Shown here: piece after piece, positions 1 through 64,000 of the stretch
Numbering within the stretch: the first letter of the stretch is position 1
Layout: every line of letters begins with the position of its first letter
Assembly (NCBI GenBank): GCA_963716925.1
Contig: CAVQUX010000015.1
Span: 308,104-372,103, forward strand
Origin: an uncultured Acidobacteriota bacterium
GTDB lineage: Bacteria > Acidobacteriota > Vicinamibacteria > Marinacidobacterales > SMYC01
Length of the DNA stretch: 64,000 nt
Reading direction: 5' to 3'
The notes under the pieces: generated by a model
Told to the model about the DNA's origin: nothing
Databases searched by the model: none
Seen by the model: the letters and a program-made list of their open reading frames with translations, nothing else
Program-made: the position numbers and the translations under genes

Positions 1-276
1 CCGTTCGTGGTCCCGTAGGTCACCGCGACGCGGTCGCCCTTCTCCAGCTCGGCGAAGATCTTTCGCTCTCCCTCGACGAAGATCTGGCTCGCCGCGTCCA
101 CATGGAACTTCATTTCGGCGGGTTCGCCCTTCTCCGTGCCCTTGACGGTGAAAGTGTAGTCCTTGGTGTCGACGGCGACGATCTCGCCGTCATAGCGTTT
201 CTCCTGAGCCGCCGCGAGTCCGGCGACCAGCAACAGCAAAACCGTGAGCTCTGATACTCGGACCGCCAAACGATTC
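1..276 (-). CDS. small secreted tandem-repeat protein (5' end with start at 276; 3' end runs off the window); paralog of 35393..35974
   Basis: Reverse translation gives MNRLAVRVSELTVLLLLVAGLAAAQEKRYDGEIVAVDTKDYTFTVKGTEKGEPAEMKFHVDAASQIFVEGERKIFAELEKGDRVAVTYG, closely matching the 35393 gene product in signal peptide and repeat unit. Confidence 0.6.
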
Positions 277-808
277 ATTGTCGTTCTCCTTCTTTCTTGC
301 GCGAGCGCCAGCTCGTGCTTCCGATCGAAGGCTAGCGCGCGCGGCATTGCCGCTCGGTTGCCGCCGGGTTAAGGAAATTTCATCGAGGAAAAGCGGCAGG
401 TCGGCGCCAGGGCGGCTCTCCGAGCTTCTTCACGGTCGCGAGAGAGAACGAGCCTTATACGGTAGGTCCTTCACGCGCGCTTCGGGGATCGTCCCCTTTG
501 CCATCGGTGTTCGGCGTTCTCCTGCTTGATTCGTTGAGATACGCCGACCGCTTCTTGTTTCGAATAGAGATCATGGAGAAATCGTGCCCGCCGCTCCCAT
601 GAGATCGGGCATGCAACCGACTTAGCTTCTTCTCGGTATCGACCTCGTAGATGTCCGCCGCATCGCCACATCCCGGACGGGGCACCCGCCCCTCGGTGCG
701 TTCATCGACGATTCGCCAGATGTGTCGCGGTCCGTTCGACAACGTCGAGGTGGCGTGCAGTAGAATCGCCGCGAATTCAACGAGGACGGCGCATGGAGGC
801 GAGATCCT

Positions 809-1708
809 ATGGAGAACGTGTCGCGCTCATGGTGGGACCGGCTGCTGGGGATCATCCGCACGCTGTTCTGGATCGCGCTCGCGCTCGTGGTGCTGCAGCA
901 GCTGTACGGGCCATGGAGGACGGCGGCGACTCGCGCCGATCTGCTCGACCGCCTGCAGCAGGAACGCAAGTCCCGCGTCATCGCGATGATCCACCGGCAG
1001 GAAACGGTCAGCGTCTTCGGTCTACCCGTCTCCAGTTCAATCGGGATCGAGGACTCGGAAGCGGTTCTACGGGCCATCCGGCTCACCCCTCCCGATCAGC
1101 CGATCGATTTGATCCTGCATACTCCGGGCGGGCTGGTGCTCGCGGCCGAGCAAATCGCGCACGCGCTCGTTGAGCGTCCCGGCAAAGTGACGGTGATCGT
1201 GCCGCATTACGCAATGAGCGGTGGCACTCTGATCGCGCTCACCGCCGATGAGATCCTGATGGACCCGAATGCCGTGCTGGGCCCGGTGGACCCGCAGATC
1301 GGGGACATGGCGGCGGCATCGATCGTGAAGCTTCTGGAACTGAAGCCGACCGCCCAGATCAGTGATGAGATGCTGGTCCTGGCCGACGTGGCGCAGAAAG
1401 CTCGCGTGCAGGTGGCAACGTTCGTGGCCGAAGTGCTTCTGAAGCATCTTCCGAAAGATCGCGCCGTGGCGCTGGCCAAGGTGTTGAGTGAGGGGCGCTG
1501 GACCCATGACTTCCCGATCACCGTGGAAGCCGCGACGCAACTCGGGCTGCCCGTGTCGACCGACATGCCGCCGCTCATCTATGAATTGATGGATCTCTAT
1601 CCTTCATCGGGCGAGGGCCGTCCTTCGGTCATGTACGTGCCGCTGCGCCGCGCTGTGCCCGCCGGAGGCCCGCGGCAGGACGCCCCTTCCCCGTCGCGGA
1701 AGCGATGA
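809..1708 (+). CDS. membrane-anchored SDH-family (ClpP-fold) serine protease
   Basis: N-terminal TM helix; motifs LILHTPGG...VPHYAMSGGTLIALTADEILM...GPVDPQIG typical of the serine dehydrogenase proteinase family; intact 299 aa ORF. Confidence 0.65.
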   Translation: MENVSRSWWDRLLGIIRTLFWIALALVVLQQLYGPWRTAATRADLLDRLQQERKSRVIAMIHRQETVSVFGLPVSSSIGIEDSEAVLRAIRLTPPDQPIDLILHTPGGLVLAAEQIAHALVERPGKVTVIVPHYAMSGGTLIALTADEILMDPNAVLGPVDPQIGDMAAASIVKLLELKPTAQISDEMLVLADVAQKARVQVATFVAEVLLKHLPKDRAVALAKVLSEGRWTHDFPITVEAATQLGLPVSTDMPPLIYELMDLYPSSGEGRPSVMYVPLRRAVPAGGPRQDAPSPSRKR

Positions 1709-2502
1709 GTACCATGAGCACTGTGCTCTCACGCCGCCCGACCTTTCTCATCGTTCTTACGATTGGTTTTGCGTTGGCGCCGGACCGCCTTGTGCGTGCG
1801 CAGGCGACAGAGACGATCACCATCCGTGGGCAAACGCAATCTCTCCGCCTCTACGGGACGCGCGGCGGTCCTCCGGTGATCGTCTCCAGCGGCGACGGCG
1901 GTTGGATCCACCTCGGACCGCACGTCGCCCAGGCGCTCTCAGCCAAGGGATTCTTCGTGGTGGGCTTCGACGTCAAGGCGTATCTCGAGAGCTTCACCTC
2001 CGGGAAGGTCACTCTGAAGCCCGAAGACGAACCGGGCGACTACAAGGTGCTCGCCGATTTCGCCGCGCGCGGGAGTACGCAGAAGCCGATTCTGATTGGA
2101 GTTTCCGAAGGTGCGGCGCTGTCCGTCCTGGCGGCGACCGATCCCGAAACGAAAGAGTCGATCGCCGGGGTGCTCGGATTGGGTCTTCCCGAGGTGAATG
2201 AGCTGGGCTGGCGGTGGAAGGACTCGTTGATATACGTGACCCACGGCGTGCCGAACGAGCCGACGTTCAGCACCGTCGCGATCGTCGATCGGGTGGCTCC
2301 AACCCCGCTCGCCGCAATCCATTCAACCCAGGACGAGTTCGTTCCGCTGTCGCAGGTGCAAAAGATCCTCGACGCCGCCAAGGAGCCGAAGAAGCTCTGG
2401 ATCGTGAAGGCATCCGATCACCGGTTCAGCGACAACCTGGCGGAGTTCGATCGGCGGCTCCTCGAGGCGATTGCCTGGGTGACCGCGAACGTCGCGCGCT
2501 GA
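1705..2502 (+). CDS. VirJ/AcvB-family alpha/beta hydrolase (single domain), likely aminoacyl-phosphatidylglycerol hydrolase partner of MprF
   Basis: Signal peptide, SGDGGW motif, 265 aa; ATGA start/stop overlap with upstream gene; sits immediately upstream of mprF. Confidence 0.65.
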   Translation: MSTMSTVLSRRPTFLIVLTIGFALAPDRLVRAQATETITIRGQTQSLRLYGTRGGPPVIVSSGDGGWIHLGPHVAQALSAKGFFVVGFDVKAYLESFTSGKVTLKPEDEPGDYKVLADFAARGSTQKPILIGVSEGAALSVLAATDPETKESIAGVLGLGLPEVNELGWRWKDSLIYVTHGVPNEPTFSTVAIVDRVAPTPLAAIHSTQDEFVPLSQVQKILDAAKEPKKLWIVKASDHRFSDNLAEFDRRLLEAIAWVTANVAR

Positions 2503-2510
2503 GGTTCCCG

Positions 2511-5063
2511 ATGTCTGAGCGGCTGCGTCGCGGCGATCCCGGTCGCCGTCGGCCTCGCGCTGTTCCTCGCCGCCCTCGAGGTGCTTCGCGTCGAGCTGCG
2601 GGCGGTCAGTTGGCATGAGCTCACGGCGGACGTGATCCGCACGCCGCCTTCGCAGCTCGTGCTCGCCTTGCTGCTCACGGCCCTCAATTACGCGGCTCTC
2701 ACTGGCTACGACCTGCTGGCGTTCGCCTACATCGGCAAGACGCTTCCGCGCGCGCGTATCGCTCTCGCGTCGTTTCTGGCGTACGCGATTTCCAACAACG
2801 TCGGGTTCGCGATGTTGTCCGGCGCCTCCGTGCGGTATCGCTTCTATACGCGGTGGGGAGTCACGGCCGAGGAGCTCTCGCGGATCGTCTTCTCGTACTC
2901 GGTGACGTTCTGGCTGGGCCTGTTCGGGTTGGGTGGACTGAGCCTCGTCGTCAGTCCCTTGCCGAGCGTGCGCGGTCTGCCCGCGCAGCAGCTCCTGGCG
3001 CCGATCGGTTGGCTGCTCATGCTGGTGCCACCGGCCTATCTGCTGGCAACCGTGGTGCGACGGCGGCCGCTGCGCATCCGGAGCTTCGAGCTGCCGTTGC
3101 CCTCGCCACGGATCGCGGCGGGTCAAGCACTGGTTTCCGCCGTCGACTGGGCCTTGGCGGGGGCCGTGCTCTATGTGTTGTTGCCGCCGAGCGCGCTGTC
3201 CTTTCTGGAGTTCCTCGGCACGTTCCTGGTTGCGATTCTTCTCGGAATGGCCAGTCACGTGCCCGGCGGTATCGGCGTGTTCGAGGGACTGATGGTCCTG
3301 CTCCTCAAGCCGTACCTGACCTCGGGGCAATTACTCCCGGCGCTCGTCGTGTATCGCGCGGTCTACTACCTGCTGCCGCTTACCGTCGCAACCCTCGGCC
3401 TCGTCGCCGACGAAGTGCGGCAGCGCCGCGCCCACGTGGCGCGCATCAGCGCCGTCGTCGGTCAGCTGACGGAGCAGGTCACGCCGCGCGTGCTGGCAGC
3501 CTTCACGTTTCTCGCCGGGCTGGTGTTGCTGTTCTCGGGCGCAACGCCCGCAGCTGCCGGGCGTCTCGAGTCGCTCAATCGGATACTGCCCTCTGGAGTG
3601 ATCGAGGCGTCGCACTTCCTCAGCAGCGTGGCCGGTGCGGCGCTGCTGATTCTGTCGCAAGGGCTGGCGCGGCGCCTCGATGCCGCCTACTACCTCACGG
3701 CAACGACGATCGTCGCCGGGATGGCAGCATCTCTGCTGAAAGGATTCGATTACGAAGAGGCGGTGCTGCTACTGCTGGTCTTCCTGGTGTTGCGGCGGGC
3801 TCGGCCGGCCTTCGATCGCCGCGCGGCCTTTTTCGACACCCGCTTCTCCGCGGCGTGGATCGCGGCACTGGTCGGCGCGCTCGGAGCCTCCGTGTGGCTG
3901 GGCTTGTTCGCGTTCAAGCACGTAGACTACTCGCACGAGCTCTGGTGGCAGTTCGAGGTTCACGGTGAAGCCTCGCGATTTCTCCGAGCCTCGGTCGGTG
4001 CGGTCATCTTCCTGCTGTTGTTTGGATTTGCCCGCTTGATCGGATACGCGCCTCACGAAGCGCCCACCCCGGTCGACGCCGACCTAGAGGACGCCGGAAA
4101 GGCGATCGCCGCACAGACATCGACCTCCCCCTACCTGGTGTATCTCCGGGACAAAGCGCTGCTGTTCAACGACGATCGAACCGCGTTCGTCATGTATGGA
4201 GTCCAGGGTCGCACCTGGGTCGCGCTCGGCGATCCCGTTGGCCCGGACGATCGGCTCAGCGATCTCATTCGCCGCTTCCTCGAACGGTGCGATGATTTTG
4301 GCGGCGTTCCGATCTTTTACGAAGTCGGCAAGACTCACCTGCATCGGTATGCCGACTTCGGCCTGACGTTCGTGAAGCTGGGGGAGGAAGCGAAGGTGGA
4401 CTTGACGACGTTCACAGCTGGAGGGGAGCGAGGCGACCAAATACCGCCAGTCGATTCGTCGGTTGGAGAAAGAAGGGGGCTCCTTTCGCATCGTCGAGCC
4501 CGCTGCCGTTCCAGCGATCATGGACCAGCTCCGCGCGGTGTCCGATGACTGGCTGAGAGCCAAGGCGAGCGCGGAGAAGGGGTTCTCGCTCGGGTTCTTC
4601 GACGAGGCGTACGTCTCCCGGTTCCCCGTCGCCGTCATCGAGCGCGGCGGCCGAATTCAGGCCTTCGCGAACGTCTGGCCCGGGCCAAAGCAGGTGGAGC
4701 TCTCGATCGATCTGATGCGATATCGACCGCGACGCGCCCAAAGGCGTGATGGAGGCTCTTTTCGTCCACTTGATGAAATGGGGCCAGGAGCAGGGGTATC
4801 GCTGGTTCGCGATGGGCATGGCGCCCTTGTCCGGCTTCGAAGACTCGCCCGTAGCCTCGCTCTGGAATCGGCTCGGCGCCTTCCTGTACGAGCACGTCGA
4901 ATCCGTCTACAACTTCCAGGGACTGCGCGCCTACAAGGACAAGTTCAACCCGATCTGGGAGCCGCATTATCTGGCTTATCCGGGTGGCCTTCGCCTGCCG
5001 CGCATCATGGCAGACGTCTCCGCGCTCGTGGCGGGAGGCTATCTGAAGGTCTTTCGAAAGTGA
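2511..5063 (+). CDS. mprF: phosphatidylglycerol lysyltransferase MprF (flippase plus synthase domains), read through about 3 frameshifts
   Basis: MSERLRRG start in one frame, then IPVAVGLALFLAALEVLRVELRAVSWHEL...GGIGVFEG in the next; C-terminal synthase domain split across ORFs 2581-4548, 4463-5134 and 4746-5063 (EKEGGSFRIVEP..., YRWFAMGMAPLSGFE...). Confidence 0.7.
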
Positions 5064-5077
5064 AGTCCGCTTTCGTC

Positions 5078-5506
5078 TCAGACCGTTCTTGGCGGCGGTG
5101 GCATCAACGGACCGCTTCTTGTTCCACAAGGTGATGTGGACAGGAGGCCCTCCCCTTCGCGACGCGCCTTGACGAAGAAGATAGCCGTGGCAACCAGGTT
5201 GTGTCCCTCCGTGCGAAAGCGAACCTGGACCGTGGCACCGACGCCGATCGTGCCCTCGCGCTCCGTGGAACGGCTCAGAACGAACGTCATCTCGCCTGGA
5301 GTCTTGCCGACCCGAGTGATGACGAGCCTGGTCGCATCGACGGACTTCACGACTCCGCTCACCGCGTGGTCGGGCACGGGTTTCTTCGGCGGGGAAGATT
5401 CTGCCGTTGTGTTGGGCGAATCCGCCTGGCCGGCTGCCGCGCCGCCTGCCAGGGGAACCGCCGAAAGTGCCCCGACGAGAAGAGCCGTCGTAATTCCCGT
5501 TACCAT
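5078..5506 (-). CDS. hypothetical secreted protein, single beta-rich repeat related to the 35393/1-276 family
   Basis: MVTGITTALLVGALSAVPLAGGAAAGQA signal peptide, then VSGVVKSVDATRLVITRVGKTPGEMTFVL...GATVQVRF repeat pattern; alternative upstream ATG at 5571. Confidence 0.4.
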   Translation of the reverse strand: MVTGITTALLVGALSAVPLAGGAAAGQADSPNTTAESSPPKKPVPDHAVSGVVKSVDATRLVITRVGKTPGEMTFVLSRSTEREGTIGVGATVQVRFRTEGHNLVATAIFFVKARREGEGLLSTSPCGTRSGPLMPPPPRTV

Positions 5507-5703
5507 CTGAAGCACCCAGCTCTCGGCCTCTTGCCGACTCCGACCAAGTCCCTTTCGCCCCCCGAATGCCATCTCACGAGTCCTGGCGGAAAGGTCTGAT
5601 TGCGGAGGCCTATTCCCCTCATCTACCGCTATTTGACTCGCCCCAGATGAGGGACACCTGATCCTCAGATGAACTCTTGTTAAGGTTCGTGGGCAACCAC
5701 GGC

Positions 5704-7130
5704 CGCGGTAGCCGACAGCCAGCACCCGCCGTCCGTCGGCGCTCAGCTGGTTGCACACCGCGGCGGAGGCTTCCCTCGCGGTCGCATCGAGCGCGGTGAC
5801 CCGTCCGTCGATCTCCTGGGCATCGCAGATCGCGAGCAGGGACTCCGGCGCGCCCTTGGCGATCAGCAGGCGCTGCCGCGGGTCGTCCGGCGTGGACACT
5901 ACCACAGACAAACGGCGACGTTCGAAGTCGAACGGGATTTCGTCTATCTTCGCACAAGCCGAAGCATCGGCCGACGCCGTTTTGAAGAATCGCCGCGTCC
6001 AACGGACTGCGAATGCCCGTCTGAAAACGGCTGTTGAGTGAAGCCAGCGCCAGAGGTCGCGGCGATACCTCACCCGCCGGACCCAGCGAGCGATCGAGGT
6101 GCATCACCCCGGTCGTGAGCGTTCCCGTCTTGTCGGTGCACAGGACGTCGATGCTGCCAAGGTTCTGAATCGCGGGAAGGTGTTTGACGATGACCTTGTC
6201 TCGAGCCATCCGCAGGGCGCCCTGGGTGAGCGTGACCGTTGCGATCATCGGGAGGAACTCCGGTGTCAGCCCGACCCCCAGCGCCACGGCAAAGAGCAGC
6301 GATTCGAGCGCATCGTGCTTGACGACGATGCCCATCAGCAGGATGAAGAGCACCAGCGCGGTGGTCGTTCGCAGAATCAGGAGGCTGAAGCGCCGCAAGC
6401 CGCTTTCGAACTCGGTCTCGGGCACACGGCTGCCCAGTCTCGTGGCGATGTCTCCGAACAGCGTCCTGGGCCCGGTCGCCGTCACGATCGCCGTCGCCGT
6501 TCCGCTGACGACCGACGTACCGAGGAAGACGAGGCCCGGCGCCTCGGGCCCCGTCGTTCGCCGGGTCTCGTCGGCGCTCGCCATCTTGTCCGCCGGCAGC
6601 GATTCGCCCGTCAGCATGGATTGCTGAACCGAGAGATCGCGCGAGTCCAGCAGGCGCGCATCCGCGGGCACGAGATCCCCGGCCGACAGGCGGACTACGT
6701 CTTCAGGGACGAGCTGCCGCAGCGGGACCTCCTGCCAGGTTCCGTCGCGGAGCACGATCGCCGTTGGCGCCACCGTCGCCCGGAGTCGTTCGGCCGCCCG
6801 CTGCGAACGATACGACTGCCAGAAATTGACGCTCACGCTCACCAGGATAATCGTGACGATGATCCCCGCATCGACGTCCTCGCCGAGCCAAGTTGAAACC
6901 GCACTCGCCACGAGCAAGATCAAGACGAGAGGGTTGGCGAACAGGCGACCGATCTCGACCACCGCCGAGAAGCGCCGCGTCGGGGCCGGCTCATTCGGAC
7001 CGTACTCATCGAGGCGGCGTGCGGCCTCGAGGCTCGTCAAGCCGGACGAACGCGGACGCGACTCGGGGTCGCCCGTCCGTTCGCTCAACGGCGCACGTCC
7101 TGGGCGGAGGGCAACTGCGACGCGTCCCAT
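5704..7130 (-). pseudogene. P-type ATPase (MgtA-like) N-terminal two-thirds, frameshifted near 6030 and truncated after the N-domain
   Basis: GLTSLEAARRLDEYGPNEP, TGES, DKTGTLT, then KIDEIPFDFERRRLSVVV...RVLAVGYR in a second frame; no P-domain C-terminus or TM5-10; reading frame runs on into the 5078-5506 ORF. Confidence 0.55.
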
Positions 7131-8536
7131 CCGCCGCCGAGGGCCTGGATCAAGGACACGCTCGCGACCAGGCGTCTGGTGAGGATGTCGACTGCCGCCC
7201 GTTGATTCTGCAGCAAGCTGGTCTGCGAGGTGATGACTTGCAGGTAGTTCGCGAGTCCCCCCGATATTGGATCGTCGAGATGTCAAGCGACTGCTGCGCG
7301 GCTGCGACCGCCCGGTCGACGATCTCTGCCTCGTGGGAGAGGATGCGCAACTCCGCCAGAGCTGTCCTCCACCTGTTGGAATGCCGTCAGTACGGTCTGA
7401 CGGTAATTCGCCACGGTGGCGTCGTAGGCGGCTTCGGTCAGCCTGACTTGAGCGCGGCGCTTGCCCGCGTCGAAGAGCGTCTCGGCCAACTGTACTCCCA
7501 CCGACCAGAGGCGGGTCGGCACCGTGAGCAGGTCGACGATGGCCGCGGCCTGCGAGCCCACGCTGCCGCCGAAGCTCAGGGCGGGGTAGAACGCCGACTT
7601 GGCGACGCCGATCTGTTCGTTCGCTGCCGCGACCTGCCGCTCGGCGGCGGCGACGTCGGGCCGTCGTTCGAGAAGCGTGGAAGGAAGGCCGACGACGACT
7701 GGCGGCGGCGGCGACTGAGTCGGCGCCGCAGGCATCGACAACGCGGACGGTGGCTGTCCGATCAGCACGGCTATGGCGTGCTCGAATTGGGCCCGCGGAA
7801 TGCCCAGGTCGGCCAACTGCGCGCGGGCGGTTTCCAACTGCGTTTGCGCCAGGGCCACGTCGGCCATCGACGCGACACCGCCTTCGTATCGGTCCTTGGT
7901 CAGCTGCACGTACCGTTCGTACGACTGTACGGTGGCCTCGAGCAACCGCCGCTCGGCGTCGAGTCCCTGAATCTGGAAATAGTCGGCGGCGAGTTCCGCC
8001 TGGTACAACAACCGGGCATTCTCCAGGTCCGCGGCGGACGCCTGCGCGACCGCTGAATTTGCCGCGACGCTGCGTCGGATGCTCCCCCAGACGTCCGCTT
8101 GATAGGTCACGTCAATCGGGATGTCGTACAGGCGCACGCCGGACACGGCACCGGTTCCGGAAGCCGTGGCGGACGGGGTCGCGGTCACGGTGGGGAACTG
8201 ACCCGCCCGGGTGACGCGCACGGCCGCCTTGGCCGCGCGGAACTGCGCCTCGGCGGCCAAAACGTTCTGGTTCGAGATGCTCACCTGGTCTTCGAGCGCG
8301 TCGAGCCGCGGGTCGTTGTACGGGCTCCACCACTTGCCGCGGGGTGCGCCGTCGTTGGGCTGCGCTTCCTTCCAGCCGGCGGGCAGCAGCTTCCCCGAAC
8401 GCCGGCGGGGCCGGCACGTCAGGACGCTGGTACTTCGGACCGATCAGCGCAGGCGTTCGAACGAGCAGCACGCCGAGCCGCGCGAAGCGGGGAGCACGGT
8501 CATAGCGATCCGGTCGATCGGACCGCGTTCATTCAT
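7085..8536 (-). CDS. outer-membrane efflux protein (OMF/TolC/NodT family), at least 3 frameshifts
   Basis: [12 protein letters not shown]...[16 protein letters not shown]...[14 protein letters not shown]...LGGGWDASQ assembled from 4 frames; a 6-G run at about 7245 would restore the frame with 7 Gs. Confidence 0.7.
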
Positions 8537-9766
8537 ACCGCAGCGCCTCGATCGGATCCAGGAACGCCGCCTTGCGCGCCGGGTAGTAGCCAAAGAACAC
8601 GCCCACCAGCGCCGAGAAGAGAAACGACGTCAGGATCGACAGCGCGCTGACCTCGGTGGACCATTGCGCGAAGTGCGAGATCGAGCACCGACGCCGTCAG
8701 CCCGACCACGATCCCGATGATTCCACCGAGCAGGGAGAGCGTCACGGCTTCCACCAGGAACTGCGAGAGGATGTCGCGGCGTCTTGGCGCCGACGGCCAG
8801 CCGCAGGCCGATCTCGCGCGTGCGTTCGGTCACCGAGACCAGCATGATGTTCATGATCCCGATGCCGCCGACGATCAGCGACACCGACGCGATCGCGCCC
8901 AGCAGAATCGACATCACTTGCGCCGAGGTTTCCTGGGCGGCGAACACCTCGGTGAGATTGCGGATCGTGAAGTCGTCCTCCAGACCCGGCAGGATCCGGT
9001 GCCGCTCGCGCAGCAGCGCCTCCATCTCCTGGATCGCCTGGTCCATGGCCTGCGGGCTCATGGCCTGCACCATCAGCGAGCCGACCGCCTTGGCGTTGGC
9101 CTTGTTGGCGCCGAGGACCTTCTGCTTGGCCGTGGAGATCGGCAGCAGGATGACGTCGTCCTGGTCCTGACCCGTCGGTGACTGGCCCTTCGGCGTCAGC
9201 ACGCCCGCGACGGTGAACGGCACGTTCTTGATGATGACGACCTGACCGGTGGGATCGCTGTCGCCGAACAGATTCGTCGCGACGGTTTCACCCAGCACGG
9301 CGGTTTTGGCGGCGGCATCCACGTCCTGCGTCGTGAAGAACTGGCCGGACAACATCGTGTAGTCGCGGATCGTCATGTAGTCCGGAGTCACTCCCTGGAC
9401 GGTCGTGGCCCAGTTGTTGTTGCCGTACACCACCTGCACGCCGCCGCGCACGGTAGGGGCGACGAGCGCGACGGACGGGCACTCGGCCGCGATGGCCTTC
9501 GCGTCGTCTTCCGTCAACGTGGCGACGCCGCCGGAGCCGAGCCGGACGCCGTTGCTGCTGATGCTGCCCGGCAGCACGATGATCAGGTTGCTGCCGATGC
9601 TCTGAATCTGCTCCTGGATCCGCGCGGTCGCGCCGTCGCCCACACCCACCATGGCGATCACCGCCGCGACGCCGATGATGATACCGAGCATCGTGAGCGC
9701 CGAGCGCGTGCGGTTCACCTCCAGCGCGCGCAACGCGATCTTCACGCTGGTGAGGAGCTTCTTCAT
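8529..9766 (-). CDS. MacB/FtsX-type ABC transporter permease (separate from the ATPase), at least 2 frameshifts near the C-terminus
   Basis: [15 protein letters not shown]...[10 protein letters not shown]..., then [18 protein letters not shown], then [19 protein letters not shown] in three frames; ATGA overlap with upstream ATPase stop. Confidence 0.75.
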
Positions 9767-10523
9767 GCCGACACCACCTCGTCCGCCGGATCGGCGGGAA
9801 GCTGCTCCAGCTCCTTCCGGGCATCGCGCGGCTGCTCGATCCGCTCGTCCCGCCGCAGTCTGCCATCTTTGAAGTGCAGCGTCCGGTTCGCGTAGCTCGC
9901 GATGTCGGGATCGTGCGTGACGACGATCAGGGTGATCCCCTCGTCGCGGTTCAGACGCTGGAAGATCGCCATGATCTCGACGCCGGTCCTCGAGTCCAGC
10001 GCTCCGGTGGGCTCGTCCGCCAGGATGATCCGGGGATCGTTCACCAGTGACCGCGCGATGGCCACGCGCTGCTGCTGGCCGCCGGAAAGCTGGCTCGGTT
10101 GATGCTCTTCGCGTCCGGCGAGCCCCACCGCGAGCAGCGCCTTCCGCGCCCGCTCCCGGCGCTCGGGCGCGGACGCGTCGGTATACATCAGCGGCAGTTC
10201 GACGTTCTCCGCGGCGCTGGTCCGCGCCAGCAGGTTGAACTGCTGGAAGACGAACCCGATCTTCTTGTTGCGGATCTCCGCCAGCTGGTCGCGATCGAGC
10301 GCTCCGACGCTGATGCCGTCCAGCATGTAACTCCCGGACGTCGGCTTGTCGAGGCACCCGAGAATGTTCATGAGGGTCGATTTACCGGATCCCGACGGAC
10401 CCATGATCGAGACGAACTCCCCGCGCTCGATCTCGAACGAGATGCCCTTGAGCACGTGTACCGGCACGTCCCCCAGCGTGGAAGTCCTTGACCAGATCCT
10501 TGACTTCGATGATCGACTGCCAT
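9763..10523 (-). CDS. ABC transporter ATP-binding protein (MacB/LolD-like), 1 frameshift at the N-terminus
   Basis: Walker [25 protein letters not shown], Walker [12 protein letters not shown]; N-terminal [15 protein letters not shown] is out of frame with [10 protein letters not shown] at a CCCCC run near 10475. Confidence 0.8.
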
Positions 10524-10528
10524 GACGC

Positions 10529-11905
10529 TCAGAATCCCGGTCCTCTGCGCCCGCCTGCGGGAGCCGGGACTACCGCCCGACTCGGGGGCTGCCTTCGCCA
10601 GCGCCGCGACGATCACGCGGTCGCCGTCCTTCAGGCCGCCCATCGGTCACCTCCGTGAAGGTGCCGTCGGTCTCGCCGGTACTGACCACGACACGGTGCG
10701 GCCTGTCGTTCACGTCCAGGATCCAGACAGCCTTTTCCGGTGCGGCGCCCTTCTCGACGCTGGCTGCTTCCGTTCGGGGCTCGGGGTGATAACGAAGGGC
10801 GGCGTTGGGGATCTTCAGCACATTCGGCCGCTGATTCACGAGAATCTTCACGTTCGCCGTCATGCCGGGAAACAGCTTCAGCTCCGTATTCGACACGCCA
10901 ATCACGGCGTCGTAGGTGATCACGTTCTGCACGTTGATGGGGGCCTTGCGGATCGGAGGTCACGGTGCCGGTGAAAGTCTGCCCTGGATAGGCATCCACG
11001 GTGAACGTGGCAGACTGGTTCACTCGCACGCGTCCCACGTCCGCTTCCGACACGTTCGTGTCCACCTGCATCTTCGTCAGGTCCTGCGCGATCAAAAACA
11101 ACGTGGGAGCCGCCAGGCTGGCAGCAACCGTCTGCCCGACATCCACGTTCCGTGACACCACGATGCCGTCCACCGGCGCCTTGATGTTCGTGTGATCCAG
11201 GTCGATCTGGGCCGACTGCAATGCCGCGGTGAACTGCTTCACCTGCGCCTGGTTGGAAGTCATCAGCGATTTCGCCACGTTCAATTGAGCCTGCGCCACC
11301 TTCACGCTGTCTTCCATCGCAGTCTGCTGCGCCATGAGGGCGTCGAGATCGGCCACCGCCGACTTGTACGTCGTCTGGGCGGTTTCGAGATCCTCTTTGG
11401 AGTCCGCGTCCTGACTGACCATGATCACGCGCCGATCGACCTTGACCTTGGCGTCCTCGGCGATAGCCTGTGCTTTCACGACATTCGCTTTGGCAGCGGC
11501 GAGCGAAGAGTTGGCGGCCTGAATGCCCGCCAGCGCCTGCTGAACCACGGCCTGGCTGTTGGCGACGGCGGCTCGGGCGGCGGCGACGTTCGCCTGTGCC
11601 TGATTCACCCTCGTCTGGAAGGGGGCCGGATCGATCTGGGCGATCAGCTCTCCCTTGGTTACCTTGGTGTTGAAGTCGGCGAACAACGCCAGAATATTGC
11701 CTGACACCTGCGAGCCCACTTGCACGGTGACGACCGCGTTGGGGTTCCCGGTGGCCGAGATGGTGACGTTGATGTCGCCGTGTTCGATCGTCGCCGTTCG
11801 GTATCGAACGCCGGACCGACTGCCGAGCCAGGCCCACGTCAGCAGCCCGGCAATCGCGCACGTGATGGCGCCAGCCAGGACAACCGTCTTCCTCTGCATA
11901 CTCAT
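10529..11905 (-). CDS. HlyD/MacA-family membrane fusion protein, 2 frameshifts
   Basis: TM anchor, long coiled-coil ([10 protein letters not shown]...), barrel/MP domain continues in ORFs 10570-10932 and 10368-10643 ([10 protein letters not shown]..., LKDGDRVIV). Confidence 0.7.
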
Positions 11906-12075
11906 CGGTTACTCAAGGGATGCCGCCGGGGCACCGCCGCCATGGCCCGTTCGTCGGAATTCATCACGTCGTCAGCTCCATTTGTATTAGACCCGAAGAG
12001 CCTGAGCGGGACATGAGGCGCGAATTAATTCCGTTTAATCCGCCCCCGCGATCGCGCGCCCATGAGTGGACACGC
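11906..12075. repeat. about 170-bp intergenic cassette, copy 1 of 2 (second copy 14326-14520, roughly 85% identical by eye)
   Basis: Shared strings TCGGTTACTCAAGGGATGCCGCC, CCCGTTCGTCGGAAT, TTGTATTAGACCCGAAG, CCTGAGCGGGACATGAGGCGCGAATTAA, TTAATCCGCCCCCGCGATCGC; abuts the start codon of the membrane fusion protein gene. Confidence 0.7.
12024..12040. promoter_or_regulatory. ATTAA-N6-TTAATC dyad motif (site 1 of 7)
   Basis: AT-rich inverted repeat in GC-rich DNA; identical 11-bp half-site spacing at all 7 sites. Confidence 0.45.
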
Positions 12076-12245
12076 GCGCCCCGACGATCCGTGCGCGCTG
12101 TCAACGAAGAAGTCGCGAAGACACCTCTGCTACCGTTTGGCTTCAATTCCGACGGTCTCGAGAGGGGATAACCGTGAGCCTGACCATTTCCTGCCCACAC
12201 TACCGTTGCCGCGCAGGCGCCCCTGACGACTCTCACACAGCTGAT

Positions 12246-13076
12246 TCAGGAGCGGGCCGGCCAAGCATCGTGCCGAACCCGTCCCTTGCCGGCACGCTTC
12301 GCTTCGTACAAGCGGCCGTCGGCTTCACGCAGCGCGTCGTCGAGGTTCGGAGGGGCGCAGTTGAAAGTCACTGCGCCGAGGCTAAGGCCAACCGGCCAGC
12401 CTCGCTCCCGCAGGCTCGGCACTTGCTCGAGCAGATCGCGGAAGACCGCCGCCGCCTCCTCCGCCGCCGTCTCCGGCAGCAGGAGCCCGAACTCGTCACC
12501 GCCCAACCGAGCCACGAGATCCACCCCGCGTAGCCGCCCAAGGAGCAACCCACTGACGGCCACGAGCGCCTTGTCACCCGCCTCATGGCCTAAAGTGTCG
12601 TTCAGGTGCTTGAAGCCGTCGAGATCGATGAGCGCCACGGTGAAGGGACGCCCGTGGCGCCGGGCCCGTTCGATCTCGGCGACCGCCGCCTCCTGGAAGG
12701 CGCGCCGATTCTTGAGGCCTGTCAAGGTGTCCGTGAGCGCCATTTCCGACTCGAAATCCAGCCGACGCTTCAGGCTGGCGATCAGCGCGGCCATAACGGC
12801 GAAAACGGCCAGTTCCGTAGAGAAATTCCAGAACCGCACGGCATCACTCAGCGGCGGGAGGTGGGTTCCATTCGCCACAAAGGAGCTCAGCGCCGCCGCC
12901 GCGGCGAAGAACAGTCCGCTCCCAAGTCCGGCGCTCCAAGTCGCCACTGCCACGGGGCCCAGGTGGATCAGCGTGAAGGCGACATCGTCCCCGCTGACGT
13001 GGTCACCGATCCCCGCGAGCACCACCCCCGCGGTTGCCAAGCCCAGGGCGGTCGTTCGCGAGAGGCGCACCCTCAT
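12246..13076 (-). CDS. membrane-bound GGDEF-domain diguanylate cyclase
   Basis: TM N-terminus; GGDEF signature RLGGDEFGLLL; start taken at MRVRLSRTTALGLA within the longer ORF. Confidence 0.7.
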   Translation of the reverse strand: MRVRLSRTTALGLATAGVVLAGIGDHVSGDDVAFTLIHLGPVAVATWSAGLGSGLFFAAAAALSSFVANGTHLPPLSDAVRFWNFSTELAVFAVMAALIASLKRRLDFESEMALTDTLTGLKNRRAFQEAAVAEIERARRHGRPFTVALIDLDGFKHLNDTLGHEAGDKALVAVSGLLLGRLRGVDLVARLGGDEFGLLLPETAAEEAAAVFRDLLEQVPSLRERGWPVGLSLGAVTFNCAPPNLDDALREADGRLYEAKRAGKGRVRHDAWPARS

Positions 13077-13296
13077 TGTGGCACCGTACCCAGGATCAGC
13101 TCGACCAGCCGCTCGCACTTGCCTCTGAATTGGTGGCCAGGAGCTCCTGCGGCCCGCACTCGTTGGACCTGGATGCGTTCGGTGCCAAGTCGTGTGTTCC
13201 GGACGAAGAGAATGGCGCCCACACCCGGTTCCGGCGTCGCGGACCGCTTCAAGCACGCAGCGCACATGACGGTGGCAGATCCCAGCTCGTTTCGGT

Positions 13297-14325
13297 TCAC
13301 TCGCTGGCCTCGACGGCGAAGACGAAAACCGTGCGGTCGTCACACCAGTTGGGGACTTCCGCAGGGCCGGGGGCCGCAGCCGCGACCCGGAGCAGTTCGT
13401 CGCAGATCTGGGCTGGCGAACTTCCCGCGGTCAAACGCTCCAGCGACGCTCCCAGGGTCTGGCTCAGAGTCGTCGGCCCGGTTCCGAGCGCTTCGGTAAT
13501 GCCGTCCGTGACCAGTACGCCGATGTCGTTCGGGCTCAGGGCGAGGTCGGCGACCGAATACGTCGCCCCCGGAAGCAGCCCCAGGGGTGGCCCGCCGGAC
13601 TCGATCGCAGCGGTGAGCGATCCGTTCCGCACCAAGTAGCCCGCGGGATGGCCGGCGTTGACGTAGACGAGCCGCGCGGGCTCCGTCTCGAAGCGCGCCA
13701 CGATGGCTGTCGCGTACGGTAGCCCCGCGTACTCTTCGTAGAGCGCCGCGGAGATCCGCTCCGCGATGATCGCTGGGGCGCCGGTCTCGCGAGCGAAGGC
13801 TCGAAACAGAGTCTTGAGCGACGACAGGATGAGCGCCGCCGGGATGCCCTTGCCCGAGACGTCGCCCAGGATCGCGAGCACCGTGTCCGAGGTGGGCTGG
13901 AAGAAGTCGTAGAAGTCGCCCCCGATGTGGCTCGCAGGGATCATGCGCGCCGCCCAGCGGAAGCTCTGGGTGGTCTGCGGGACGTCGGGCAGCAGGCCCC
14001 GCTGGATCTGCAGCTGCGAGGCGCAGTTGCTCGTTGACGGCAATCTGCTCCTGCTGCAGCTTGAGTACGTGAGTTCGAGAAGCCTTCAGATGAAGCCAGA
14101 GGTAGGTGAGCCCGGCCACACCGATCGAAATCACGGCGTCGCTCAGCCACTCCAACTCGCCACGGTTGCCGTGAACCGCACGGATGATCATCGACTCTGC
14201 CGCCGTGCCGACGGCGAAGACGGCGATTCCCGCCGCCGTAGCGAGAACCGAAGGTATCCACACGGCCGGACCGACCCCGGCGGGCACCCTGCGAGTCGGG
14301 CTCAGCGCCTCTGAGCCTTCATCCA
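13297..14325 (-). CDS. PP2C/SpoIIE-family serine phosphatase with N-terminal TM segments, 1 frameshift near 14000
   Basis: IGGDFYDF...LGDVSGKGIPAA...VNAGHP...TDGITE motifs; N-terminal membrane part MDEGSEALSP... lies in a different frame. Confidence 0.7.
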
Positions 14326-14520
14326 TGCGTCGGTTACTCAAGGGATGCCGCCCGGCGCACCGCCGCCATAGCCCGTTCGTCGGAATCCATCAAGTCGTCG
14401 CCTCAGGTTGTATTAGACCCGAAGGGCCTGAGCGGGACATGAGGCGCGAATTAAATCCACTTAATCCGCCCCCGCGATCGCACGCCCGTGAGAGGACAGA
14501 GCCGCCCCGGTGATCGACGA
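14326..14520. repeat. about 170-bp intergenic cassette, copy 2 of 2 (see 11906-12075)
   Basis: Same sequence blocks as copy 1; lies between the divergent PP2C gene (minus) and the response regulator gene (plus). Confidence 0.7.
14450..14466. promoter_or_regulatory. ATTAA-N6-TTAATC dyad motif (site 2 of 7)
   Basis: ATTAAATCCACTTAATC. Confidence 0.45.
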
Positions 14521-14594
14521 TGAATTACTATGGACCCGGCCGCGCGGCGCGTGCGAACGCCTCAGCGAAGGCACCGGACAGACAGGGGGTGGGT

Positions 14595-15270
14595 ATGCGC
14601 GTCCTCGTGATTGAGGACGACCGGAAGGTCGCGAGTTTCATCCAGACCGGCCTCGAGCAGGAAGGCTACGCCGTGGACCTCCTCAACGACGGCGCGGAGG
14701 CGGGCGATCAGGCGCTCGCCATCGATTACGACGCCGTCGTGCTCGATTTGATGCTGCCAGGCCGGTCCGGGTTCCAGGTTCTGCGGGACATCCGGGCGAG
14801 AAAGGCGTCGCTGCCGGTGCTCATTCTCACGGCCAAGAGACTCGCTCGAGGAGCGCGTCGCCGGGCTCGATGCCGGTGCGGATGACTACATGACCAAGCC
14901 GTTCGCGCTCGCGGAGCTCTCGGCACGGCTCCGCGCCTTGCTCAGGCGCGGCGCGCCTCGCGAGAGCGTTCTGCGCGTGGCGGACCTCGAGATGGACACC
15001 GTGCGGCGCAAGGTGCGACGCGCGGGAAGAGCGATCGACCTGAAGCCCAAGGAGTACGCGCTGCTCGAGATTCTGATGCGGAACGTCGATCGTCCGTTGA
15101 CCAAGGCGCTGATCATCGAGCACGTCTGGGACATCCATTTCGACAGCATCAGCAACGTCGTCGAGGTCCACATCAACTCGCTGCGAAACAAGATCGACAA
15201 GGGATTCGACATCCCCCTCATTCACACCATCCGGGGAGTCGGGTACGTCCTCACGGAGGCTCCGTCGTGA
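14595..15270 (+). CDS. OmpR/PhoB-family response regulator, 1 frameshift near 14835
   Basis: MRVLVIEDD...DLMLPGRSGFQVL receiver, then winged-helix LKPKEYALLEILMRN...TIRGVGYVL in a second ORF. Confidence 0.8.
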
Positions 15271-16670
15271 CCCTGACTCTGCGCGCCCGGTTGGCCACGA
15301 TCTCCACGATCGTGTTTGGCCTGCTCCTCGCGGCGCTCAGTTTTGTTTCGTACGAAGTACTCTCCCGGCAGCTCGATGCTGACGTCACGGAGCGCCTCAC
15401 GCAACTCACCGATGGTCTCCATGGGTACTTGCATTTCGACGGCGACACGGCGTCGGTCGTGTTCGACGCAAGAGACAACGATCAGGCGGTGTTCGTCAAC
15501 GAGGCGACGAGATACTACCAGGTATACGACGCAGAAACCGGCCGCCTCCTTGCCGAGTCGAGTGCGTTGACACCTCTCGCACTGCACTTGACCCCGGGTG
15601 AGGTCCGGGGGTTTCGCGCGGAGCCGACGCCCTTCGACATCGAGACCGAGTATGGCCGACTGCGCATCTCCAACAGCTTGGGGACGGAGGCAAACGGCCG
15701 CGCGTACCTCCTGCAGTTGGGGGTGTCGCTCGTGCCGATGGATACGGCGCTCGCGCGTTATCGCGACCACCTGTTGTGGCGTGTGCCGGTGGCGCTTCTG
15801 GTCGCCATCGCTGCCTCGTGGTGGCTGTCGGCGCTCGCCTTGCTCCCGCTTTCTCGGGTGGCGGTGGCGGCGAGCGAGATCAACGTGCAGACGCTCGAAC
15901 GGCGGCTGCCGAGTCGCGGCGTGGACGATGAACTCGAGCAGTTGGTCGACGCCTTCAACGACACGCTCGGGCGCCTCGAACATGCGGTCGGGGAGATGCG
16001 CCAGTTCAGTGCTGCCCTGGCGCACGAGCTGCGTACGCCGCTGGCCGCGCTTCGAGGCGAGATCGAGCTGGCCATGCGGGCGCCTGGAGCGAACCCGGCA
16101 CAGCGAGACCGGTGTGCCAGCCAGGTGGAGGAGATTGACAGGCTGACGCGGCTCATTGACCACATCCTGACCTTGGCCCGGGCCGAGTCCGGCCAGATTC
16201 GGCTTACCCGTGCGCCAGTCAATCTCGCCGATCTCGCCGCCTCTCTCGTCGAGCAGCTCGAGCCCCTCGCGGCGGCGAGGTCGATCGAGCTGCGCTCGGA
16301 GCCGTCCGATGCGGTGTTTGTCGATGGCGACGCCGGCTGGCTCCAACGACTGTTGCTGAACCTGGTGGACAACGCCATCAAGTTCACGAAGGAGAACGGC
16401 CGGATCGTGGTGCGGGTCACCCGCGAGGGCGACGACGCGCGGGTCGATGTGCAAGATACGGGAGTTGGCCTGTCGCCCGCCGATGCGCGGCAGGCGTTCG
16501 AACGATTTTTCCGAGCCGAGCCCGCTCGTTCCTCCTCGACCGAAGGCGCGGGGCTCGGCCTGAGCCTGGTCCGGTGGATCGCGGCGCAACATCGCGGAAC
16601 GGTAACCGTTCAGAGTCGTCTGGGCGAGGGCTCGACGTTCACCGTCACCCTGCCCCTCAGTCGAGGCTGA
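15267..16670 (+). CDS. sensor histidine kinase (two TM, HAMP, HisKA, HATPase_c)
   Basis: GTGA overlap with regulator stop; H-box LAHELRTPL; DTGVGL and GLGLSLV G-boxes; intact 467 aa ORF. Confidence 0.85.
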   Translation: MTLTLRARLATISTIVFGLLLAALSFVSYEVLSRQLDADVTERLTQLTDGLHGYLHFDGDTASVVFDARDNDQAVFVNEATRYYQVYDAETGRLLAESSALTPLALHLTPGEVRGFRAEPTPFDIETEYGRLRISNSLGTEANGRAYLLQLGVSLVPMDTALARYRDHLLWRVPVALLVAIAASWWLSALALLPLSRVAVAASEINVQTLERRLPSRGVDDELEQLVDAFNDTLGRLEHAVGEMRQFSAALAHELRTPLAALRGEIELAMRAPGANPAQRDRCASQVEEIDRLTRLIDHILTLARAESGQIRLTRAPVNLADLAASLVEQLEPLAAARSIELRSEPSDAVFVDGDAGWLQRLLLNLVDNAIKFTKENGRIVVRVTREGDDARVDVQDTGVGLSPADARQAFERFFRAEPARSSSTEGAGLGLSLVRWIAAQHRGTVTVQSRLGEGSTFTVTLPLSRG

Positions 16671-16863
16671 CCTTGGCCTCTGTCGCACCGGCGCCCATCG
16701 CTCGAGCTTCCGTAGGACGCTCGAGAAGCCACTTTGCGGCATTGAGGAGAGATCGCCCCTTCAGGTTCGCCTCAGGTCGCGGCGAGCAAATAGTAAGTCG
16801 ATTGACAGAGTGTCATCCGGCGCGTTGTTCCGCGCAAAGGACTCGACATGTGATCGAAAGGCC

Positions 16864-19411
16864 ATGACCAAACACGCACGTGTCAGCCACCCCCTGTACG
16901 GCCTGCTGCCCACGGACCTCGAGGGATTCGATTCCCTCGCGGACCTTGCTCTGGATATGCGCTGGTCGTGGAATCATGCCGCCGACCGAGTGTGGCGGGA
17001 GCTGGATCCGGAGCTTTGGGCTCTGACCCAGAATCCCTGGGTCGTTCTGCAGACCGTCTCGCGCGAGAAACTCCAGCGCGTACTGGACGATTCCGCTTTT
17101 CGCAAAGACGTTGACGATCTGGTGCAAGCGAGGCGGCATGCCGCGGAGGCGCCAGCGTGGTTTCAGAAAACCTACCCGGGATCCCAGCTGCGCCGTGTTG
17201 CGTATTTCAGTATGGAATTCATGTTGAGCGAGGCGTTGCCCATTTACTCGGGCGGGCTGGGCAACGTTGCCGGCGATCAACTCAAGGCTGCCGCCGATTT
17301 GGGCGTCCCGGTGATCGGCGTGGGGCTTCTCTACCAGCAAGGCTATTTTCGGCAGCTGATCGACAAGGATGGCGCGCAACAGGCGCTTTTTCCGTACAAC
17401 GATCCCGGACAGTTGCCGATCGCGCCGTTGCGTAAGTCGAATGGCGAGTGGTTGCGGCTGGAGATCGCCTTACCCGGTTATTCGGTCTGGTTGCGTGCCT
17501 GGCAGGTTCAAGTCGGTCGCTTGAAGCTATACCTGCTGGACAGCAATGACGCCGCGAATTACCCCGCGCATCGAGGCATTACCAGCGAGCTTTACGGCGG
17601 CGGGCCGGAATTGCGCCTCAAACAGGAAATCCTTCTCGGGGTCGGCGGATGGCGGCTGCTCGCGGCGCTTGGCAGCGAGCCGGAAGTCTGCCACCTGAAT
17701 GAGGGACACGCTGCCTTCGCTGTGCTGGAACGCGCGCGAAGCTTCATGGAGGATACCGGGCGGACGTTCGAGGTCGCGCTGGCCGTCACCCGGGCGGGCA
17801 ACCTTTTCACCACCCACACGGCAGTGGCTGCCGGCTTCGACCGTTTCGCCCCGGCGCTCGTCGAGCAATACCTCGGTGGTTATGCCGAGCGGGAACTCGG
17901 CCTGACCCCCCACGATTTGCTGGCCCTCGGCCGTCAGAACCCGAACGACTCGTCCGAACCCTTCAACATGGCGTATCTGGCAATTCGCGGTAGCGGGGCG
18001 GTCAATGGCGTGAGTCGCTTGCACGGAAAAGTGAGCCGGCAGCTGTTTGGACCGCTCTTTCCACGCTGGCCGCAGGACGCAGTTCCGGTCGGACACGTAA
18101 CCAATGGAGTCCACCTGCCGAGCTGGGACTCGGCCCCGGCCGATGATCTGTGGACGCAAGCCTGTGGAAAGAAACGTTGGCTGGGGGCGATGGAAACGCT
18201 GGAGCAGGATATTCGCTGCGTCTCCGACGCCAGTCTCTGGCAGTTTCGCACGGCCGCCAGCAAGGTGCTCGTTGAATACGCCCGCGAACGATTGTCCAAA
18301 CAACTGGTCGCGTCAGGAGCGTCGTCCGAAGCGGTTGACGACGTGAAGCGCCTGTTTGACAGCAATACGTTGACGCTCGGTTTCGCTCGCCGTTTTGCCG
18401 CCTACAAGAGACCGAATCTGCTGCTCCACGACCCGGAACGACTGCTGCGCCTGCTGACGAATCCTCAACGCCCGGTGCAGCTCATCCTGGCGGGCAAGGC
18501 CCATCCCGAGGATCTGGCCGGCCAGGCGATGATCCAGGAATGGACTCATTTCATCCGGCGGCCCGACGCGCGCCGTCATGCGATCTTCCTCAGTGACTAC
18601 GACATGCTCTTGACCGAGCAGTTGGTGCAAGGCGTGGATGTCTGGCTCAACACGCCGCGACGCCCCTGGGAAGCGTGTGGGACCAGCGGCATGAAAGTAC
18701 TGGTCAACGGCGGCATCAATTTGTCGGAGCTGGATGGCTGGTGGGCGGAAGCCTACACGCCGGAGGTGGGGTGGGCGCTGGGGGACGGCCAGGAACACGG
18801 CGACGATCCGGCCTGGGACGCTGCCGAAGCCGAAGCGCTCTACGACCTGCTCGAACGCGAGGTGATCCCCGAGTTCTACTACCCGCGACGAGCATGGGAT
18901 CCCCAGCGCCTGGGTGGCGCGGATGCGGGAAAGCATGGCGCGGTTGACGCCGCGCTTCTCCACCAACCGCGTCGTGCGCGAGTACACCGAGCAACATTAC
19001 TTCCCGGCGGCCTCGGCCTACCTGGAGCGGGCTGCCGACAATGGCGCCATCGGCGTGCGGGTGGTTGATTGGCGGCATGCGCTGGACCAGAAATGGACCG
19101 CGCTGCGCTTCGGCGAAGTGAAGGTAGAGACCGACGGCGAGCAACACGTTCTTGAGGTTCAGGTCTATCTCGATGAGCTCGACCCGGAGGCCGTGCGGGT
19201 CGAGATCTACGCCGACGGAGTCCGGGACAGCGCTCCCCTGCGGCAGGAGATGGAGCGCGTGCGGCAACTGGTGGGCGCTGCCAACGGCTACGCCTATCGC
19301 GCGCGGGTGCCTTCTGCCCGCCCGTCGACGGACTATACGGCGCGAGTAATTCCGAACTTCCCCGGGGTCGCGGTTCCGCTGGAAGCCCCTCAAATCCTGT
19401 GGCAGCGATGA
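16864..19411 (+). CDS. glgP: alpha-glucan (glycogen/maltodextrin) phosphorylase of the alpha-glucan-family type, 1 frameshift near 18890
   Basis: DMRWSWNHAADRVWRELDPELW N-terminal domain, GGLGNVAGD, long GT35-like body; C-terminus RDEHGIPSAWVARMRES... continues in ORF 18914-19411. Confidence 0.75.
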
Positions 19412-20063
19412 TTCTGTTTCGAGTGGCAACCTGGATACGCCGCGAACACCGAGAATTTCCGAGTTCCACGCCCATGCAGGTCAGCATCCGGTTCCCCGAT
19501 CGTGGGCAGCCACCACGTTTCCCGCAGCGGGGGCTCAGGATCGCTCGGTGAGCTGGACCCGGATGAGCAGCCGATCCGCGTACTTGAACGAATCGACGAG
19601 TTCGATACCGAAGACGATCACCGCAGCCGCGTGCGCAACGGCGTCGCCCAGTGATGCGGCCGGAAGTGGAGCGACGTCGCGGTCACTGCTAGCAACCCCA
19701 ATAACGAAGGAATCACCACTACGGCATCGAAGGTTGCACGCCGCCAGTAGCTGCCTCCCAAGTGCAGCCAGAGTCCGAACTCGTCAAAGGTCAAGGCCAG
19801 ACTCCGTATAAGAGCGCGACGCTTCGAAGGTGTCGCGCATTCGGGCAAGTAAAGAGCAGGTACGCACCGACCGCGCCGGGTCGCGTTATCTCCCTTGTGA
19901 GCAAAGCGGGGCGGCAGTTGGCGGCAGTTTGTCCAGGCGGGGCGACGCCCGCGAACAGCCTTCGCGGGCAAGTCGTTCTGCAACGGTAAAGTCTTCGCCG
20001 TGTTGCTTGGCACTGCGTTTGCACAGATCAACAAACGAGGGTGCAGAAGAATGAGAGGTTCCC

Positions 20064-20987
20064 ATGAGACATACGAAAGCAGCTAGCACTCTACTGGCGA
20101 CGATGGCGATTTTGGTCTCTGGCTCGCCGGTCATGGCGCAGTCGCGCCACGGCTATAACCACGGGGGTCGATCGATGAGCTACCAACCTCATTATTATCG
20201 ACCCTACGGCTATGGACCTCGGGTCGGTTTCTACGGTTACTTCGGCGCTCCCTACTACCCGTACTACTGGCCCTATTACGGTGGCCCCTTCTATCCGGGC
20301 TACTACGGGTACTACGGGTCCTACAGCCCGTGGGCTTCCTTCCGTATCGAGGTCAAACCCAGAGAGGCGAACGTTTACCTCGACGCCTACTACGCCGGCA
20401 TCGTGGACGACTACGACGGAGCGTTCCAGCGACTCAACGTGCCGCCGGGCAATCACGAGATCGCGGTGTATCTCGAGGGGTATCGGACCATCCGACAAGC
20501 CCTCTACGTGAGCCCCGGGAGCTCCTACAAGATCAAGCAAGAGATGGTTCCTCTGGCCCCGGGTGAGGCGCAGGAGCCACCGCCGGAGGCGGCGCCGCCG
20601 GACGAGTTCACCGGGAACGAGCCTCCCGCGGTCATGACTCCCCAGGCACAGCTCACGCCGGCTCCGACGATGCCTTCGACACCCCCGGCGGCGGCCGCCG
20701 TGTCGGAGCCAGCCGATTTCGGAGTCCTGGAAGTGCGGGTGCAGCCTTCCGGCGTTCGCCTGCGTATCGACGGAGAGCCTTGGCTGGCCGAGCCTGCAGG
20801 TCCGGTTTCCATCCATCTGCCTCAGGGACGCCACCGAGTCGAGATCGAGAAGGAAGGCTTTCAGTCCTTCGCGGGCGACGTGGTCGTGAGCTCCGGGAGG
20901 ACCACGACGCTGAACGTGAAGCTGTCTTCGAGCAGATCGTTCGAGGAACCACAGGATCGATCGTTGCTCGTCAGGGGCTCCGAGTGA
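20064..20987 (+). CDS. secreted PEGA-domain protein with a Tyr/Gly/Pro-rich low-complexity N-terminal region
   Basis: Signal peptide; YYRPYGYGPRVGFYGYFGAPYYPYYWPYYGGPFYPGYYGYYGSY; two PEGA-like beta-sandwich segments (FRIEVKPREANVYLD..., LEVRVQPSGVRLRIDGEP...). Confidence 0.6.
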   Translation: MRHTKAASTLLATMAILVSGSPVMAQSRHGYNHGGRSMSYQPHYYRPYGYGPRVGFYGYFGAPYYPYYWPYYGGPFYPGYYGYYGSYSPWASFRIEVKPREANVYLDAYYAGIVDDYDGAFQRLNVPPGNHEIAVYLEGYRTIRQALYVSPGSSYKIKQEMVPLAPGEAQEPPPEAAPPDEFTGNEPPAVMTPQAQLTPAPTMPSTPPAAAAVSEPADFGVLEVRVQPSGVRLRIDGEPWLAEPAGPVSIHLPQGRHRVEIEKEGFQSFAGDVVVSSGRTTTLNVKLSSSRSFEEPQDRSLLVRGSE

Positions 20988-21380
20988 GCCGGCGATGCGA
21001 GTCCAGAGGGAGAACGGGGGAGCTTCGGAGAGGCTGAAGCAGGAAGGACCAGAAAATTCCGCGAGCCACGCTCGCAGTCCGGATTGGATTGAACAAAGGC
21101 GGCGGTCGACGTTCAGCGTCTTCGTCGGGCGCCGCCGAGTTTCACTAGAAAACCCAGCTCACGGCTTGCCGTTCTTCGCGGACTGTCGCCGTCGTTTCCA
21201 CCTCCCGAACACGACTTCTCCGTCTGTTTTGGCCCACCGAACAGTTCTTGGCACTTTGCGCGTTCTCCTCTGTTCCGCGGGGATGTGACCTCATTCGAGC
21301 ACACCCACCCTGAAAGTTGTAGCAACGAGCATCGCGGCAAATACGTGTCGTGTTTGGCCCTCGTGTGCACCCCAACGCCT

Positions 21381-21396
21381 TGGCACCGGAATTGCT
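21381..21396 (+). promoter_or_regulatory. candidate sigma54 (-24/-12) promoter TGGCAC-N5-TTGCT
   Basis: Match to YTGGCACG-N4-TTGCW; 30 bp upstream of the BON-gene ATG; a sigma54-dependent activator is encoded at 58760-60280. Confidence 0.45.
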
Positions 21397-21425
21397 CTAC
21401 TTCATTGCAGAGAAGGAGAAGAGTC

Positions 21426-22169
21426 ATGAGAACTACATCACCCATTCTGGCGATCATCCTGGCGGGAGCGCTGGACCTCTCCCCTACGGTGTCCGCCGCG
21501 GACCAGACGAACGACGCTACAATCCGTGCGAAGGTCGAAAAGAAGCTCCAGTCCGAACAACTGACGAACCTGACCGGTCCTTCCGTCGAAGTGAAAGACG
21601 GCATGGTCATTCTGACGGGACGGACCGAGACCCTGTATTCCAAGGACAAGTCGGTCGCCGCGGCGATGGGGGTCGAGGGTGTCACCGGCGTCCAGGACCG
21701 CCTGGAGATCCCGAAAGGCGAGAGCGATCCGAAGGTCGCGGAGGCTATCACTCGAGAGGTGCGCCGCTACCCGTTCTTCACCATCTATGACGACGTGAAC
21801 CTGCTGATCGACGATGGCAACGTGACGCTCGTGGGGCGCGTGACCATGCCCTTCAAGTCGAACGAGATCGCCGAACGGGTCTCGAAGCTCGCGGGCGTGC
21901 AGAGCATCAAGAACGAGCTCGAAACGCTCCCGACGAACATCGGAGACCAGAGACTCCGGGCGGTCCTCGCCCACCGGATCTACGGCAACCCATCATTTCG
22001 CGAGTACGCCTCGATGGTCAATCCGCCGATCCACGTCATCGTCGAGCACGGACGCGTCGCGCTGACCGGCGCCGTCCGATCCGAGGTGGAAAAGCGCCAG
22101 GCGGAGGTCATCGCCCGCTCCACATTCGGCGTCTTCTCGGTCGACAACCGTCTCGTGGTTGCGAGCTGA
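21426..22169 (+). CDS. BON-domain (OsmY-like) periplasmic protein, three BON repeats
   Basis: Signal peptide MRTTSPILAIILAGA; repeated ...V.V.DG.V.L.G.V... BON pattern. Confidence 0.7.
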   Translation: MRTTSPILAIILAGALDLSPTVSAADQTNDATIRAKVEKKLQSEQLTNLTGPSVEVKDGMVILTGRTETLYSKDKSVAAAMGVEGVTGVQDRLEIPKGESDPKVAEAITREVRRYPFFTIYDDVNLLIDDGNVTLVGRVTMPFKSNEIAERVSKLAGVQSIKNELETLPTNIGDQRLRAVLAHRIYGNPSFREYASMVNPPIHVIVEHGRVALTGAVRSEVEKRQAEVIARSTFGVFSVDNRLVVAS

Positions 22170-22357
22170 AGGCGGCGCTCGGTTGACGCCCGCCCGGGGG
22201 AAAACGGGTTCGCTCCTCTGCACCCTTGCGACGAAGTGGACCTCCCCGGGCGGGCGCTCGCGAGTCTCTCGTATCGAGCGCGTCTGGGACATGTATTTCG
22301 ATGTCCAGCCGGACTCCACGTTCACGATACGGGACACGATGGGCACCCCCCCGGCAC

Positions 22358-22374
22358 ATTAACGGAAGTTAATC
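22358..22374. promoter_or_regulatory. ATTAA-N6-TTAATC dyad motif (site 3 of 7), perfect palindrome ATTAAC-N4-GTTAAT
   Basis: cATTAACGGAAGTTAATCtgcgcCTCACG, about 100 bp upstream of the STAS gene. Confidence 0.5.
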
Positions 22375-22470
22375 TGCGCCTCACGATCCGCTGAACCGTG
22401 TCTCGTAGTATTTGCTTCATGATCACGAGATCGACTGCCGCATCAACCAAAAGGGGTTAGTCACACGTTG

Positions 22471-22815
22471 ATGAACATCGAGCAACGGAGCGTCGGGGAC
22501 GTCATCGTGCTGTCGATCCGGGGCGATATCACGATGAATGGAACTGGGGCGACTCCGCTGGCAGACAAAGTCCGAAGCGAGCTCCAGCAAGGTCGCGATC
22601 GCTTTGTGCTCGATTTGCGGCACGTGCGCTACGTAGACAGCGCGGGACTCGGGGAGCTCGTGCAGGCGTTCTCTGCCGTGCTGAACCGAGGCGGAGCGAT
22701 GAAGCTCCTCAAGGTGACCAAGCGGCTGAAAGACTTGCTCGTGGTGACCAAGCTCCTGACCACGTTCGCATGCTTCGAAGAAGAATCAGAGGCGCTGGCC
22801 AGCTTCGAGCCTTAG
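22471..22815 (+). CDS. STAS-domain anti-sigma-factor antagonist (SpoIIAA/RsbV-like)
   Basis: 115 aa; conserved DSAGLGEL motif around the phosphorylatable Ser. Confidence 0.7.
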   Translation: MNIEQRSVGDVIVLSIRGDITMNGTGATPLADKVRSELQQGRDRFVLDLRHVRYVDSAGLGELVQAFSAVLNRGGAMKLLKVTKRLKDLLVVTKLLTTFACFEEESEALASFEP

Positions 22816-23213
22816 CCGGCGCTTTGCTGAGGGAGATCGATAAAGCCCCACAACGGGTTAGGCCGCGCGACGCCGCCGCGGCCCACCGGAGCGTCCGGTG
22901 AGATGTCCCGTCCGCGGGGTCTTCGTCGCGCCCAGGGCAGTCGTGGAGGCGGAAACCATCGTCGAGCGGGGGTTTCGCTCCTTGGAGCATGTGGGCGCCA
23001 GCGTCGCGCGCATGCTCCGCGTGCCCATGGCCGCCTTTGCCCGAGACGCCGGCGCGAGTCGCACGCTCGAGCACGGACCGTCCACGAAGCGGCAGCCACG
23101 GTTCTTCTCGGGGCAATGCTCCTGGTGGCGATTCGCCTCACGGCCGAGTGGTTCAAGCGCCTTGGCGATAACCGCGCGGTGTCTCTGGCGAGTGGTCCGA
23201 TTACGGAATTGGC

Positions 23214-24994
23214 CTAGGCGTTTTCGGGACGGTCATCCGCGTTACGGTTGGACGGCTCCACGGGGATCCTTCCCGCAACGTTGAAGGCAGCGCCATCGGT
23301 GATTGCCGATGCGTGGGTTGTCGTCAGCGGCTGCGAGTGTTCGAGGCCGACGAGTGTCCACCCGGCCGCCTCGCGGCGGAAGTAGGCACGTACGGGAACC
23401 GCCCAGGCAGGACTCGCCGGCGCCAGCGCACGGATGTCAACGCGCACGAACGCGCCGACGTCGCTCGGAAGCGCAGTCGGGGCGCTTGCGCTCGTGGAGC
23501 GAGTCTCGGTGACGTCGCCCAGTGGAGCGGCGTCGCCCGTCGCGTTGTCGAACCGGTACCAGGCGACGCGGTACGAGGAGGGTGCGGTCGCAACGCCGCT
23601 ATCGACCGCGGCGTTGTGGAAGGTCAGCAGGCCGGTATCATCCAACGATGGGGCGACGATGGGGTTGATCTTGGTCAGGAAGGCCCGACCAATGGCGTTG
23701 CGACGCCCGACCAGTGTTTCCACCAGGTAGTCCTCGGCCGCCGGGTCACTGAATTTCCCGCTCTTCACCGCCGCCGCAATCATCGGCTCGGTGACCGCCA
23801 TGACCTTGCGCGCCGCCCAGAACGTGTCGTCCGGCTGGGCGCGGAGGTACGCGGCGTTCGGCACCCGGCTCCGCCACGATTCGGGGTCGAAGCGATCCGC
23901 TTCTATCCGACCGACCCCGCGGAGGTTCGGGTAGGGGATGGTGCGCCAGTCCTCGATGGGGAATCCGAATCCCAGAAGCTTCTTGAGAAGCGGTTTGCCG
24001 GCGTAAAGGTATTCGTAGCCTTCCCAGTACTCATTGGGAGCGATCCCGGCGCTACCGAGCGTCGATCCGAAGTCGAGCACGTGATGGCGGACGATCGTCT
24101 TACCATCGACAGTGACGAGCGTGTCGAGCGTGTTGCCCGCTTTCGCATCCACCCGGTCGATCCAGGCGGCGAACACGTCCATCGCGCGCAACTCGCGCCG
24201 GTTCTCGTGGGGCACGATGTCGTTGGGATCGTCGGCGCGGGTGCCATAGTACAGAAATTCTCCCACCGGCTTGCCGTCGAGCGCTTTGCTCGTGATCGCA
24301 CGATAAGCTGCCGTCGGGGCTCCGGTCCACCAGAGCCAGCACCCGGTCGACGTCGCTGGCCGTCAGCCGTCGCCGTTTGCCATGCACCGTGATGGTGGCG
24401 TCCGGGCCCACCACCAGGTCCCCGCGGCGAATCGTCACCACGTGCGTCTCCGCGACGTAGTAGCCAAGGGCCCAGAACAGCTTCGTGGCCACGACTTCCG
24501 CTCCGGTGGCCTGTTCGGGGTACCCCGGGGCGTCGAACTTGATGAACCAGAGGACTCCGGCCGCGTCCCGGATCGTGAAACCCGGCCTCACGCCCTCCGA
24601 CTTTCCGGACACGACGGTCCAACGGCCGCACCGGTCCGTCCGTGGTGTCCGGGCCTCTGGCGACGTCCGCCAAGGACAGCGTTCGAGATCCGACGCGATT
24701 CGTGAACCAGCTGGAATCGGGAACCTCGTCGATGGTGTTGACGTTCCGTGCGCGTCCCCGGGTCGGATCGCCTTCCTTGACGAACAGGCTGGAAAGGATG
24801 TCCCACGACAGGTGGATCGGGAACGGTCGTACGTGCGACGCGTCGGCCGGGTCCGGTTCCCGCGCGATCGGATCGTCGTGAAAGAACGCGGGTCCCGCGG
24901 CCGACAGGGGCGGACTGAGCAGTACCGCGAGCGCGATTGCGGCGCCGGCACGGCGAGCGCATCCGTGGAGGTTGGGAAGCCTTGGAGTCATCAT
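23214..24994 (-). CDS. hypothetical secreted protein with a possible kinase-like catalytic motif, at least 2 frameshifts
   Basis: Signal peptide MMTPRLPN...AIALAVLLSPPLSAAG; segments WFIKFDAPGYPEQATGAEVVATKLFWALGYY and GNTLDTLVTVDGKTIVRHHVLDFGSTLGS resemble PI3/4-kinase or HipA-type folds; this assignment is uncertain. Confidence 0.35.
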
Positions 24995-25002
24995 GATCCA
25001 CC

Positions 25003-26166
25003 TCAGAAGCTGACAGTGCGCGCGAAGTTGTAACGCCAGCCCTCGACGCTGTGGGCCACTTCGAGACGGAGCGCGGTGTAAGTCGAGCCGTGAAACCGGG
25101 CGCCGATACCCCATCCCCGCTTCAAGTCGTGCAGGTCGAGCGCACCCGCGCTTGCGGCGACGGTTCCGTGGTCGAGGAAGACCGCCATGTCGACCAGCGG
25201 GGACGGTGTCCAGCGCAGCTCGCACCTCAGGAGCAGGCTGTTGTTGTCCGTGAAACGGTAGTCTGCGAACCCGGGAAGCGTGTCCCGCCCGCCGATCCAG
25301 GGCAGCATGAAGAAAGGGATGACCTGCCCCTGCGCCGACGAGGCCAGGTCGGCTCGCGCCTGCAGGGCGATGATCCAGTTGTTGTGAAGGAGGGGCACGA
25401 ACTGCCGGAGGTCGATCTCGGTTCGGGTGAAGTCGGCAGCGGTTCCGCGGCCTGCGTAGTCGTGGAAGCCGACGCGGTACAGGCCGCCGGAACTCGTGTA
25501 CCCGGGCGATTGGCGCGAATCGACCGCCGCGTACGCCGTAGTGTGCCACCATTCCGCGGTCGAGCTCGTACCGATAGTCGGCGCGTCTCCGGTCCCCTCG
25601 CTCGATTGGACGTCCAGATAGCTCGCGCCCACGCCGTATCGGAACCACCGGGCGCTGCGGGCCTGCACTTCGCCGCCGACTTCCGTTGTCCGCAGGCCGT
25701 AACTCACCCCGTCATCGATCGAAGTGCCGGTGCCGAGTCCAAAGAACTGAAGTTCTGGAGCGTCTTCCCACCTGGCAACGGCGCGTACGCGCACCCGGTC
25801 GGTGGCCAGGGGCGGTATGTCCACCGCCGTCTCCACCTCCTTGAAGTGCTTCACCGACCATGCCGCCGAAACGTCCCACAATCCACGCTCGCCCACGGGC
25901 ATCTCGTAGCCAACGCCGAGGGCGAAGCCGCCGCCGGGCCGAAAATCACCGAAGTGGAGGCGGATGGCCGGTGGCGCCGGCAGCAATATGTGCTCGAGCT
26001 CGGTGATGATGACGTCACCCTTCTCGCGCGTTTCGGGCTTCACGTCAGCGGCCTTGGCTGCTTTCTCGTCACTGATCTGTTCAGCACGTGTTGCTTGCGC
26101 CCAGGCACGAGGTGCCATGAGCCAAGCGATCAGCCAAAGGGCGGCTCCGGGGTACCTGCGCGGCAT
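25003..26166 (-). CDS. outer-membrane beta-barrel protein (hypothetical)
   Basis: Signal peptide; alternating amphipathic beta-strand pattern; C-terminal ...RYNFARTVSF ending in Phe; intact 387 aa ORF. Confidence 0.55.
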   Translation of the reverse strand: MPRRYPGAALWLIAWLMAPRAWAQATRAEQISDEKAAKAADVKPETREKGDVIITELEHILLPAPPAIRLHFGDFRPGGGFALGVGYEMPVGERGLWDVSAAWSVKHFKEVETAVDIPPLATDRVRVRAVARWEDAPELQFFGLGTGTSIDDGVSYGLRTTEVGGEVQARSARWFRYGVGASYLDVQSSEGTGDAPTIGTSSTAEWWHTTAYAAVDSRQSPGYTSSGGLYRVGFHDYAGRGTAADFTRTEIDLRQFVPLLHNNWIIALQARADLASSAQGQVIPFFMLPWIGGRDTLPGFADYRFTDNNSLLLRCELRWTPSPLVDMAVFLDHGTVAASAGALDLHDLKRGWGIGARFHGSTYTALRLEVAHSVEGWRYNFARTVSF

Positions 26167-26223
26167 GTCTGTTCCTCCACCGTGGATTTGACGCGAAAAG
26201 ACTGATGCGAACGTGAAGCCGCG

Positions 26224-26240
26224 ATTAATTCGGATTAATC
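26224..26240. promoter_or_regulatory. ATTAA-N6-TTAATC dyad motif (site 4 of 7)
   Basis: gcgATTAATTCGGATTAATCC, same flank as sites 1 and 2. Confidence 0.45.
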
Positions 26241-26267
26241 CCCGTCGTCCGTTGGTGGTCGCCGGTC

Positions 26268-26284
26268 ATTAAAAGGAGTTAATC
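26268..26284. promoter_or_regulatory. ATTAA-N6-TTAATC dyad motif (site 5 of 7)
   Basis: gtcATTAAAAGGAGTTAATCgg...tCACG, same flank as sites 3, 6 and 7; tandem with site 4, about 75 bp upstream of the PAP2 gene. Confidence 0.45.
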
Positions 26285-26358
26285 GGGGTTTCACGTCGCG
26301 CTCACGCGGGTTGCTGCGTAATACACGGAGACACACGAGCGTGTCGAGGAGAAGCGAC

Positions 26359-27297
26359 ATGACGTCATCTGGAATGATCCTGGTTCTTGCTGCGGCGCTG
26401 GGCGTGCCCGCCACGGGGCGAGCGTCGTCGAGGGACGACGGGAGCGTCGCAGAAACGGACCGCACGCGGCAAGCGGAGCCGGCCCAGCCCCCAGTGGAGG
26501 ACGGTGCTGTGTTGCCGAAGGAGCAGTCGCCGGCGATCGACCCATCGCAGACCAGAGCGGCCGAGGAGGACGTGCCGCAGGACGGGAAAACCGGATTACG
26601 CACGCTTTTCCGTGATCTTGGCAGCGACTTCGCGCACCTGCCGTCTCGCGATTCGCTCTTCGTCGCCAGCATAGGGGGTACCGCCGCTCTCGCCCTGCAC
26701 CCGTTCGACGCGACGTTCAACGAGCACCTCCAAGACTCATCGTTCTTCAGCGCTGGCGATCGGCTCGGAAACACGTTCACGCTCATGGGCGCGACGTTCG
26801 CCGTGTACGGCGTCGGGCTCGCGACCGGCCATCATCGCGTCACCCACGTGGCGATGGACGTGGTGCGAGCGCAGCTCGTGAGCGAAGCCCTGGTGCAGTC
26901 GTTGAAGGTGGCGGTGCGCCGGGAGCGGCCGGACGGCAGCAGCGGCTATTCGTTTCCGTCCGGCCATGCGGCGGTGACGTTCGCCACCGCCACCGTGCTC
27001 CAGCGGCATCATGGCCTCAAGTGGGCCCTGCCGGCCTACGGGCTGGCGACGTATGTGGCCATGTCGCGGCTTCACGACAACGTGCACTACCTGAGCGACG
27101 TCGTCTTCGGGGCGACCATCGGTACGCTGGTCGGGCGGACCGTGACTCGACACGGCCCCCAGAACTTCGCCTTCATGCCGATGGCGGTACCTGGCGGCGC
27201 GGCGTTTGTCGTCCTGTACTCACCCAGAGGCTCAATAGAGTGCGGCTTCAACGGACCTCGCCGAGTACCGCTGCGGTTCGCCCAGTCCAGTCATTAA
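26359..27297 (+). CDS. PAP2-family (acid) phosphatase
   Basis: KVAVRRERP, FPSGHAA and SRLHDNVHYLSDV motifs (KxxxxxxRP / PSGH / SRxxxxxHxxxD). Confidence 0.75.
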   Translation: MTSSGMILVLAAALGVPATGRASSRDDGSVAETDRTRQAEPAQPPVEDGAVLPKEQSPAIDPSQTRAAEEDVPQDGKTGLRTLFRDLGSDFAHLPSRDSLFVASIGGTAALALHPFDATFNEHLQDSSFFSAGDRLGNTFTLMGATFAVYGVGLATGHHRVTHVAMDVVRAQLVSEALVQSLKVAVRRERPDGSSGYSFPSGHAAVTFATATVLQRHHGLKWALPAYGLATYVAMSRLHDNVHYLSDVVFGATIGTLVGRTVTRHGPQNFAFMPMAVPGGAAFVVLYSPRGSIECGFNGPRRVPLRFAQSSH

Positions 27298-27441
27298 GGG
27301 AAGTTAAGCGGTCGCTCACGCTCCGATCATCGGCGAGAGGTCAAATGGAGTTGAGAGCATCCAGCGGTGCAGCGCCGGTGGCTCGGTGAGCCTCGGGCGG
27401 TGCCGCGAAAAAAGAGGAGAGACGTCATGAGACTTCGCCGT
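27288..27441 (+). repeat. about 155-bp upstream cassette (promoter, 5'UTR, RBS and first 5 codons MRLR), copy 1 of 2
   Basis: GTCATTAAGGGAAGTTAAGCGGTCGCTCACGCTCCGATCATCGGCGAGAGGTCAAATGGA...GCGGTGCCGCGAAAAAAGAGGAGAGACGTCATGAGACTTCGCC is near-identical to 34458-34610. Confidence 0.7.
27293..27309. promoter_or_regulatory. ATTAA-N6-TTAAGC dyad motif (site 6 of 7)
   Basis: tcATTAAGGGAAGTTAAGCggtcgCTCACG. Confidence 0.45.
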
Positions 27442-28041
27442 AGGAGTCAAGAAATGCTCATCCGACCCTTGAAGATCCACTGGTTTCCGGCCGCTTTGAT
27501 CATCGGCTTGCTCGGAGCGGCCTGCGCCGAAGCTCCCGAGAGCGAGGAAAAAGACGCGAAATCGGCGATCGCGATGGCCCGCGCCGCCGAGGCGGCAGTC
27601 TACGCCCCCGACACCCTCGCCCTTGCCGAAAAGGCGATGACGGATGCCGCCCGAGCGATAGACACCGAAGCGCACCGCTTCGGTCCGATGCGCAGCTACA
27701 GGGAAGCCTCGAGACTTCTCGAAGAAGCGAAGACCCGCGCCGATGAAGCGAAGGCTCAGGCGGAGCAAGAGCGCGAGAAGTGGATGCGTGACGCGAAATC
27801 CGCCGTCGCTGATGCACGCAGCGGGCTCGAGCAGGCGAATGCGGCCCTCGCCAAAGCGCCGAGACAGCTCGCGCAGCAGCCCGAGATGAAGAAGAGGGGC
27901 GAGGACTGCGAGAAGCTGCTCTATGACGCGGAGAAGGCCTTCGACGCCAAGAGCTACAAGGACGCCGCGGAGAAGGCCCGAGACGCTCAAGCCGCGGCGG
28001 ACGACCTTGTCGAGAGCCTCCTGGTGGGTTTCCGAGGGTGA
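27427..28041 (+). CDS. hypothetical lipoprotein, Ala/Lys/Glu-rich coiled-coil
   Basis: Signal peptide with lipobox LLGAAC; helical low-complexity body. Confidence 0.5.
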   Translation: MRLRRRSQEMLIRPLKIHWFPAALIIGLLGAACAEAPESEEKDAKSAIAMARAAEAAVYAPDTLALAEKAMTDAARAIDTEAHRFGPMRSYREASRLLEEAKTRADEAKAQAEQEREKWMRDAKSAVADARSGLEQANAALAKAPRQLAQQPEMKKRGEDCEKLLYDAEKAFDAKSYKDAAEKARDAQAAADDLVESLLVGFRG

Positions 28042-28165
28042 GCTGGGGAGTTTCCCAGGTGCGGGGTCCCGTATCGGTGGATAAGGTTCACGACCGGGGG
28101 CCTATCCGTCTCGCCTGTGCGAAGTGGACCATTTTCTACGCCGAAAGGCGCGAAGGAGAGGGGTG

Positions 28166-28582
28166 ATGCAGAGTGCGGTCTTGGTTGCCGGGAAGAGAAG
28201 CGCGGCCGTGGCTCGACGGGTCGAGAAGGTTTGGTCCGTCATACTCGCCGACGGCGAGGGAACGCGGATCAAGCCGTTCATCGAGATGTGGTTCGGCGAC
28301 GGCCGCCCGAAGCAGTACTGCACTTTCACCGGAACGCGCTCGCTCTTTCAACATACCGTCGACCGAGCGGACTCCTTGGCGCCGCAGGCCCAGCGAATCG
28401 TGGTGGCGGCAGCTCACCACGACCGGTACGTCCGCGAACAACTCGGCGATAGGGAGGGACGAGTGCTCTTTCAACCCCGCAATCGTGGCACGGCGCCTGG
28501 AATCCTCCTTCCGCTCACCTACGTCCTCGCGCTCGCCCCGGAGGCTCTCGTCGTCATTTATCCATCCGATCACTTCGTCTAG
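28166..28582 (+). pseudogene. N-terminal fragment of a sugar-1-phosphate nucleotidyltransferase (ManC/GMP-like), truncated after 138 aa
   Basis: ILADGEGTRIKPF...GRPKQY...NRGTAPGILLP...VIYPSDHFV then a stop; no continuation detectable in 28583-28899. Confidence 0.45.
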
Positions 28583-28899
28583 TCGCGCGAACTCGGATTG
28601 CGGATCAAACGAGCGATGGATAGGAAACGCTTGGGACGAGGGTTGCCCGCGCCACATCAATCACTCCGAACGACGCTCGAGCGCCTCGGCGTCTTTCGGT
28701 ACGGAGCGCAGGCGAGAGCCGGGCGAAAGATCAGGTCGGGGCCCGGTTGGAACGCTGACCCGGGAGTTCAGGGAAATGAAGGAATACGAGTTCGGCCCAG
28801 ACATCCTGCCTCTAGCATTCGAACGGTTCGTCTTCGCGGTTCACCCGCAGGTCGCTGTTGACCGGGGCGGAAAGACTCGCGCAGACAGGAGATTCGTCC

Positions 28900-29592
28900 A
28901 TGGATCCAATCACCATCATCGGCGTGGCCCTGGTGGCCATCGTTTCCATCACCAGTCACGAGGCGGCCCACGGTTTCGTGGCCGATCGTTTCGGCGATCC
29001 CACGGCGCGCGAGCAGGGGCGCCTTACCCTGAATCCGCTTCCGCACATCGACCTGTTTTTCACAATCCTGCTTCCGCTCGTGTTGATCCTGTCCCGCTCG
29101 GGCTTCATCTTCGGAGGCGCCAAGCCGGTTCCGGTGAACGTGTCGCGGTTGCGGAACCCTCGACGCGACTGGGCGCTGGTGGGCGCCGCGGGGCCGCTCA
29201 TGAACGTGCTCATCGCCCTCGTGCTTACGGTCCTGCTCTCGGCCGCCGCGCACCTCGGCCTCGCCGATGCGTCTTCGAGCCTGACGGAGATCCTCTCGGT
29301 GGGTATCTTCCTCAACGCGCTGCTCGCGATTTTCAATCTCATCCCGATTCCTCCCCTCGACGGGTCGCGAGTGCTCCAGTACTTCCTCTCCGGGGAGAGT
29401 CTCGACCTCTACCGGCGCGTCGAGCAGTTCGGCCTGTTGATCCTCATCGCCCTCCTCTTCCTCGTCCCATCGTTCCAGTTCTTTCTGGCGGACGCGATCT
29501 TCGGGCTCGTCGCGATTATCACGGCGCCGTTTGGCGTGTGGGCAGACGTCGAGCCGCTGCTCCGAAGTCTTCTATTTCCGCCCGGTACGTGA
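28900..29592 (+). CDS. site-2-protease-type M50 metallopeptidase (small membrane form)
   Basis: HEAAHG (HExxH) and [10 protein letters not shown] motifs; 231 aa, 4-6 TM. Confidence 0.75.
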
Positions 29593-29638
29593 TGGACGAC
29601 TCCGCGTTGTAGACTCGTACCGCGGATCGAGAACGAGC

Positions 29639-31770
<2,132 letters not shown>

Positions 31771-31901
31771 TTGTCAGAGATTCAGGAAGCGGCCGACGTG
31801 AACGCTATCAACGCGTTATCGACACCCGGGTCCTCCGCGACGGCTTGCGGGCATGAGTCTTGCGCATGATCCCAACGGTGGGGGAACGAAAGGGTGGAAA
31901 A

Positions 31902-32780
31902 ATGAGACGAATAGGCGCTCTCGAATTTGCCTTCGCGCTGATGCTTGTTCCCGGCCGCTCGATGGCGGGCCAGGAGGCGCTCTATACCGACGGAGAGCTC
32001 GAAGATTGCCTCCTGGCCGACCTGTCGCATCTCGACATCCACGGTCTCGACGTCCGGGTCGTCGGGGGCATGGTCGACGTTTCGGGCGAAGTGGGAAGTC
32101 TGGCCGAGAAGAAGGAAGCGGAATCGACGATAAGGCGAAGATCGCAGGTGCGCGACGTCTCCAACGAGCTTCGAGTGGCGCAGGTTCCCGATGCCGAGCT
32201 GCAGCGAGACGTCCTGGCGGCGCTCGAGGACAGCCGCCACTACACGATTTACGACGAGCTGAGCGCATCCGTCTCCGGAGGTGTCGTGACTCTCGCCGGT
32301 CGCGTGCCTCGGGACAGCGCTCTCGACGGAGTCGTGAGCGACCTGTCAAAGGTGCGGGGCGTCCGCGCGATCCAGAACGAGGTGCGAATCCTTCCCTACA
32401 CTCCGGAAGAGGAAAAGCTGCAGGAAGGGGTAGCCATCGACGTCTCGGCGGCTCTGGTGAAGCTCGATCGACGAACTTCTTCCCTCCATGTCGTCATCGA
32501 GAACGACACGGTCACTTTGAGCGGGATGGTCGGGGACGACATTGCGAGGAGAGCCGCGGAAGAGGCAGCCCGTCGATCGGCAGGCGTAAAAGAGGTACAG
32601 AATCGGCTCCGGATCGGGGAGCCCTGGACGCGACCGCGATCCTCGATACCGGAAGACTCTATCGATCGCGGCACGGAGCTTGCGAAGGCTCCCCGCGCCA
32701 CGGCTGCCCGCGCCTTTGCACGGCAGGACGGGTCACACCGCTATGCGGGGATAGACCTGGGCAGCAATGATCACAAGTAG
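31902..32780 (+). CDS. BON-domain periplasmic protein (three or four BON repeats)
   Basis: Signal peptide MRRIGALEFAFALMLVPGRSMAG; repeated BON-like segments. Confidence 0.65.
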   Translation: MRRIGALEFAFALMLVPGRSMAGQEALYTDGELEDCLLADLSHLDIHGLDVRVVGGMVDVSGEVGSLAEKKEAESTIRRRSQVRDVSNELRVAQVPDAELQRDVLAALEDSRHYTIYDELSASVSGGVVTLAGRVPRDSALDGVVSDLSKVRGVRAIQNEVRILPYTPEEEKLQEGVAIDVSAALVKLDRRTSSLHVVIENDTVTLSGMVGDDIARRAAEEAARRSAGVKEVQNRLRIGEPWTRPRSSIPEDSIDRGTELAKAPRATAARAFARQDGSHRYAGIDLGSNDHK

Positions 32781-33029
32781 AGTCGTGGTCGAAAGGAGCA
32801 GCAGGAAATCCGTGCCAATGCCAAAGATGCTGGTTCCTCCCGCAATCATGAAAGCTCGAAGCACATCGACCTCGTAGCTGAGCGGGTTGATCCGCGCAAC
32901 GAGACGCAACCAATCGGGCATGATCGCCAACGGGTAGATGGCGTTGCTGGCGAAGAATAGAGGCATCGTCAGGATCTGCCCGATCCCCATGAACCGCTCG
33001 CGAGTCTTGACGATGGCTGCGATGATCAA
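32733..33029 (-). pseudogene. C-terminal fragment of an ABC-2-type transporter permease
   Basis: Last 2-3 TM helices only (…INPLSYEVDVLRA…); no upstream remainder of the gene; overlaps the 3' end of the BON gene. Confidence 0.4.
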
Positions 33030-33099
33030 CGAAAGGGTGGCGAAGCAGCCGCGCCACCGCTATGTGCGCGCGGGGCGGACTGCTTTCCTCTCACGGGAC

Positions 33100-33847
33100 G
33101 TCGGGAGTGGCGCGGCCCGCCGCGCTCCTCTCCGACGATGAGAAACAGCCATTTGACCAGGCGGGTGGTCACCTCCTCGACATGCAGCGCCGGGTGGGCC
33201 GTCTGGATGAGCTCGGTCGTTCGGCCGAAGTACGTCCCAACGCCGGTCGCCACGACGACAGCGGTGGCCTCACCCCGACGAACGCTCGATCCGGAGTAAA
33301 CGGCTTCGTCCGCCGCCCTTTTGGCCTCCTGAGATTCTCCCGTCAGTGCAGACTGGTCCACCCGCAACTCGCCCTCGAGGATGAGTGCGTCGGCGGGGAC
33401 GATATCCCCCGCACGCACGCGCACCACGTCGCCTTTCACCAGCTCACGCGCTGCGAGAGGCTTCCAGGTCCCGTCGCGAAGCACTCGAGCCGTGACCTGG
33501 AGCCGGCGCCGAAGAGCGGACACGGCCGCCGAGGCGCGTTGCTCGTGCAGGAAACCGAGGGTCGCGTTCACCGTGAGCAGCGCGAGGGCGTTCCAGAAGT
33601 CAGCCCGCTTGTCGAGAATGAGGGAGAGGGCCACGATCAGCTCGAGCATCCACGCGGAAAGCCCCCAGAATTTGCTCGCGAGTCGAGCGAGCGGGTGAGC
33701 GCTCTTCTCGGGAACCTCGTTCGCACCCTCCCGGTCCAGCCTGAGCCTCGCCTCGGCAGCGGTCAGACCGGCCTCGCGGCTCGAGCCGAGGAATTGAATG
33801 GCGTCCGTCGCGGACTGGACCGGTTTGTGCGGTTCGATATCGGGCAT
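33100..33847 (-). pseudogene. N-terminal fragment of a P-type ATPase (PMA/H+ or Mg2+ type): TM1-2 plus actuator domain only
   Basis: GLTAAEARLRLDREGANEVPEK, TM helices, VLRDGTWKP...GDIVPADALILEG...ALTGES, then loss of homology; no DKTGT region follows. Confidence 0.5.
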
Positions 33848-33915
33848 CACCACGGCGGAGCTCGTCAGGTCGGTCCTCGGGCGACGAGCACGCGGATTGA
33901 CTCCAACGCGTCTGA

Positions 33916-34110
33916 GAGAGCCTCAGCGGGCTCGATCTTCAGAGTGAGCTCGCCAGAGCCGGGGCGTGTATTCCCGTCATTTTCGTCACCGGTCACGGTG
34001 ACATCGCGATGTCCGTGCGGGCTATGAAGGCCGGCGCGGTGGAGTTCTTCACGAAGCCGTTCCGCGATCAAGACCTTCTCGATGCGGTTCAAGACGCTAT
34101 CGAAGGCGGC
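33916..34110 (+). pseudogene. C-terminal half of a FixJ/NarL-type receiver domain (fragment)
   Basis: ESLSGLDLQSELARAGACIPVIFVTGHGDIAMSVRAMKAGAVEFFTKPFRDQDLLDAVQDAIE; in-frame stop immediately upstream; no HTH follows. Confidence 0.45.
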
Positions 34111-34140
34111 GCACGTCGAGCACCAGGCAGTCGGGAACGT

Positions 34141-34257
34141 CTCCGGTTGCTCCTGGTGCAGGAACTCCTGCGCCGAGCCGAAAGTCCCGACGCCGAGCCC
34201 CACCGAGCGGAGGAGACTGCTGAGTGCTTCGCGAATAGGTGGGGCGTCATCAATCAC
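34141..34257 (-). pseudogene. N-terminal 39 aa of a FixJ/NarL-type receiver domain, on the opposite strand and head-on to the previous fragment
   Basis: MIDDAPPIREALSSLLRSVGLGVGTFGSAQEFLHQEQPE; the two halves converge at about 34115-34140, implying an inversion breakpoint inside one receiver gene. Confidence 0.4.
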
Positions 34258-34457
34258 ATACTGGCTCGGCTTCCTTCATGACCGACGCTCTGGCCTCTTC
34301 GCACCTAAGTGCAGTCTTACCACGACCATGTCAACAGGGATCGGCCGCGGGACCGGCGACCGAACCGAGGCGACGAGAAACAGGTTCTCCTGCCTTGCTC
34401 TTCCCTGTGCTCTCTCGGGCCAGTCAGCTCCCCGCGCACCCCCGGAAAGCGGGCAAG

Positions 34458-34610
34458 GGGGTCATTAAGCGGAGTTAATCGGTCACTCACGCTCCGATCA
34501 TCGGCGAGAGGTCAAATAGAACTGGGAAAACGGTTCGGCGTTGCGAGTGGCTCGGCGTTCAGCGCGGTGCCGCAAAAAAGAGAAGGAGAGACGTCATGAG
34601 ACTTCGCAAG
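34458..34610 (+). repeat. about 155-bp upstream cassette, copy 2 of 2 (see 27288-27441)
   Basis: GTCATTAAGCGGAGTTAATCGGTCACTCACGCTCCGATCATCGGCGAGAGGTCAAATAGA...GCGGTGCCGCAAAAAAGAGAAGGAGAGACGTCATGAGACTTCGCAAG. Confidence 0.7.
34464..34480. promoter_or_regulatory. ATTAA-N6-TTAATC dyad motif (site 7 of 7)
   Basis: gtcATTAAGCGGAGTTAATCggtcaCTCACG. Confidence 0.45.
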
Positions 34611-35231
34611 ATGGTGAACGCGTCGATGGTCGCCCTGGGGCTCGGCCTCGCCGCTCTGCCCGCGCTCGCGCGGGACAAGCCCCGATCCGCGGTCGACGAG
34701 ATTCGCAAAGAGCTGCTCCAGCTGCCGTATTACGGGGTGTTCGACTTTCTGGCGTTCAAGTACGACCAGGGATCCCTCACCCTGATGGGCTACGCCTATC
34801 GGCCCGTTCTGAAGAACGATGCCGAGAGAGCGGTGAAGCGGGTGGCTGAGGTCCAGACGGTGGAAAACCAGGTCGAGGAATTACCTCTGTCGCCGAACGA
34901 CGACAGTCTGCGTTGGCAGGTGTACTACGCGATCTATCGCGATCCCTTCCTGTCACGCTACGCACCCGGAGGCGGGCTCCTGTGGGGTCACCGGCATCCA
35001 TTCCTCGCCGGCACGTTCCTGCCGCTCGGGCCGAGTCGGTTCCCGGGCACCGAGCCGGCGGGCGACTACCCGATTCACATCATCGTGAAGAATGGCCGGG
35101 TCTTGCTGCTGGGAGTAGTGGATTCGGAGTCGGACAAGACAATCGCGGGTGTGCGGGCGCGAGAAGTGCCAGGTTCGTTCGCGATCGACAATGAGCTCGC
35201 TGTCGATCATCCGCCGTCGGGCAAGACGTAG
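34596..35231 (+). CDS. BON-domain periplasmic protein (two BON repeats)
   Basis: Signal peptide MRLRKMVNASMVALGLGLAALPALA; YGVFDFLAFKYDQGSLTLMGY and IHIIVKNGRVLLLGVVDSE BON-like segments. Confidence 0.6.
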   Translation: MRLRKMVNASMVALGLGLAALPALARDKPRSAVDEIRKELLQLPYYGVFDFLAFKYDQGSLTLMGYAYRPVLKNDAERAVKRVAEVQTVENQVEELPLSPNDDSLRWQVYYAIYRDPFLSRYAPGGGLLWGHRHPFLAGTFLPLGPSRFPGTEPAGDYPIHIIVKNGRVLLLGVVDSESDKTIAGVRAREVPGSFAIDNELAVDHPPSGKT

Positions 35232-35366
35232 GGGCGGAGTTGAAGGTGCAATCGGTGTTTTCAGTGGAAGAAATCGCAGGCTTGATCGCTGGTAGGTCGG
35301 CGTTCTTCGCCGGAAGGCCGCGCCCGTTGGCGCGAGCTGACCGAGGAGGAATTCCGGTCAATAAAC

Positions 35367-35380
35367 GTCCCGTACGGGAC
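35367..35380. promoter_or_regulatory. perfect 14-bp palindrome GTCCCGTACGGGAC, 13 bp upstream of the ATG (operator or 5'UTR hairpin)
   Basis: Seen directly, between the 35367 site and the RBS AGGAGA. Confidence 0.35.
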
Positions 35381-35392
35381 ACAAGGAGAAAG

Positions 35393-35974
35393 ATGATGGT
35401 ACATCGAATCATGTCGGTAGTGAGCCTCGGCGCCCTTCTTACGCTGTCGGCCGGTATAGCCGCGGCGCAAGAGAAGAAATATGAAGGCGAAATCGTCACC
35501 GTCGATACCAAGGACTACACTTTCACCGTCAAGGGTACGGCGAAGGGAGAAGTCGCCGAAATGAAGTTTCACGTCGGCAGGGAGAGCGAAGTTGTCGTCG
35601 ACGGCGAACGGAAGATTTTCGCGGAGCTCGGCAAGGGAGATCAAGTGACCGTCGAGTATGGAACCTCGGACGGAAAGCACACGGTGAAGCGCGCGGAGCG
35701 ACACAAGACCGCCGCGAAGGAGATGGCGCTCACCGGACAGGTGATCGCCGTTGATGCTGCCGCCCACACGTTTACCGTAAAGCGGAGCCAGGGCGGGCCG
35801 GTGGAGGAGATGAAGTTCCACGTCAACCCGACGACGCGGATCTATATCGGGACAGATCATCTCGAGCTCCTGAAACAGCTTCAGAAGGGAGACGACGTGA
35901 CCGTGCACTACATCAACGAGAGCGGAAACCAAATGGTCAGGCACGTAAGCAAGGCGAAGGCCAAGACGACCTGA
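35393..35974 (+). CDS. small secreted tandem-repeat protein (two repeats of about 75 aa), unknown function
   Basis: Signal peptide; repeat 1 EGEIVTVDTKDYTFTVKGTAKGEVAEMKFHVGRESEVVVDGE...; repeat 2 LTGQVIAVDAAAHTFTVKRSQGGPVEEMKFHVNPTTRIYIG... Confidence 0.6.
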   Translation: MMVHRIMSVVSLGALLTLSAGIAAAQEKKYEGEIVTVDTKDYTFTVKGTAKGEVAEMKFHVGRESEVVVDGERKIFAELGKGDQVTVEYGTSDGKHTVKRAERHKTAAKEMALTGQVIAVDAAAHTFTVKRSQGGPVEEMKFHVNPTTRIYIGTDHLELLKQLQKGDDVTVHYINESGNQMVRHVSKAKAKTT

Positions 35975-36122
35975 GCCCGTCAGACCGAGAAGCTCGGGAC
36001 CGTCGCCGCGCCAGCGGCGGCGGTTCCGATGCGGGCTCGAAGAGAACGATAGGAAGAGGTCGTCAGACTAGTCGAAGCCCAAGCTGCGCCTCGGATGTCC
36101 AATCCTCTGAGGGCAAGAAATC

Positions 36123-37520
36123 TTACTCCCGCGCAGCCGCGAGGAGGGCACGTGCGATCGCATCGTAGTTGCCCCCGAAGTGATGCGATCCCTCAAGCGG
36201 CATGAGCTCCCAGCGCGCGGCATCGAGCTTCCGGCAGAGCGAGTCCGTTTCCTCCGTGCCGTAAACGCACAAGAGCCTGGGTGCGGTCAGCTTCTGCGCC
36301 TCGGGGAGCACTGGACGATTGTCGGGTCTCGTCGTCCCCGGAAGCCAATCCGTCAGATGAAATTCGAAATCAACGTCAGGGCTCGGCCCCAGGAGTGCCA
36401 CGACGCGTAGGCGCGCCGCGAGATCCGGAGATAGCCGGTTAGCGAGAAACGGAAGGACGTCCGCCCCGAGGGAGTAACCCACGAGAACCGCCGCCCGCTT
36501 GTTCCACCGGCTGAGATAGTGACTGAGGACGTTCGCCAGATCCGCTGCGGCGCCCTCCGGCGTTCGTCGGGTCCAGAAGTATCGAAGCGAATCGAGCCCG
36601 ACGACGGGGACGCCTTCCGCGGCCATTGCAGAAGCGAGCTCGCGGTCCAATCCGACCCAACCACCGTCCCCGCTCAGAAGGAGGGCGAAAACGTCCGACG
36701 TTCCCTGCGCTTCGACCTCCACGAGGGGCAGCCCGGTGAGATCGACTTCCGCCGGCTTCGGCGCGCCCCGCGGGGGCGTCAAGTCGGCGAACGCCGTCTT
36801 GAACTGCGGCATCCAGTTTCTTTGGACCGAGAACCCGTGCCCCACTTTGTCCAGAAGCACAATACGTGCCCCGCCGACCTTCTGAACGTATTCCTGGACC
36901 GACTTCGGGTCGCACACTTGATCCACGCTCCCCTGAAATGCGATCCACGGCGTTTCGAGGCGAGGCGCTGGCTCGAAGCTCACACCCTTGCCTTTAGGAC
37001 CGGCCTTCCACTCGAGGCCGTTGCCGCGGCAAAGAGGTTTCGTGAGCGGAAGGTCCGGGCAGAATCCCATGCTGATCGCGCCTCCGAACGTACCCGTCGG
37101 CGCCTGGACGAGAATCGCGTACACCAGGGTCGCTCCCGACGAGTAGCCCACGAGGATCGGCGAAACGTAGTTGGGGTATCCGAGCTTCTTCTGAACGAAT
37201 TGGCTCAACGCCTCGAAATCGGCGGCCGGATACGAGCAGGATCCCTTCGCGGACGCGAGCGACTTCTGGTAGGCCGTGATATCGATGCCGACCACGAGCG
37301 CGTCGAGCGAAGCGAGCGCTTCGGCCATGTCGACGACTCCGAGGTTCCAGCCTCCGTCGCCCGAAACGAACAGCACCACGCGTGACGGATGCTGGGAGTT
37401 CCGATACAAAGCGACCGCGCCAAATGGGCCGAACTCGATCGACTCGACGGCGCTCTCCGCGTTCGCGACGAGAGTACCGGCGAGGACGATAGAAGCCAAA
37501 GCGAGTCTGCGGTCCATCAT
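36123..37520 (-). CDS. AcvB/VirJ-family protein with two tandem alpha/beta-hydrolase-like domains (lysyl-PG hydrolase candidate)
   Basis: Signal peptide; two SGDGGW-type motifs (VLFVSGDGGW, ALLLSGDGGW); 466 aa from MMDRRLALASIVLAG. Confidence 0.65.
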   Translation of the reverse strand: MMDRRLALASIVLAGTLVANAESAVESIEFGPFGAVALYRNSQHPSRVVLFVSGDGGWNLGVVDMAEALASLDALVVGIDITAYQKSLASAKGSCSYPAADFEALSQFVQKKLGYPNYVSPILVGYSSGATLVYAILVQAPTGTFGGAISMGFCPDLPLTKPLCRGNGLEWKAGPKGKGVSFEPAPRLETPWIAFQGSVDQVCDPKSVQEYVQKVGGARIVLLDKVGHGFSVQRNWMPQFKTAFADLTPPRGAPKPAEVDLTGLPLVEVEAQGTSDVFALLLSGDGGWVGLDRELASAMAAEGVPVVGLDSLRYFWTRRTPEGAAADLANVLSHYLSRWNKRAAVLVGYSLGADVLPFLANRLSPDLAARLRVVALLGPSPDVDFEFHLTDWLPGTTRPDNRPVLPEAQKLTAPRLLCVYGTEETDSLCRKLDAARWELMPLEGSHHFGGNYDAIARALLAAARE

Positions 37521-37609
37521 TGCTGCGAGCGTCGAGATGGCGGAAGTCTCGAAAGAGCGGCGGAGGATTCCGCCGCCCGCGCCCGTGGCCTCGCCCGCTG
37601 TGCCTTGGC

Positions 37610-37798
37610 TCATAACGTCGAGGTGTTTGAAGGGAGGGCGAGAAGCTGCTCCAGCCTAGTCAGGCGCTCGCTCTGGGCGGTGACGAGCTCGGCGAGAGCC
37701 GCCCACTGATGCTCGCGCGCGGCGTCCAGCTTCTCGTGCAGCCTCATGGTCTCCATCTCGGCACGCCGGTTCACTTCGTAGTCGGTCTTCTCGTCCAA
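37610..37798 (-). CDS. small hypothetical protein (62 aa, helical)
   Basis: ORF only; start not resolved against the downstream AcvB ORF; no recognisable motif. Confidence 0.25.
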   Translation of the reverse strand: MDEKTDYEVNRRAEMETMRLHEKLDAAREHQWAALAELVTAQSERLTRLEQLLALPSNTSTL

Positions 37799-37875
37799 TA
37801 GGTCCTTCGCCCTAGCAAAGGGAAGTTCCGCATTTCCCTATTTTGCCCCTCCGAGACTTCGCGTCGGGAGACTTT

Positions 37876-38862
37876 TCAGCCGCTCTTCTTGTCGTGGCCG
37901 TAGTACTCGAAGGCGGACATCGGCTTTTCGCCCCCGATCTTCCAGGGCCTTCGATCCCGCTCCATCTTTCCCAGCGCGATCGCCATCTCCCGGATGTGCG
38001 TCGCCACGACGCCGCAGCAGGCTCCGATGTAGCGGATGCCGGCGTCGTTCGCCTTTCGGGCGTAGTCCGCCATCTGATGCCGGGACCACTGCAAGGGGTC
38101 GAGCCCCGTAGGAAACTCGGGAAGACTGGTGAAGTCGGGCTTGCCCTTCGGCGTGTGATAGCCGGCGGGCTGGGTCGCGACGTAGACGTCGACCGCCTCG
38201 ACCATCTGCTCCGCGAGCGGAAGCGTGGTGTCCGGATTGCGGAGGCAGTTGATGCCGACGATGTCGCACCCGGCGTCCCGAAGGGCCCGGGCGCAGTCGG
38301 CCGGCGTCTTGCCGTCCGAGGTGACGTCCTTCTCTTCGAAGCTCATGGTGACCATCACCGGAAGCCCCGTGCTCTTCGCCCGCTCGGCCGCGATGAGCGC
38401 CTCTCCGAGCCACGAGAACGTCTCGCCGATGATGAAATCGACGCCGGCTTCGACCTGCTGTCTCAGCTGCTCGTCGAAGGTCGCGGCCACCCGGGCTCGG
38501 GCCTTCTCGCTTCCCTCCTCGTACATCCAGGTGAGGCTCAGGTTCCCGGCGACGAGGCATCGGTCCGATGCGGCGTCGCGCGCGATTCGAACGGCGGTGC
38601 GGTTCAGCTCTTCCACCTTGTCCTCGAGCCCGACGGTCGCGAGCTTGTCGCGGCTCGCGTAGAACGTGAGCGCCTGGAGCACGTCGGCTCCCGCCTCTCG
38701 AAACTCGACGTGGAGCTCGTGGAGGGCCGAGGGGCGCTCGAGCACCACTTCGGGCGTGAACGGGCCGGCTCGCACCCAGCCCCGTTTTTCGAGCTCGAGG
38801 AGGTAGCCTCCATCGCCGAGGACCGGGCCTTCTTCGAGTCGTTCGAGTATGTTCTTCTTCAT
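37876..38862 (-). CDS. homocysteine S-methyltransferase-family protein (BHMT/MmuM-like)
   Basis: Pterin-binding-type TIM barrel pattern with GINCLRNP and GACCG (zinc-binding Cys) motifs; 328 aa; ATGA overlap with upstream gene. Confidence 0.65.
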   Translation of the reverse strand: MKKNILERLEEGPVLGDGGYLLELEKRGWVRAGPFTPEVVLERPSALHELHVEFREAGADVLQALTFYASRDKLATVGLEDKVEELNRTAVRIARDAASDRCLVAGNLSLTWMYEEGSEKARARVAATFDEQLRQQVEAGVDFIIGETFSWLGEALIAAERAKSTGLPVMVTMSFEEKDVTSDGKTPADCARALRDAGCDIVGINCLRNPDTTLPLAEQMVEAVDVYVATQPAGYHTPKGKPDFTSLPEFPTGLDPLQWSRHQMADYARKANDAGIRYIGACCGVVATHIREMAIALGKMERDRRPWKIGGEKPMSAFEYYGHDKKSG

Positions 38863-40469
38863 CGCGATCTCCTCTTGCGAAAGTCTTTCAACGCCTGATG
38901 GGCGGCATTGTAGCCGGGAGCGCCGGTGACGCCGCCACCGGGATGGGCGCCCGCGCCAGCGAGGTACAGCCCCTCGACCGGCGTCCGGTACTGGGCCCAA
39001 CCGGGAACGGGGCGCATGAAGAACAGCTGCTCCAGGCTCAGGTCGCCGTGGAAGATGTTCCCCTCGGTGAGGCCATAGATACGCTCGAGATCCAGAGGCG
39101 TCAGGACCTGCCGCGCGAGGACGCTCCCGGGAACGTTCTTCGCGTAGCGGCCGATGATCTCGACCACGCGGTCCCCGAGCCACTCCCGCTTCTCGTCCCA
39201 GCTTCCCGCTCTCAGGCGATAGGGAACGTACTGCACGAAACAGGTCATCACGTGCTTTCCCGCCGGAGCCAGCGAGGGGTCGACGTTCGACGCCACGACG
39301 CAATCCACCCAGAGGTCCTCGGGGATCTCTCCGAGCTTCGCCTTGTCGTAGCACCGCTCGGCGTACTCCGCTGAGGGAACGAGGGTGAAGAGCGAGCGGC
39401 GGTTGGGATCCGCGTCCGGGGGCATTCCCGTGACCTTCGGCTCCTCCGCGAGCACCAGGTTCACTTTCGCGCTCGGCCCGTCCATCTTGATGCCGGCGAC
39501 GGCGCTCCGAAAATCCTCGGGAAGCGCCTTCGGTTCGACGAGCTTCAGGAAAGTTCTCTTGGGGTCGGCGTTCGAGAGTACGAAGCGCGATCCGATCTCG
39601 CTTCCGTCCTCGAGCACCACACCTCGCGAGGTGCCGTCGTCGACGGCTATTCTCGCGACGGGAGCGCCCGGTCCGGATCTCGACCCCGGCCTTTCGGCAG
39701 GCGGACGCCATCGCCTGGGTGATCGCTCCCATTCCCCCCATCACGTGGCCGTAGAAACCCTGGAGGTCGTGGTCGCCTCCGCTCAGAAGGTGGAACAGGA
39801 GACCGATCGCCGTCCCCGCCTGGTAAGGTCCGCCGTGCTTCCCGTAGACGTTGTTGGCGACGTACATCGTCTTCACCACGTCGGAGGTGAAGTTGCGATC
39901 GAGGAAGTCGCCGAGGCTCCCGGTGAGGAACGAGACCATGCGGGCGATCTCGTCGCCTTTTATGCCGCGGAACCGCCGGCCGATGCGGGAGAGCTCCATG
40001 AACCCGGATATGCCCTTGAGATCCACGTCGGGAGGCGGCTCGAGGAAGAACGGCTGAAGGTAGCGCGCGAGCCTTTTGAGCTCCGAGTCGACGGCGAGGA
40101 ACCGGGCGCCGTCCGTCTTCGAGTAGCGGCTCCATTCGGAAGCGGTGCGCTCGGGATCGGGCCACCAGGGGACGACGTTCCCATCGGGAAACGCGACCTG
40201 CATGCCGGGCTCGCAGGGCACCATCCGCAGCCCGTGCGAGGGAAGATCGAGATCGCGAATCACCTCGGGCCGGAGCATGCTCGCGATGTAGGAAGTGGTC
40301 GAGGCCCGGCAGCCGGGGGCGATCTCCTCGGTGACGGCGCAGCCGCCGACGATGTCGCGTCGCTCGAGGACGAGAGTCGAGAGCCCCCGCGGGCGAGGTA
40401 GAAGGCGGCGGTCAGTCCGTTGTGGCCGGCGCCGATGACGATGGCGTCGTAGCGGGTCTTCGAGGTCAA
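38859..40469 (-). CDS. phytoene-desaturase-family FAD/NAD(P)-dependent oxidoreductase (CrtI-like), 2 frameshifts
   Basis: YDAIVIGAGHNGLTAAFYLARGG dinucleotide fold; C-terminal ...GLYLAGAGAHPGGGVTGAPGYNAA; the listed 948-aa ORF 37876-40722 is a read-through artefact joining this gene, wrong-frame Arg-rich sequence, and the methyltransferase. Confidence 0.65.
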
Positions 40470-40651
40470 GAGGCGGGAGTATATACCGAGGCTCTAGGGG
40501 ACTCCGAGATGGAAGAGGTCGGCCTGGCCCGAAGGGCGGGAGTAAACGAAAGTGGAAAGATCTCGAGAGAAGTCGTAGAGAGTCGTCCGACGCTGGGCCG
40601 TGGAAAACAAACGGCAGCCTGACGGCTACTTCGGGATTTCCCGCCTCTCCG

Positions 40652-43073
40652 TCATTCCAGCTCACGCGGTAGACAGCGGTCTCGAGCTCGCCTGGAAACC
40701 GCGTATAGAATCGAACGACCATCGACTGCGGACCGGACCGTCATCGTGAGAATTCCCGGCACCAAGGGAATGCAGCGCTTTTCCAGGAGGGACACAACGT
40801 AGATTCCCCTGGGTTCGACCGGACGAAGCTCCGAGGAGGAACTTCCCACCAGGGAGGTAATCCGTGACCATCGCGCATCCTTCCAGAATCTTTTCTGCCG
40901 GAGCGCTGTCGGCGCTGACCTTCCAGATGTCCAATCCCTGGGCGCTGGCGTAATGAAAACCTTCGGGTGACCAGACCAACCAGCCCACGAACTCTTTGAA
41001 GAGTCGATATCTCCCTGAGATTGCATTCCGTCCACGCCGACGGTGAAGATCTTGTGGTCTCCCGCGGTGTGGTCGGTAAAGCTGACATGAGATCCGTCGG
41101 GGGACCACGCACCCGTCGTCAGCAGAGCGACGGAAGCAAGTTTCCGCTGGTTTCTTCCATCGATATCCGAAACCCAGAGTTCCATGTCTCCCTGTTGAGG
41201 CGAGGTTTTGAACATCACGCGCTTCCCGTCGGGGGAAACGATCGGCTCGGACGCCCACTCGTTCACGAGGTCGATTGTCGCGCCCGTCTTCGCGTTATAA
41301 GCAGTCAGACGACCGGAGGTCTTTCCGCTCACGAAATAGAATCCATTCCCCGAAGGATCGGCCATGGGCGAAAAATCCGGACCAGGCCCGAACGTGAGTT
41401 GAGTGAAGGTGCGCTTGCCGAGGTCGTACTTCCAGATGTTGGTGAGATTCTGGACCGTTCGATTGAGAAGGAGAGTCTCGCCTGGCTCGCCCCATTCCGC
41501 GCTCGTCAGGAAGTCGAGGGTACCCAGGTCCTCGGCCGTACGGGATTCTCGATTGACTCTATGGAGCTGAATTCCCGGAGAACCCGAAGGACGCGTGCCT
41601 GCTAAGAGATGCTTCTGATCGGGATAGAGAAGGTAAAACTCAAGAAAATCTTCGAATCGGTATATCTCTTGCTCGTTTAGTCCCGAGCTCGAAGACTGGA
41701 AAATGGCGCGGCGCTCCCATTTTGTGTAGTAGAACGTGCTTCCATCGCTCGACGGTATCAAGCCGACGCCCGTGACGAGTGGTCGAGGGGCGCCTCCGAG
41801 TGTGGGGACTGCCCATTCCTCACCTCTGCCCAGCGTTTGGTAGTAGATCTCTGTTCCGTCTGGCGAGAAGCCGTCGACGAAGCTTGTCGCCCCCATCCCG
41901 GGTCAACTGCAAGGGCTCCCCGCCGGAGGTCAGCATGACGAATACTTGAAGGACGGAAGAGACGTACGAGCCGAAGGCCACGGTGTGACCATCCGGCGAA
42001 AGCACAGCCCACTCCATGATCTTGTTCCACCGGCTGATTTGTTTCAGCTGTGGAGGAGGCGAAGGCCGGGAAGTCCAGAGCCAGTATCCCGCCCAAACGA
42101 GGGCGAGGAGAACGGGGATCACGGCAGCCATCCGGAATCGAGAACCGAAACCGGAACGGCGCGGTTGCGGCTGCGCGACACGATCGCCCCGATTCCAACT
42201 CCCGCTTCAGCCGCTTCAAGTCCGTGCGAAGCTCGGCGGCGGTCTGGTAGCGTAGGTCCCGATCCTTCTCCAGGGCCTTCGAAACGATCTTCTCGAGCTC
42301 CGCCGGCAGCCGCGGATTTTGCTTCAGGATCGATGACGGCTCACGGTTCAGGACCGCCTCGAAAATCACCGCGGACGTGTTTCCCGGAAAAGCTTGTTGA
42401 CCCGTGGCCATTTCGTAGAGAACGGCGCCGAGCGAAAAGACGTCCGTGCGCGAATCCAGCTCTTCGCCCGCGAGCCTGCTCGGGCGACATGTAGGAAACC
42501 GTTCCCACCGCGGCGCCCGGGCTCGTCAAGAGTCTTTCGGCTGTCGCCGGACGTCGAATCCGCTGCTTTGCCCGCCGATCATGCGGACGAGCTTGGCGAG
42601 ACCGAAGTCCAGAATCTTCGCCTGGCCCCTCGGCGTCACGAAAAGGTTCGCGGGCTTCACGTCGCGATGGATGATTCCTTTCGCGTGAGCCGCCTCGAGA
42701 CCATCGGCGATTTGGATTCCCAGCTCCAGAATCTCCGCGGTTCCCAGGGGCCCGCATCGACCAGCTGCTTGAGGGTCTTCCCCTCGAGGTATTCCATCAC
42801 GATGAAATGGGTGGACTCGCCGCTCTCGGAGCGGACGCCGGTATCGACGTCGTGGATGGTGCAGATATTCGGGTGATTGAGGGCGGAAGCCGCACGCGCT
42901 TCCCTCTGAAATCGTTCGAGGGCTTGTGGATCCTGCGAAAGCTCCTCGGGCAGAAACTTCAGAGCTACGCGGCGGCCGAGCTTCGTGTCCTCGGCGGAAT
43001 AGACGATGCCCATTCCGCCCCCGCCGAGGCGCTCCAGGATTCGGTAGTGGGAGATTCGATTGCTTGGGAGCAC
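40652..43073 (-). CDS. Hanks-type Ser/Thr protein kinase with TM segment and C-terminal TolB-like (PD40/WD40) beta-propeller, at least 5 frameshifts
   Basis: [24 protein letters not shown]; HRDVKPAN.., [16 protein letters not shown] in shifted frames; [20 protein letters not shown]; repeated SPDG motifs in the propeller. Confidence 0.65.
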
Positions 43074-43203
43074 GGCGGCACCCGGGTTGGCTGCGACAGT
43101 CTAGAAACGGGGATTCGGGATGTCAAACGGCGCGATTCTCTCGCCGCCATACCGGGTCTCGCCTTCGGGGCGTGATATTCTATTAGACAAATGTCGTTGG
43201 ATT

Positions 43204-43435
43204 ATGCCGCGCAGTTCGTGCGCGACCCAGGATCTGCGGCGGGGAAACAGTATTCCGGGGGACTCGGGTGCTGCTTCGCACCGTGCTGGCCGATCTCGCC
43301 GACGGCGCGACCATCGAGCAGATCCTGAAGGACTTTCCCAGCCTCAACGAGCAACAGGTGCGGGCCGCCATCGCCTTCGCGGCCGCCGCGGCCCGCGATG
43401 ACATGCCCGTGCCCTCCATCGTTGACTCCCGGTGA
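43204..43435 (+). CDS. DUF433-family protein (putative antitoxin), possible frameshift near the start
   Basis: RICGGETVFRGTRVLLRTVLADLADGATIEQILKDFPSLNEQQVRAAIAFAA; the only upstream ATG (43204) is in frame +1 relative to the conserved body. Confidence 0.5.
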
Positions 43436-43794
43436 GGCTCAAGGTCGACGAGAATCTGCCCGCGCGACTCGTTTCCGTCCTTCTCGAGCTGGGTCATGAC
43501 GTCGACACCGTCGTAGGCGAGGGCCTCAAGGGCGCGCAGGATGTCGACCTGTGGCCGGCGGTCCAGAAGGCGGAGCGATTTCTGATCACCAAGGATCTCG
43601 GATTCTCCGACGCTCGACGTTATCCTCCGGGTACCCACCGCGGCATCCTGGTGTTCCGGCTGTCGGATGACCGCAGCGCGGTTGTCGCTAAGAGGCTCGA
43701 GCTCGTGTTCCGTGGTGAAGCGGTCAACGGCTGGAGCGGCTGTCTGGTCATCGTGACGGACCACAAGGTTCGTGTTCGACGCGCTAGCGTCTGA
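43432..43794 (+). CDS. DUF5615-family PIN-like putative nuclease (toxin partner of DUF433)
   Basis: GTGA overlap with upstream gene; MRLKVDENLP...LITKDLGF pattern typical of this family. Confidence 0.5.
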   Translation: MRLKVDENLPARLVSVLLELGHDVDTVVGEGLKGAQDVDLWPAVQKAERFLITKDLGFSDARRYPPGTHRGILVFRLSDDRSAVVAKRLELVFRGEAVNGWSGCLVIVTDHKVRVRRASV

Positions 43795-43840
43795 ATGCAG
43801 ACGAACAGGCGGCGTCCTCATACGCGGCCGCTGCGGAAGG

Positions 43841-45778
43841 TTACCCCGTTCTCACGCTCGAGAGTCCTGTCTCTCTCATTTTCTTGAGCGGAAGCCAGAC
43901 GAAGAGATAACCCAGCACCGGATAGATCGCGAGCCCGAGGGGATAGCTCGGCGTGATGCCGGCGAGCCGCTCGCGGAAGGCTGCGATCGCCGGGACGAAA
44001 TCCCCTCCGAGAACGACGAACGCCAGGGCGACCGCCATCAGCGACTCCCCGGCGATGAGGCCGGAGGAGAGGAGCGTCCCGACGTTCTCCGCGCGCACTC
44101 GCTCCTCGGCGGATGCCTTCCGCCCGTGGAGCAGTTTGTCGAGCGCGAGTCGGAAGAGACCGCCCACGAACATCGCCGCGGTGGACTCGAACGGCAGGTA
44201 CATCCCCACGGCGATGATCATCGGCGAGGGCGCTTTGACGAGTATGAGGGCAAGCGCCAGGAACATCCCCGCGATCACCAGAGGCCACGCCATCTGGCCG
44301 CTCACGATCCCGTTCGCCATGAGCGCCATGAGCCCCGCCTGGGGCGCGGGAAGCGCCGCCGAGCCGATTCCGTAGACCTTGTGGAGCGCCATCAACGGAA
44401 ACGTGAGAACGAACGACGCGCCGATGACCCCGAGGATTTCCGCCACTTCCATGCGCCAGGGAGTGCCTCCGAGGATGTGCCCGATTTTCAGGTCCTGCAT
44501 CATGTCCCCCGCAATCCCCGCGGCGCAGCAGATGACCCCCGCGACTCCGAGCACCGCGGCGACCCCCTTGATGTCGGTGAGACCGACTCCGACCATGAGA
44601 ACCGCCGCGATCAGTAGCGCCGAGAGCGTCAGCCCGGAGATCGGGCTGTTGGATCCCCCGATGAGGCCGGCGAGGTAGCCGGCGACCGCGGAGAAGAGGA
44701 ATCCGAGGATCACCATGACGAGAGTGAGAAGGAGCGCGCCCCCCACCGAACCGGCGAAGTAGTAGTACAGGAGAAAGGTAGCTCCAGTGGCGACGCCGAC
44801 TCCGAGGGCGGTCTTCGTGAACGAGAGGTCGAGCTCGGTCCGATCGGTGACCGTCTCGGCCTGCGCCCCGATGTTCTTGAGAGCCTTGCCGATTCCCGCA
44901 GTGAGCGAGCCCCTGAGGTTGTAGAGCGTCTGAAAGGCGGCGACGATCATCGTCCCCACGGCGAGGGGACGCACCTGGCGCAGCCAGACTTCATTGGCGA
45001 GGTCGCTCCCAACGGGACCCAGCGACGGGTTGAGGAAGAGCGCGAGAGGCACCAGAACCAGCCAGCCGGTGACGGCGCCCGCGAAGAGCACCGCTGAAAT
45101 CCGCGGGCCCACGATGAATCCGATGCCCATGAGGGCGGGGGAGAGGGCGGGGGCGGCGACGTGGAACCCTCCGCTGTACGAGATCTCCTTTTCCGCGATG
45201 CGGATAGTGGAGCGGCTGAAATGGAGGAACCGGCTCGTGGTGTCGGCGATGAAGTGGATTCCGTTCGAGTTCTTGAAGAGCTCAAAGAGGGCTCCGAGCC
45301 CCATGGCGCCGAACACGAAACCGGCGCCGGTCTGGCCTCCCTGACCCGCTTTGTGGATCTCGGCCGCGGCGACGCTCTCGGGAAACGGGAGATCCGACTC
45401 GACGACGAGCGTTCGCCTCAGAACGATGATGAACAGCACGCCGAGGACGCCGCCGATGAGCATGATGAGCGTGCTCTCCCAGTAGTGGAGCTCCGTCCAT
45501 GCGCCGGCGATCACGAACGCGGGGATGGTGAAAATCGCGCCCGCGACCAGCGCCTCTCCCACCGAGGCCGCGGTGCGCGCGATGTTCTCCTCGAGAATCG
45601 TTCCGCGAAAGGGCCGGAGGGCGGCCATGGCGACGACCGCCGCGGGAAAGGTCGCCGAGACGGTGAGTCCCGCCTTCATGCCCAGGTACGCGTTCGCGGC
45701 GCCGAGCACCACGGCCATCAGCACGCCCAGGAAAACGGCTTTGAACGTCAGCTCCCTATCCACGAGCGCGACCTCCAC
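43841..45778 (-). CDS. OPT-family oligopeptide transporter
   Basis: 645 aa, about 16 TM; OPT-superfamily pattern; intact ORF. Confidence 0.7.
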   Translation of the reverse strand: MEVALVDRELTFKAVFLGVLMAVVLGAANAYLGMKAGLTVSATFPAAVVAMAALRPFRGTILEENIARTAASVGEALVAGAIFTIPAFVIAGAWTELHYWESTLIMLIGGVLGVLFIIVLRRTLVVESDLPFPESVAAAEIHKAGQGGQTGAGFVFGAMGLGALFELFKNSNGIHFIADTTSRFLHFSRSTIRIAEKEISYSGGFHVAAPALSPALMGIGFIVGPRISAVLFAGAVTGWLVLVPLALFLNPSLGPVGSDLANEVWLRQVRPLAVGTMIVAAFQTLYNLRGSLTAGIGKALKNIGAQAETVTDRTELDLSFTKTALGVGVATGATFLLYYYFAGSVGGALLLTLVMVILGFLFSAVAGYLAGLIGGSNSPISGLTLSALLIAAVLMVGVGLTDIKGVAAVLGVAGVICCAAGIAGDMMQDLKIGHILGGTPWRMEVAEILGVIGASFVLTFPLMALHKVYGIGSAALPAPQAGLMALMANGIVSGQMAWPLVIAGMFLALALILVKAPSPMIIAVGMYLPFESTAAMFVGGLFRLALDKLLHGRKASAEERVRAENVGTLLSSGLIAGESLMAVALAFVVLGGDFVPAIAAFRERLAGITPSYPLGLAIYPVLGYLFVWLPLKKMRETGLSSVRTG

Positions 45779-47180
45779 TCGCCGCGTGAGCCTCCAGAAC
45801 CGAGGCCACGGCCGCCGTCAGCTTCTTCGCGTAGGCGATCTCGAGAAATTCGTTGGGGCCATGAGCGTTGCTCTCGGGACCGAGGACTCCCGTGATGAGG
45901 AACTGGGCCTCGGGGAACTCTCTTCCGAGAGCCCCGATGAAGGGAATCGAGCCTCCGTCGCCGAGGTGCATCGCTTTCTTCCCGAAGAGCGCCTCCGAGC
46001 TCCCGTCCAGCGCTTCGCGAAGCCAGGGAGCGAGCTCGGGCGCGTCCCAGCCTCCCGCGGGCTCGTCGAAGGCGCACGAGACCCGGGCTCCGTAGGGCGG
46101 CTCGCGGGTGAGCGCGTCTCGAACGATGGCCTCGGCTCGCGACGGCGGAAGCGTCGGAGGAATGCGCATCGAGAGCTTCAGCGTGGTGACTGGACGGAGC
46201 ACGTTTCCCGCTTCGCCGAGCTTCGGGATGCCTTCCTGTCCCGTCACCTCGAGCTCGGGTCTCCACGCCCGGTTGAGGAGAAGCTCGACCGGGTCGTCGC
46301 TCACCGGTCTCATTCCGGCTACCCAGGGAAACGCGGATTGGATCTCGTCGCCCAGCGCCGCCGCGACCGCTCTCGCTTCGCCGATCCGCGCCTCCGGGAT
46401 CGTAACCTGGAGCCCGTCCGGTCGAATGACCCCGGTCTTCTCGTCCTCGAGACGGGAGAGGATCTGACGCGCGATCCGGAAGGACGAGGGCACGATTCCG
46501 CTGCCGTCTCCCGAGTGCACTCCTTCGCGGAGAACCTCGACGGTGAGAGCACAGCCCACGACGCCTCTCAAAGAAGTCGTGGACCAGATCTGGTCGTAGC
46601 TCGAGACCCCGGAGTCGAGAGCGACGACGAGTCCCGGGGTCCCGACGACGCTCGAGAGCTCGTCCATGTATGCAGGAAGGTCGGGAGATCCGCTCTCTTC
46701 CGAGAACTCGATGAGGATCACCACTCGAGCGTGGGGGACGCTCTGTTCCTCGAGAGCCCGGATGGCGGCGACGGAGGCGAAGACCGCGTAGCCGTCGTCG
46801 GCGCCGCCTCGCCCGTAGAGGCGATTGCCCTCGCGCACGGGAGACCAGGCGGAGAGGCCGGAGCGCCATCCGGACATCTCCGGCTGCTTGTCGAGGTGGC
46901 CGTACATGAGGACCGTCTCTTCGGAGTCGCCGGGGACCTCGACGACGAGGACGGGCGTGCGCCTCGGGATCTTCCCGACTCGCACGGTGGCGCCTTCGGG
47001 ACGATTCTCCTCGAGCCAGTCCCGGACGAGCGCGAGCGCGCGATCCGTGTGGCCGCTCGTCTCCCAGCCGGCGTCGAACGCGCGCGAGAGAACGGGAATG
47101 CGGATGTACTCGGAGAGCGCGGGAAGGATCCTCTCTTCCCAGAACGAATCCGCGAATGCGCGCGCCTTTTCGATGTCCAT
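45756..47180 (-). CDS. M20-family metallopeptidase (dipeptidase/ArgE/DapE-like)
   Basis: MYGHLDKQP, GRGGADDG and ESGS metal-site motifs; start taken at MDIEKARAF within the longer ORF. Confidence 0.7.
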   Translation of the reverse strand: MDIEKARAFADSFWEERILPALSEYIRIPVLSRAFDAGWETSGHTDRALALVRDWLEENRPEGATVRVGKIPRRTPVLVVEVPGDSEETVLMYGHLDKQPEMSGWRSGLSAWSPVREGNRLYGRGGADDGYAVFASVAAIRALEEQSVPHARVVILIEFSEESGSPDLPAYMDELSSVVGTPGLVVALDSGVSSYDQIWSTTSLRGVVGCALTVEVLREGVHSGDGSGIVPSSFRIARQILSRLEDEKTGVIRPDGLQVTIPEARIGEARAVAAALGDEIQSAFPWVAGMRPVSDDPVELLLNRAWRPELEVTGQEGIPKLGEAGNVLRPVTTLKLSMRIPPTLPPSRAEAIVRDALTREPPYGARVSCAFDEPAGGWDAPELAPWLREALDGSSEALFGKKAMHLGDGGSIPFIGALGREFPEAQFLITGVLGPESNAHGPNEFLEIAYAKKLTAAVASVLEAHAASGGRARG

Positions 47181-48529
47181 CAGATCGCGGGGTGCCTCTG
47201 GTGCCACTCCGTCGCGCGCTCGTAGGCGTGCGCCGCCTGCAGCACCTTGCCTTCCTGGAACGCGGCCCCCGCGAGCTGGAACCCCACGGGAGAATCCGGA
47301 CGAGCGAACCCTCCGGGAATCGAGACCGCGGGAAGACCCATGAGGTCGTAAGGCATGGTGTAGCGGAGGGCGTCGTCGAGCGTGAACCTCCGCCCGGAGA
47401 CCACGGGAAGCCTTCGGTGCTCCCGCCTCACGATGGGATACGTGGGCGAGACCAGGAGGTCGACGGTCGCGAGGGCTCTCGCGTATCCCCTCTGGAACAA
47501 CCGCCGCTGCTGCTGCGCCTTCAAGTAGTCCGCGGCGGGAATCAGCAGCGCCGCCCGGGCGCCTCCGTCGTACTCCTCCGGGTGAGAGCGCATCCAGGGC
47601 TCGTGGGCGACGCCCCATTCGCAGAAGAAGATGGTGTACATCGCGGGCATCATCTCTTCCGGGCTGGGAAGCGCGACCTCCACGATCTCGAAGCCGAGCT
47701 CCGCGAGCTTCTTCACGACCTCGTCGAAGATCCGGAGCACGTCCGGCTCTCCCACTTTCGCCAGATTGCGATCGAGGCCCACCTTGAGTCCTTTGACCGG
47801 ACGCGCCAGCCCGGAAACGTAGTCGCCGCCCGCGACGGCCTCGAGTGCCATCGCCGCGTCCTCGACGGTTCTCGTCAACGTGCCGGCGTGATCGACGCTG
47901 TAGGCGCGGGGGAACATCCCTTCGGTCGAAACGAGGCCGTGCGTCGGCTTGAGCCCGACGATGCCGCAGACACATGCGGGATTGCGGACAGAGCCGCCGT
48001 TGTCGGAGCCCATGGAGAGCGCGGCCATTCCAGCCGCCACCTGGGCCGCGGAGCCGCCGCTCGAACCGCTCGGCGAGAACTCCCGGTTCCAGGGATTCCG
48101 GATATCGCCGTAGTCGGGGTTCTCTCCCGACTCGCCGCCGGCGAACTTGTTCAGGTTCGACTTTCCCATGAGGACGGCTGCCGCGGCAGCGAGCCGCCGG
48201 GTCACCTCGGCGTCCGCGCTCGGGATCCTTCCTTCGAGGAAACGCGCACCCGCCGTCGACGGGATACCCGCGGTGTCGAAGACGTCCTTCAAGCTGATGG
48301 GGATCCCGTGAAGCGGTCCCTTCGCCTCTCCCCGCGCTCTTTCCCGATCGCGGGCTCGGGCCTGCTCGAGGGCCTTCTGCGGGAGGAACGTGATGTAGGT
48401 GTTCAGCTCTCTTTCGATCGCTTCCGTGCGCTCGATGGTCGCCCGGACCAGCTCTTCGGAAGAGATCTCGCGGCGCTCGAGGAGCCTCGAGAGCTCCCGC
48501 ATCGGGCGAAGGAGAAGCTCTCGACTCAC
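47180..48529 (-). CDS. amidase-signature-family amidase (GatA-like)
   Basis: GGSSGGSAAQVAAG and SMGSDNGGSVRNPA amidase signature; intact 449 aa. Confidence 0.8.
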   Translation of the reverse strand: MSRELLLRPMRELSRLLERREISSEELVRATIERTEAIERELNTYITFLPQKALEQARARDRERARGEAKGPLHGIPISLKDVFDTAGIPSTAGARFLEGRIPSADAEVTRRLAAAAAVLMGKSNLNKFAGGESGENPDYGDIRNPWNREFSPSGSSGGSAAQVAAGMAALSMGSDNGGSVRNPACVCGIVGLKPTHGLVSTEGMFPRAYSVDHAGTLTRTVEDAAMALEAVAGGDYVSGLARPVKGLKVGLDRNLAKVGEPDVLRIFDEVVKKLAELGFEIVEVALPSPEEMMPAMYTIFFCEWGVAHEPWMRSHPEEYDGGARAALLIPAADYLKAQQQRRLFQRGYARALATVDLLVSPTYPIVRREHRRLPVVSGRRFTLDDALRYTMPYDLMGLPAVSIPGGFARPDSPVGFQLAGAAFQEGKVLQAAHAYERATEWHQRHPAI

Positions 48530-48768
48530 GGCCTGAGCTCGGGGTCGAACGTCGACGCCGGCTCGACGGCCGGATCGGAGGGAAGCGCGTAGCGATAGGA
48601 CAGGAGAAAAGCTCTGACGCCGGCCTCCTCCCCCGGCATGGGATCGAGGTTCGCGAGAGTCCGCATCATCTGCTTCACCGTCTCCGGCGACAGGTCCTGG
48701 GCTTCGGCCGTTCCCGCACCGAGGGCGGCCGCACCCAGGAGCGAAACCAGAGCCTCCCTTCGCTTCAA
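48526..48768 (-). CDS. small twin-arginine (Tat) signal protein, 80 aa, TTG start
   Basis: MKRREALVSLLGAAALGAGTAEAQD...; TTGA overlap with SDR stop and stop overlapping amidase start; candidate small partner subunit for the downstream amidase. Confidence 0.3.
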   Translation of the reverse strand: MKRREALVSLLGAAALGAGTAEAQDLSPETVKQMMRTLANLDPMPGEEAGVRAFLLSYRYALPSDPAVEPASTFDPELRP

Positions 48769-49574
48769 GGCGGAAGCTCCACCGGAATCACGCGTCCGAT
48801 CACCCAGTCGGCGACGAGGGGAGCGAACCGCTGCAGGAGGACGAGGAACCTTCCTTTGCCGGTGAGGACGATCTCCCGCCGGGGTCTCCGGGCGCATTCG
48901 AAGATCGCGTCGGCGACGCCCTCCGACGACATCGCCGCGCGGTTCGAACGAGGACGCGGGACGCCGTAGTCGATCACGCTGTCGCTGAACTCCGTCTCGG
49001 TATAGCCGGGACAAACGACGGAGACCCGGACTCCGGTTCCCGCGAGCTCGACCCGGAGCGCGTCGGAAAGGCCCTGGAGCGCGTACTTCGTCGCGGCGTA
49101 GGCGCCGGTCATGGGGAGCGCTCTCTTGCCCACGACCGAGGAGACGTTCACGATGAGGCCGCGTCCCCGCCGCCTCATCCCCGGAAGGACGGCCTGGATG
49201 CAGGTGAGGGCGCCGAACGTATTCACGGCGAACAGCCGCTCGATGTCCTCCCGTCTCACCGATTGAAGCGGCGCGTAGAGACCGAAGCCCGCGTTGTTCA
49301 CGAGGACGTCGATCCCCGAGAACGCGCTCTCGATCTCGGCGATCGCCGCGGCGACCCTCTTCTCCTCGGCGACGTCGACGACGGCGATCTTCGCGACGCC
49401 CCCGAGCTCGCGGACGCGCTCCGCGACTCTCGCGAGACGGTCCTCGCGGCGGGCGATGAGCCCGACTTTCGCCCGGGCCCGGGCGAAGCGGCAGGCGGTC
49501 GCCTCCCCGATGCCGCTCGACGCTCCGGTCACGACGACCGAGGGCTCGGCGGGAAGGGTCCAGGGCTCGGGCAT
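48765..49574 (-). CDS. SDR-family short-chain dehydrogenase/reductase
   Basis: TGASSGIGEA, NNAG, SSV, and Y-ATK catalytic motif (YAATK). Confidence 0.8.
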   Translation of the reverse strand: MPEPWTLPAEPSVVVTGASSGIGEATACRFARARAKVGLIARREDRLARVAERVRELGGVAKIAVVDVAEEKRVAAAIAEIESAFSGIDVLVNNAGFGLYAPLQSVRREDIERLFAVNTFGALTCIQAVLPGMRRRGRGLIVNVSSVVGKRALPMTGAYAATKYALQGLSDALRVELAGTGVRVSVVCPGYTETEFSDSVIDYGVPRPRSNRAAMSSEGVADAIFECARRPRREIVLTGKGRFLVLLQRFAPLVADWVIGRVIPVELPP

Positions 49575-49635
49575 GTCCCCCCGTTTCTATCACGATTCCC
49601 GGAGGAGCTTCAGGTACAGGGCTTCGTCGAGAAGG

Positions 49636-51096
49636 TCACCGCTCGTAGGATTCGCGCCGCGAAGACTCCGAGAGGGGAATGAGAAAGCGGAGTGGGTCGG
49701 GGAGGATCTTGGCTCGGGCGGAGGCGAGCGACCTCTCGCCCGCGTAGCTCACCGCCGACTGGAGGTGGCCGCGGATGCGCCTCAGGACGTCGACGACGCT
49801 TCCCTTGTAGGCCACCTGAATCTCCATCCCCTCCGCCGGCGTCGCCAGGGCGGAAGCGAGCTCTTCCCCGTTTCCGGGATCCTCGAGGGACTGGAAGACC
49901 GCCTGGGGCGAGGTCATGCCGCGGTACATCTTCCGCTTCTGGTGCGTGGCGGGATCTTCGATCAGGTGTCCCGGCGATTCGTCGGTTCCGGAAAGGGCGC
50001 TTCCGAGCATTACCGAGGAAGCGCCGGCGATGAGGGCGAGAAAGATGTCCTTGTCGTGGGCGATCCCTCCGTCGGCGACGATGGGGACTTCATCGCCGAC
50101 GGCGCAGTAGGCCTCCCGGATCGCCTGGAGCTGCGGAACCCCGGCGGCGGTCTCGAGCCGGGTCCGGCAGCCGCGGCCCGGTCCCACGCCCACCTTGATG
50201 GCGTCGACGCCGCAATCGGCGAGGAACCGGGCGCCCTCGTAGGTCGCCACGTTTCCGCAGAGGAGGGGCGTCGATTCGAATCGCGCGCGCAGCGCGGCGA
50301 TGGCCTTCTCCATGACCTCCGAGTGGGCGTGGGCGATGTCGATGCACAGGATGTCGACCTCGGCCTCGACCAGCGCCCGCGCGCGCTCGAGAAAATCGCC
50401 CCGGGCTCCGATCGCCGCGCCCACCAGGAGCCGGCCTTTTCCGTCCTTGGTCGAGAACGGGCGGTTCCGGAAGAACAGGATGTCGCGGAGGGTGATGAGC
50501 CCGCGGATTCTCCGGGCTTCGTCCACCAGGGGCAGGCGCTCGATCCGCTTTTCGAACATGAGGCGCTCCGCCTCGTCCTCGCCGATCCCCGGCGGGCTGA
50601 CGTGAAGCCGCTCGAAAGGAGTCATGAACTCGTCGACCGGCCGATCGTCGAGGCCGGAGCGCCGGGGAATGTCCCGGTTCGTGAGCAGCCCGGCCAGAGC
50701 TCCGCTTCCCGGGGTCTCCTCGATGAGGATGGCGGTGATATGGTGGCGTCGGGCGAAGGCTTTCGCCTCGCGGATCGAAACACCGCGCGGAAGCCGCAGC
50801 GGGCTCTCGATGACGGCGCTGTGGCTTCGCTTCACGCGCCGCACCATCTCCGCCTGGCGCTCGACGCTCATCGCCCGGTGGACGATTCCGATGCCGCCCT
50901 CGAGCGCCATGCACCGCGCCATCTCCCACTCGGTGACGCTGTCCATGTTGGAAGAGACCACCGGGAGCTCGAACGAGCTCCGCCGGGCGAGCTTCGAAGC
51001 GAGAGAGATCTCGGTGCGGCTCGCGACCCGCCCTTTCTGGGGGCGGAACAGGAAGTCGCTGTAGGTTCTTCCGACGAAGCGAGGGTCGAGGTCCAT
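49636..51096 (-). CDS. guaB: IMP dehydrogenase with CBS pair
   Basis: GIGIVHR, CBS segments, catalytic [11 protein letters not shown] loop, [24 protein letters not shown]; start taken at [14 protein letters not shown] within ORF 49636-51783. Confidence 0.8.
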
Positions 51097-51172
51097 GGTT
51101 CGGTGCCTGCCTACATGATCGCAATCCATTCGAAAACGATCAACTTGATAGAATGGCGCCCGGCGATGCGCG

Positions 51173-51894
51173 ACCCTCTGAGCTCCATTCCGGCACTCAC
51201 GCCCGAGCAGCGGGTCGAGCTCGGCCGATCGATGGTCGAGGACTTCGCGGTCGACCCGATCCAGATTCTGGAGAGCGCCGCCCGTCACTTCGCCCACCTC
51301 GCGCGGGACCGGTTCCTCGCGGGCGATGCCCGGGAGAAGAGCGTCGTGGTGCTCGCGGGAGCCGGAGGGCAGGGGAGAGTCGCCCTCGCCGCCGCTCGCA
51401 GGCTTTCGAGCTGGGGGGCCTCGGTCGAAGTCTTCCTGCTGCGGGAGCGCTCCCGTCAGAGCGCTCTCGGCCTTCGTCTTCTCGAGACCCTCGACCGCAT
51501 GAAGGTGACGGTGAGGGATTCCTCGGAGCCCCTCGCGGCCGGGGATCCCGAGGCGATCCTCGAGGGCGCGGTCGGCTTCGGCCTTCGCGGCCGTCCCCGA
51601 GAAGACCTCGCGGATGCCCTCCGCTGGGCCGCGGCCCAGCGGATTCCGGTCCTTTCGCTCGAGGTCCCCGCGGGGATGGACGCGGGCACCGGCTCGGTCT
51701 CCTCGCCTTCGATCAAGGCGACGGCGACGCTCGCCCTTGCACTTCCGCTGAAGGGGGTTACCACTCACGGGGCCGAAGAGCATCGAGGCGAGCTCTATCT
51801 CGGCGACCTCGGAGCTCCCGAGATGGCGATTCGCCGGCTCGGCCTCAAGGTCGGCCCGATCTTTTCCCAGACGGATCTACTGCGGCTCGCGTGA
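51173..51894 (+). CDS. NAD(P)H-hydrate epimerase (YjeF N-terminal domain)
   Basis: LTPEQRVELGRSMVEDF, VVLAGAGGQG, ILEGAVGFGL and SLEVPAGMDAGTG motifs. Confidence 0.65.
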
Positions 51895-51928
51895 GCGGCG
51901 GGGAGGAGGCCATCTGAGCGAGCAAACG

Positions 51929-52459
51929 TTGGACCGCGGCACGGAGCGCAGGGCCTTCGCCGTGATCGCCGTTCTGAGCGCCGCCGTCCTCGCGTACCTC
52001 TTCTGGCTCCTTTACGGGAGAGAGGGCTCGAGCGAGGCGCCTTCCTGGACGTCGTCGCTCCCGGCGCTGAACGCCGCCCTGAACGGAACCAGCGCCCTTC
52101 TCCTGGTCTCGGGCTTCCTCGCGATCCGCCGGCGGCGGCGCGAGCTCCACATGAAGCTCATGCTCGGGGCGCTTCTCGTCGCGGCCGTCTTTCTCGCGAG
52201 CTACGTGCTCTATCATCATTATCACGGGGACACCCCCTTCGAGGGCGAGGGCGTGGTGCGCCCGATCTACTTCTTCGTCCTCGTGACCCATATCCTCGGC
52301 TCGATGGTCGCTCTCCCGATGGTTCTCACGACGCTCTTCTTCGCGTTCACCCGACGATTCGAGCGGCACCGTCGACTCGCCCGGTACACCTTTCCGCTCT
52401 GGCTCTACGTTTCCGTCACCGGGGTCCTGGTGTTCTTTCTCCTGAGCCGGTTCGGCTGA
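51929..52459 (+). CDS. DUF420-family membrane protein
   Basis: Four TM helices; 176 aa; pattern typical of DUF420 proteins associated with heme-copper oxidase loci. Confidence 0.5.
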   Translation: MDRGTERRAFAVIAVLSAAVLAYLFWLLYGREGSSEAPSWTSSLPALNAALNGTSALLLVSGFLAIRRRRRELHMKLMLGALLVAAVFLASYVLYHHYHGDTPFEGEGVVRPIYFFVLVTHILGSMVALPMVLTTLFFAFTRRFERHRRLARYTFPLWLYVSVTGVLVFFLLSRFG

Positions 52460-52500
52460 CGTCGCCTTCTCGATCTGATAGCCTGATCGAGGCTCGCACC

Positions 52501-53874
52501 ATGGGAAACCTCTCGCTTCTTGCCGTCCTGCCTTTGCTCTGGAGCGGAGCCGATCTGTGGACGCGCCCCCCGGAGGTTCTTCGGAGCCGCCTGACCCGCT
52601 TCGAGGCGAAGGAGCTCTCGGGCGAGGTTGTTCGTCTCGAGCTCTTCGAGCGCGAAGCGGTCGAGGCGGTGCGCGACAGGCTCGTGCCCGTCGGTCCGGA
52701 GGCGTTCACCTGGGTCGGATCCGTTCGGGGCGATGAGACGAGCTCCGTGGTGCTCTCGGTCTTCCGGGGCGTTCTCTCGGGGAGCGTTCGCCTGGGTTCG
52801 GCGCAATATCGCATCCGGCCGCAAGGCGCGGGGCTGCACCGCATCGAGGAAGTAGCTCCCTCGTCGGAGCCGCCGGAGCGCCAGCCGCTGACTCCGGGCC
52901 GGACCTCACGTCCTCCCGCGGCCGACGGCCTCGACGATGGAACTGAGCTGGATCTGCTCGTGGTGTACACGCCCGGGGCGCTACGAGCGGCGGGAGGCTC
53001 CGACGCGATCGCCTCTCTCGTCGCGCTCGGCGTCGCGGAGGCGAACCTGGCGCTCGAGAAGAGCGAGGTCGAGACCCGGCTGAGGCTGGTCGAGCTCGCG
53101 GAGGTTCCGTTCGCGGAGGCGGGCCGAGCGGAGTCGGATCTCGAGATCCTGAAACAGGAGAACGACGGCGCCCTCGACGAAGTGCACCAGCTGCGCGACG
53201 CCTACGGAGCGGACCTGGTGCAGCTGGTGGTCGAGGAGGGAGACGGCTGCGGAATCGCCTATTCGATGGGGCGGGCGGGGGCTTCGTTCTCTGAGTGGGC
53301 GTTCTCCGTGGTCGAAAGGAGCTGCATCGACACCACCTACGCGATGGCGCACGAGCTCGGTCACAACCTCGGCTGCGATCACGCGCCCGAAGACCCGACG
53401 ACGAAGAGCGCCTTCGCGTACTCGTTCGGCTACAAGGATCTGTCCGCGGGATTTCGCACCATCATGGCCTACGGTCCGGGAAGGCGGGTCGCGCGCTTCT
53501 CGAATCCGCGGGTCCTCTTCGGCGGCGTTCCCGCGGGGACCGAGCGGCAGGACAATGCCCGCTCACTGAACGTGCTCCGTGCCACCGCCGCGCGCTTCCG
53601 GCGCGGCCTTCCGCCTCCCCGCGTGATCTCGACGGCCCTGGTCGATGAGGATGCGCTTCGTATTCGACTCGCTTCCGAGGGGGCGCGCATCACCGAGTGG
53701 CGGCTTCTCGTGGGTAGGTCGAAGGGGGCGAGGGACGTGGCCGACAGCGGACCGTTGAGAGTCGAAGATTTCTTCGATGTGCCGCGCCCGCCCGGCGACA
53801 GCGCATTCTTCGCGAGGTTGTGGTATCGACGCGGAGCCGTCTGGTTCTTTCAGGACTCTTCCTTGTCCCCGTAG
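52501..53874 (+). CDS. secreted reprolysin-like (metzincin) zinc metalloprotease
   Basis: Signal peptide; HELGHNLGCDH (HExxHxxGxxH) zinc-binding motif. Confidence 0.65.
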   Translation: MGNLSLLAVLPLLWSGADLWTRPPEVLRSRLTRFEAKELSGEVVRLELFEREAVEAVRDRLVPVGPEAFTWVGSVRGDETSSVVLSVFRGVLSGSVRLGSAQYRIRPQGAGLHRIEEVAPSSEPPERQPLTPGRTSRPPAADGLDDGTELDLLVVYTPGALRAAGGSDAIASLVALGVAEANLALEKSEVETRLRLVELAEVPFAEAGRAESDLEILKQENDGALDEVHQLRDAYGADLVQLVVEEGDGCGIAYSMGRAGASFSEWAFSVVERSCIDTTYAMAHELGHNLGCDHAPEDPTTKSAFAYSFGYKDLSAGFRTIMAYGPGRRVARFSNPRVLFGGVPAGTERQDNARSLNVLRATAARFRRGLPPPRVISTALVDEDALRIRLASEGARITEWRLLVGRSKGARDVADSGPLRVEDFFDVPRPPGDSAFFARLWYRRGAVWFFQDSSLSP

Positions 53875-53925
53875 AATTCCGGTTCCTCGTTCATCGCGCG
53901 CTATACTGCTGCGGGCGTCCGAGTC

Positions 53926-53945
53926 GGAATTCAAAGAATTGAATT
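53926..53945. promoter_or_regulatory. perfect 8-bp inverted repeat GAATTCAA-N4-TTGAATTC (candidate operator)
   Basis: AT-rich palindrome in GC-rich DNA, about 95 bp upstream of the DUF2911 gene; ACGTAACGACGTAAC direct repeat nearby. Confidence 0.35.
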
Positions 53946-54037
53946 CTCTCCACCTCGCATCGACACCCGTGCTCGGACCCTCGATCGAATCCCTCAACCC
54001 AGAAAACGTAACGACGTAACAAGGAGTTGGACGAACG

Positions 54038-54610
54038 ATGATGACGAAACGAATCGCCATGGCGGTGGCCCTCACGGCTGTCGCGGGTATGGCCATCTCC
54101 CAGCAGGGCCAGCCCCGAGGCAAGGCGGAGGCCACGATCAACGGCAAGAAGGTCGTGATCGACTACGGCCGTCCCGCCCTCAAAGGCCGGACGCTCGACG
54201 CGCTCATGAAGGACCTGCCCGAGGATCGCATCTGGCGCGCCGGGGAGAACCAGGTGACGACCCTCGACACGCAGACCGCCCTCAACATCGGCGGCAAGCC
54301 CGTTCCCGCCGGCAAGTACAGCCTCTACGTCCACGCTCCCGCGCAGGGCGACTGGGCTCTCGTGGTCAACAAGAACCTCGGCATCCCTCTGGGAGAAATC
54401 TGGGCCGAGGCTCCCGCGGAGATGAAAAAAGAGCTCTGGCCGAGGCTCGACGGCTACGGCAAGGTGACGAAGGACGAGGTCGCGCGAGTGGCGATGAAGA
54501 AGGGGACCGGCCCTGCGGCCGACGTCTTCACCATCGCCATCAAGGGCGATGCGCTCACGCTCTCGTGGGCTGCCACGACCTGGACCACGACCATCAAGGC
54601 CGGCACCTAG
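54038..54610 (+). CDS. DUF2911-family secreted protein
   Basis: Signal peptide; VVIDYGRPALKGR...WRAGENQVT...AGKYSL...WALVVNKN pattern. Confidence 0.55.
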   Translation: MMTKRIAMAVALTAVAGMAISQQGQPRGKAEATINGKKVVIDYGRPALKGRTLDALMKDLPEDRIWRAGENQVTTLDTQTALNIGGKPVPAGKYSLYVHAPAQGDWALVVNKNLGIPLGEIWAEAPAEMKKELWPRLDGYGKVTKDEVARVAMKKGTGPAADVFTIAIKGDALTLSWAATTWTTTIKAGT

Positions 54611-54619
54611 CTTTTCGGG

Positions 54620-54648
54620 CGGCGGGGCCTCTGACGGAGGCTCCGCCG
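54620..54648 (+). terminator. GC-rich hairpin (12-bp stem, 1 mismatch) 10 bp after the DUF2911 stop
   Basis: CGGCGGGGCCTC-tgacg-GAGGCTCCGCCG; no clear U-tract. Confidence 0.3.
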
Positions 54649-54715
54649 TCATCGAACCTCCAGTCGCCGTCGCATCCCCGGGCCGTTGGGGTTGGTGCCC
54701 CGCGGGGCGGATGCA

Positions 54716-55819
54716 TCAGTGATTCGTCTCGGGTTTTCCCGTGGTGAGCGAAGAGACCGGCGCGTCAACAAGCTCATCGAAAGAGTGAGCGTGGGTGGAC
54801 TCCGGCTCCTTGAGGGGATTGCTCCGGAGAGACTTCAGCCACTGTCGCAACCGCGGCTCTTCCTTCGCGCCTCTTTGGGCGATGTCGTCCGTCGCGCTCT
54901 CGAGGTCCTCGAGCTTCCTCATGATGGCATCGAGCTGCGCCGCCATGCGGAGCAGGAGGCTCCCCTCGAATCCCAACGCTCCCGTCGCTTGATCGTAGCT
55001 GCCGTCGGCGATGGGCTTCAGGTTCAAATCCGCGACGGATTGATCGACGTGCGAGTCCTTGAGCACCTGGACTTCTTCCACGTAGCCCACGAGGAGCGAG
55101 CGCTCGCAGACGATGTTGATGAGACGGGGCACGCCCCGGGTGGCGTTGTGGATCCGCTCCACCGCGTCGACGCTGAACATGTCGGGGTTGGGCGCGCCGA
55201 CGACGTCGAGACGGTGCCTTATGTACGAGCGGGTGTGCGCGAGGCTCATCGGCTCCACCCAGCAGCGCACCACCGCCCTTTGACTCAGCGATTCCAGGTC
55301 GGGAGTCCGGAACTTGCGCTCGAGCGAGGGAAGCCCCGCGAGAACGATCTCGAGGAGCTTCTTGTTCTTGTGCTCGAGATTGGTCAGATGGCGAAGCTCT
55401 TCGAACTGGCCGTCCGTCAGACCCTGCGCCTCGTCGATCAGGACCACCACCGTTCGTCCGGCGGTCACCTGTCCCCGGAGAAAGATGTCGAGGTACTGAG
55501 ATACCGTTTCCGTCGATTCCTGGGGTCGGCACGGCACCAGGAGCGCCCGCGCGACCTGCCGGATCAGGGACGACTCGCCCACGGCGACGTCCGAGAGGAA
55601 CACCCCGTTGAGCTGTCGGGTGAACGTCCGCAGGAGCCGGAGCAGAAGAGTCGTTTTGCCCGTGCCCGGCTCCCCGAGAAGAATAGCCAGGCCGTGCCGT
55701 TCCTCGATGGAGTAGCAGATCTCGTTCAGAGCAACCTGGTGGGCCTCGCCGTAGTAGTAAGCGGGGTCGTGGGTCAGCTTGAACGGCTTGTCGCGGAAAC
55801 CATAATGATGAAGGTACAT
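54716..55819 (-). CDS. ExeA/GspA-like AAA ATPase (AAA_22 family)
   Basis: MYLHHYGFRDKPFKLTHDPAYYYGEAHQVALNEI N-terminus, Walker A GEPGTGKTTL, Walker B VVLIDEAQ. Confidence 0.65.
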   Translation of the reverse strand: MYLHHYGFRDKPFKLTHDPAYYYGEAHQVALNEICYSIEERHGLAILLGEPGTGKTTLLLRLLRTFTRQLNGVFLSDVAVGESSLIRQVARALLVPCRPQESTETVSQYLDIFLRGQVTAGRTVVVLIDEAQGLTDGQFEELRHLTNLEHKNKKLLEIVLAGLPSLERKFRTPDLESLSQRAVVRCWVEPMSLAHTRSYIRHRLDVVGAPNPDMFSVDAVERIHNATRGVPRLINIVCERSLLVGYVEEVQVLKDSHVDQSVADLNLKPIADGSYDQATGALGFEGSLLLRMAAQLDAIMRKLEDLESATDDIAQRGAKEEPRLRQWLKSLRSNPLKEPESTHAHSFDELVDAPVSSLTTGKPETNH

Positions 55820-55929
55820 GGCGCTCGCCTTACATAAAAGATGAGTTCAGAAGAGAGCCGTACTAGATCCGTGGGGTGGGGCATTCTACACCAAAAGGCA
55901 CTTCCAAGTGAAACGCTCCTTCGTCAGGG

Positions 55930-55954
55930 GGAACTTTCGCGGGGTTCCCGCGTT
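55930..55954 (+). promoter_or_regulatory. candidate ECF-sigma-type promoter GGAAC-N16-CGTT (autoregulatory)
   Basis: GGAACTTTCGCGGGGTTCCCGCGTT ending 13 bp before the ECF sigma ATG. Confidence 0.35.
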
Positions 55955-55966
55955 GAACCCATTGAA

Positions 55967-56548
55967 ATGACCCCACCCGCGCCACTGGAGGACGGGGAGC
56001 TGATGCTCCGGGTACAAGGCGGCGACCGGGAAGCCTTCGCGGCGCTGGTGGAGCGCCACAAAGCCCCCCTGGTCCGTTTTCTCACCGCGCTCTCCCGGGA
56101 TCGGGATCGCGCCGAAGAGGTGGCCCAGGACGCCTTCGTTCGTCTCTTCGAGCTCTCCCATCGATACCAGGAGCGCGGCCAGTTCACCCCGTATCTCTAC
56201 CGCATCGCCGCCAATCTGCTTCGCACCGAGGATCGCAAGCGCCGCCGCCGTGCGATTCTCCTGAAGGCCTTCGGAGGCAACGGGACCCACGAAGCGGCCC
56301 CGAGTCCGCAGACGGTCTGCCTGCAGGACGAGCTCAGCGCGCGGCTGTCGGAAGCCCTCTCGGCGCTCCCGCTCCGCTACCGCTCGCCGCTCGTGCTGCG
56401 GGACGTGGAGGGCTGGTCCTATACCGACATCGCGCGGGCGATGCGCTGCGGTGAGGGGACGGTGAAGTCCCGCATCCATCGCGGTCGCGAGAGACTGCGG
56501 CGGCTGCTCGAGCCTTATTGGAATGGAGGTCGGCGATGGGCCGAATGA
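55967..56548 (+). CDS. ECF (sigma-70 family group IV) RNA polymerase sigma factor
   Basis: Region 2 (DAFVRLF, YLYRIAANLLR) and region 4 (SYTDIARAMRCGEGTVKSRIHRGRERLR). Confidence 0.8.
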   Translation: MTPPAPLEDGELMLRVQGGDREAFAALVERHKAPLVRFLTALSRDRDRAEEVAQDAFVRLFELSHRYQERGQFTPYLYRIAANLLRTEDRKRRRRAILLKAFGGNGTHEAAPSPQTVCLQDELSARLSEALSALPLRYRSPLVLRDVEGWSYTDIARAMRCGEGTVKSRIHRGRERLRRLLEPYWNGGRRWAE

Positions 56549-56994
56549 ACGACGAGGACGTGTCGCGGCTCCTGCGGGAGCTCCCGCGCGAGGAGCCGTC
56601 CTTCGATTTCACCAGGAGAGTTCTCGCGAAAGTGGACGCCCGCTCCCGGAGCGGTCGTCGCAGCCGCGGCACGGTGATCGCGTGGGCCGGGGCCGCACTC
56701 CTCGGGGCCTTCCTGTCCCAGGGTTACCTCCGGGAGCGGTACGAGCGCTCGCGGGCCGCGGCGCGCGTCCGCGAGCTTCGCGACGAGTACCGGGAGCTTC
56801 AGACGGAGCTCGAGAAGCTCAGGACGTTGACGCGCGAGCTCGAGCCCGTCCTCGAGCTCGGCGGCACCGACGACGTGGAGTTCGTGTTCGATCTGAGAGA
56901 GCTGGCGCGAAGGGAGTCGGAAGGGCTGCGAGCCCAGCCCGTCTCCGACGCCCCTTCGGATATGCCTACGAAAACGGAAGTGAGGAGACCATGA
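56536..56994 (+). CDS. anti-sigma factor, single TM
   Basis: Start overlaps the sigma stop; one TM helix VIAWAGAALLGAFL; helical C-terminus. Confidence 0.5.
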   Translation: MGRMNDEDVSRLLRELPREEPSFDFTRRVLAKVDARSRSGRRSRGTVIAWAGAALLGAFLSQGYLRERYERSRAAARVRELRDEYRELQTELEKLRTLTRELEPVLELGGTDDVEFVFDLRELARRESEGLRAQPVSDAPSDMPTKTEVRRP

Positions 56995-57752
56995 ATCGAC
57001 GACCATCGAGTGAACGGAAGTTTCACGTCGTTCTTGCGGGCCTCGCGGCGGTCGGGCTCGCCGGAATCGCAGCGGCGCAGAGCGGGAAACCCGCGGACCA
57101 CACCCGCGCGTTTTTCTGGAAGAGCATGGGCCGGGGCTATATCGGGGTCCAGGTGCTGGGGCTCACGCCGGAGCTCCGCGTCCACTTCGGGGCGCCCGAG
57201 GACGCGGGAGTTCTCGTGGCCCGGGTCGACGAGGGAAGCCCGGCCGCCGCGGCTGGCATCCAGGTGGGAGACGTACTCACCGCCGTCGACGGAAAACCGA
57301 TTGCGGGCCCTCATATCCTCGCGGTCGAGGTGGGTGAGAAGAATGCCGGTGAAAGCGTCAACGTCGATTGGATTCGCCACGAGGCGGGGCTGAGCGCCTC
57401 GGTTCCCGTCGAGGAGCGCGATCGGAAGGTAATCGACCTCGCCGGGTTCGAAACCGCGATTCCCCCGCTTCCGGAGATCGGCGCGTTTCCGGGGCTCCCC
57501 GTACCCCCAGGAGAGCACGGCGTCTTCTTCGCGCCCGGGAGCCGGCTCGCGCTCGACGAGGAAGCCCTCCGCGCTTTCGAGGAGGCGATGCGCGACCTCG
57601 AGGGCCGCTTCGAAAGCGAGGAGTGGCAGGAGAAGCTGAAGCGGTTCCGGGAGATGGACCTCGGGAAGATTCAAGACCGGATGAAAGAGGTCGAGGACCG
57701 GCTCCGGAAGCTCGAGTCGGAGCTGGATCAGGAAGGGAAGAAGAAACTTTAA
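56991..57752 (+). CDS. periplasmic PDZ-domain protein
   Basis: ATGA overlap with anti-sigma gene; signal peptide; PDZ segment GVLVARVDEGSPAAAAGIQVGDVLTAVDGKPI. Confidence 0.65.
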   Translation: MNRRPSSERKFHVVLAGLAAVGLAGIAAAQSGKPADHTRAFFWKSMGRGYIGVQVLGLTPELRVHFGAPEDAGVLVARVDEGSPAAAAGIQVGDVLTAVDGKPIAGPHILAVEVGEKNAGESVNVDWIRHEAGLSASVPVEERDRKVIDLAGFETAIPPLPEIGAFPGLPVPPGEHGVFFAPGSRLALDEEALRAFEEAMRDLEGRFESEEWQEKLKRFREMDLGKIQDRMKEVEDRLRKLESELDQEGKKKL

Positions 57753-57778
57753 CCCGCCGTCGCGGGAGCTACGGCGGG
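57753..57778 (+). terminator. hairpin directly after the operon stop codon
   Basis: CCCGCCGT-cgcgggagct-ACGGCGGG; further hairpins up to 57840 (GTCTCAG-N8-CTGAGAC). Confidence 0.35.
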
Positions 57779-57861
57779 TCCGCCGCGGCCCTCCGGGCGG
57801 AGGCGGCGCGGCGTCTCAGTTGTTACTCTGAGACGTGCGACAGTCGACGAGCTCGGTCTTG

Positions 57862-58770
57862 ATGATCGAGCCGGTTGCGTTCGGGAGCAATCCCGACTCG
57901 GCCCGGACCAACGCCTTCATGCGGGACGCCACGGGCTTCCCTCCCGAAGAGCTCCAGGCCTCGGCCCTTCGTGAGTTCCTGGCGCTGGTCGAGCGGCTCG
58001 AGAGCGAAGGCGTCGAGGCTCTGGTATTTCGGGACCGGGCCGACTCTCCGTCGCCGGACGCGATCTTCCCCAACAACTGGGTGTCGTTCCACGAGGAAGG
58101 CCGGGCCCTCCTCTACCCCATGGAGCCGCCGAATCGGAGGCGGGAGCGGCGCACGGAGATTCTCGATTGGCTCTCGGTCGAGAAAGGCTTCCGGCTGGAC
58201 GAGGTCATCGACCTGAGCTTTCACGAGGCCGAGGGTCGATTCCTCGAAGGCACGGGCAGCATGGTCTTCGACCGGCCCGGGAGAACGGTCTATGCCTCCG
58301 TCTCGCCGCGCACCACTCCGAGCCTCCTTCACGAGTACGGCGAGAGGTTCGGTCTTCGGATCGTTTCCTTCCACGCGTTCGACGCCGGAGGCGTCGCGGT
58401 GTACCACACGAACGTCGCTCTCGCTCTAGGAGCCGGCGTTGCCCTGTTCTGCGGGGAGGCCGTCCGGGACCTTTGCGAGAGGCGAGAGGTAATGGAGTCT
58501 CTCGAGAGCGGCGGGCGCGAAGTGGTCGAGCTCACGATGGAGCAGCTGTACGCGTTCGCCGGCAACATGCTCGCGCTCGAGAGCCGGCGGGGGGAGCCGC
58601 TCCTGGCGATGTCCGAGCGCGCGTTCTCGTCGCTGAGCCGGACGCAGCTCCAGAGGCTCGAACGTCGAGCGCGCCTCGTCCGGAGCCCGATTCCCACCAT
58701 CGAGGAGTTCGGCGGCGGAAGCGTCCGCTGCATGCTGGCGGAGGTGTTCCTCCCGCGGGTCAGGAGCTAG
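57862..58770 (+). CDS. amidinotransferase / arginine-deiminase-related-superfamily protein
   Basis: MIEPVAFGSNP...DAIFPNNW...HTNVA...SVRCMLAEVFLP pattern of citrulline-utilisation/arginine-deiminase-related hydrolases. Confidence 0.55.
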   Translation: MIEPVAFGSNPDSARTNAFMRDATGFPPEELQASALREFLALVERLESEGVEALVFRDRADSPSPDAIFPNNWVSFHEEGRALLYPMEPPNRRRERRTEILDWLSVEKGFRLDEVIDLSFHEAEGRFLEGTGSMVFDRPGRTVYASVSPRTTPSLLHEYGERFGLRIVSFHAFDAGGVAVYHTNVALALGAGVALFCGEAVRDLCERREVMESLESGGREVVELTMEQLYAFAGNMLALESRRGEPLLAMSERAFSSLSRTQLQRLERRARLVRSPIPTIEEFGGGSVRCMLAEVFLPRVRS

Positions 58771-60280
58771 CTTCCTTCGGGGATCGCCTGCGGTAGGCCT
58801 GGACCTTGCTCTTCACCGTCCGGCGGTCGAGCCCGAGCCTTCGCGCGGTCTCGAGGAAGTTGCCCGAACGGTCGTAGACGTGGGCGCAATAGGCCTCGAG
58901 GAGCTCCTCCGCGGTCGAGCTTCCCTCTCGCAAGTCCACCAGCCAGGGCGAGTCCGCGGCCCTCGACGCGGGACGATACTCCTTGCGGACGAGGATGTTC
59001 CGCACGCATTGCTCGAGCTCGCGGAAGTTTCCCGGCCAGCCGTAGTCGGGCCCGAGATGGCTCTCTATCCAATGGAGGACTTCGGAAGTGACGGCGTCCG
59101 ATTCCTCCGGACCCACGATGCGCCGGGCGATGAAGCGGACCAGCTCCTCGAGATCGTCGGGCGCATCCCCGAGCTGCTCCCGGAGCGAGGGCGTGGCGAT
59201 GAGATCCGAGCAAAGGCGGTAGTAGAGATCCTCCCGGAAGCGGCCCGCCCGCATCTCCGCCGCCAGATCGCGGTGGGTCGCGGCCACGATCTTGCCCTCG
59301 AACTTCTGGGTCTTGGTCTCGCCCAGGGACTGGAACTCGCGCGTCTGCAGCACCCGCAGGAGCTTGACCTGAATCGCCGGGTCGAGATCGCCGATCTCGT
59401 CGAGGAACACCGTACCGAGCGCGGGGCAGATCGCGAAGAATCCCTTGCGGTCCGCGAGAGCGCCGGTGAAGGCCCCGCGGCGGTGGCCGAAGAGCTCGGA
59501 TTCGATGAGCGTCGGCGCGAGCGCCGAGAGGTTCATGGGGTAGAAAGCTTCGGCCGCGTCGAGGACGAACCGCTCGGTCTTCGGCTGGAAGGGGATGTAG
59601 CGGGAGGAGCCGATGGCTCTCGCCACCAGCTCCTTCCCCGTACCCGAAGGACCGGTCACCAGCGTCGAGATGTCCCCCATACGGTCGAAGAGCGCGCGCC
59701 GATAGCGCCTCAGGTCGTGGGTGAAGATGGATTGCCAGATGGCGGCCCGGAGCCGCGCCGCGGGGTAGGAGCTCCCGACGATGAACTCGAAGATGTGGTG
59801 GGAGGCGCGGCGGATCTGGAACAGGAACGCGAACCAGTGCGAGAGCTCCGCCTCGATTCGCGTGGAGACCGCGGGCGGCGGCAGCAGGCGCACGGCCTCG
59901 CGGCAGAACGAATCGTAGAACCGAATGGCGGGCTCTCCCATCGCCCGTCCGAAGTCCCCTTCGAAGCGGTAGTACAGAATGTAGAAGACCAGCTCCTCGT
60001 AGAGCCGGGCGTCGTATGCCGAAGGCTTGCCTGCGGAAGCGAATCGAGGACGCAGCGATTTCGCCGTCGACTCCGCCCGGGCCTCGATCTTGACCACGTT
60101 GGGGTTCTGCCGATCGAGGCGCTTGCTCCAGACCGGGCTCACTTCCTCGAAATCGTCCTTCAGGATCTCGCGCTCGAGCTCGATGCGCTGGGGAAGGAAC
60201 GGGTTCGCGGTCGCGAGGCGGGAGAGGTTCTCGAGGAAGTCCCTTTCTTCTCGAGTGAAATCCGCGGAGCTCATATTCAA
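58760..60280 (-). CDS. sigma54-dependent transcriptional activator (bEBP) with a non-receiver N-terminal domain and C-terminal HTH
   Basis: GPSGTGKE Walker A, GAFTGA (HRRGAFTGAL), FREDLYYRL, C-terminal ETARRLGLDRRTVKSKVQ; about 200-aa N-terminal domain of unknown type. Confidence 0.8.
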   Translation of the reverse strand: MNMSSADFTREERDFLENLSRLATANPFLPQRIELEREILKDDFEEVSPVWSKRLDRQNPNVVKIEARAESTAKSLRPRFASAGKPSAYDARLYEELVFYILYYRFEGDFGRAMGEPAIRFYDSFCREAVRLLPPPAVSTRIEAELSHWFAFLFQIRRASHHIFEFIVGSSYPAARLRAAIWQSIFTHDLRRYRRALFDRMGDISTLVTGPSGTGKELVARAIGSSRYIPFQPKTERFVLDAAEAFYPMNLSALAPTLIESELFGHRRGAFTGALADRKGFFAICPALGTVFLDEIGDLDPAIQVKLLRVLQTREFQSLGETKTQKFEGKIVAATHRDLAAEMRAGRFREDLYYRLCSDLIATPSLREQLGDAPDDLEELVRFIARRIVGPEESDAVTSEVLHWIESHLGPDYGWPGNFRELEQCVRNILVRKEYRPASRAADSPWLVDLREGSSTAEELLEAYCAHVYDRSGNFLETARRLGLDRRTVKSKVQAYRRRSPKEASS

Positions 60281-60384
60281 CCATTGTATAGGTGGTGAGC
60301 AGCGTCTGGACAGCTCGAGACGGACGAGTTGAAGAAGATCGCGAAAAAAGCCCGAAACATCGAGATCGAGCGGGTGGGGTGAGC

Positions 60385-60400
60385 TGGCACGCGCCCTGCT
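60385..60400 (+). promoter_or_regulatory. weak candidate sigma54 promoter TGGCAC-N5-CTGCT upstream of the PadR-permease operon
   Basis: GG/GC dinucleotides at correct spacing; one mismatch in the -12 element. Confidence 0.2.
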
Positions 60401-60527
60401 ACGGTCGACCGATCGGAGCCCATGGCCGGGAGGTCGATAACAAACCTGCCCTCACCCCCGACCTCCCGGCCGAGCTCCCGCATCCCGAGCCTTGATCCTA
60501 TGTAGAAATGCATATAGATTGGGCGCG

Positions 60528-60851
60528 ATGAGAAGAAAGAGGCTCAGCTACAACGAGGCCTTGGTGCTCCAGGCTCTCGCCCGCGGCTTCCGCTACGGCT
60601 TCGAGATCATGGACTTCACGACGCTCGCGAGCGGCACCGCCTATCCCATCCTGAGGCGCTTCGAGATCGAGAAGCTCGTTCGCTCGCGCTGGGAAGGGGA
60701 GAGGACGGCGCAGCGCGACGGGCGGCCCCGCCGACGGTACTACGAGCTCACCGAGGAGGGCCGGAAGCTGCTCTCGATGGCGCTCGAGCGATTCTCCGAC
60801 CATCGCCGAGTCTTCGGCGACGCCGTCGCCGAGCCTCAGTCGAGCCGATGA
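60528..60851 (+). CDS. PadR-family transcriptional regulator
   Basis: NEALVLQALARGFRYGFEI...YPILRRFEIEKLV...RRYYELTEEGRKLL winged-helix pattern. Confidence 0.8.
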   Translation: MRRKRLSYNEALVLQALARGFRYGFEIMDFTTLASGTAYPILRRFEIEKLVRSRWEGERTAQRDGRPRRRYYELTEEGRKLLSMALERFSDHRRVFGDAVAEPQSSR

Positions 60852-63505
60852 AGCCTCCGATTCTCGCGCGGATCACGGTCGGGATCGCGAGCCTGGCGGT
60901 TCCGGCGTTCTACCGCGATCGGTTCCGCGAAGAGTGGCTCTCCGAGCTCTGGCACCTGAGGAATAAGGGAGCGCCGGCGTCGAAGATCGCCGCCCGGACC
61001 GTCGGCGTGTTCCGGGACGCTCTCGAAACGCGCCGGCTGTTGCCCGAGGCGAGAGAGACGGGGAGGAGAAAGTTCATGGGATTCCGCGATGTCCGTCTCG
61101 CCTTGCGAAGCTTCCGGCAGCGGCCGGGCTGGACGTTCTTCGTCCTCGCCACGCTCGCCGTCGGCATCGGCGCCAACATCGCCATCTTCAGTCTCGTCGA
61201 GGCCGTCCTCCTTCGTCCCCTCCGATACGCCGAGCCCGACCGGTTGGTGAAGGTCCAGGGACTGACCCTCGCGAGCGGCCAACCAGGGAACATCTCCCCC
61301 GGGGAATTCTACGACTTCGCCGAACGGAGCGAGGTATTCGAATCGATGGGCGCTCACGGCTGGGTTGGATTCTTCACCGTCACCGGCGATCTGGAGCCCG
61401 AGCGCGTCGCCGGCTCGAGCGTGACCGCGGGCTTCTTCGAGACCCTGCGAGTGCGGCCCGCTCTCGGGAGGATCTTCACCGAAGACGAGGATCGGCCGGG
61501 GGCGCCTCTCACCGTCGTAGTTACTCATTCGTTCTGGCAATCACGACTGGGAGGCTCGTCTTCAGTCCTGGGAAAGACGATCCGGGTGAACGCCGAGCCT
61601 CACGAGATCGTGGGAGTTCTTCCGGCAGACTACCTGCACCCCGAGCCGAACCCCGAACGAGAGCCCTTCCTCTACACTCTCCAGCGGTTCGACCGCGGCG
61701 ACCCTTGTCAGGATTGCCGGTTCATCCGCGCCATCGGACGGCTCCGCGACGGACGCTCGGTCGAAGAGGCCCGCGCCGAGCTCGCCGCCGTCGCACGGCG
61801 ACGCGAGCGGGACGATCCCGCGTCCAACACCGGAAGGGGCGCCCACGTCGTCGAGCTCAAGGAGGCGATCGTCGCCGGCTCGCGAACGAGTCTGCTGGTC
61901 CTCTACGGGGCCGTCGGGGCGGTGCTTCTCATCGTCTGCGTCAATCTCGCGAACCTCCAGCTGGCGCAGGGGGTGATTCGCCAGAAGGCGCTCGCGATCC
62001 AGTCGGCTCTGGGGGCGGGCCGCGGGGCGCTGGTGCGCCAGCTTCTGACGGAGAGCTGGATTCTCTCGATGGCGGGGGGATTCCTCGGACTCCTGCTCGC
62101 GGCCTCGGCGCGCGGATTCCTGGCGCAGCGGGCGATCCCGCGAGCGGTCGAGATCGACTTCGACTGGACCGCGCTCGGGTTCGCCGTCCTGCTCTCGTCG
62201 CTGACGGCGATCGTCTTCGGATTCGCACCGGCGTTGAGCCTCGCTTCCACGAACCTCCGAACCGTTCTCCTCGAGGGCGGAGGCCGGGGCGCTAGCGCAA
62301 GGGCCGACGCGCGGCGGATCCTGATCGGAGTCGAGGTCGCGCTCTCGCTGATGCTCCTCTTGGCCGCCGGGCTCCTGATCAGGAGTCTCGGAGAGCTTCG
62401 CTCGGTTGCGCCCGGGTTCCGCGCCGACCGCGTCCTCACGATGTCCCTCTCTCTCCCTCTCGCCCGCTACGCCGAGGGAGAGCAGATCCCCTTCTACCAG
62501 CGGCTCTACGAGAGGATTCGGTCACTTCCGGAGGTCCGTGCGGTGGGCGGGACCAACATCCTTCCCTTGAGCGACAACTACTCCAACGACGCGTTCCAGA
62601 TCGAGGCTCGCCCCGCGCCCCAGGGAGAGCGGCCCGGGGCGGAAGCGCGGTCCGTGAGCGCCGGTTACTTCGAGGCCATGGGGATTCCGTTGCTCCGCGG
62701 CAGGCTCTTCGACGAGCGGGACATCGCGAGCGCGGCGCGGGTGGTGGTGGTAAGCGAATCGATGGCCGCGAAGTTCTGGCCGGGCGAGGATCCTCTGGGA
62801 GCGCACATCACTTACAACCGCGGCGTTTCCGACGAGGGGAAGCTCGACGTGGGCGGAACGGGCTCGCGCGAGATCGTGGGAATCGTTTCCGACGTGAAGC
62901 ATCTGGACCTGAACGAGGAGAGCGTCCCGATGTTCTACACCCCTCAAGCCCAGGAGCCTTCTTTTCACACCATGACGCTCGTGGTGCGAACGTCGTCGTC
63001 GGCGGAAGCCGTCGCTTCCGGAATCTCGAGGGAGCTAAAGGCGATGGATCCGGAAATCCCCCTCTACTCCGTGCGCAGCCTGAGCGAGGTCCTCGAGGGT
63101 TCGGTGAGCGAGGAGCGGTTCCGCGCGCGCGTCCTCGGGCTCTTCGCGCTGGTCGCGCTCGGCCTCGCCGCTCTCGGAGTCTACGCGGTCATGGGGCTCA
63201 CCGTAGCTCAGCGCGAGCGCGAGATCGGAATCCGGATGGCGCTCGGCGCGAGGGTGAAGGACGTGGTGCGGATGCTCGTCCTCGAGAGCATGAGGCCGGT
63301 GGTCTGGGGCCTCGCCGCCGGCGCCGTCGGCGCGACCTTCCTGACCCAGGCGCTGCGGAGCCTGCTCTTCCGGATCGAGCCTTCGGATCCCGCGACCTTC
63401 GTCGGCGTTACCACGATCCTCGGCGTGACCGCGCTCGCGGCCGCCCTCATTCCAACGCTGCGGGCGGCTCGAGTCGACCCGGTGAGGACCCTCCGCTCGG
63501 AGTGA
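60848..63505 (+). CDS. ADOP-type (acidobacterial duplicated orphan permease) FtsX/MacB-like permease
   Basis: ATGA overlap with padR; 885 aa with two FtsX/MacB_PCD repeats (…REIGIRMALGAR… C-terminal FtsX motif). Confidence 0.75.
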   Translation: MKPPILARITVGIASLAVPAFYRDRFREEWLSELWHLRNKGAPASKIAARTVGVFRDALETRRLLPEARETGRRKFMGFRDVRLALRSFRQRPGWTFFVLATLAVGIGANIAIFSLVEAVLLRPLRYAEPDRLVKVQGLTLASGQPGNISPGEFYDFAERSEVFESMGAHGWVGFFTVTGDLEPERVAGSSVTAGFFETLRVRPALGRIFTEDEDRPGAPLTVVVTHSFWQSRLGGSSSVLGKTIRVNAEPHEIVGVLPADYLHPEPNPEREPFLYTLQRFDRGDPCQDCRFIRAIGRLRDGRSVEEARAELAAVARRRERDDPASNTGRGAHVVELKEAIVAGSRTSLLVLYGAVGAVLLIVCVNLANLQLAQGVIRQKALAIQSALGAGRGALVRQLLTESWILSMAGGFLGLLLAASARGFLAQRAIPRAVEIDFDWTALGFAVLLSSLTAIVFGFAPALSLASTNLRTVLLEGGGRGASARADARRILIGVEVALSLMLLLAAGLLIRSLGELRSVAPGFRADRVLTMSLSLPLARYAEGEQIPFYQRLYERIRSLPEVRAVGGTNILPLSDNYSNDAFQIEARPAPQGERPGAEARSVSAGYFEAMGIPLLRGRLFDERDIASAARVVVVSESMAAKFWPGEDPLGAHITYNRGVSDEGKLDVGGTGSREIVGIVSDVKHLDLNEESVPMFYTPQAQEPSFHTMTLVVRTSSSAEAVASGISRELKAMDPEIPLYSVRSLSEVLEGSVSEERFRARVLGLFALVALGLAALGVYAVMGLTVAQREREIGIRMALGARVKDVVRMLVLESMRPVVWGLAAGAVGATFLTQALRSLLFRIEPSDPATFVGVTTILGVTALAAALIPTLRAARVDPVRTLRSE

Positions 63506-63760
63506 ATGCGCGGATTTGGTTGAACGATCTCAATAACTGGCAGATGACGCGCGACTTTCGTCAAGTGGTTCAGCGGCATCGAGCTTTCGTCTCGAAGTAT
63601 TCGCGGCTGATCAGACCTGAACCGTATTCTTGTGGAAAGGGAGATGCCCGATTGACGCATCGCACCGACGGAACATACATTGCCGGGAGTGCCGATCCGA
63701 TATATCCGCTCGCCTTCTAAACGGAAACGCGGGCACGAACTTCTCCGGGCGCGTTGAGCG

Positions 63761-64000
63761 ATGGCGCTCTCCGGCGTCGACTTGTTCGTCGTCCTCTCGT
63801 ACCTCGGGGCCATCGTAGGGATGTCGTGGGCGTTCGCCCGCCGACAGCGCAGCGGAGAAGAGTACTTCCTCGCGGGCCGCGCGATGTCCGGCCCCGTGCT
63901 CGCAGCGTCGATCCTCGCCAACCAGGCGAGTGCGGTGAGTCTCGTGGGGGCGCCCGCGTTCGTGGCCCTGCGCGAGGGTGGAGGCCTTCTGTGGCTCCAG
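63761..64000 (+). CDS. sodium:solute symporter (SSF) family transporter, N-terminal fragment; continues beyond the window
   Basis: MALSGVDLFVVLSYLGAIVGMSWAFARRQRSGEEYFLAGRAMSGPVLAASILANQASAVSLVGAPAF. Confidence 0.55.
   Translation, partial: MALSGVDLFVVLSYLGAIVGMSWAFARRQRSGEEYFLAGRAMSGPVLAASILANQASAVSLVGAPAFVALREGGGLLWLQ

What the first reader, a model, noticed from the sequence alone, without database searches (positions are those of the whole stretch)
32733..34260. Junkyard or rearrangement scar: ABC-2 permease tail, P-type ATPase head, and a receiver domain split into two oppositely oriented halves
Four gene fragments lie within 1.5 kb with no intact gene among them:
- a C-terminal piece of an ABC-2 permease
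- the first about 250 aa of a P-type ATPase
- the C-terminal half of a FixJ-type receiver domain on the plus strand (33916-34110)
- its N-terminal 39 aa on the minus strand (34141-34257)

The two receiver halves are head-on, so an inversion breakpoint falls inside one former response-regulator gene. This could be real decay plus inversion, or it could be a chimeric join in the assembly.
Basis: seen in the sequence. Interest (0 to 1): 0.55.

Follow-up and report, generated by a model that had tools for sequence, protein, structure and literature searches.

The report
Dead gene remnants in strain-specific DNA
This 1.5 kb stretch holds the broken leftovers of three ordinary genes: a transporter tail, a proton-pump head, and a signalling-protein domain with its middle flipped. 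It sits in a 31 kb block that a nearly identical relative lacks, so it is real but ordinary genome wear, not a new system.

Summary
- **ABC-2 permease:** 32733-33041 (-) holds only its last ~100 codons.
- **Proton pump:** 33131-33847 (-) holds codons 1-239 of a plasma-membrane-type H+ P-type ATPase of about 820 aa.
- **Response regulator:** the two receiver pieces are complementary parts of one FixJ-family gene.
  - The N part (34279-34109, -) reaches the phospho-acceptor motif LDVR.
  - The C part (33919-34105, +) begins two residues later.
  - Rejoined in silico, they match Pfam Response_reg 1-111/111.
- **Missing or absent:** the LuxR-type output domain is gone. No inverted repeats flank the flipped ~190 bp.

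An independent k-mer (Logan) contig, seen in two samples, spans 33266-34515. It encodes the identical junction-spanning ORF. This argues against an assembler misjoin for the inversion and for the receiver/ATPase junction. The ATPase/ABC-2 junction could not be confirmed independently.

The whole locus lies in a 31 kb segment (5066-36114). That segment is absent from a 98-99% identical relative and carries other truncated genes. The assembly is probably Nanopore-only and has many 1-nt indels, so the frameshifts are weak evidence of decay.

Verdict: a genuine, non-functional rearrangement scar. Low interest.

The parts
32733..33041 (-). 3' remnant of an ABC-2 type permease gene: the last ~102 codons plus the native stop codon. 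About the first 165 codons are missing.
   Evidence: Pfam ABC2_membrane 150-209/211 and ABC2_membrane_3 260-346/347. Aligns to residues 169-244 of the 274-aa permease PDB 8tsh_C. No N-terminal remnant anywhere in the window.
33042..33130 (.). About 89 nt of unassigned filler between the ATPase head and the ABC-2 tail.
   Evidence: No frame continues either homology. The ATPase reading frame runs through it for 35 unrelated codons to a stop at 33026-33028.
33131..33847 (-). 5' remnant (codons 1-239 of about 820) of a plasma-membrane-type proton-efflux P-type ATPase. It is cut at the start of TM3, before the DKTGT phosphorylation site.
   Evidence: Pfam Cation_ATPase_N plus E1-E2_ATPase 3-126/181. 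Closest full-length relatives are 70-76% identical and stop aligning at residue 239. No trace of the rest of the gene in the window.
33848..33918 (.). About 71 nt spacer between the ATPase start codon and the left end of the inverted receiver segment. It contains the left inversion junction.
   Evidence: Read directly from the sequence. No match to receiver, linker or HTH positions of the FixJ-family profile in any frame.
33919..34105 (+). Inverted segment: receiver-domain residues SLSGLDLQ...DAVQDAIE of a FixJ-family response regulator (profile positions 61 to about 123).
   Evidence: Custom profile hit of 111 bits, E=1.5e-35. Pfam Response_reg 55-111. The conserved T (VTGHGD) and K (TKPF) residues are present.
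34109..34279 (-). N-terminal part of the same receiver (profile positions 1-58), from ATG 34279 to the phospho-acceptor motif LDVR. Two 1-nt frame changes interrupt it, one between 34258 and 34279 and one near 34141-34146.
   Evidence: Custom profile hits at positions 6-49 and 47-58 in two minus-strand frames. Pfam Response_reg 4-41. The reconstructed protein gives Response_reg 1-111/111.
5066..36114 (.). Context: a 31 kb strain-specific segment that contains the finding. It is absent from a 98-99% identical relative, where the VirJ and MprF stop codons lie 9 nt apart.
   Evidence: blastn of L085 against the window. Junction sequences. MprF-VirJ adjacency in 44 of 80 other genomes.

Best explanation
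The locus is a non-functional scar left by illegitimate (homology-independent) DNA breakage and rejoining. It lies in an accessory, strain-specific part of the chromosome of a soil bacterium, probably Vicinamibacteria (Acidobacteriota).

**What was destroyed.** Three former genes are affected: a FixJ-family response regulator, a plasma-membrane-type H+-ATPase and an ABC-2 exporter permease.

**Shown by the data.**
- A segment of about 190 bp inside the receiver domain is inverted in place.
- One breakpoint falls two residues after the phospho-acceptor Asp. The other falls at the end of the receiver domain.
- The DNA-binding output domain is missing.
- The ATPase is cut after codon 239.
- The permease retains only its last ~100 codons.
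- Short unrelated filler sequences sit at the joints.

**Inferred.**
- The ATPase and permease remnants lie on the same strand. One deletion that removed the 3' two-thirds of the ATPase, any genes in between, and the 5' part of the permease explains both.
- The inversion and the loss of the output domain form a second event, with breaks rejoined in the wrong orientation and one piece lost.
- None of the remnants can work. The receiver is split, the pump lacks its phosphorylation and nucleotide-binding domains and eight transmembrane helices, and the permease lacks more than half of its membrane domain.
For: 1. Fragment identities and extents come from Pfam, a custom FixJ profile, 120 full-length ATPase homologues and a solved ABC-2 permease.
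2. The receiver halves are complementary, covering profile positions 1-58 and 61-123. They are physically adjacent (34105 and 34109). Joined, they match Response_reg 1-111/111 at 78 bits. Homologues 73-76% identical cover 94-99% of the joined sequence in one alignment.
3. At maximum sensitivity there is no trace of the linker/HTH, the ATPase tail or the permease head anywhere in the region.
4. An independent k-mer contig (Logan, ERR12036778, 1250 nt, seen in 2 samples) carries the exact 130-aa ORF 33865-34257. The next gene starts 18 nt later and runs to the contig end, so the contig corresponds to window 33266-34515. A neighbouring Logan contig covers 34486-36378. The break between the two contigs coincides with a 32-nt exact repeat.
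5. Codon-usage scores of the fragments resemble those of neighbouring genes. There is no GC, GC-skew or tetranucleotide discontinuity.
6. The locus lies in a 31 kb segment missing from a 98-99% identical relative.
7. Other truncated genes occur in and beside that segment. They are an MgtA-like ATPase head at 5711-7180, an NTP_transferase head at 28124-28582, and a DUF1003 tail with a ~45 nt filler at about 37.8 kb.
Against: - The ATPase/ABC-2 joint (33029-33131) was not found in any independent assembly.
- The Logan contig probably derives from the same reads as the source assembly. It excludes assembler and polishing artefacts, but not every library artefact.
- No close relative carrying an intact version of the locus was found. 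RR homologues reach at most 76% identity and ATPase homologues at most 76%, and their gene neighbourhoods differ. The ancestral arrangement and the single-deletion idea are therefore inferred.
- The 89-nt filler means the deletion was not a simple two-ended loss.
- The assembly is indel-rich: 29 indel differences from the relative in 16 kb of shared backbone. The two frameshifts in the receiver may be sequencing noise, although the one near 34141 is reproduced in the Logan contig.
Confidence: 0.75

Rival explanations
1. Assembly or library artefact. The fragments would be joined by a chimeric path, a chimeric read, or a mixed-strain consensus in a long-read metagenome assembly, and the organism would not carry them in this arrangement.
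For: - The source appears to be a Nanopore-only metagenome assembly. Its relatives are ENA 'contig_N' records, and the Microflora Danica long-read project used Flye plus one round of Medaka (PMC12313526).
- Genes in such contigs are often split.
- The window differs from a 98-99% identical relative by 29 mostly 1-nt indels in 16 kb, clustered at 39.6-43.3 kb.
- The ATPase/ABC-2 joint has no independent confirmation.
Against: - An independent k-mer assembly recorded in two samples reproduces both inversion junctions and the receiver/ATPase adjacency exactly.
- There are no repeats at the junctions that could mislead an assembler.
- A random chimera would not place complementary halves of one domain 4 nt apart.
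- The composition is native.
- The 31 kb segment returns exactly to the flanking backbone. That pattern fits a real insertion/deletion polymorphism, not a misjoin.
Confidence: 0.12
2. The two receiver pieces are remnants of two different, convergently oriented response-regulator genes. Each would have been truncated by a deletion between them, so no single gene was inverted.
For: FixJ-family regulators are very abundant in this lineage (about 8000 close homologues). Relatives of the neighbouring BON gene often have two receiver genes nearby.
Against: The pieces cover profile positions 1-58 and 61-123 with no overlap and only two residues missing. The plus-strand piece lacks both its own N-terminus and its own output domain. 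This rival therefore needs three coincident truncations, where the inversion model needs one.
Confidence: 0.05
3. A programmed, reversible intragenic inversion (an inverton) that switches the response regulator off and on. The assembly would have caught it in the off state.
For: Inversions inside coding sequences exist and are found with long reads (PMC10028968). The flipped segment lies inside a regulatory gene.
Against: - No inverted repeats lie at or near the two boundaries. The best local alignment scores below the shuffled mean.
- No recombinase or invertase domain appears in any ORF scanned across the window.
- Two codons are lost at one joint.
- The output domain is absent, so flipping back would not restore the gene.
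Confidence: 0.03
4. One or more remnants are functional short genes, for example a 273-aa ATPase N-terminal protein or a truncated receiver acting as a decoy.
For: The ATPase head retains an intact ORF of 273 aa with no internal frameshift. The fragments are well conserved relative to intact homologues, at 70-76% identity.
Against: - The exact proteins form single-member clusters at 90% identity among about 15 billion proteins, so the truncated forms are not conserved anywhere.
- The short ATPase hits found elsewhere are frameshift-split or contig-end pieces of full-length genes.
- The ORF tail is 35 codons of unrelated sequence.
Confidence: 0.03

Closest known systems
Gene remnants (pseudogenes) in the accessory, strain-variable regions of bacterial chromosomes
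   Same: Truncated and inverted pieces of ordinary housekeeping or transport genes, with no mobile-element genes. They lie in a segment present in one strain and absent from a 98-99% identical one.
   Different: The pieces are unusually fresh, 70-76% identical to intact homologues with the catalytic residues kept. They are densely packed and separated by 45-90 nt fillers.
FixJ/NarL-family two-component response regulators (receiver plus LuxR/GerE helix-turn-helix)
   Same: The receiver sequence is 73-76% identical to family members. It retains the acidic pocket (DD), the phospho-acceptor D in LDVR, and the conserved T and K residues.
   Different: The receiver is split with its second half inverted, the GerE output domain is absent, and the reading frame is broken.
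Plasma-membrane proton-efflux P-type ATPases (type IIIA) of bacteria
   Same: The N-terminal domain, TM1-2 and actuator domain are 70-76% identical to full-length 800-840 aa proteins carrying that annotation.
   Different: Only 239 of about 820 residues remain. There is no phosphorylation site, no nucleotide-binding domain and no TM3-10.
Intragenic invertons (PMC10028968)
   Same: A short DNA segment inverted inside a coding sequence.
   Different: No flanking inverted repeats, no invertase, codons lost at the joint, and the gene cannot be restored by re-inversion.

Membership tests
FixJ/NarL-family response regulator | Complete receiver domain with phospho-acceptor Asp | tested here: inconclusive
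   All receiver positions except two are present, and the in-silico rejoined sequence matches Response_reg 1-111/111. In the genome, however, the domain is split onto two strands and frame-shifted.
FixJ/NarL-family response regulator | C-terminal LuxR/GerE helix-turn-helix output domain | tested here: not met
   A profile of 114 full-length homologues, run with filters off on six frames of 31800-35000, finds nothing for positions 126-207.
FixJ/NarL-family response regulator | Uninterrupted open reading frame | tested here: not met
   There are two frame changes in the N-part, and the C-part lies on the opposite strand.
P-type ATPase, type IIIA (H+-efflux) | Phosphorylation motif DKTGT with P and N domains | tested here: not met
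   Homology ends at residue 239, before TM3-4 and the P domain. tblastn with full-length and tail sequences finds no further piece.
P-type ATPase, type IIIA (H+-efflux) | N-terminal cation-ATPase domain and actuator (E1-E2) domain | tested here: met
   Pfam PF00690 and PF00122. The head is 70-76% identical to full-length proteins annotated as plasma-membrane proton-efflux ATPases.
ABC-2 type transporter permease | Full six-helix membrane domain (about 250-270 aa) | tested here: not met
   Only profile positions 150-209/211 are present, aligning to residues 169-244 of a 274-aa solved permease.
Inverton (site-specific invertible segment) | Inverted repeats flanking the invertible segment | tested here: not met
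   The best local alignment between the two boundary regions scores 12, against a shuffled mean of 15. No inverted repeat appears there.
Inverton (site-specific invertible segment) | Both orientations present in the population | not testable with these tools
   This needs the raw reads. Only one orientation is seen, in the source contig and in the Logan contig.
Inverton (site-specific invertible segment) | Nearby invertase or recombinase gene | tested here: not met
   No recombinase, integrase or transposase domain appears among the roughly 85 ORFs of the window scanned against Pfam.

The most novel reading that the evidence does not exclude
The scar may be one of several traces of a single mechanism: end-joining of multiple breaks, or capture of DNA fragments with one homologous anchor and one illegitimate end. 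This mechanism would have built or reshaped the whole 31-33 kb strain-specific block.

The same signature recurs at least four times in or at the edge of the block. It consists of a gene cut mid-domain and joined through 45-90 nt of unrelated filler, or through 3-6 nt of microhomology. The sites are the MgtA-like head, the NTP_transferase head, the ABC-2/ATPase/receiver cluster, and the DUF1003 tail.

The adjacent VirJ gene is 6.3% diverged from the relative, against 0.7-1.7% in the flanks. If this reading holds, the window would document small-scale shattering and re-ligation, or homology-facilitated illegitimate recombination, in an uncultured soil Acidobacterium.
Probability: 0.15. Interest if true: 0.4.

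Novelty: already known. Interest (0 to 1): 0.15.

Why it matters
It matters mainly for annotation. The three ORFs that gene callers make here (273, 130 and 85 aa) are remnants, not genes, and should not seed protein families.

It also gives a worked example of how to judge an odd junction in a long-read metagenome-assembled genome without the reads. Two resources did the work: an independent k-mer contig and a 98-99% identical relative.

The wider context has modest interest for people who study how accessory DNA is gained and decays in soil Acidobacteria. That context is a 31 kb strain-specific block rich in truncated genes. It is not a new biological system.

Tried and rejected
1. **Repeats or inverted repeats at the junctions.** None beyond chance.
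2. **RNA genes.** No tRNA and no Rfam family in the window.
3. **Terminator and promoter scans of the locus.** Nothing above the shuffled expectation.
4. **Partial duplication of another gene in the window.**
   - The other P-type ATPase (about 5.7-7.2 kb) is only 35% identical to the head, so it is not a parent copy.
   - No other ABC-2 or FixJ copy is present.
5. **Synteny in GTDB species representatives, using VirJ as the query.** The best hit was 64% identical and there was no shared neighbourhood.
6. **Neighbourhoods of the closest ATPase homologues.** Usp, ECF sigma or BON neighbours, never a FixJ regulator or an ABC-2 gene.
7. **A hybrid query to reach full-length ATPases.**
   - The query joined the window's head to a homologue's tail.
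   - The first search listed nothing longer than 422 aa.
   - The hybrid search found no near-identical parent, with a best identity of 75.7%.
8. **Exact junction 28-mer in JGI metagenomes.** No match.
9. **Relatives of the neighbouring BON gene in JGI metagenomes.**
   - They are 59-77% identical.
   - Nine of about 36 loci of at least 3 kb have a FixJ regulator within about 4 kb downstream of the BON gene on the same strand.
   - In the two loci annotated with Pfam (L143, L159) it follows an AraC regulator and an ETR1_N histidine kinase.
   - This suggests the regulator remnant is a vestige of that neighbourhood.
   - The identity to the remnant is only 61-65%, and position and strand differ, so I did not rely on it.
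10. **Logan look-ups for the ATPase head, the ABC-2 tail and a guessed partial product.** Nothing on record.
11. **A codon-usage Viterbi segmentation to count frameshifts.** Too noisy in this 65% GC sequence to use on its own.
12. **Confirming that the source is a Microflora Danica MAG.** The accession numbers were not in the held supplements.
Full report
**Observation.** ORF listing and direct reading, followed by Pfam, confirm four gene fragments and no intact gene between 32733 and 34279.
- An ABC-2 permease tail: ABC2_membrane profile positions 150-209 of 211, on 32733-33029, minus strand.
- A P-type ATPase head: Cation_ATPase_N plus E1-E2_ATPase 3-126 of 181, on 33026-33853, minus strand.
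- The C-terminal half of a receiver domain on the plus strand: Response_reg 55-111 of 111, on 33916-34110.
- The N-terminal part of a receiver on the minus strand: Response_reg 4-41, on 34141-34257.

**Anatomy of the response regulator.**
- I built a profile from 114 full-length FixJ-family homologues found. I searched all six frames of 31800-35000 with HMMER's filters off.
- The minus strand carries profile positions 6-49. After a one-base frame change near 34141-34146 it carries positions 47-58 (GDVPDCLVLDVR), ending at 34109. The N-terminal piece therefore reaches the phospho-acceptor aspartate.
- A start codon at 34279 (MKEAEP) is out of frame with the receiver by one further frame change.
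- The plus strand carries positions 61 to about 123 (33919-34105; 111 bits).
- Only two residues (M-P of the DVRMPG motif) are missing between the pieces, and the two pieces end within about 4 nt of each other.
- Joined in silico, they match Pfam Response_reg from position 1 to 111 in one stretch (78.4 bits). They align over 94-99% of their length to homologues that are 73-76% identical.
- The simplest reading is that about 190 bp inside a minus-strand gene was inverted in place.
- Every full-length homologue carries a GerE/LuxR helix-turn-helix. No trace of profile positions 126-207 exists in any frame, so the output domain has been lost.
- The two boundary regions share no inverted repeat. 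The best local alignment scores below the mean of shuffled controls.

**Anatomy of the ATPase and permease remnants.**
- The first homology search returned only proteins of at most 422 aa. A hybrid query joining the window's head to a homologue's tail reached full-length proteins of 766-955 aa, where named annotated as plasma-membrane proton-efflux P-type ATPases.
- Against these, the head is at most 75.7% identical. In 85 of 120 cases the alignment stops exactly at residue 239, which is coordinate 33131, at the start of the third transmembrane helix.
- tblastn with full-length ATPase, ATPase-tail and ABC-2 sequences finds no further piece of either gene in the window.
- The ABC-2 remnant aligns to residues 169-244 of a 274-residue solved permease and keeps its native stop codon.
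- About 89 nt (33042-33130) between the two remnants, and about 71 nt (33848-33918) between the ATPase start and the inverted segment, match nothing.
- The ATPase head and the permease tail lie on the same strand. One deletion could have made both, but the filler shows the joint is not a simple two-ended loss.

**Is it real or an assembly artefact?**
- The source contig (533 kb, in NCBI and ENA) could not be fetched. Exact-protein look-ups in the Logan collection of k-mer assemblies were informative instead.
- The 130-aa ORF 33865-34257 (minus strand) starts in the N-terminal receiver piece. It runs through the frame-change site and the right inversion junction, then through the whole inverted segment in antisense and past the left junction.
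- That exact ORF is present on a 1250-nt Logan contig from run ERR12036778, recorded in two samples. The next gene starts 18 nt later and runs to the contig end.
- This layout corresponds exactly to window 33266-34515, with the ATPase start at 33847.
- A second Logan contig corresponds to 34486-36378. The 30-nt overlap and the break between the two contigs coincide with a 32-nt exact repeat shared with 27.3 kb.
- An independent assembly method therefore reproduces both inversion junctions, one of the frame changes, and the receiver/ATPase adjacency.
- The ATPase/ABC-2 joint could not be confirmed. The 273-aa, 85-aa and a guessed 89-aa partial product are not on record.
- There is no GC, GC-skew or tetranucleotide discontinuity at the locus. 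Codon-usage scores of the fragments resemble those of neighbouring genes.

**Context from a close relative.**
- The VirJ-like protein at 36123-37613 has a cluster mate of at least 90% identity. It lies on a 197 kb ENA contig (locus L085).
- That contig aligns to window 47271-37861 at 98.3%, to 37811-36115 at 93.7%, and then directly to 5065-1 at 99.3%.
- The 31 kb between 5066 and 36114, which contains the finding, is therefore absent from the relative. There the VirJ and MprF stop codons are 9 nt apart.
- A Logan contig from another run shows the same empty site. MprF lies next to VirJ in 44 of 80 unrelated genomes.
- The segment carries no recombinase or transposase domain in the ORFs scanned.
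- It does carry further truncated genes. Another is an NTP_transferase head at 28124-28582.
- Just outside the segment, DUF1003 has lost its first ~115 codons, which are replaced by about 45 nt of unrelated sequence.
- VirJ differs from the relative by 6.3% with no indels, against 0.7-1.7% in the flanks.
- A cluster mate of at least 90% identity to a backbone protein is annotated Vicinamibacteria. That suggests the organism's lineage.

**Caveat on frameshifts.**
- The window contains many genes broken by 1-nt frame changes. These include glgX (about seven changes in 2.2 kb), a Ser/Thr kinase, MprF, a MacB-type permease, an OmpR-type regulator and an oxidoreductase.
- Many long genes are nevertheless intact.
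- Across 16 kb of shared backbone, the window and the relative differ by 29 indel events, 22 of them within 39.6-43.3 kb.
- Where the frame can be judged, one or the other assembly is intact. MprF and the oxidoreductase are whole in the relative. OPT is whole in the window, whereas the relative's gene call for it is only a 251-aa piece.
- Related ENA 'contig_N' assemblies show the same split-gene pattern. The Microflora Danica long-read project, whose MAGs dominate the related hits, used Nanopore-only Flye assemblies with one round of Medaka (PMC12313526).
- I could not confirm that the window comes from that project.
- I therefore treat single-base frame changes as weak evidence of decay. The structural lesions (inversion, truncations, missing domains) are the robust ones.

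**Comparison with known things and verdict.**
- The pieces belong by sequence to three well-known families, but none meets the defining requirements of a functional member.
- The inversion resembles an intragenic inverton only superficially. It has no flanking repeats and no invertase, codons are lost at one joint, and re-inversion would not restore the gene (PMC10028968 for the known class).
- The best explanation is an illegitimate-recombination scar in accessory DNA (confidence 0.75).
- An artefact confined to the unconfirmed ATPase/ABC-2 joint, or a library-level artefact, remains possible (0.12).
- The finding is real but ordinary, and interest is low.

Noticed in passing
window 5066-36114: A 31 kb segment is absent from a 98-99% identical relative (L085). 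In the relative the VirJ and MprF stop codons are 9 nt apart. The junctions share only TCCGC/TCCCGC microhomology. No integrase or transposase was found in the segment.
   Followed up: partly
window 36115-37811: The VirJ-like gene differs from the relative by 6.3% (107 substitutions, 0 indels), while the flanking backbone differs by 0.7-1.7%. This looks like an imported allele next to the 31 kb segment.
   Followed up: partly
window 37613-37860: DUF1003 is 5'-truncated. About 390 nt present in the relative are replaced by about 45 nt of unrelated sequence containing a small hairpin (GGGAAGTTCCGCATTTCCC).
   Followed up: partly
window 29531-31770: A glycogen debranching enzyme gene (glgX: CBM_48, alpha-amylase and Isoamylase_C domains) is spread over three reading frames with about seven frame changes. 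It sits in a patch of 70% GC against 62-64% around it.
   Followed up: partly
window 39600-43300: An indel hot spot: 22 of the 29 indel differences from the relative fall here, in an oxidoreductase, a PD40/Tricorn-like gene and a Ser/Thr kinase. At the kinase sites examined the relative is in frame and the window is not. It is unresolved whether these are real mutations or consensus errors.
   Followed up: partly
window 5711-7180: A second truncated P-type ATPase (MgtA-like; N-terminal, actuator and part of the nucleotide-binding domain). It has one frame change near 6050 and nothing after about residue 490.
   Followed up: partly
window 28124-28582: An NTP_transferase head (profile positions 2-112 of 245) ends in a stop codon and is followed by an apparently complete M50 peptidase gene. 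This is possibly another truncated gene.
   Followed up: no
window 22355, 26265, 27290, 34461 (+ strand): The motif GTCATTAANNGNAGTTAA occurs four times, against 0.13 expected. All copies lie inside the 31 kb segment and upstream of STAS, PAP2, DUF4398 and BON genes. It is probably a shared promoter or operator of a stress regulon.
   Followed up: partly
window 34461-34600 and 27290-27431: A leader of about 140 nt, 78% identical between the two copies, includes a 32-nt exact repeat and the first four codons (MRLR) of the BON and DUF4398 genes. No Rfam match.
   Followed up: partly
window 35240-35974, 3-368 and 5081-5560: The first two are paralogous small secreted proteins, 72-73% identical to each other. 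The third is a similar-looking small signal-peptide protein with a weak DUF5666 match. One copy sits at the right edge of the 31 kb segment, one beside the backbone SDH-protease gene, and one just inside the left edge.
   Followed up: no
window 14514-15267: An OmpR-type response regulator is split by one frame change near 14842. The receiver and the Trans_reg_C domain lie in different frames, upstream of an intact histidine kinase.
   Followed up: no
L143 and L159 annotated with Pfam; FixJ regulator also detected downstream of the BON gene in L097, L139, L160 and others (JGI soil metagenomes): Relatives of the BON gene at 34596 often have a FixJ regulator within about 4 kb downstream on the same strand. 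In the two annotated loci the order is AraC regulator, ETR1_N-type histidine kinase, FixJ regulator, single receiver and sigma-54 activator. This is a conserved neighbourhood of which the window keeps only the BON gene and the regulator remnant.
   Followed up: partly
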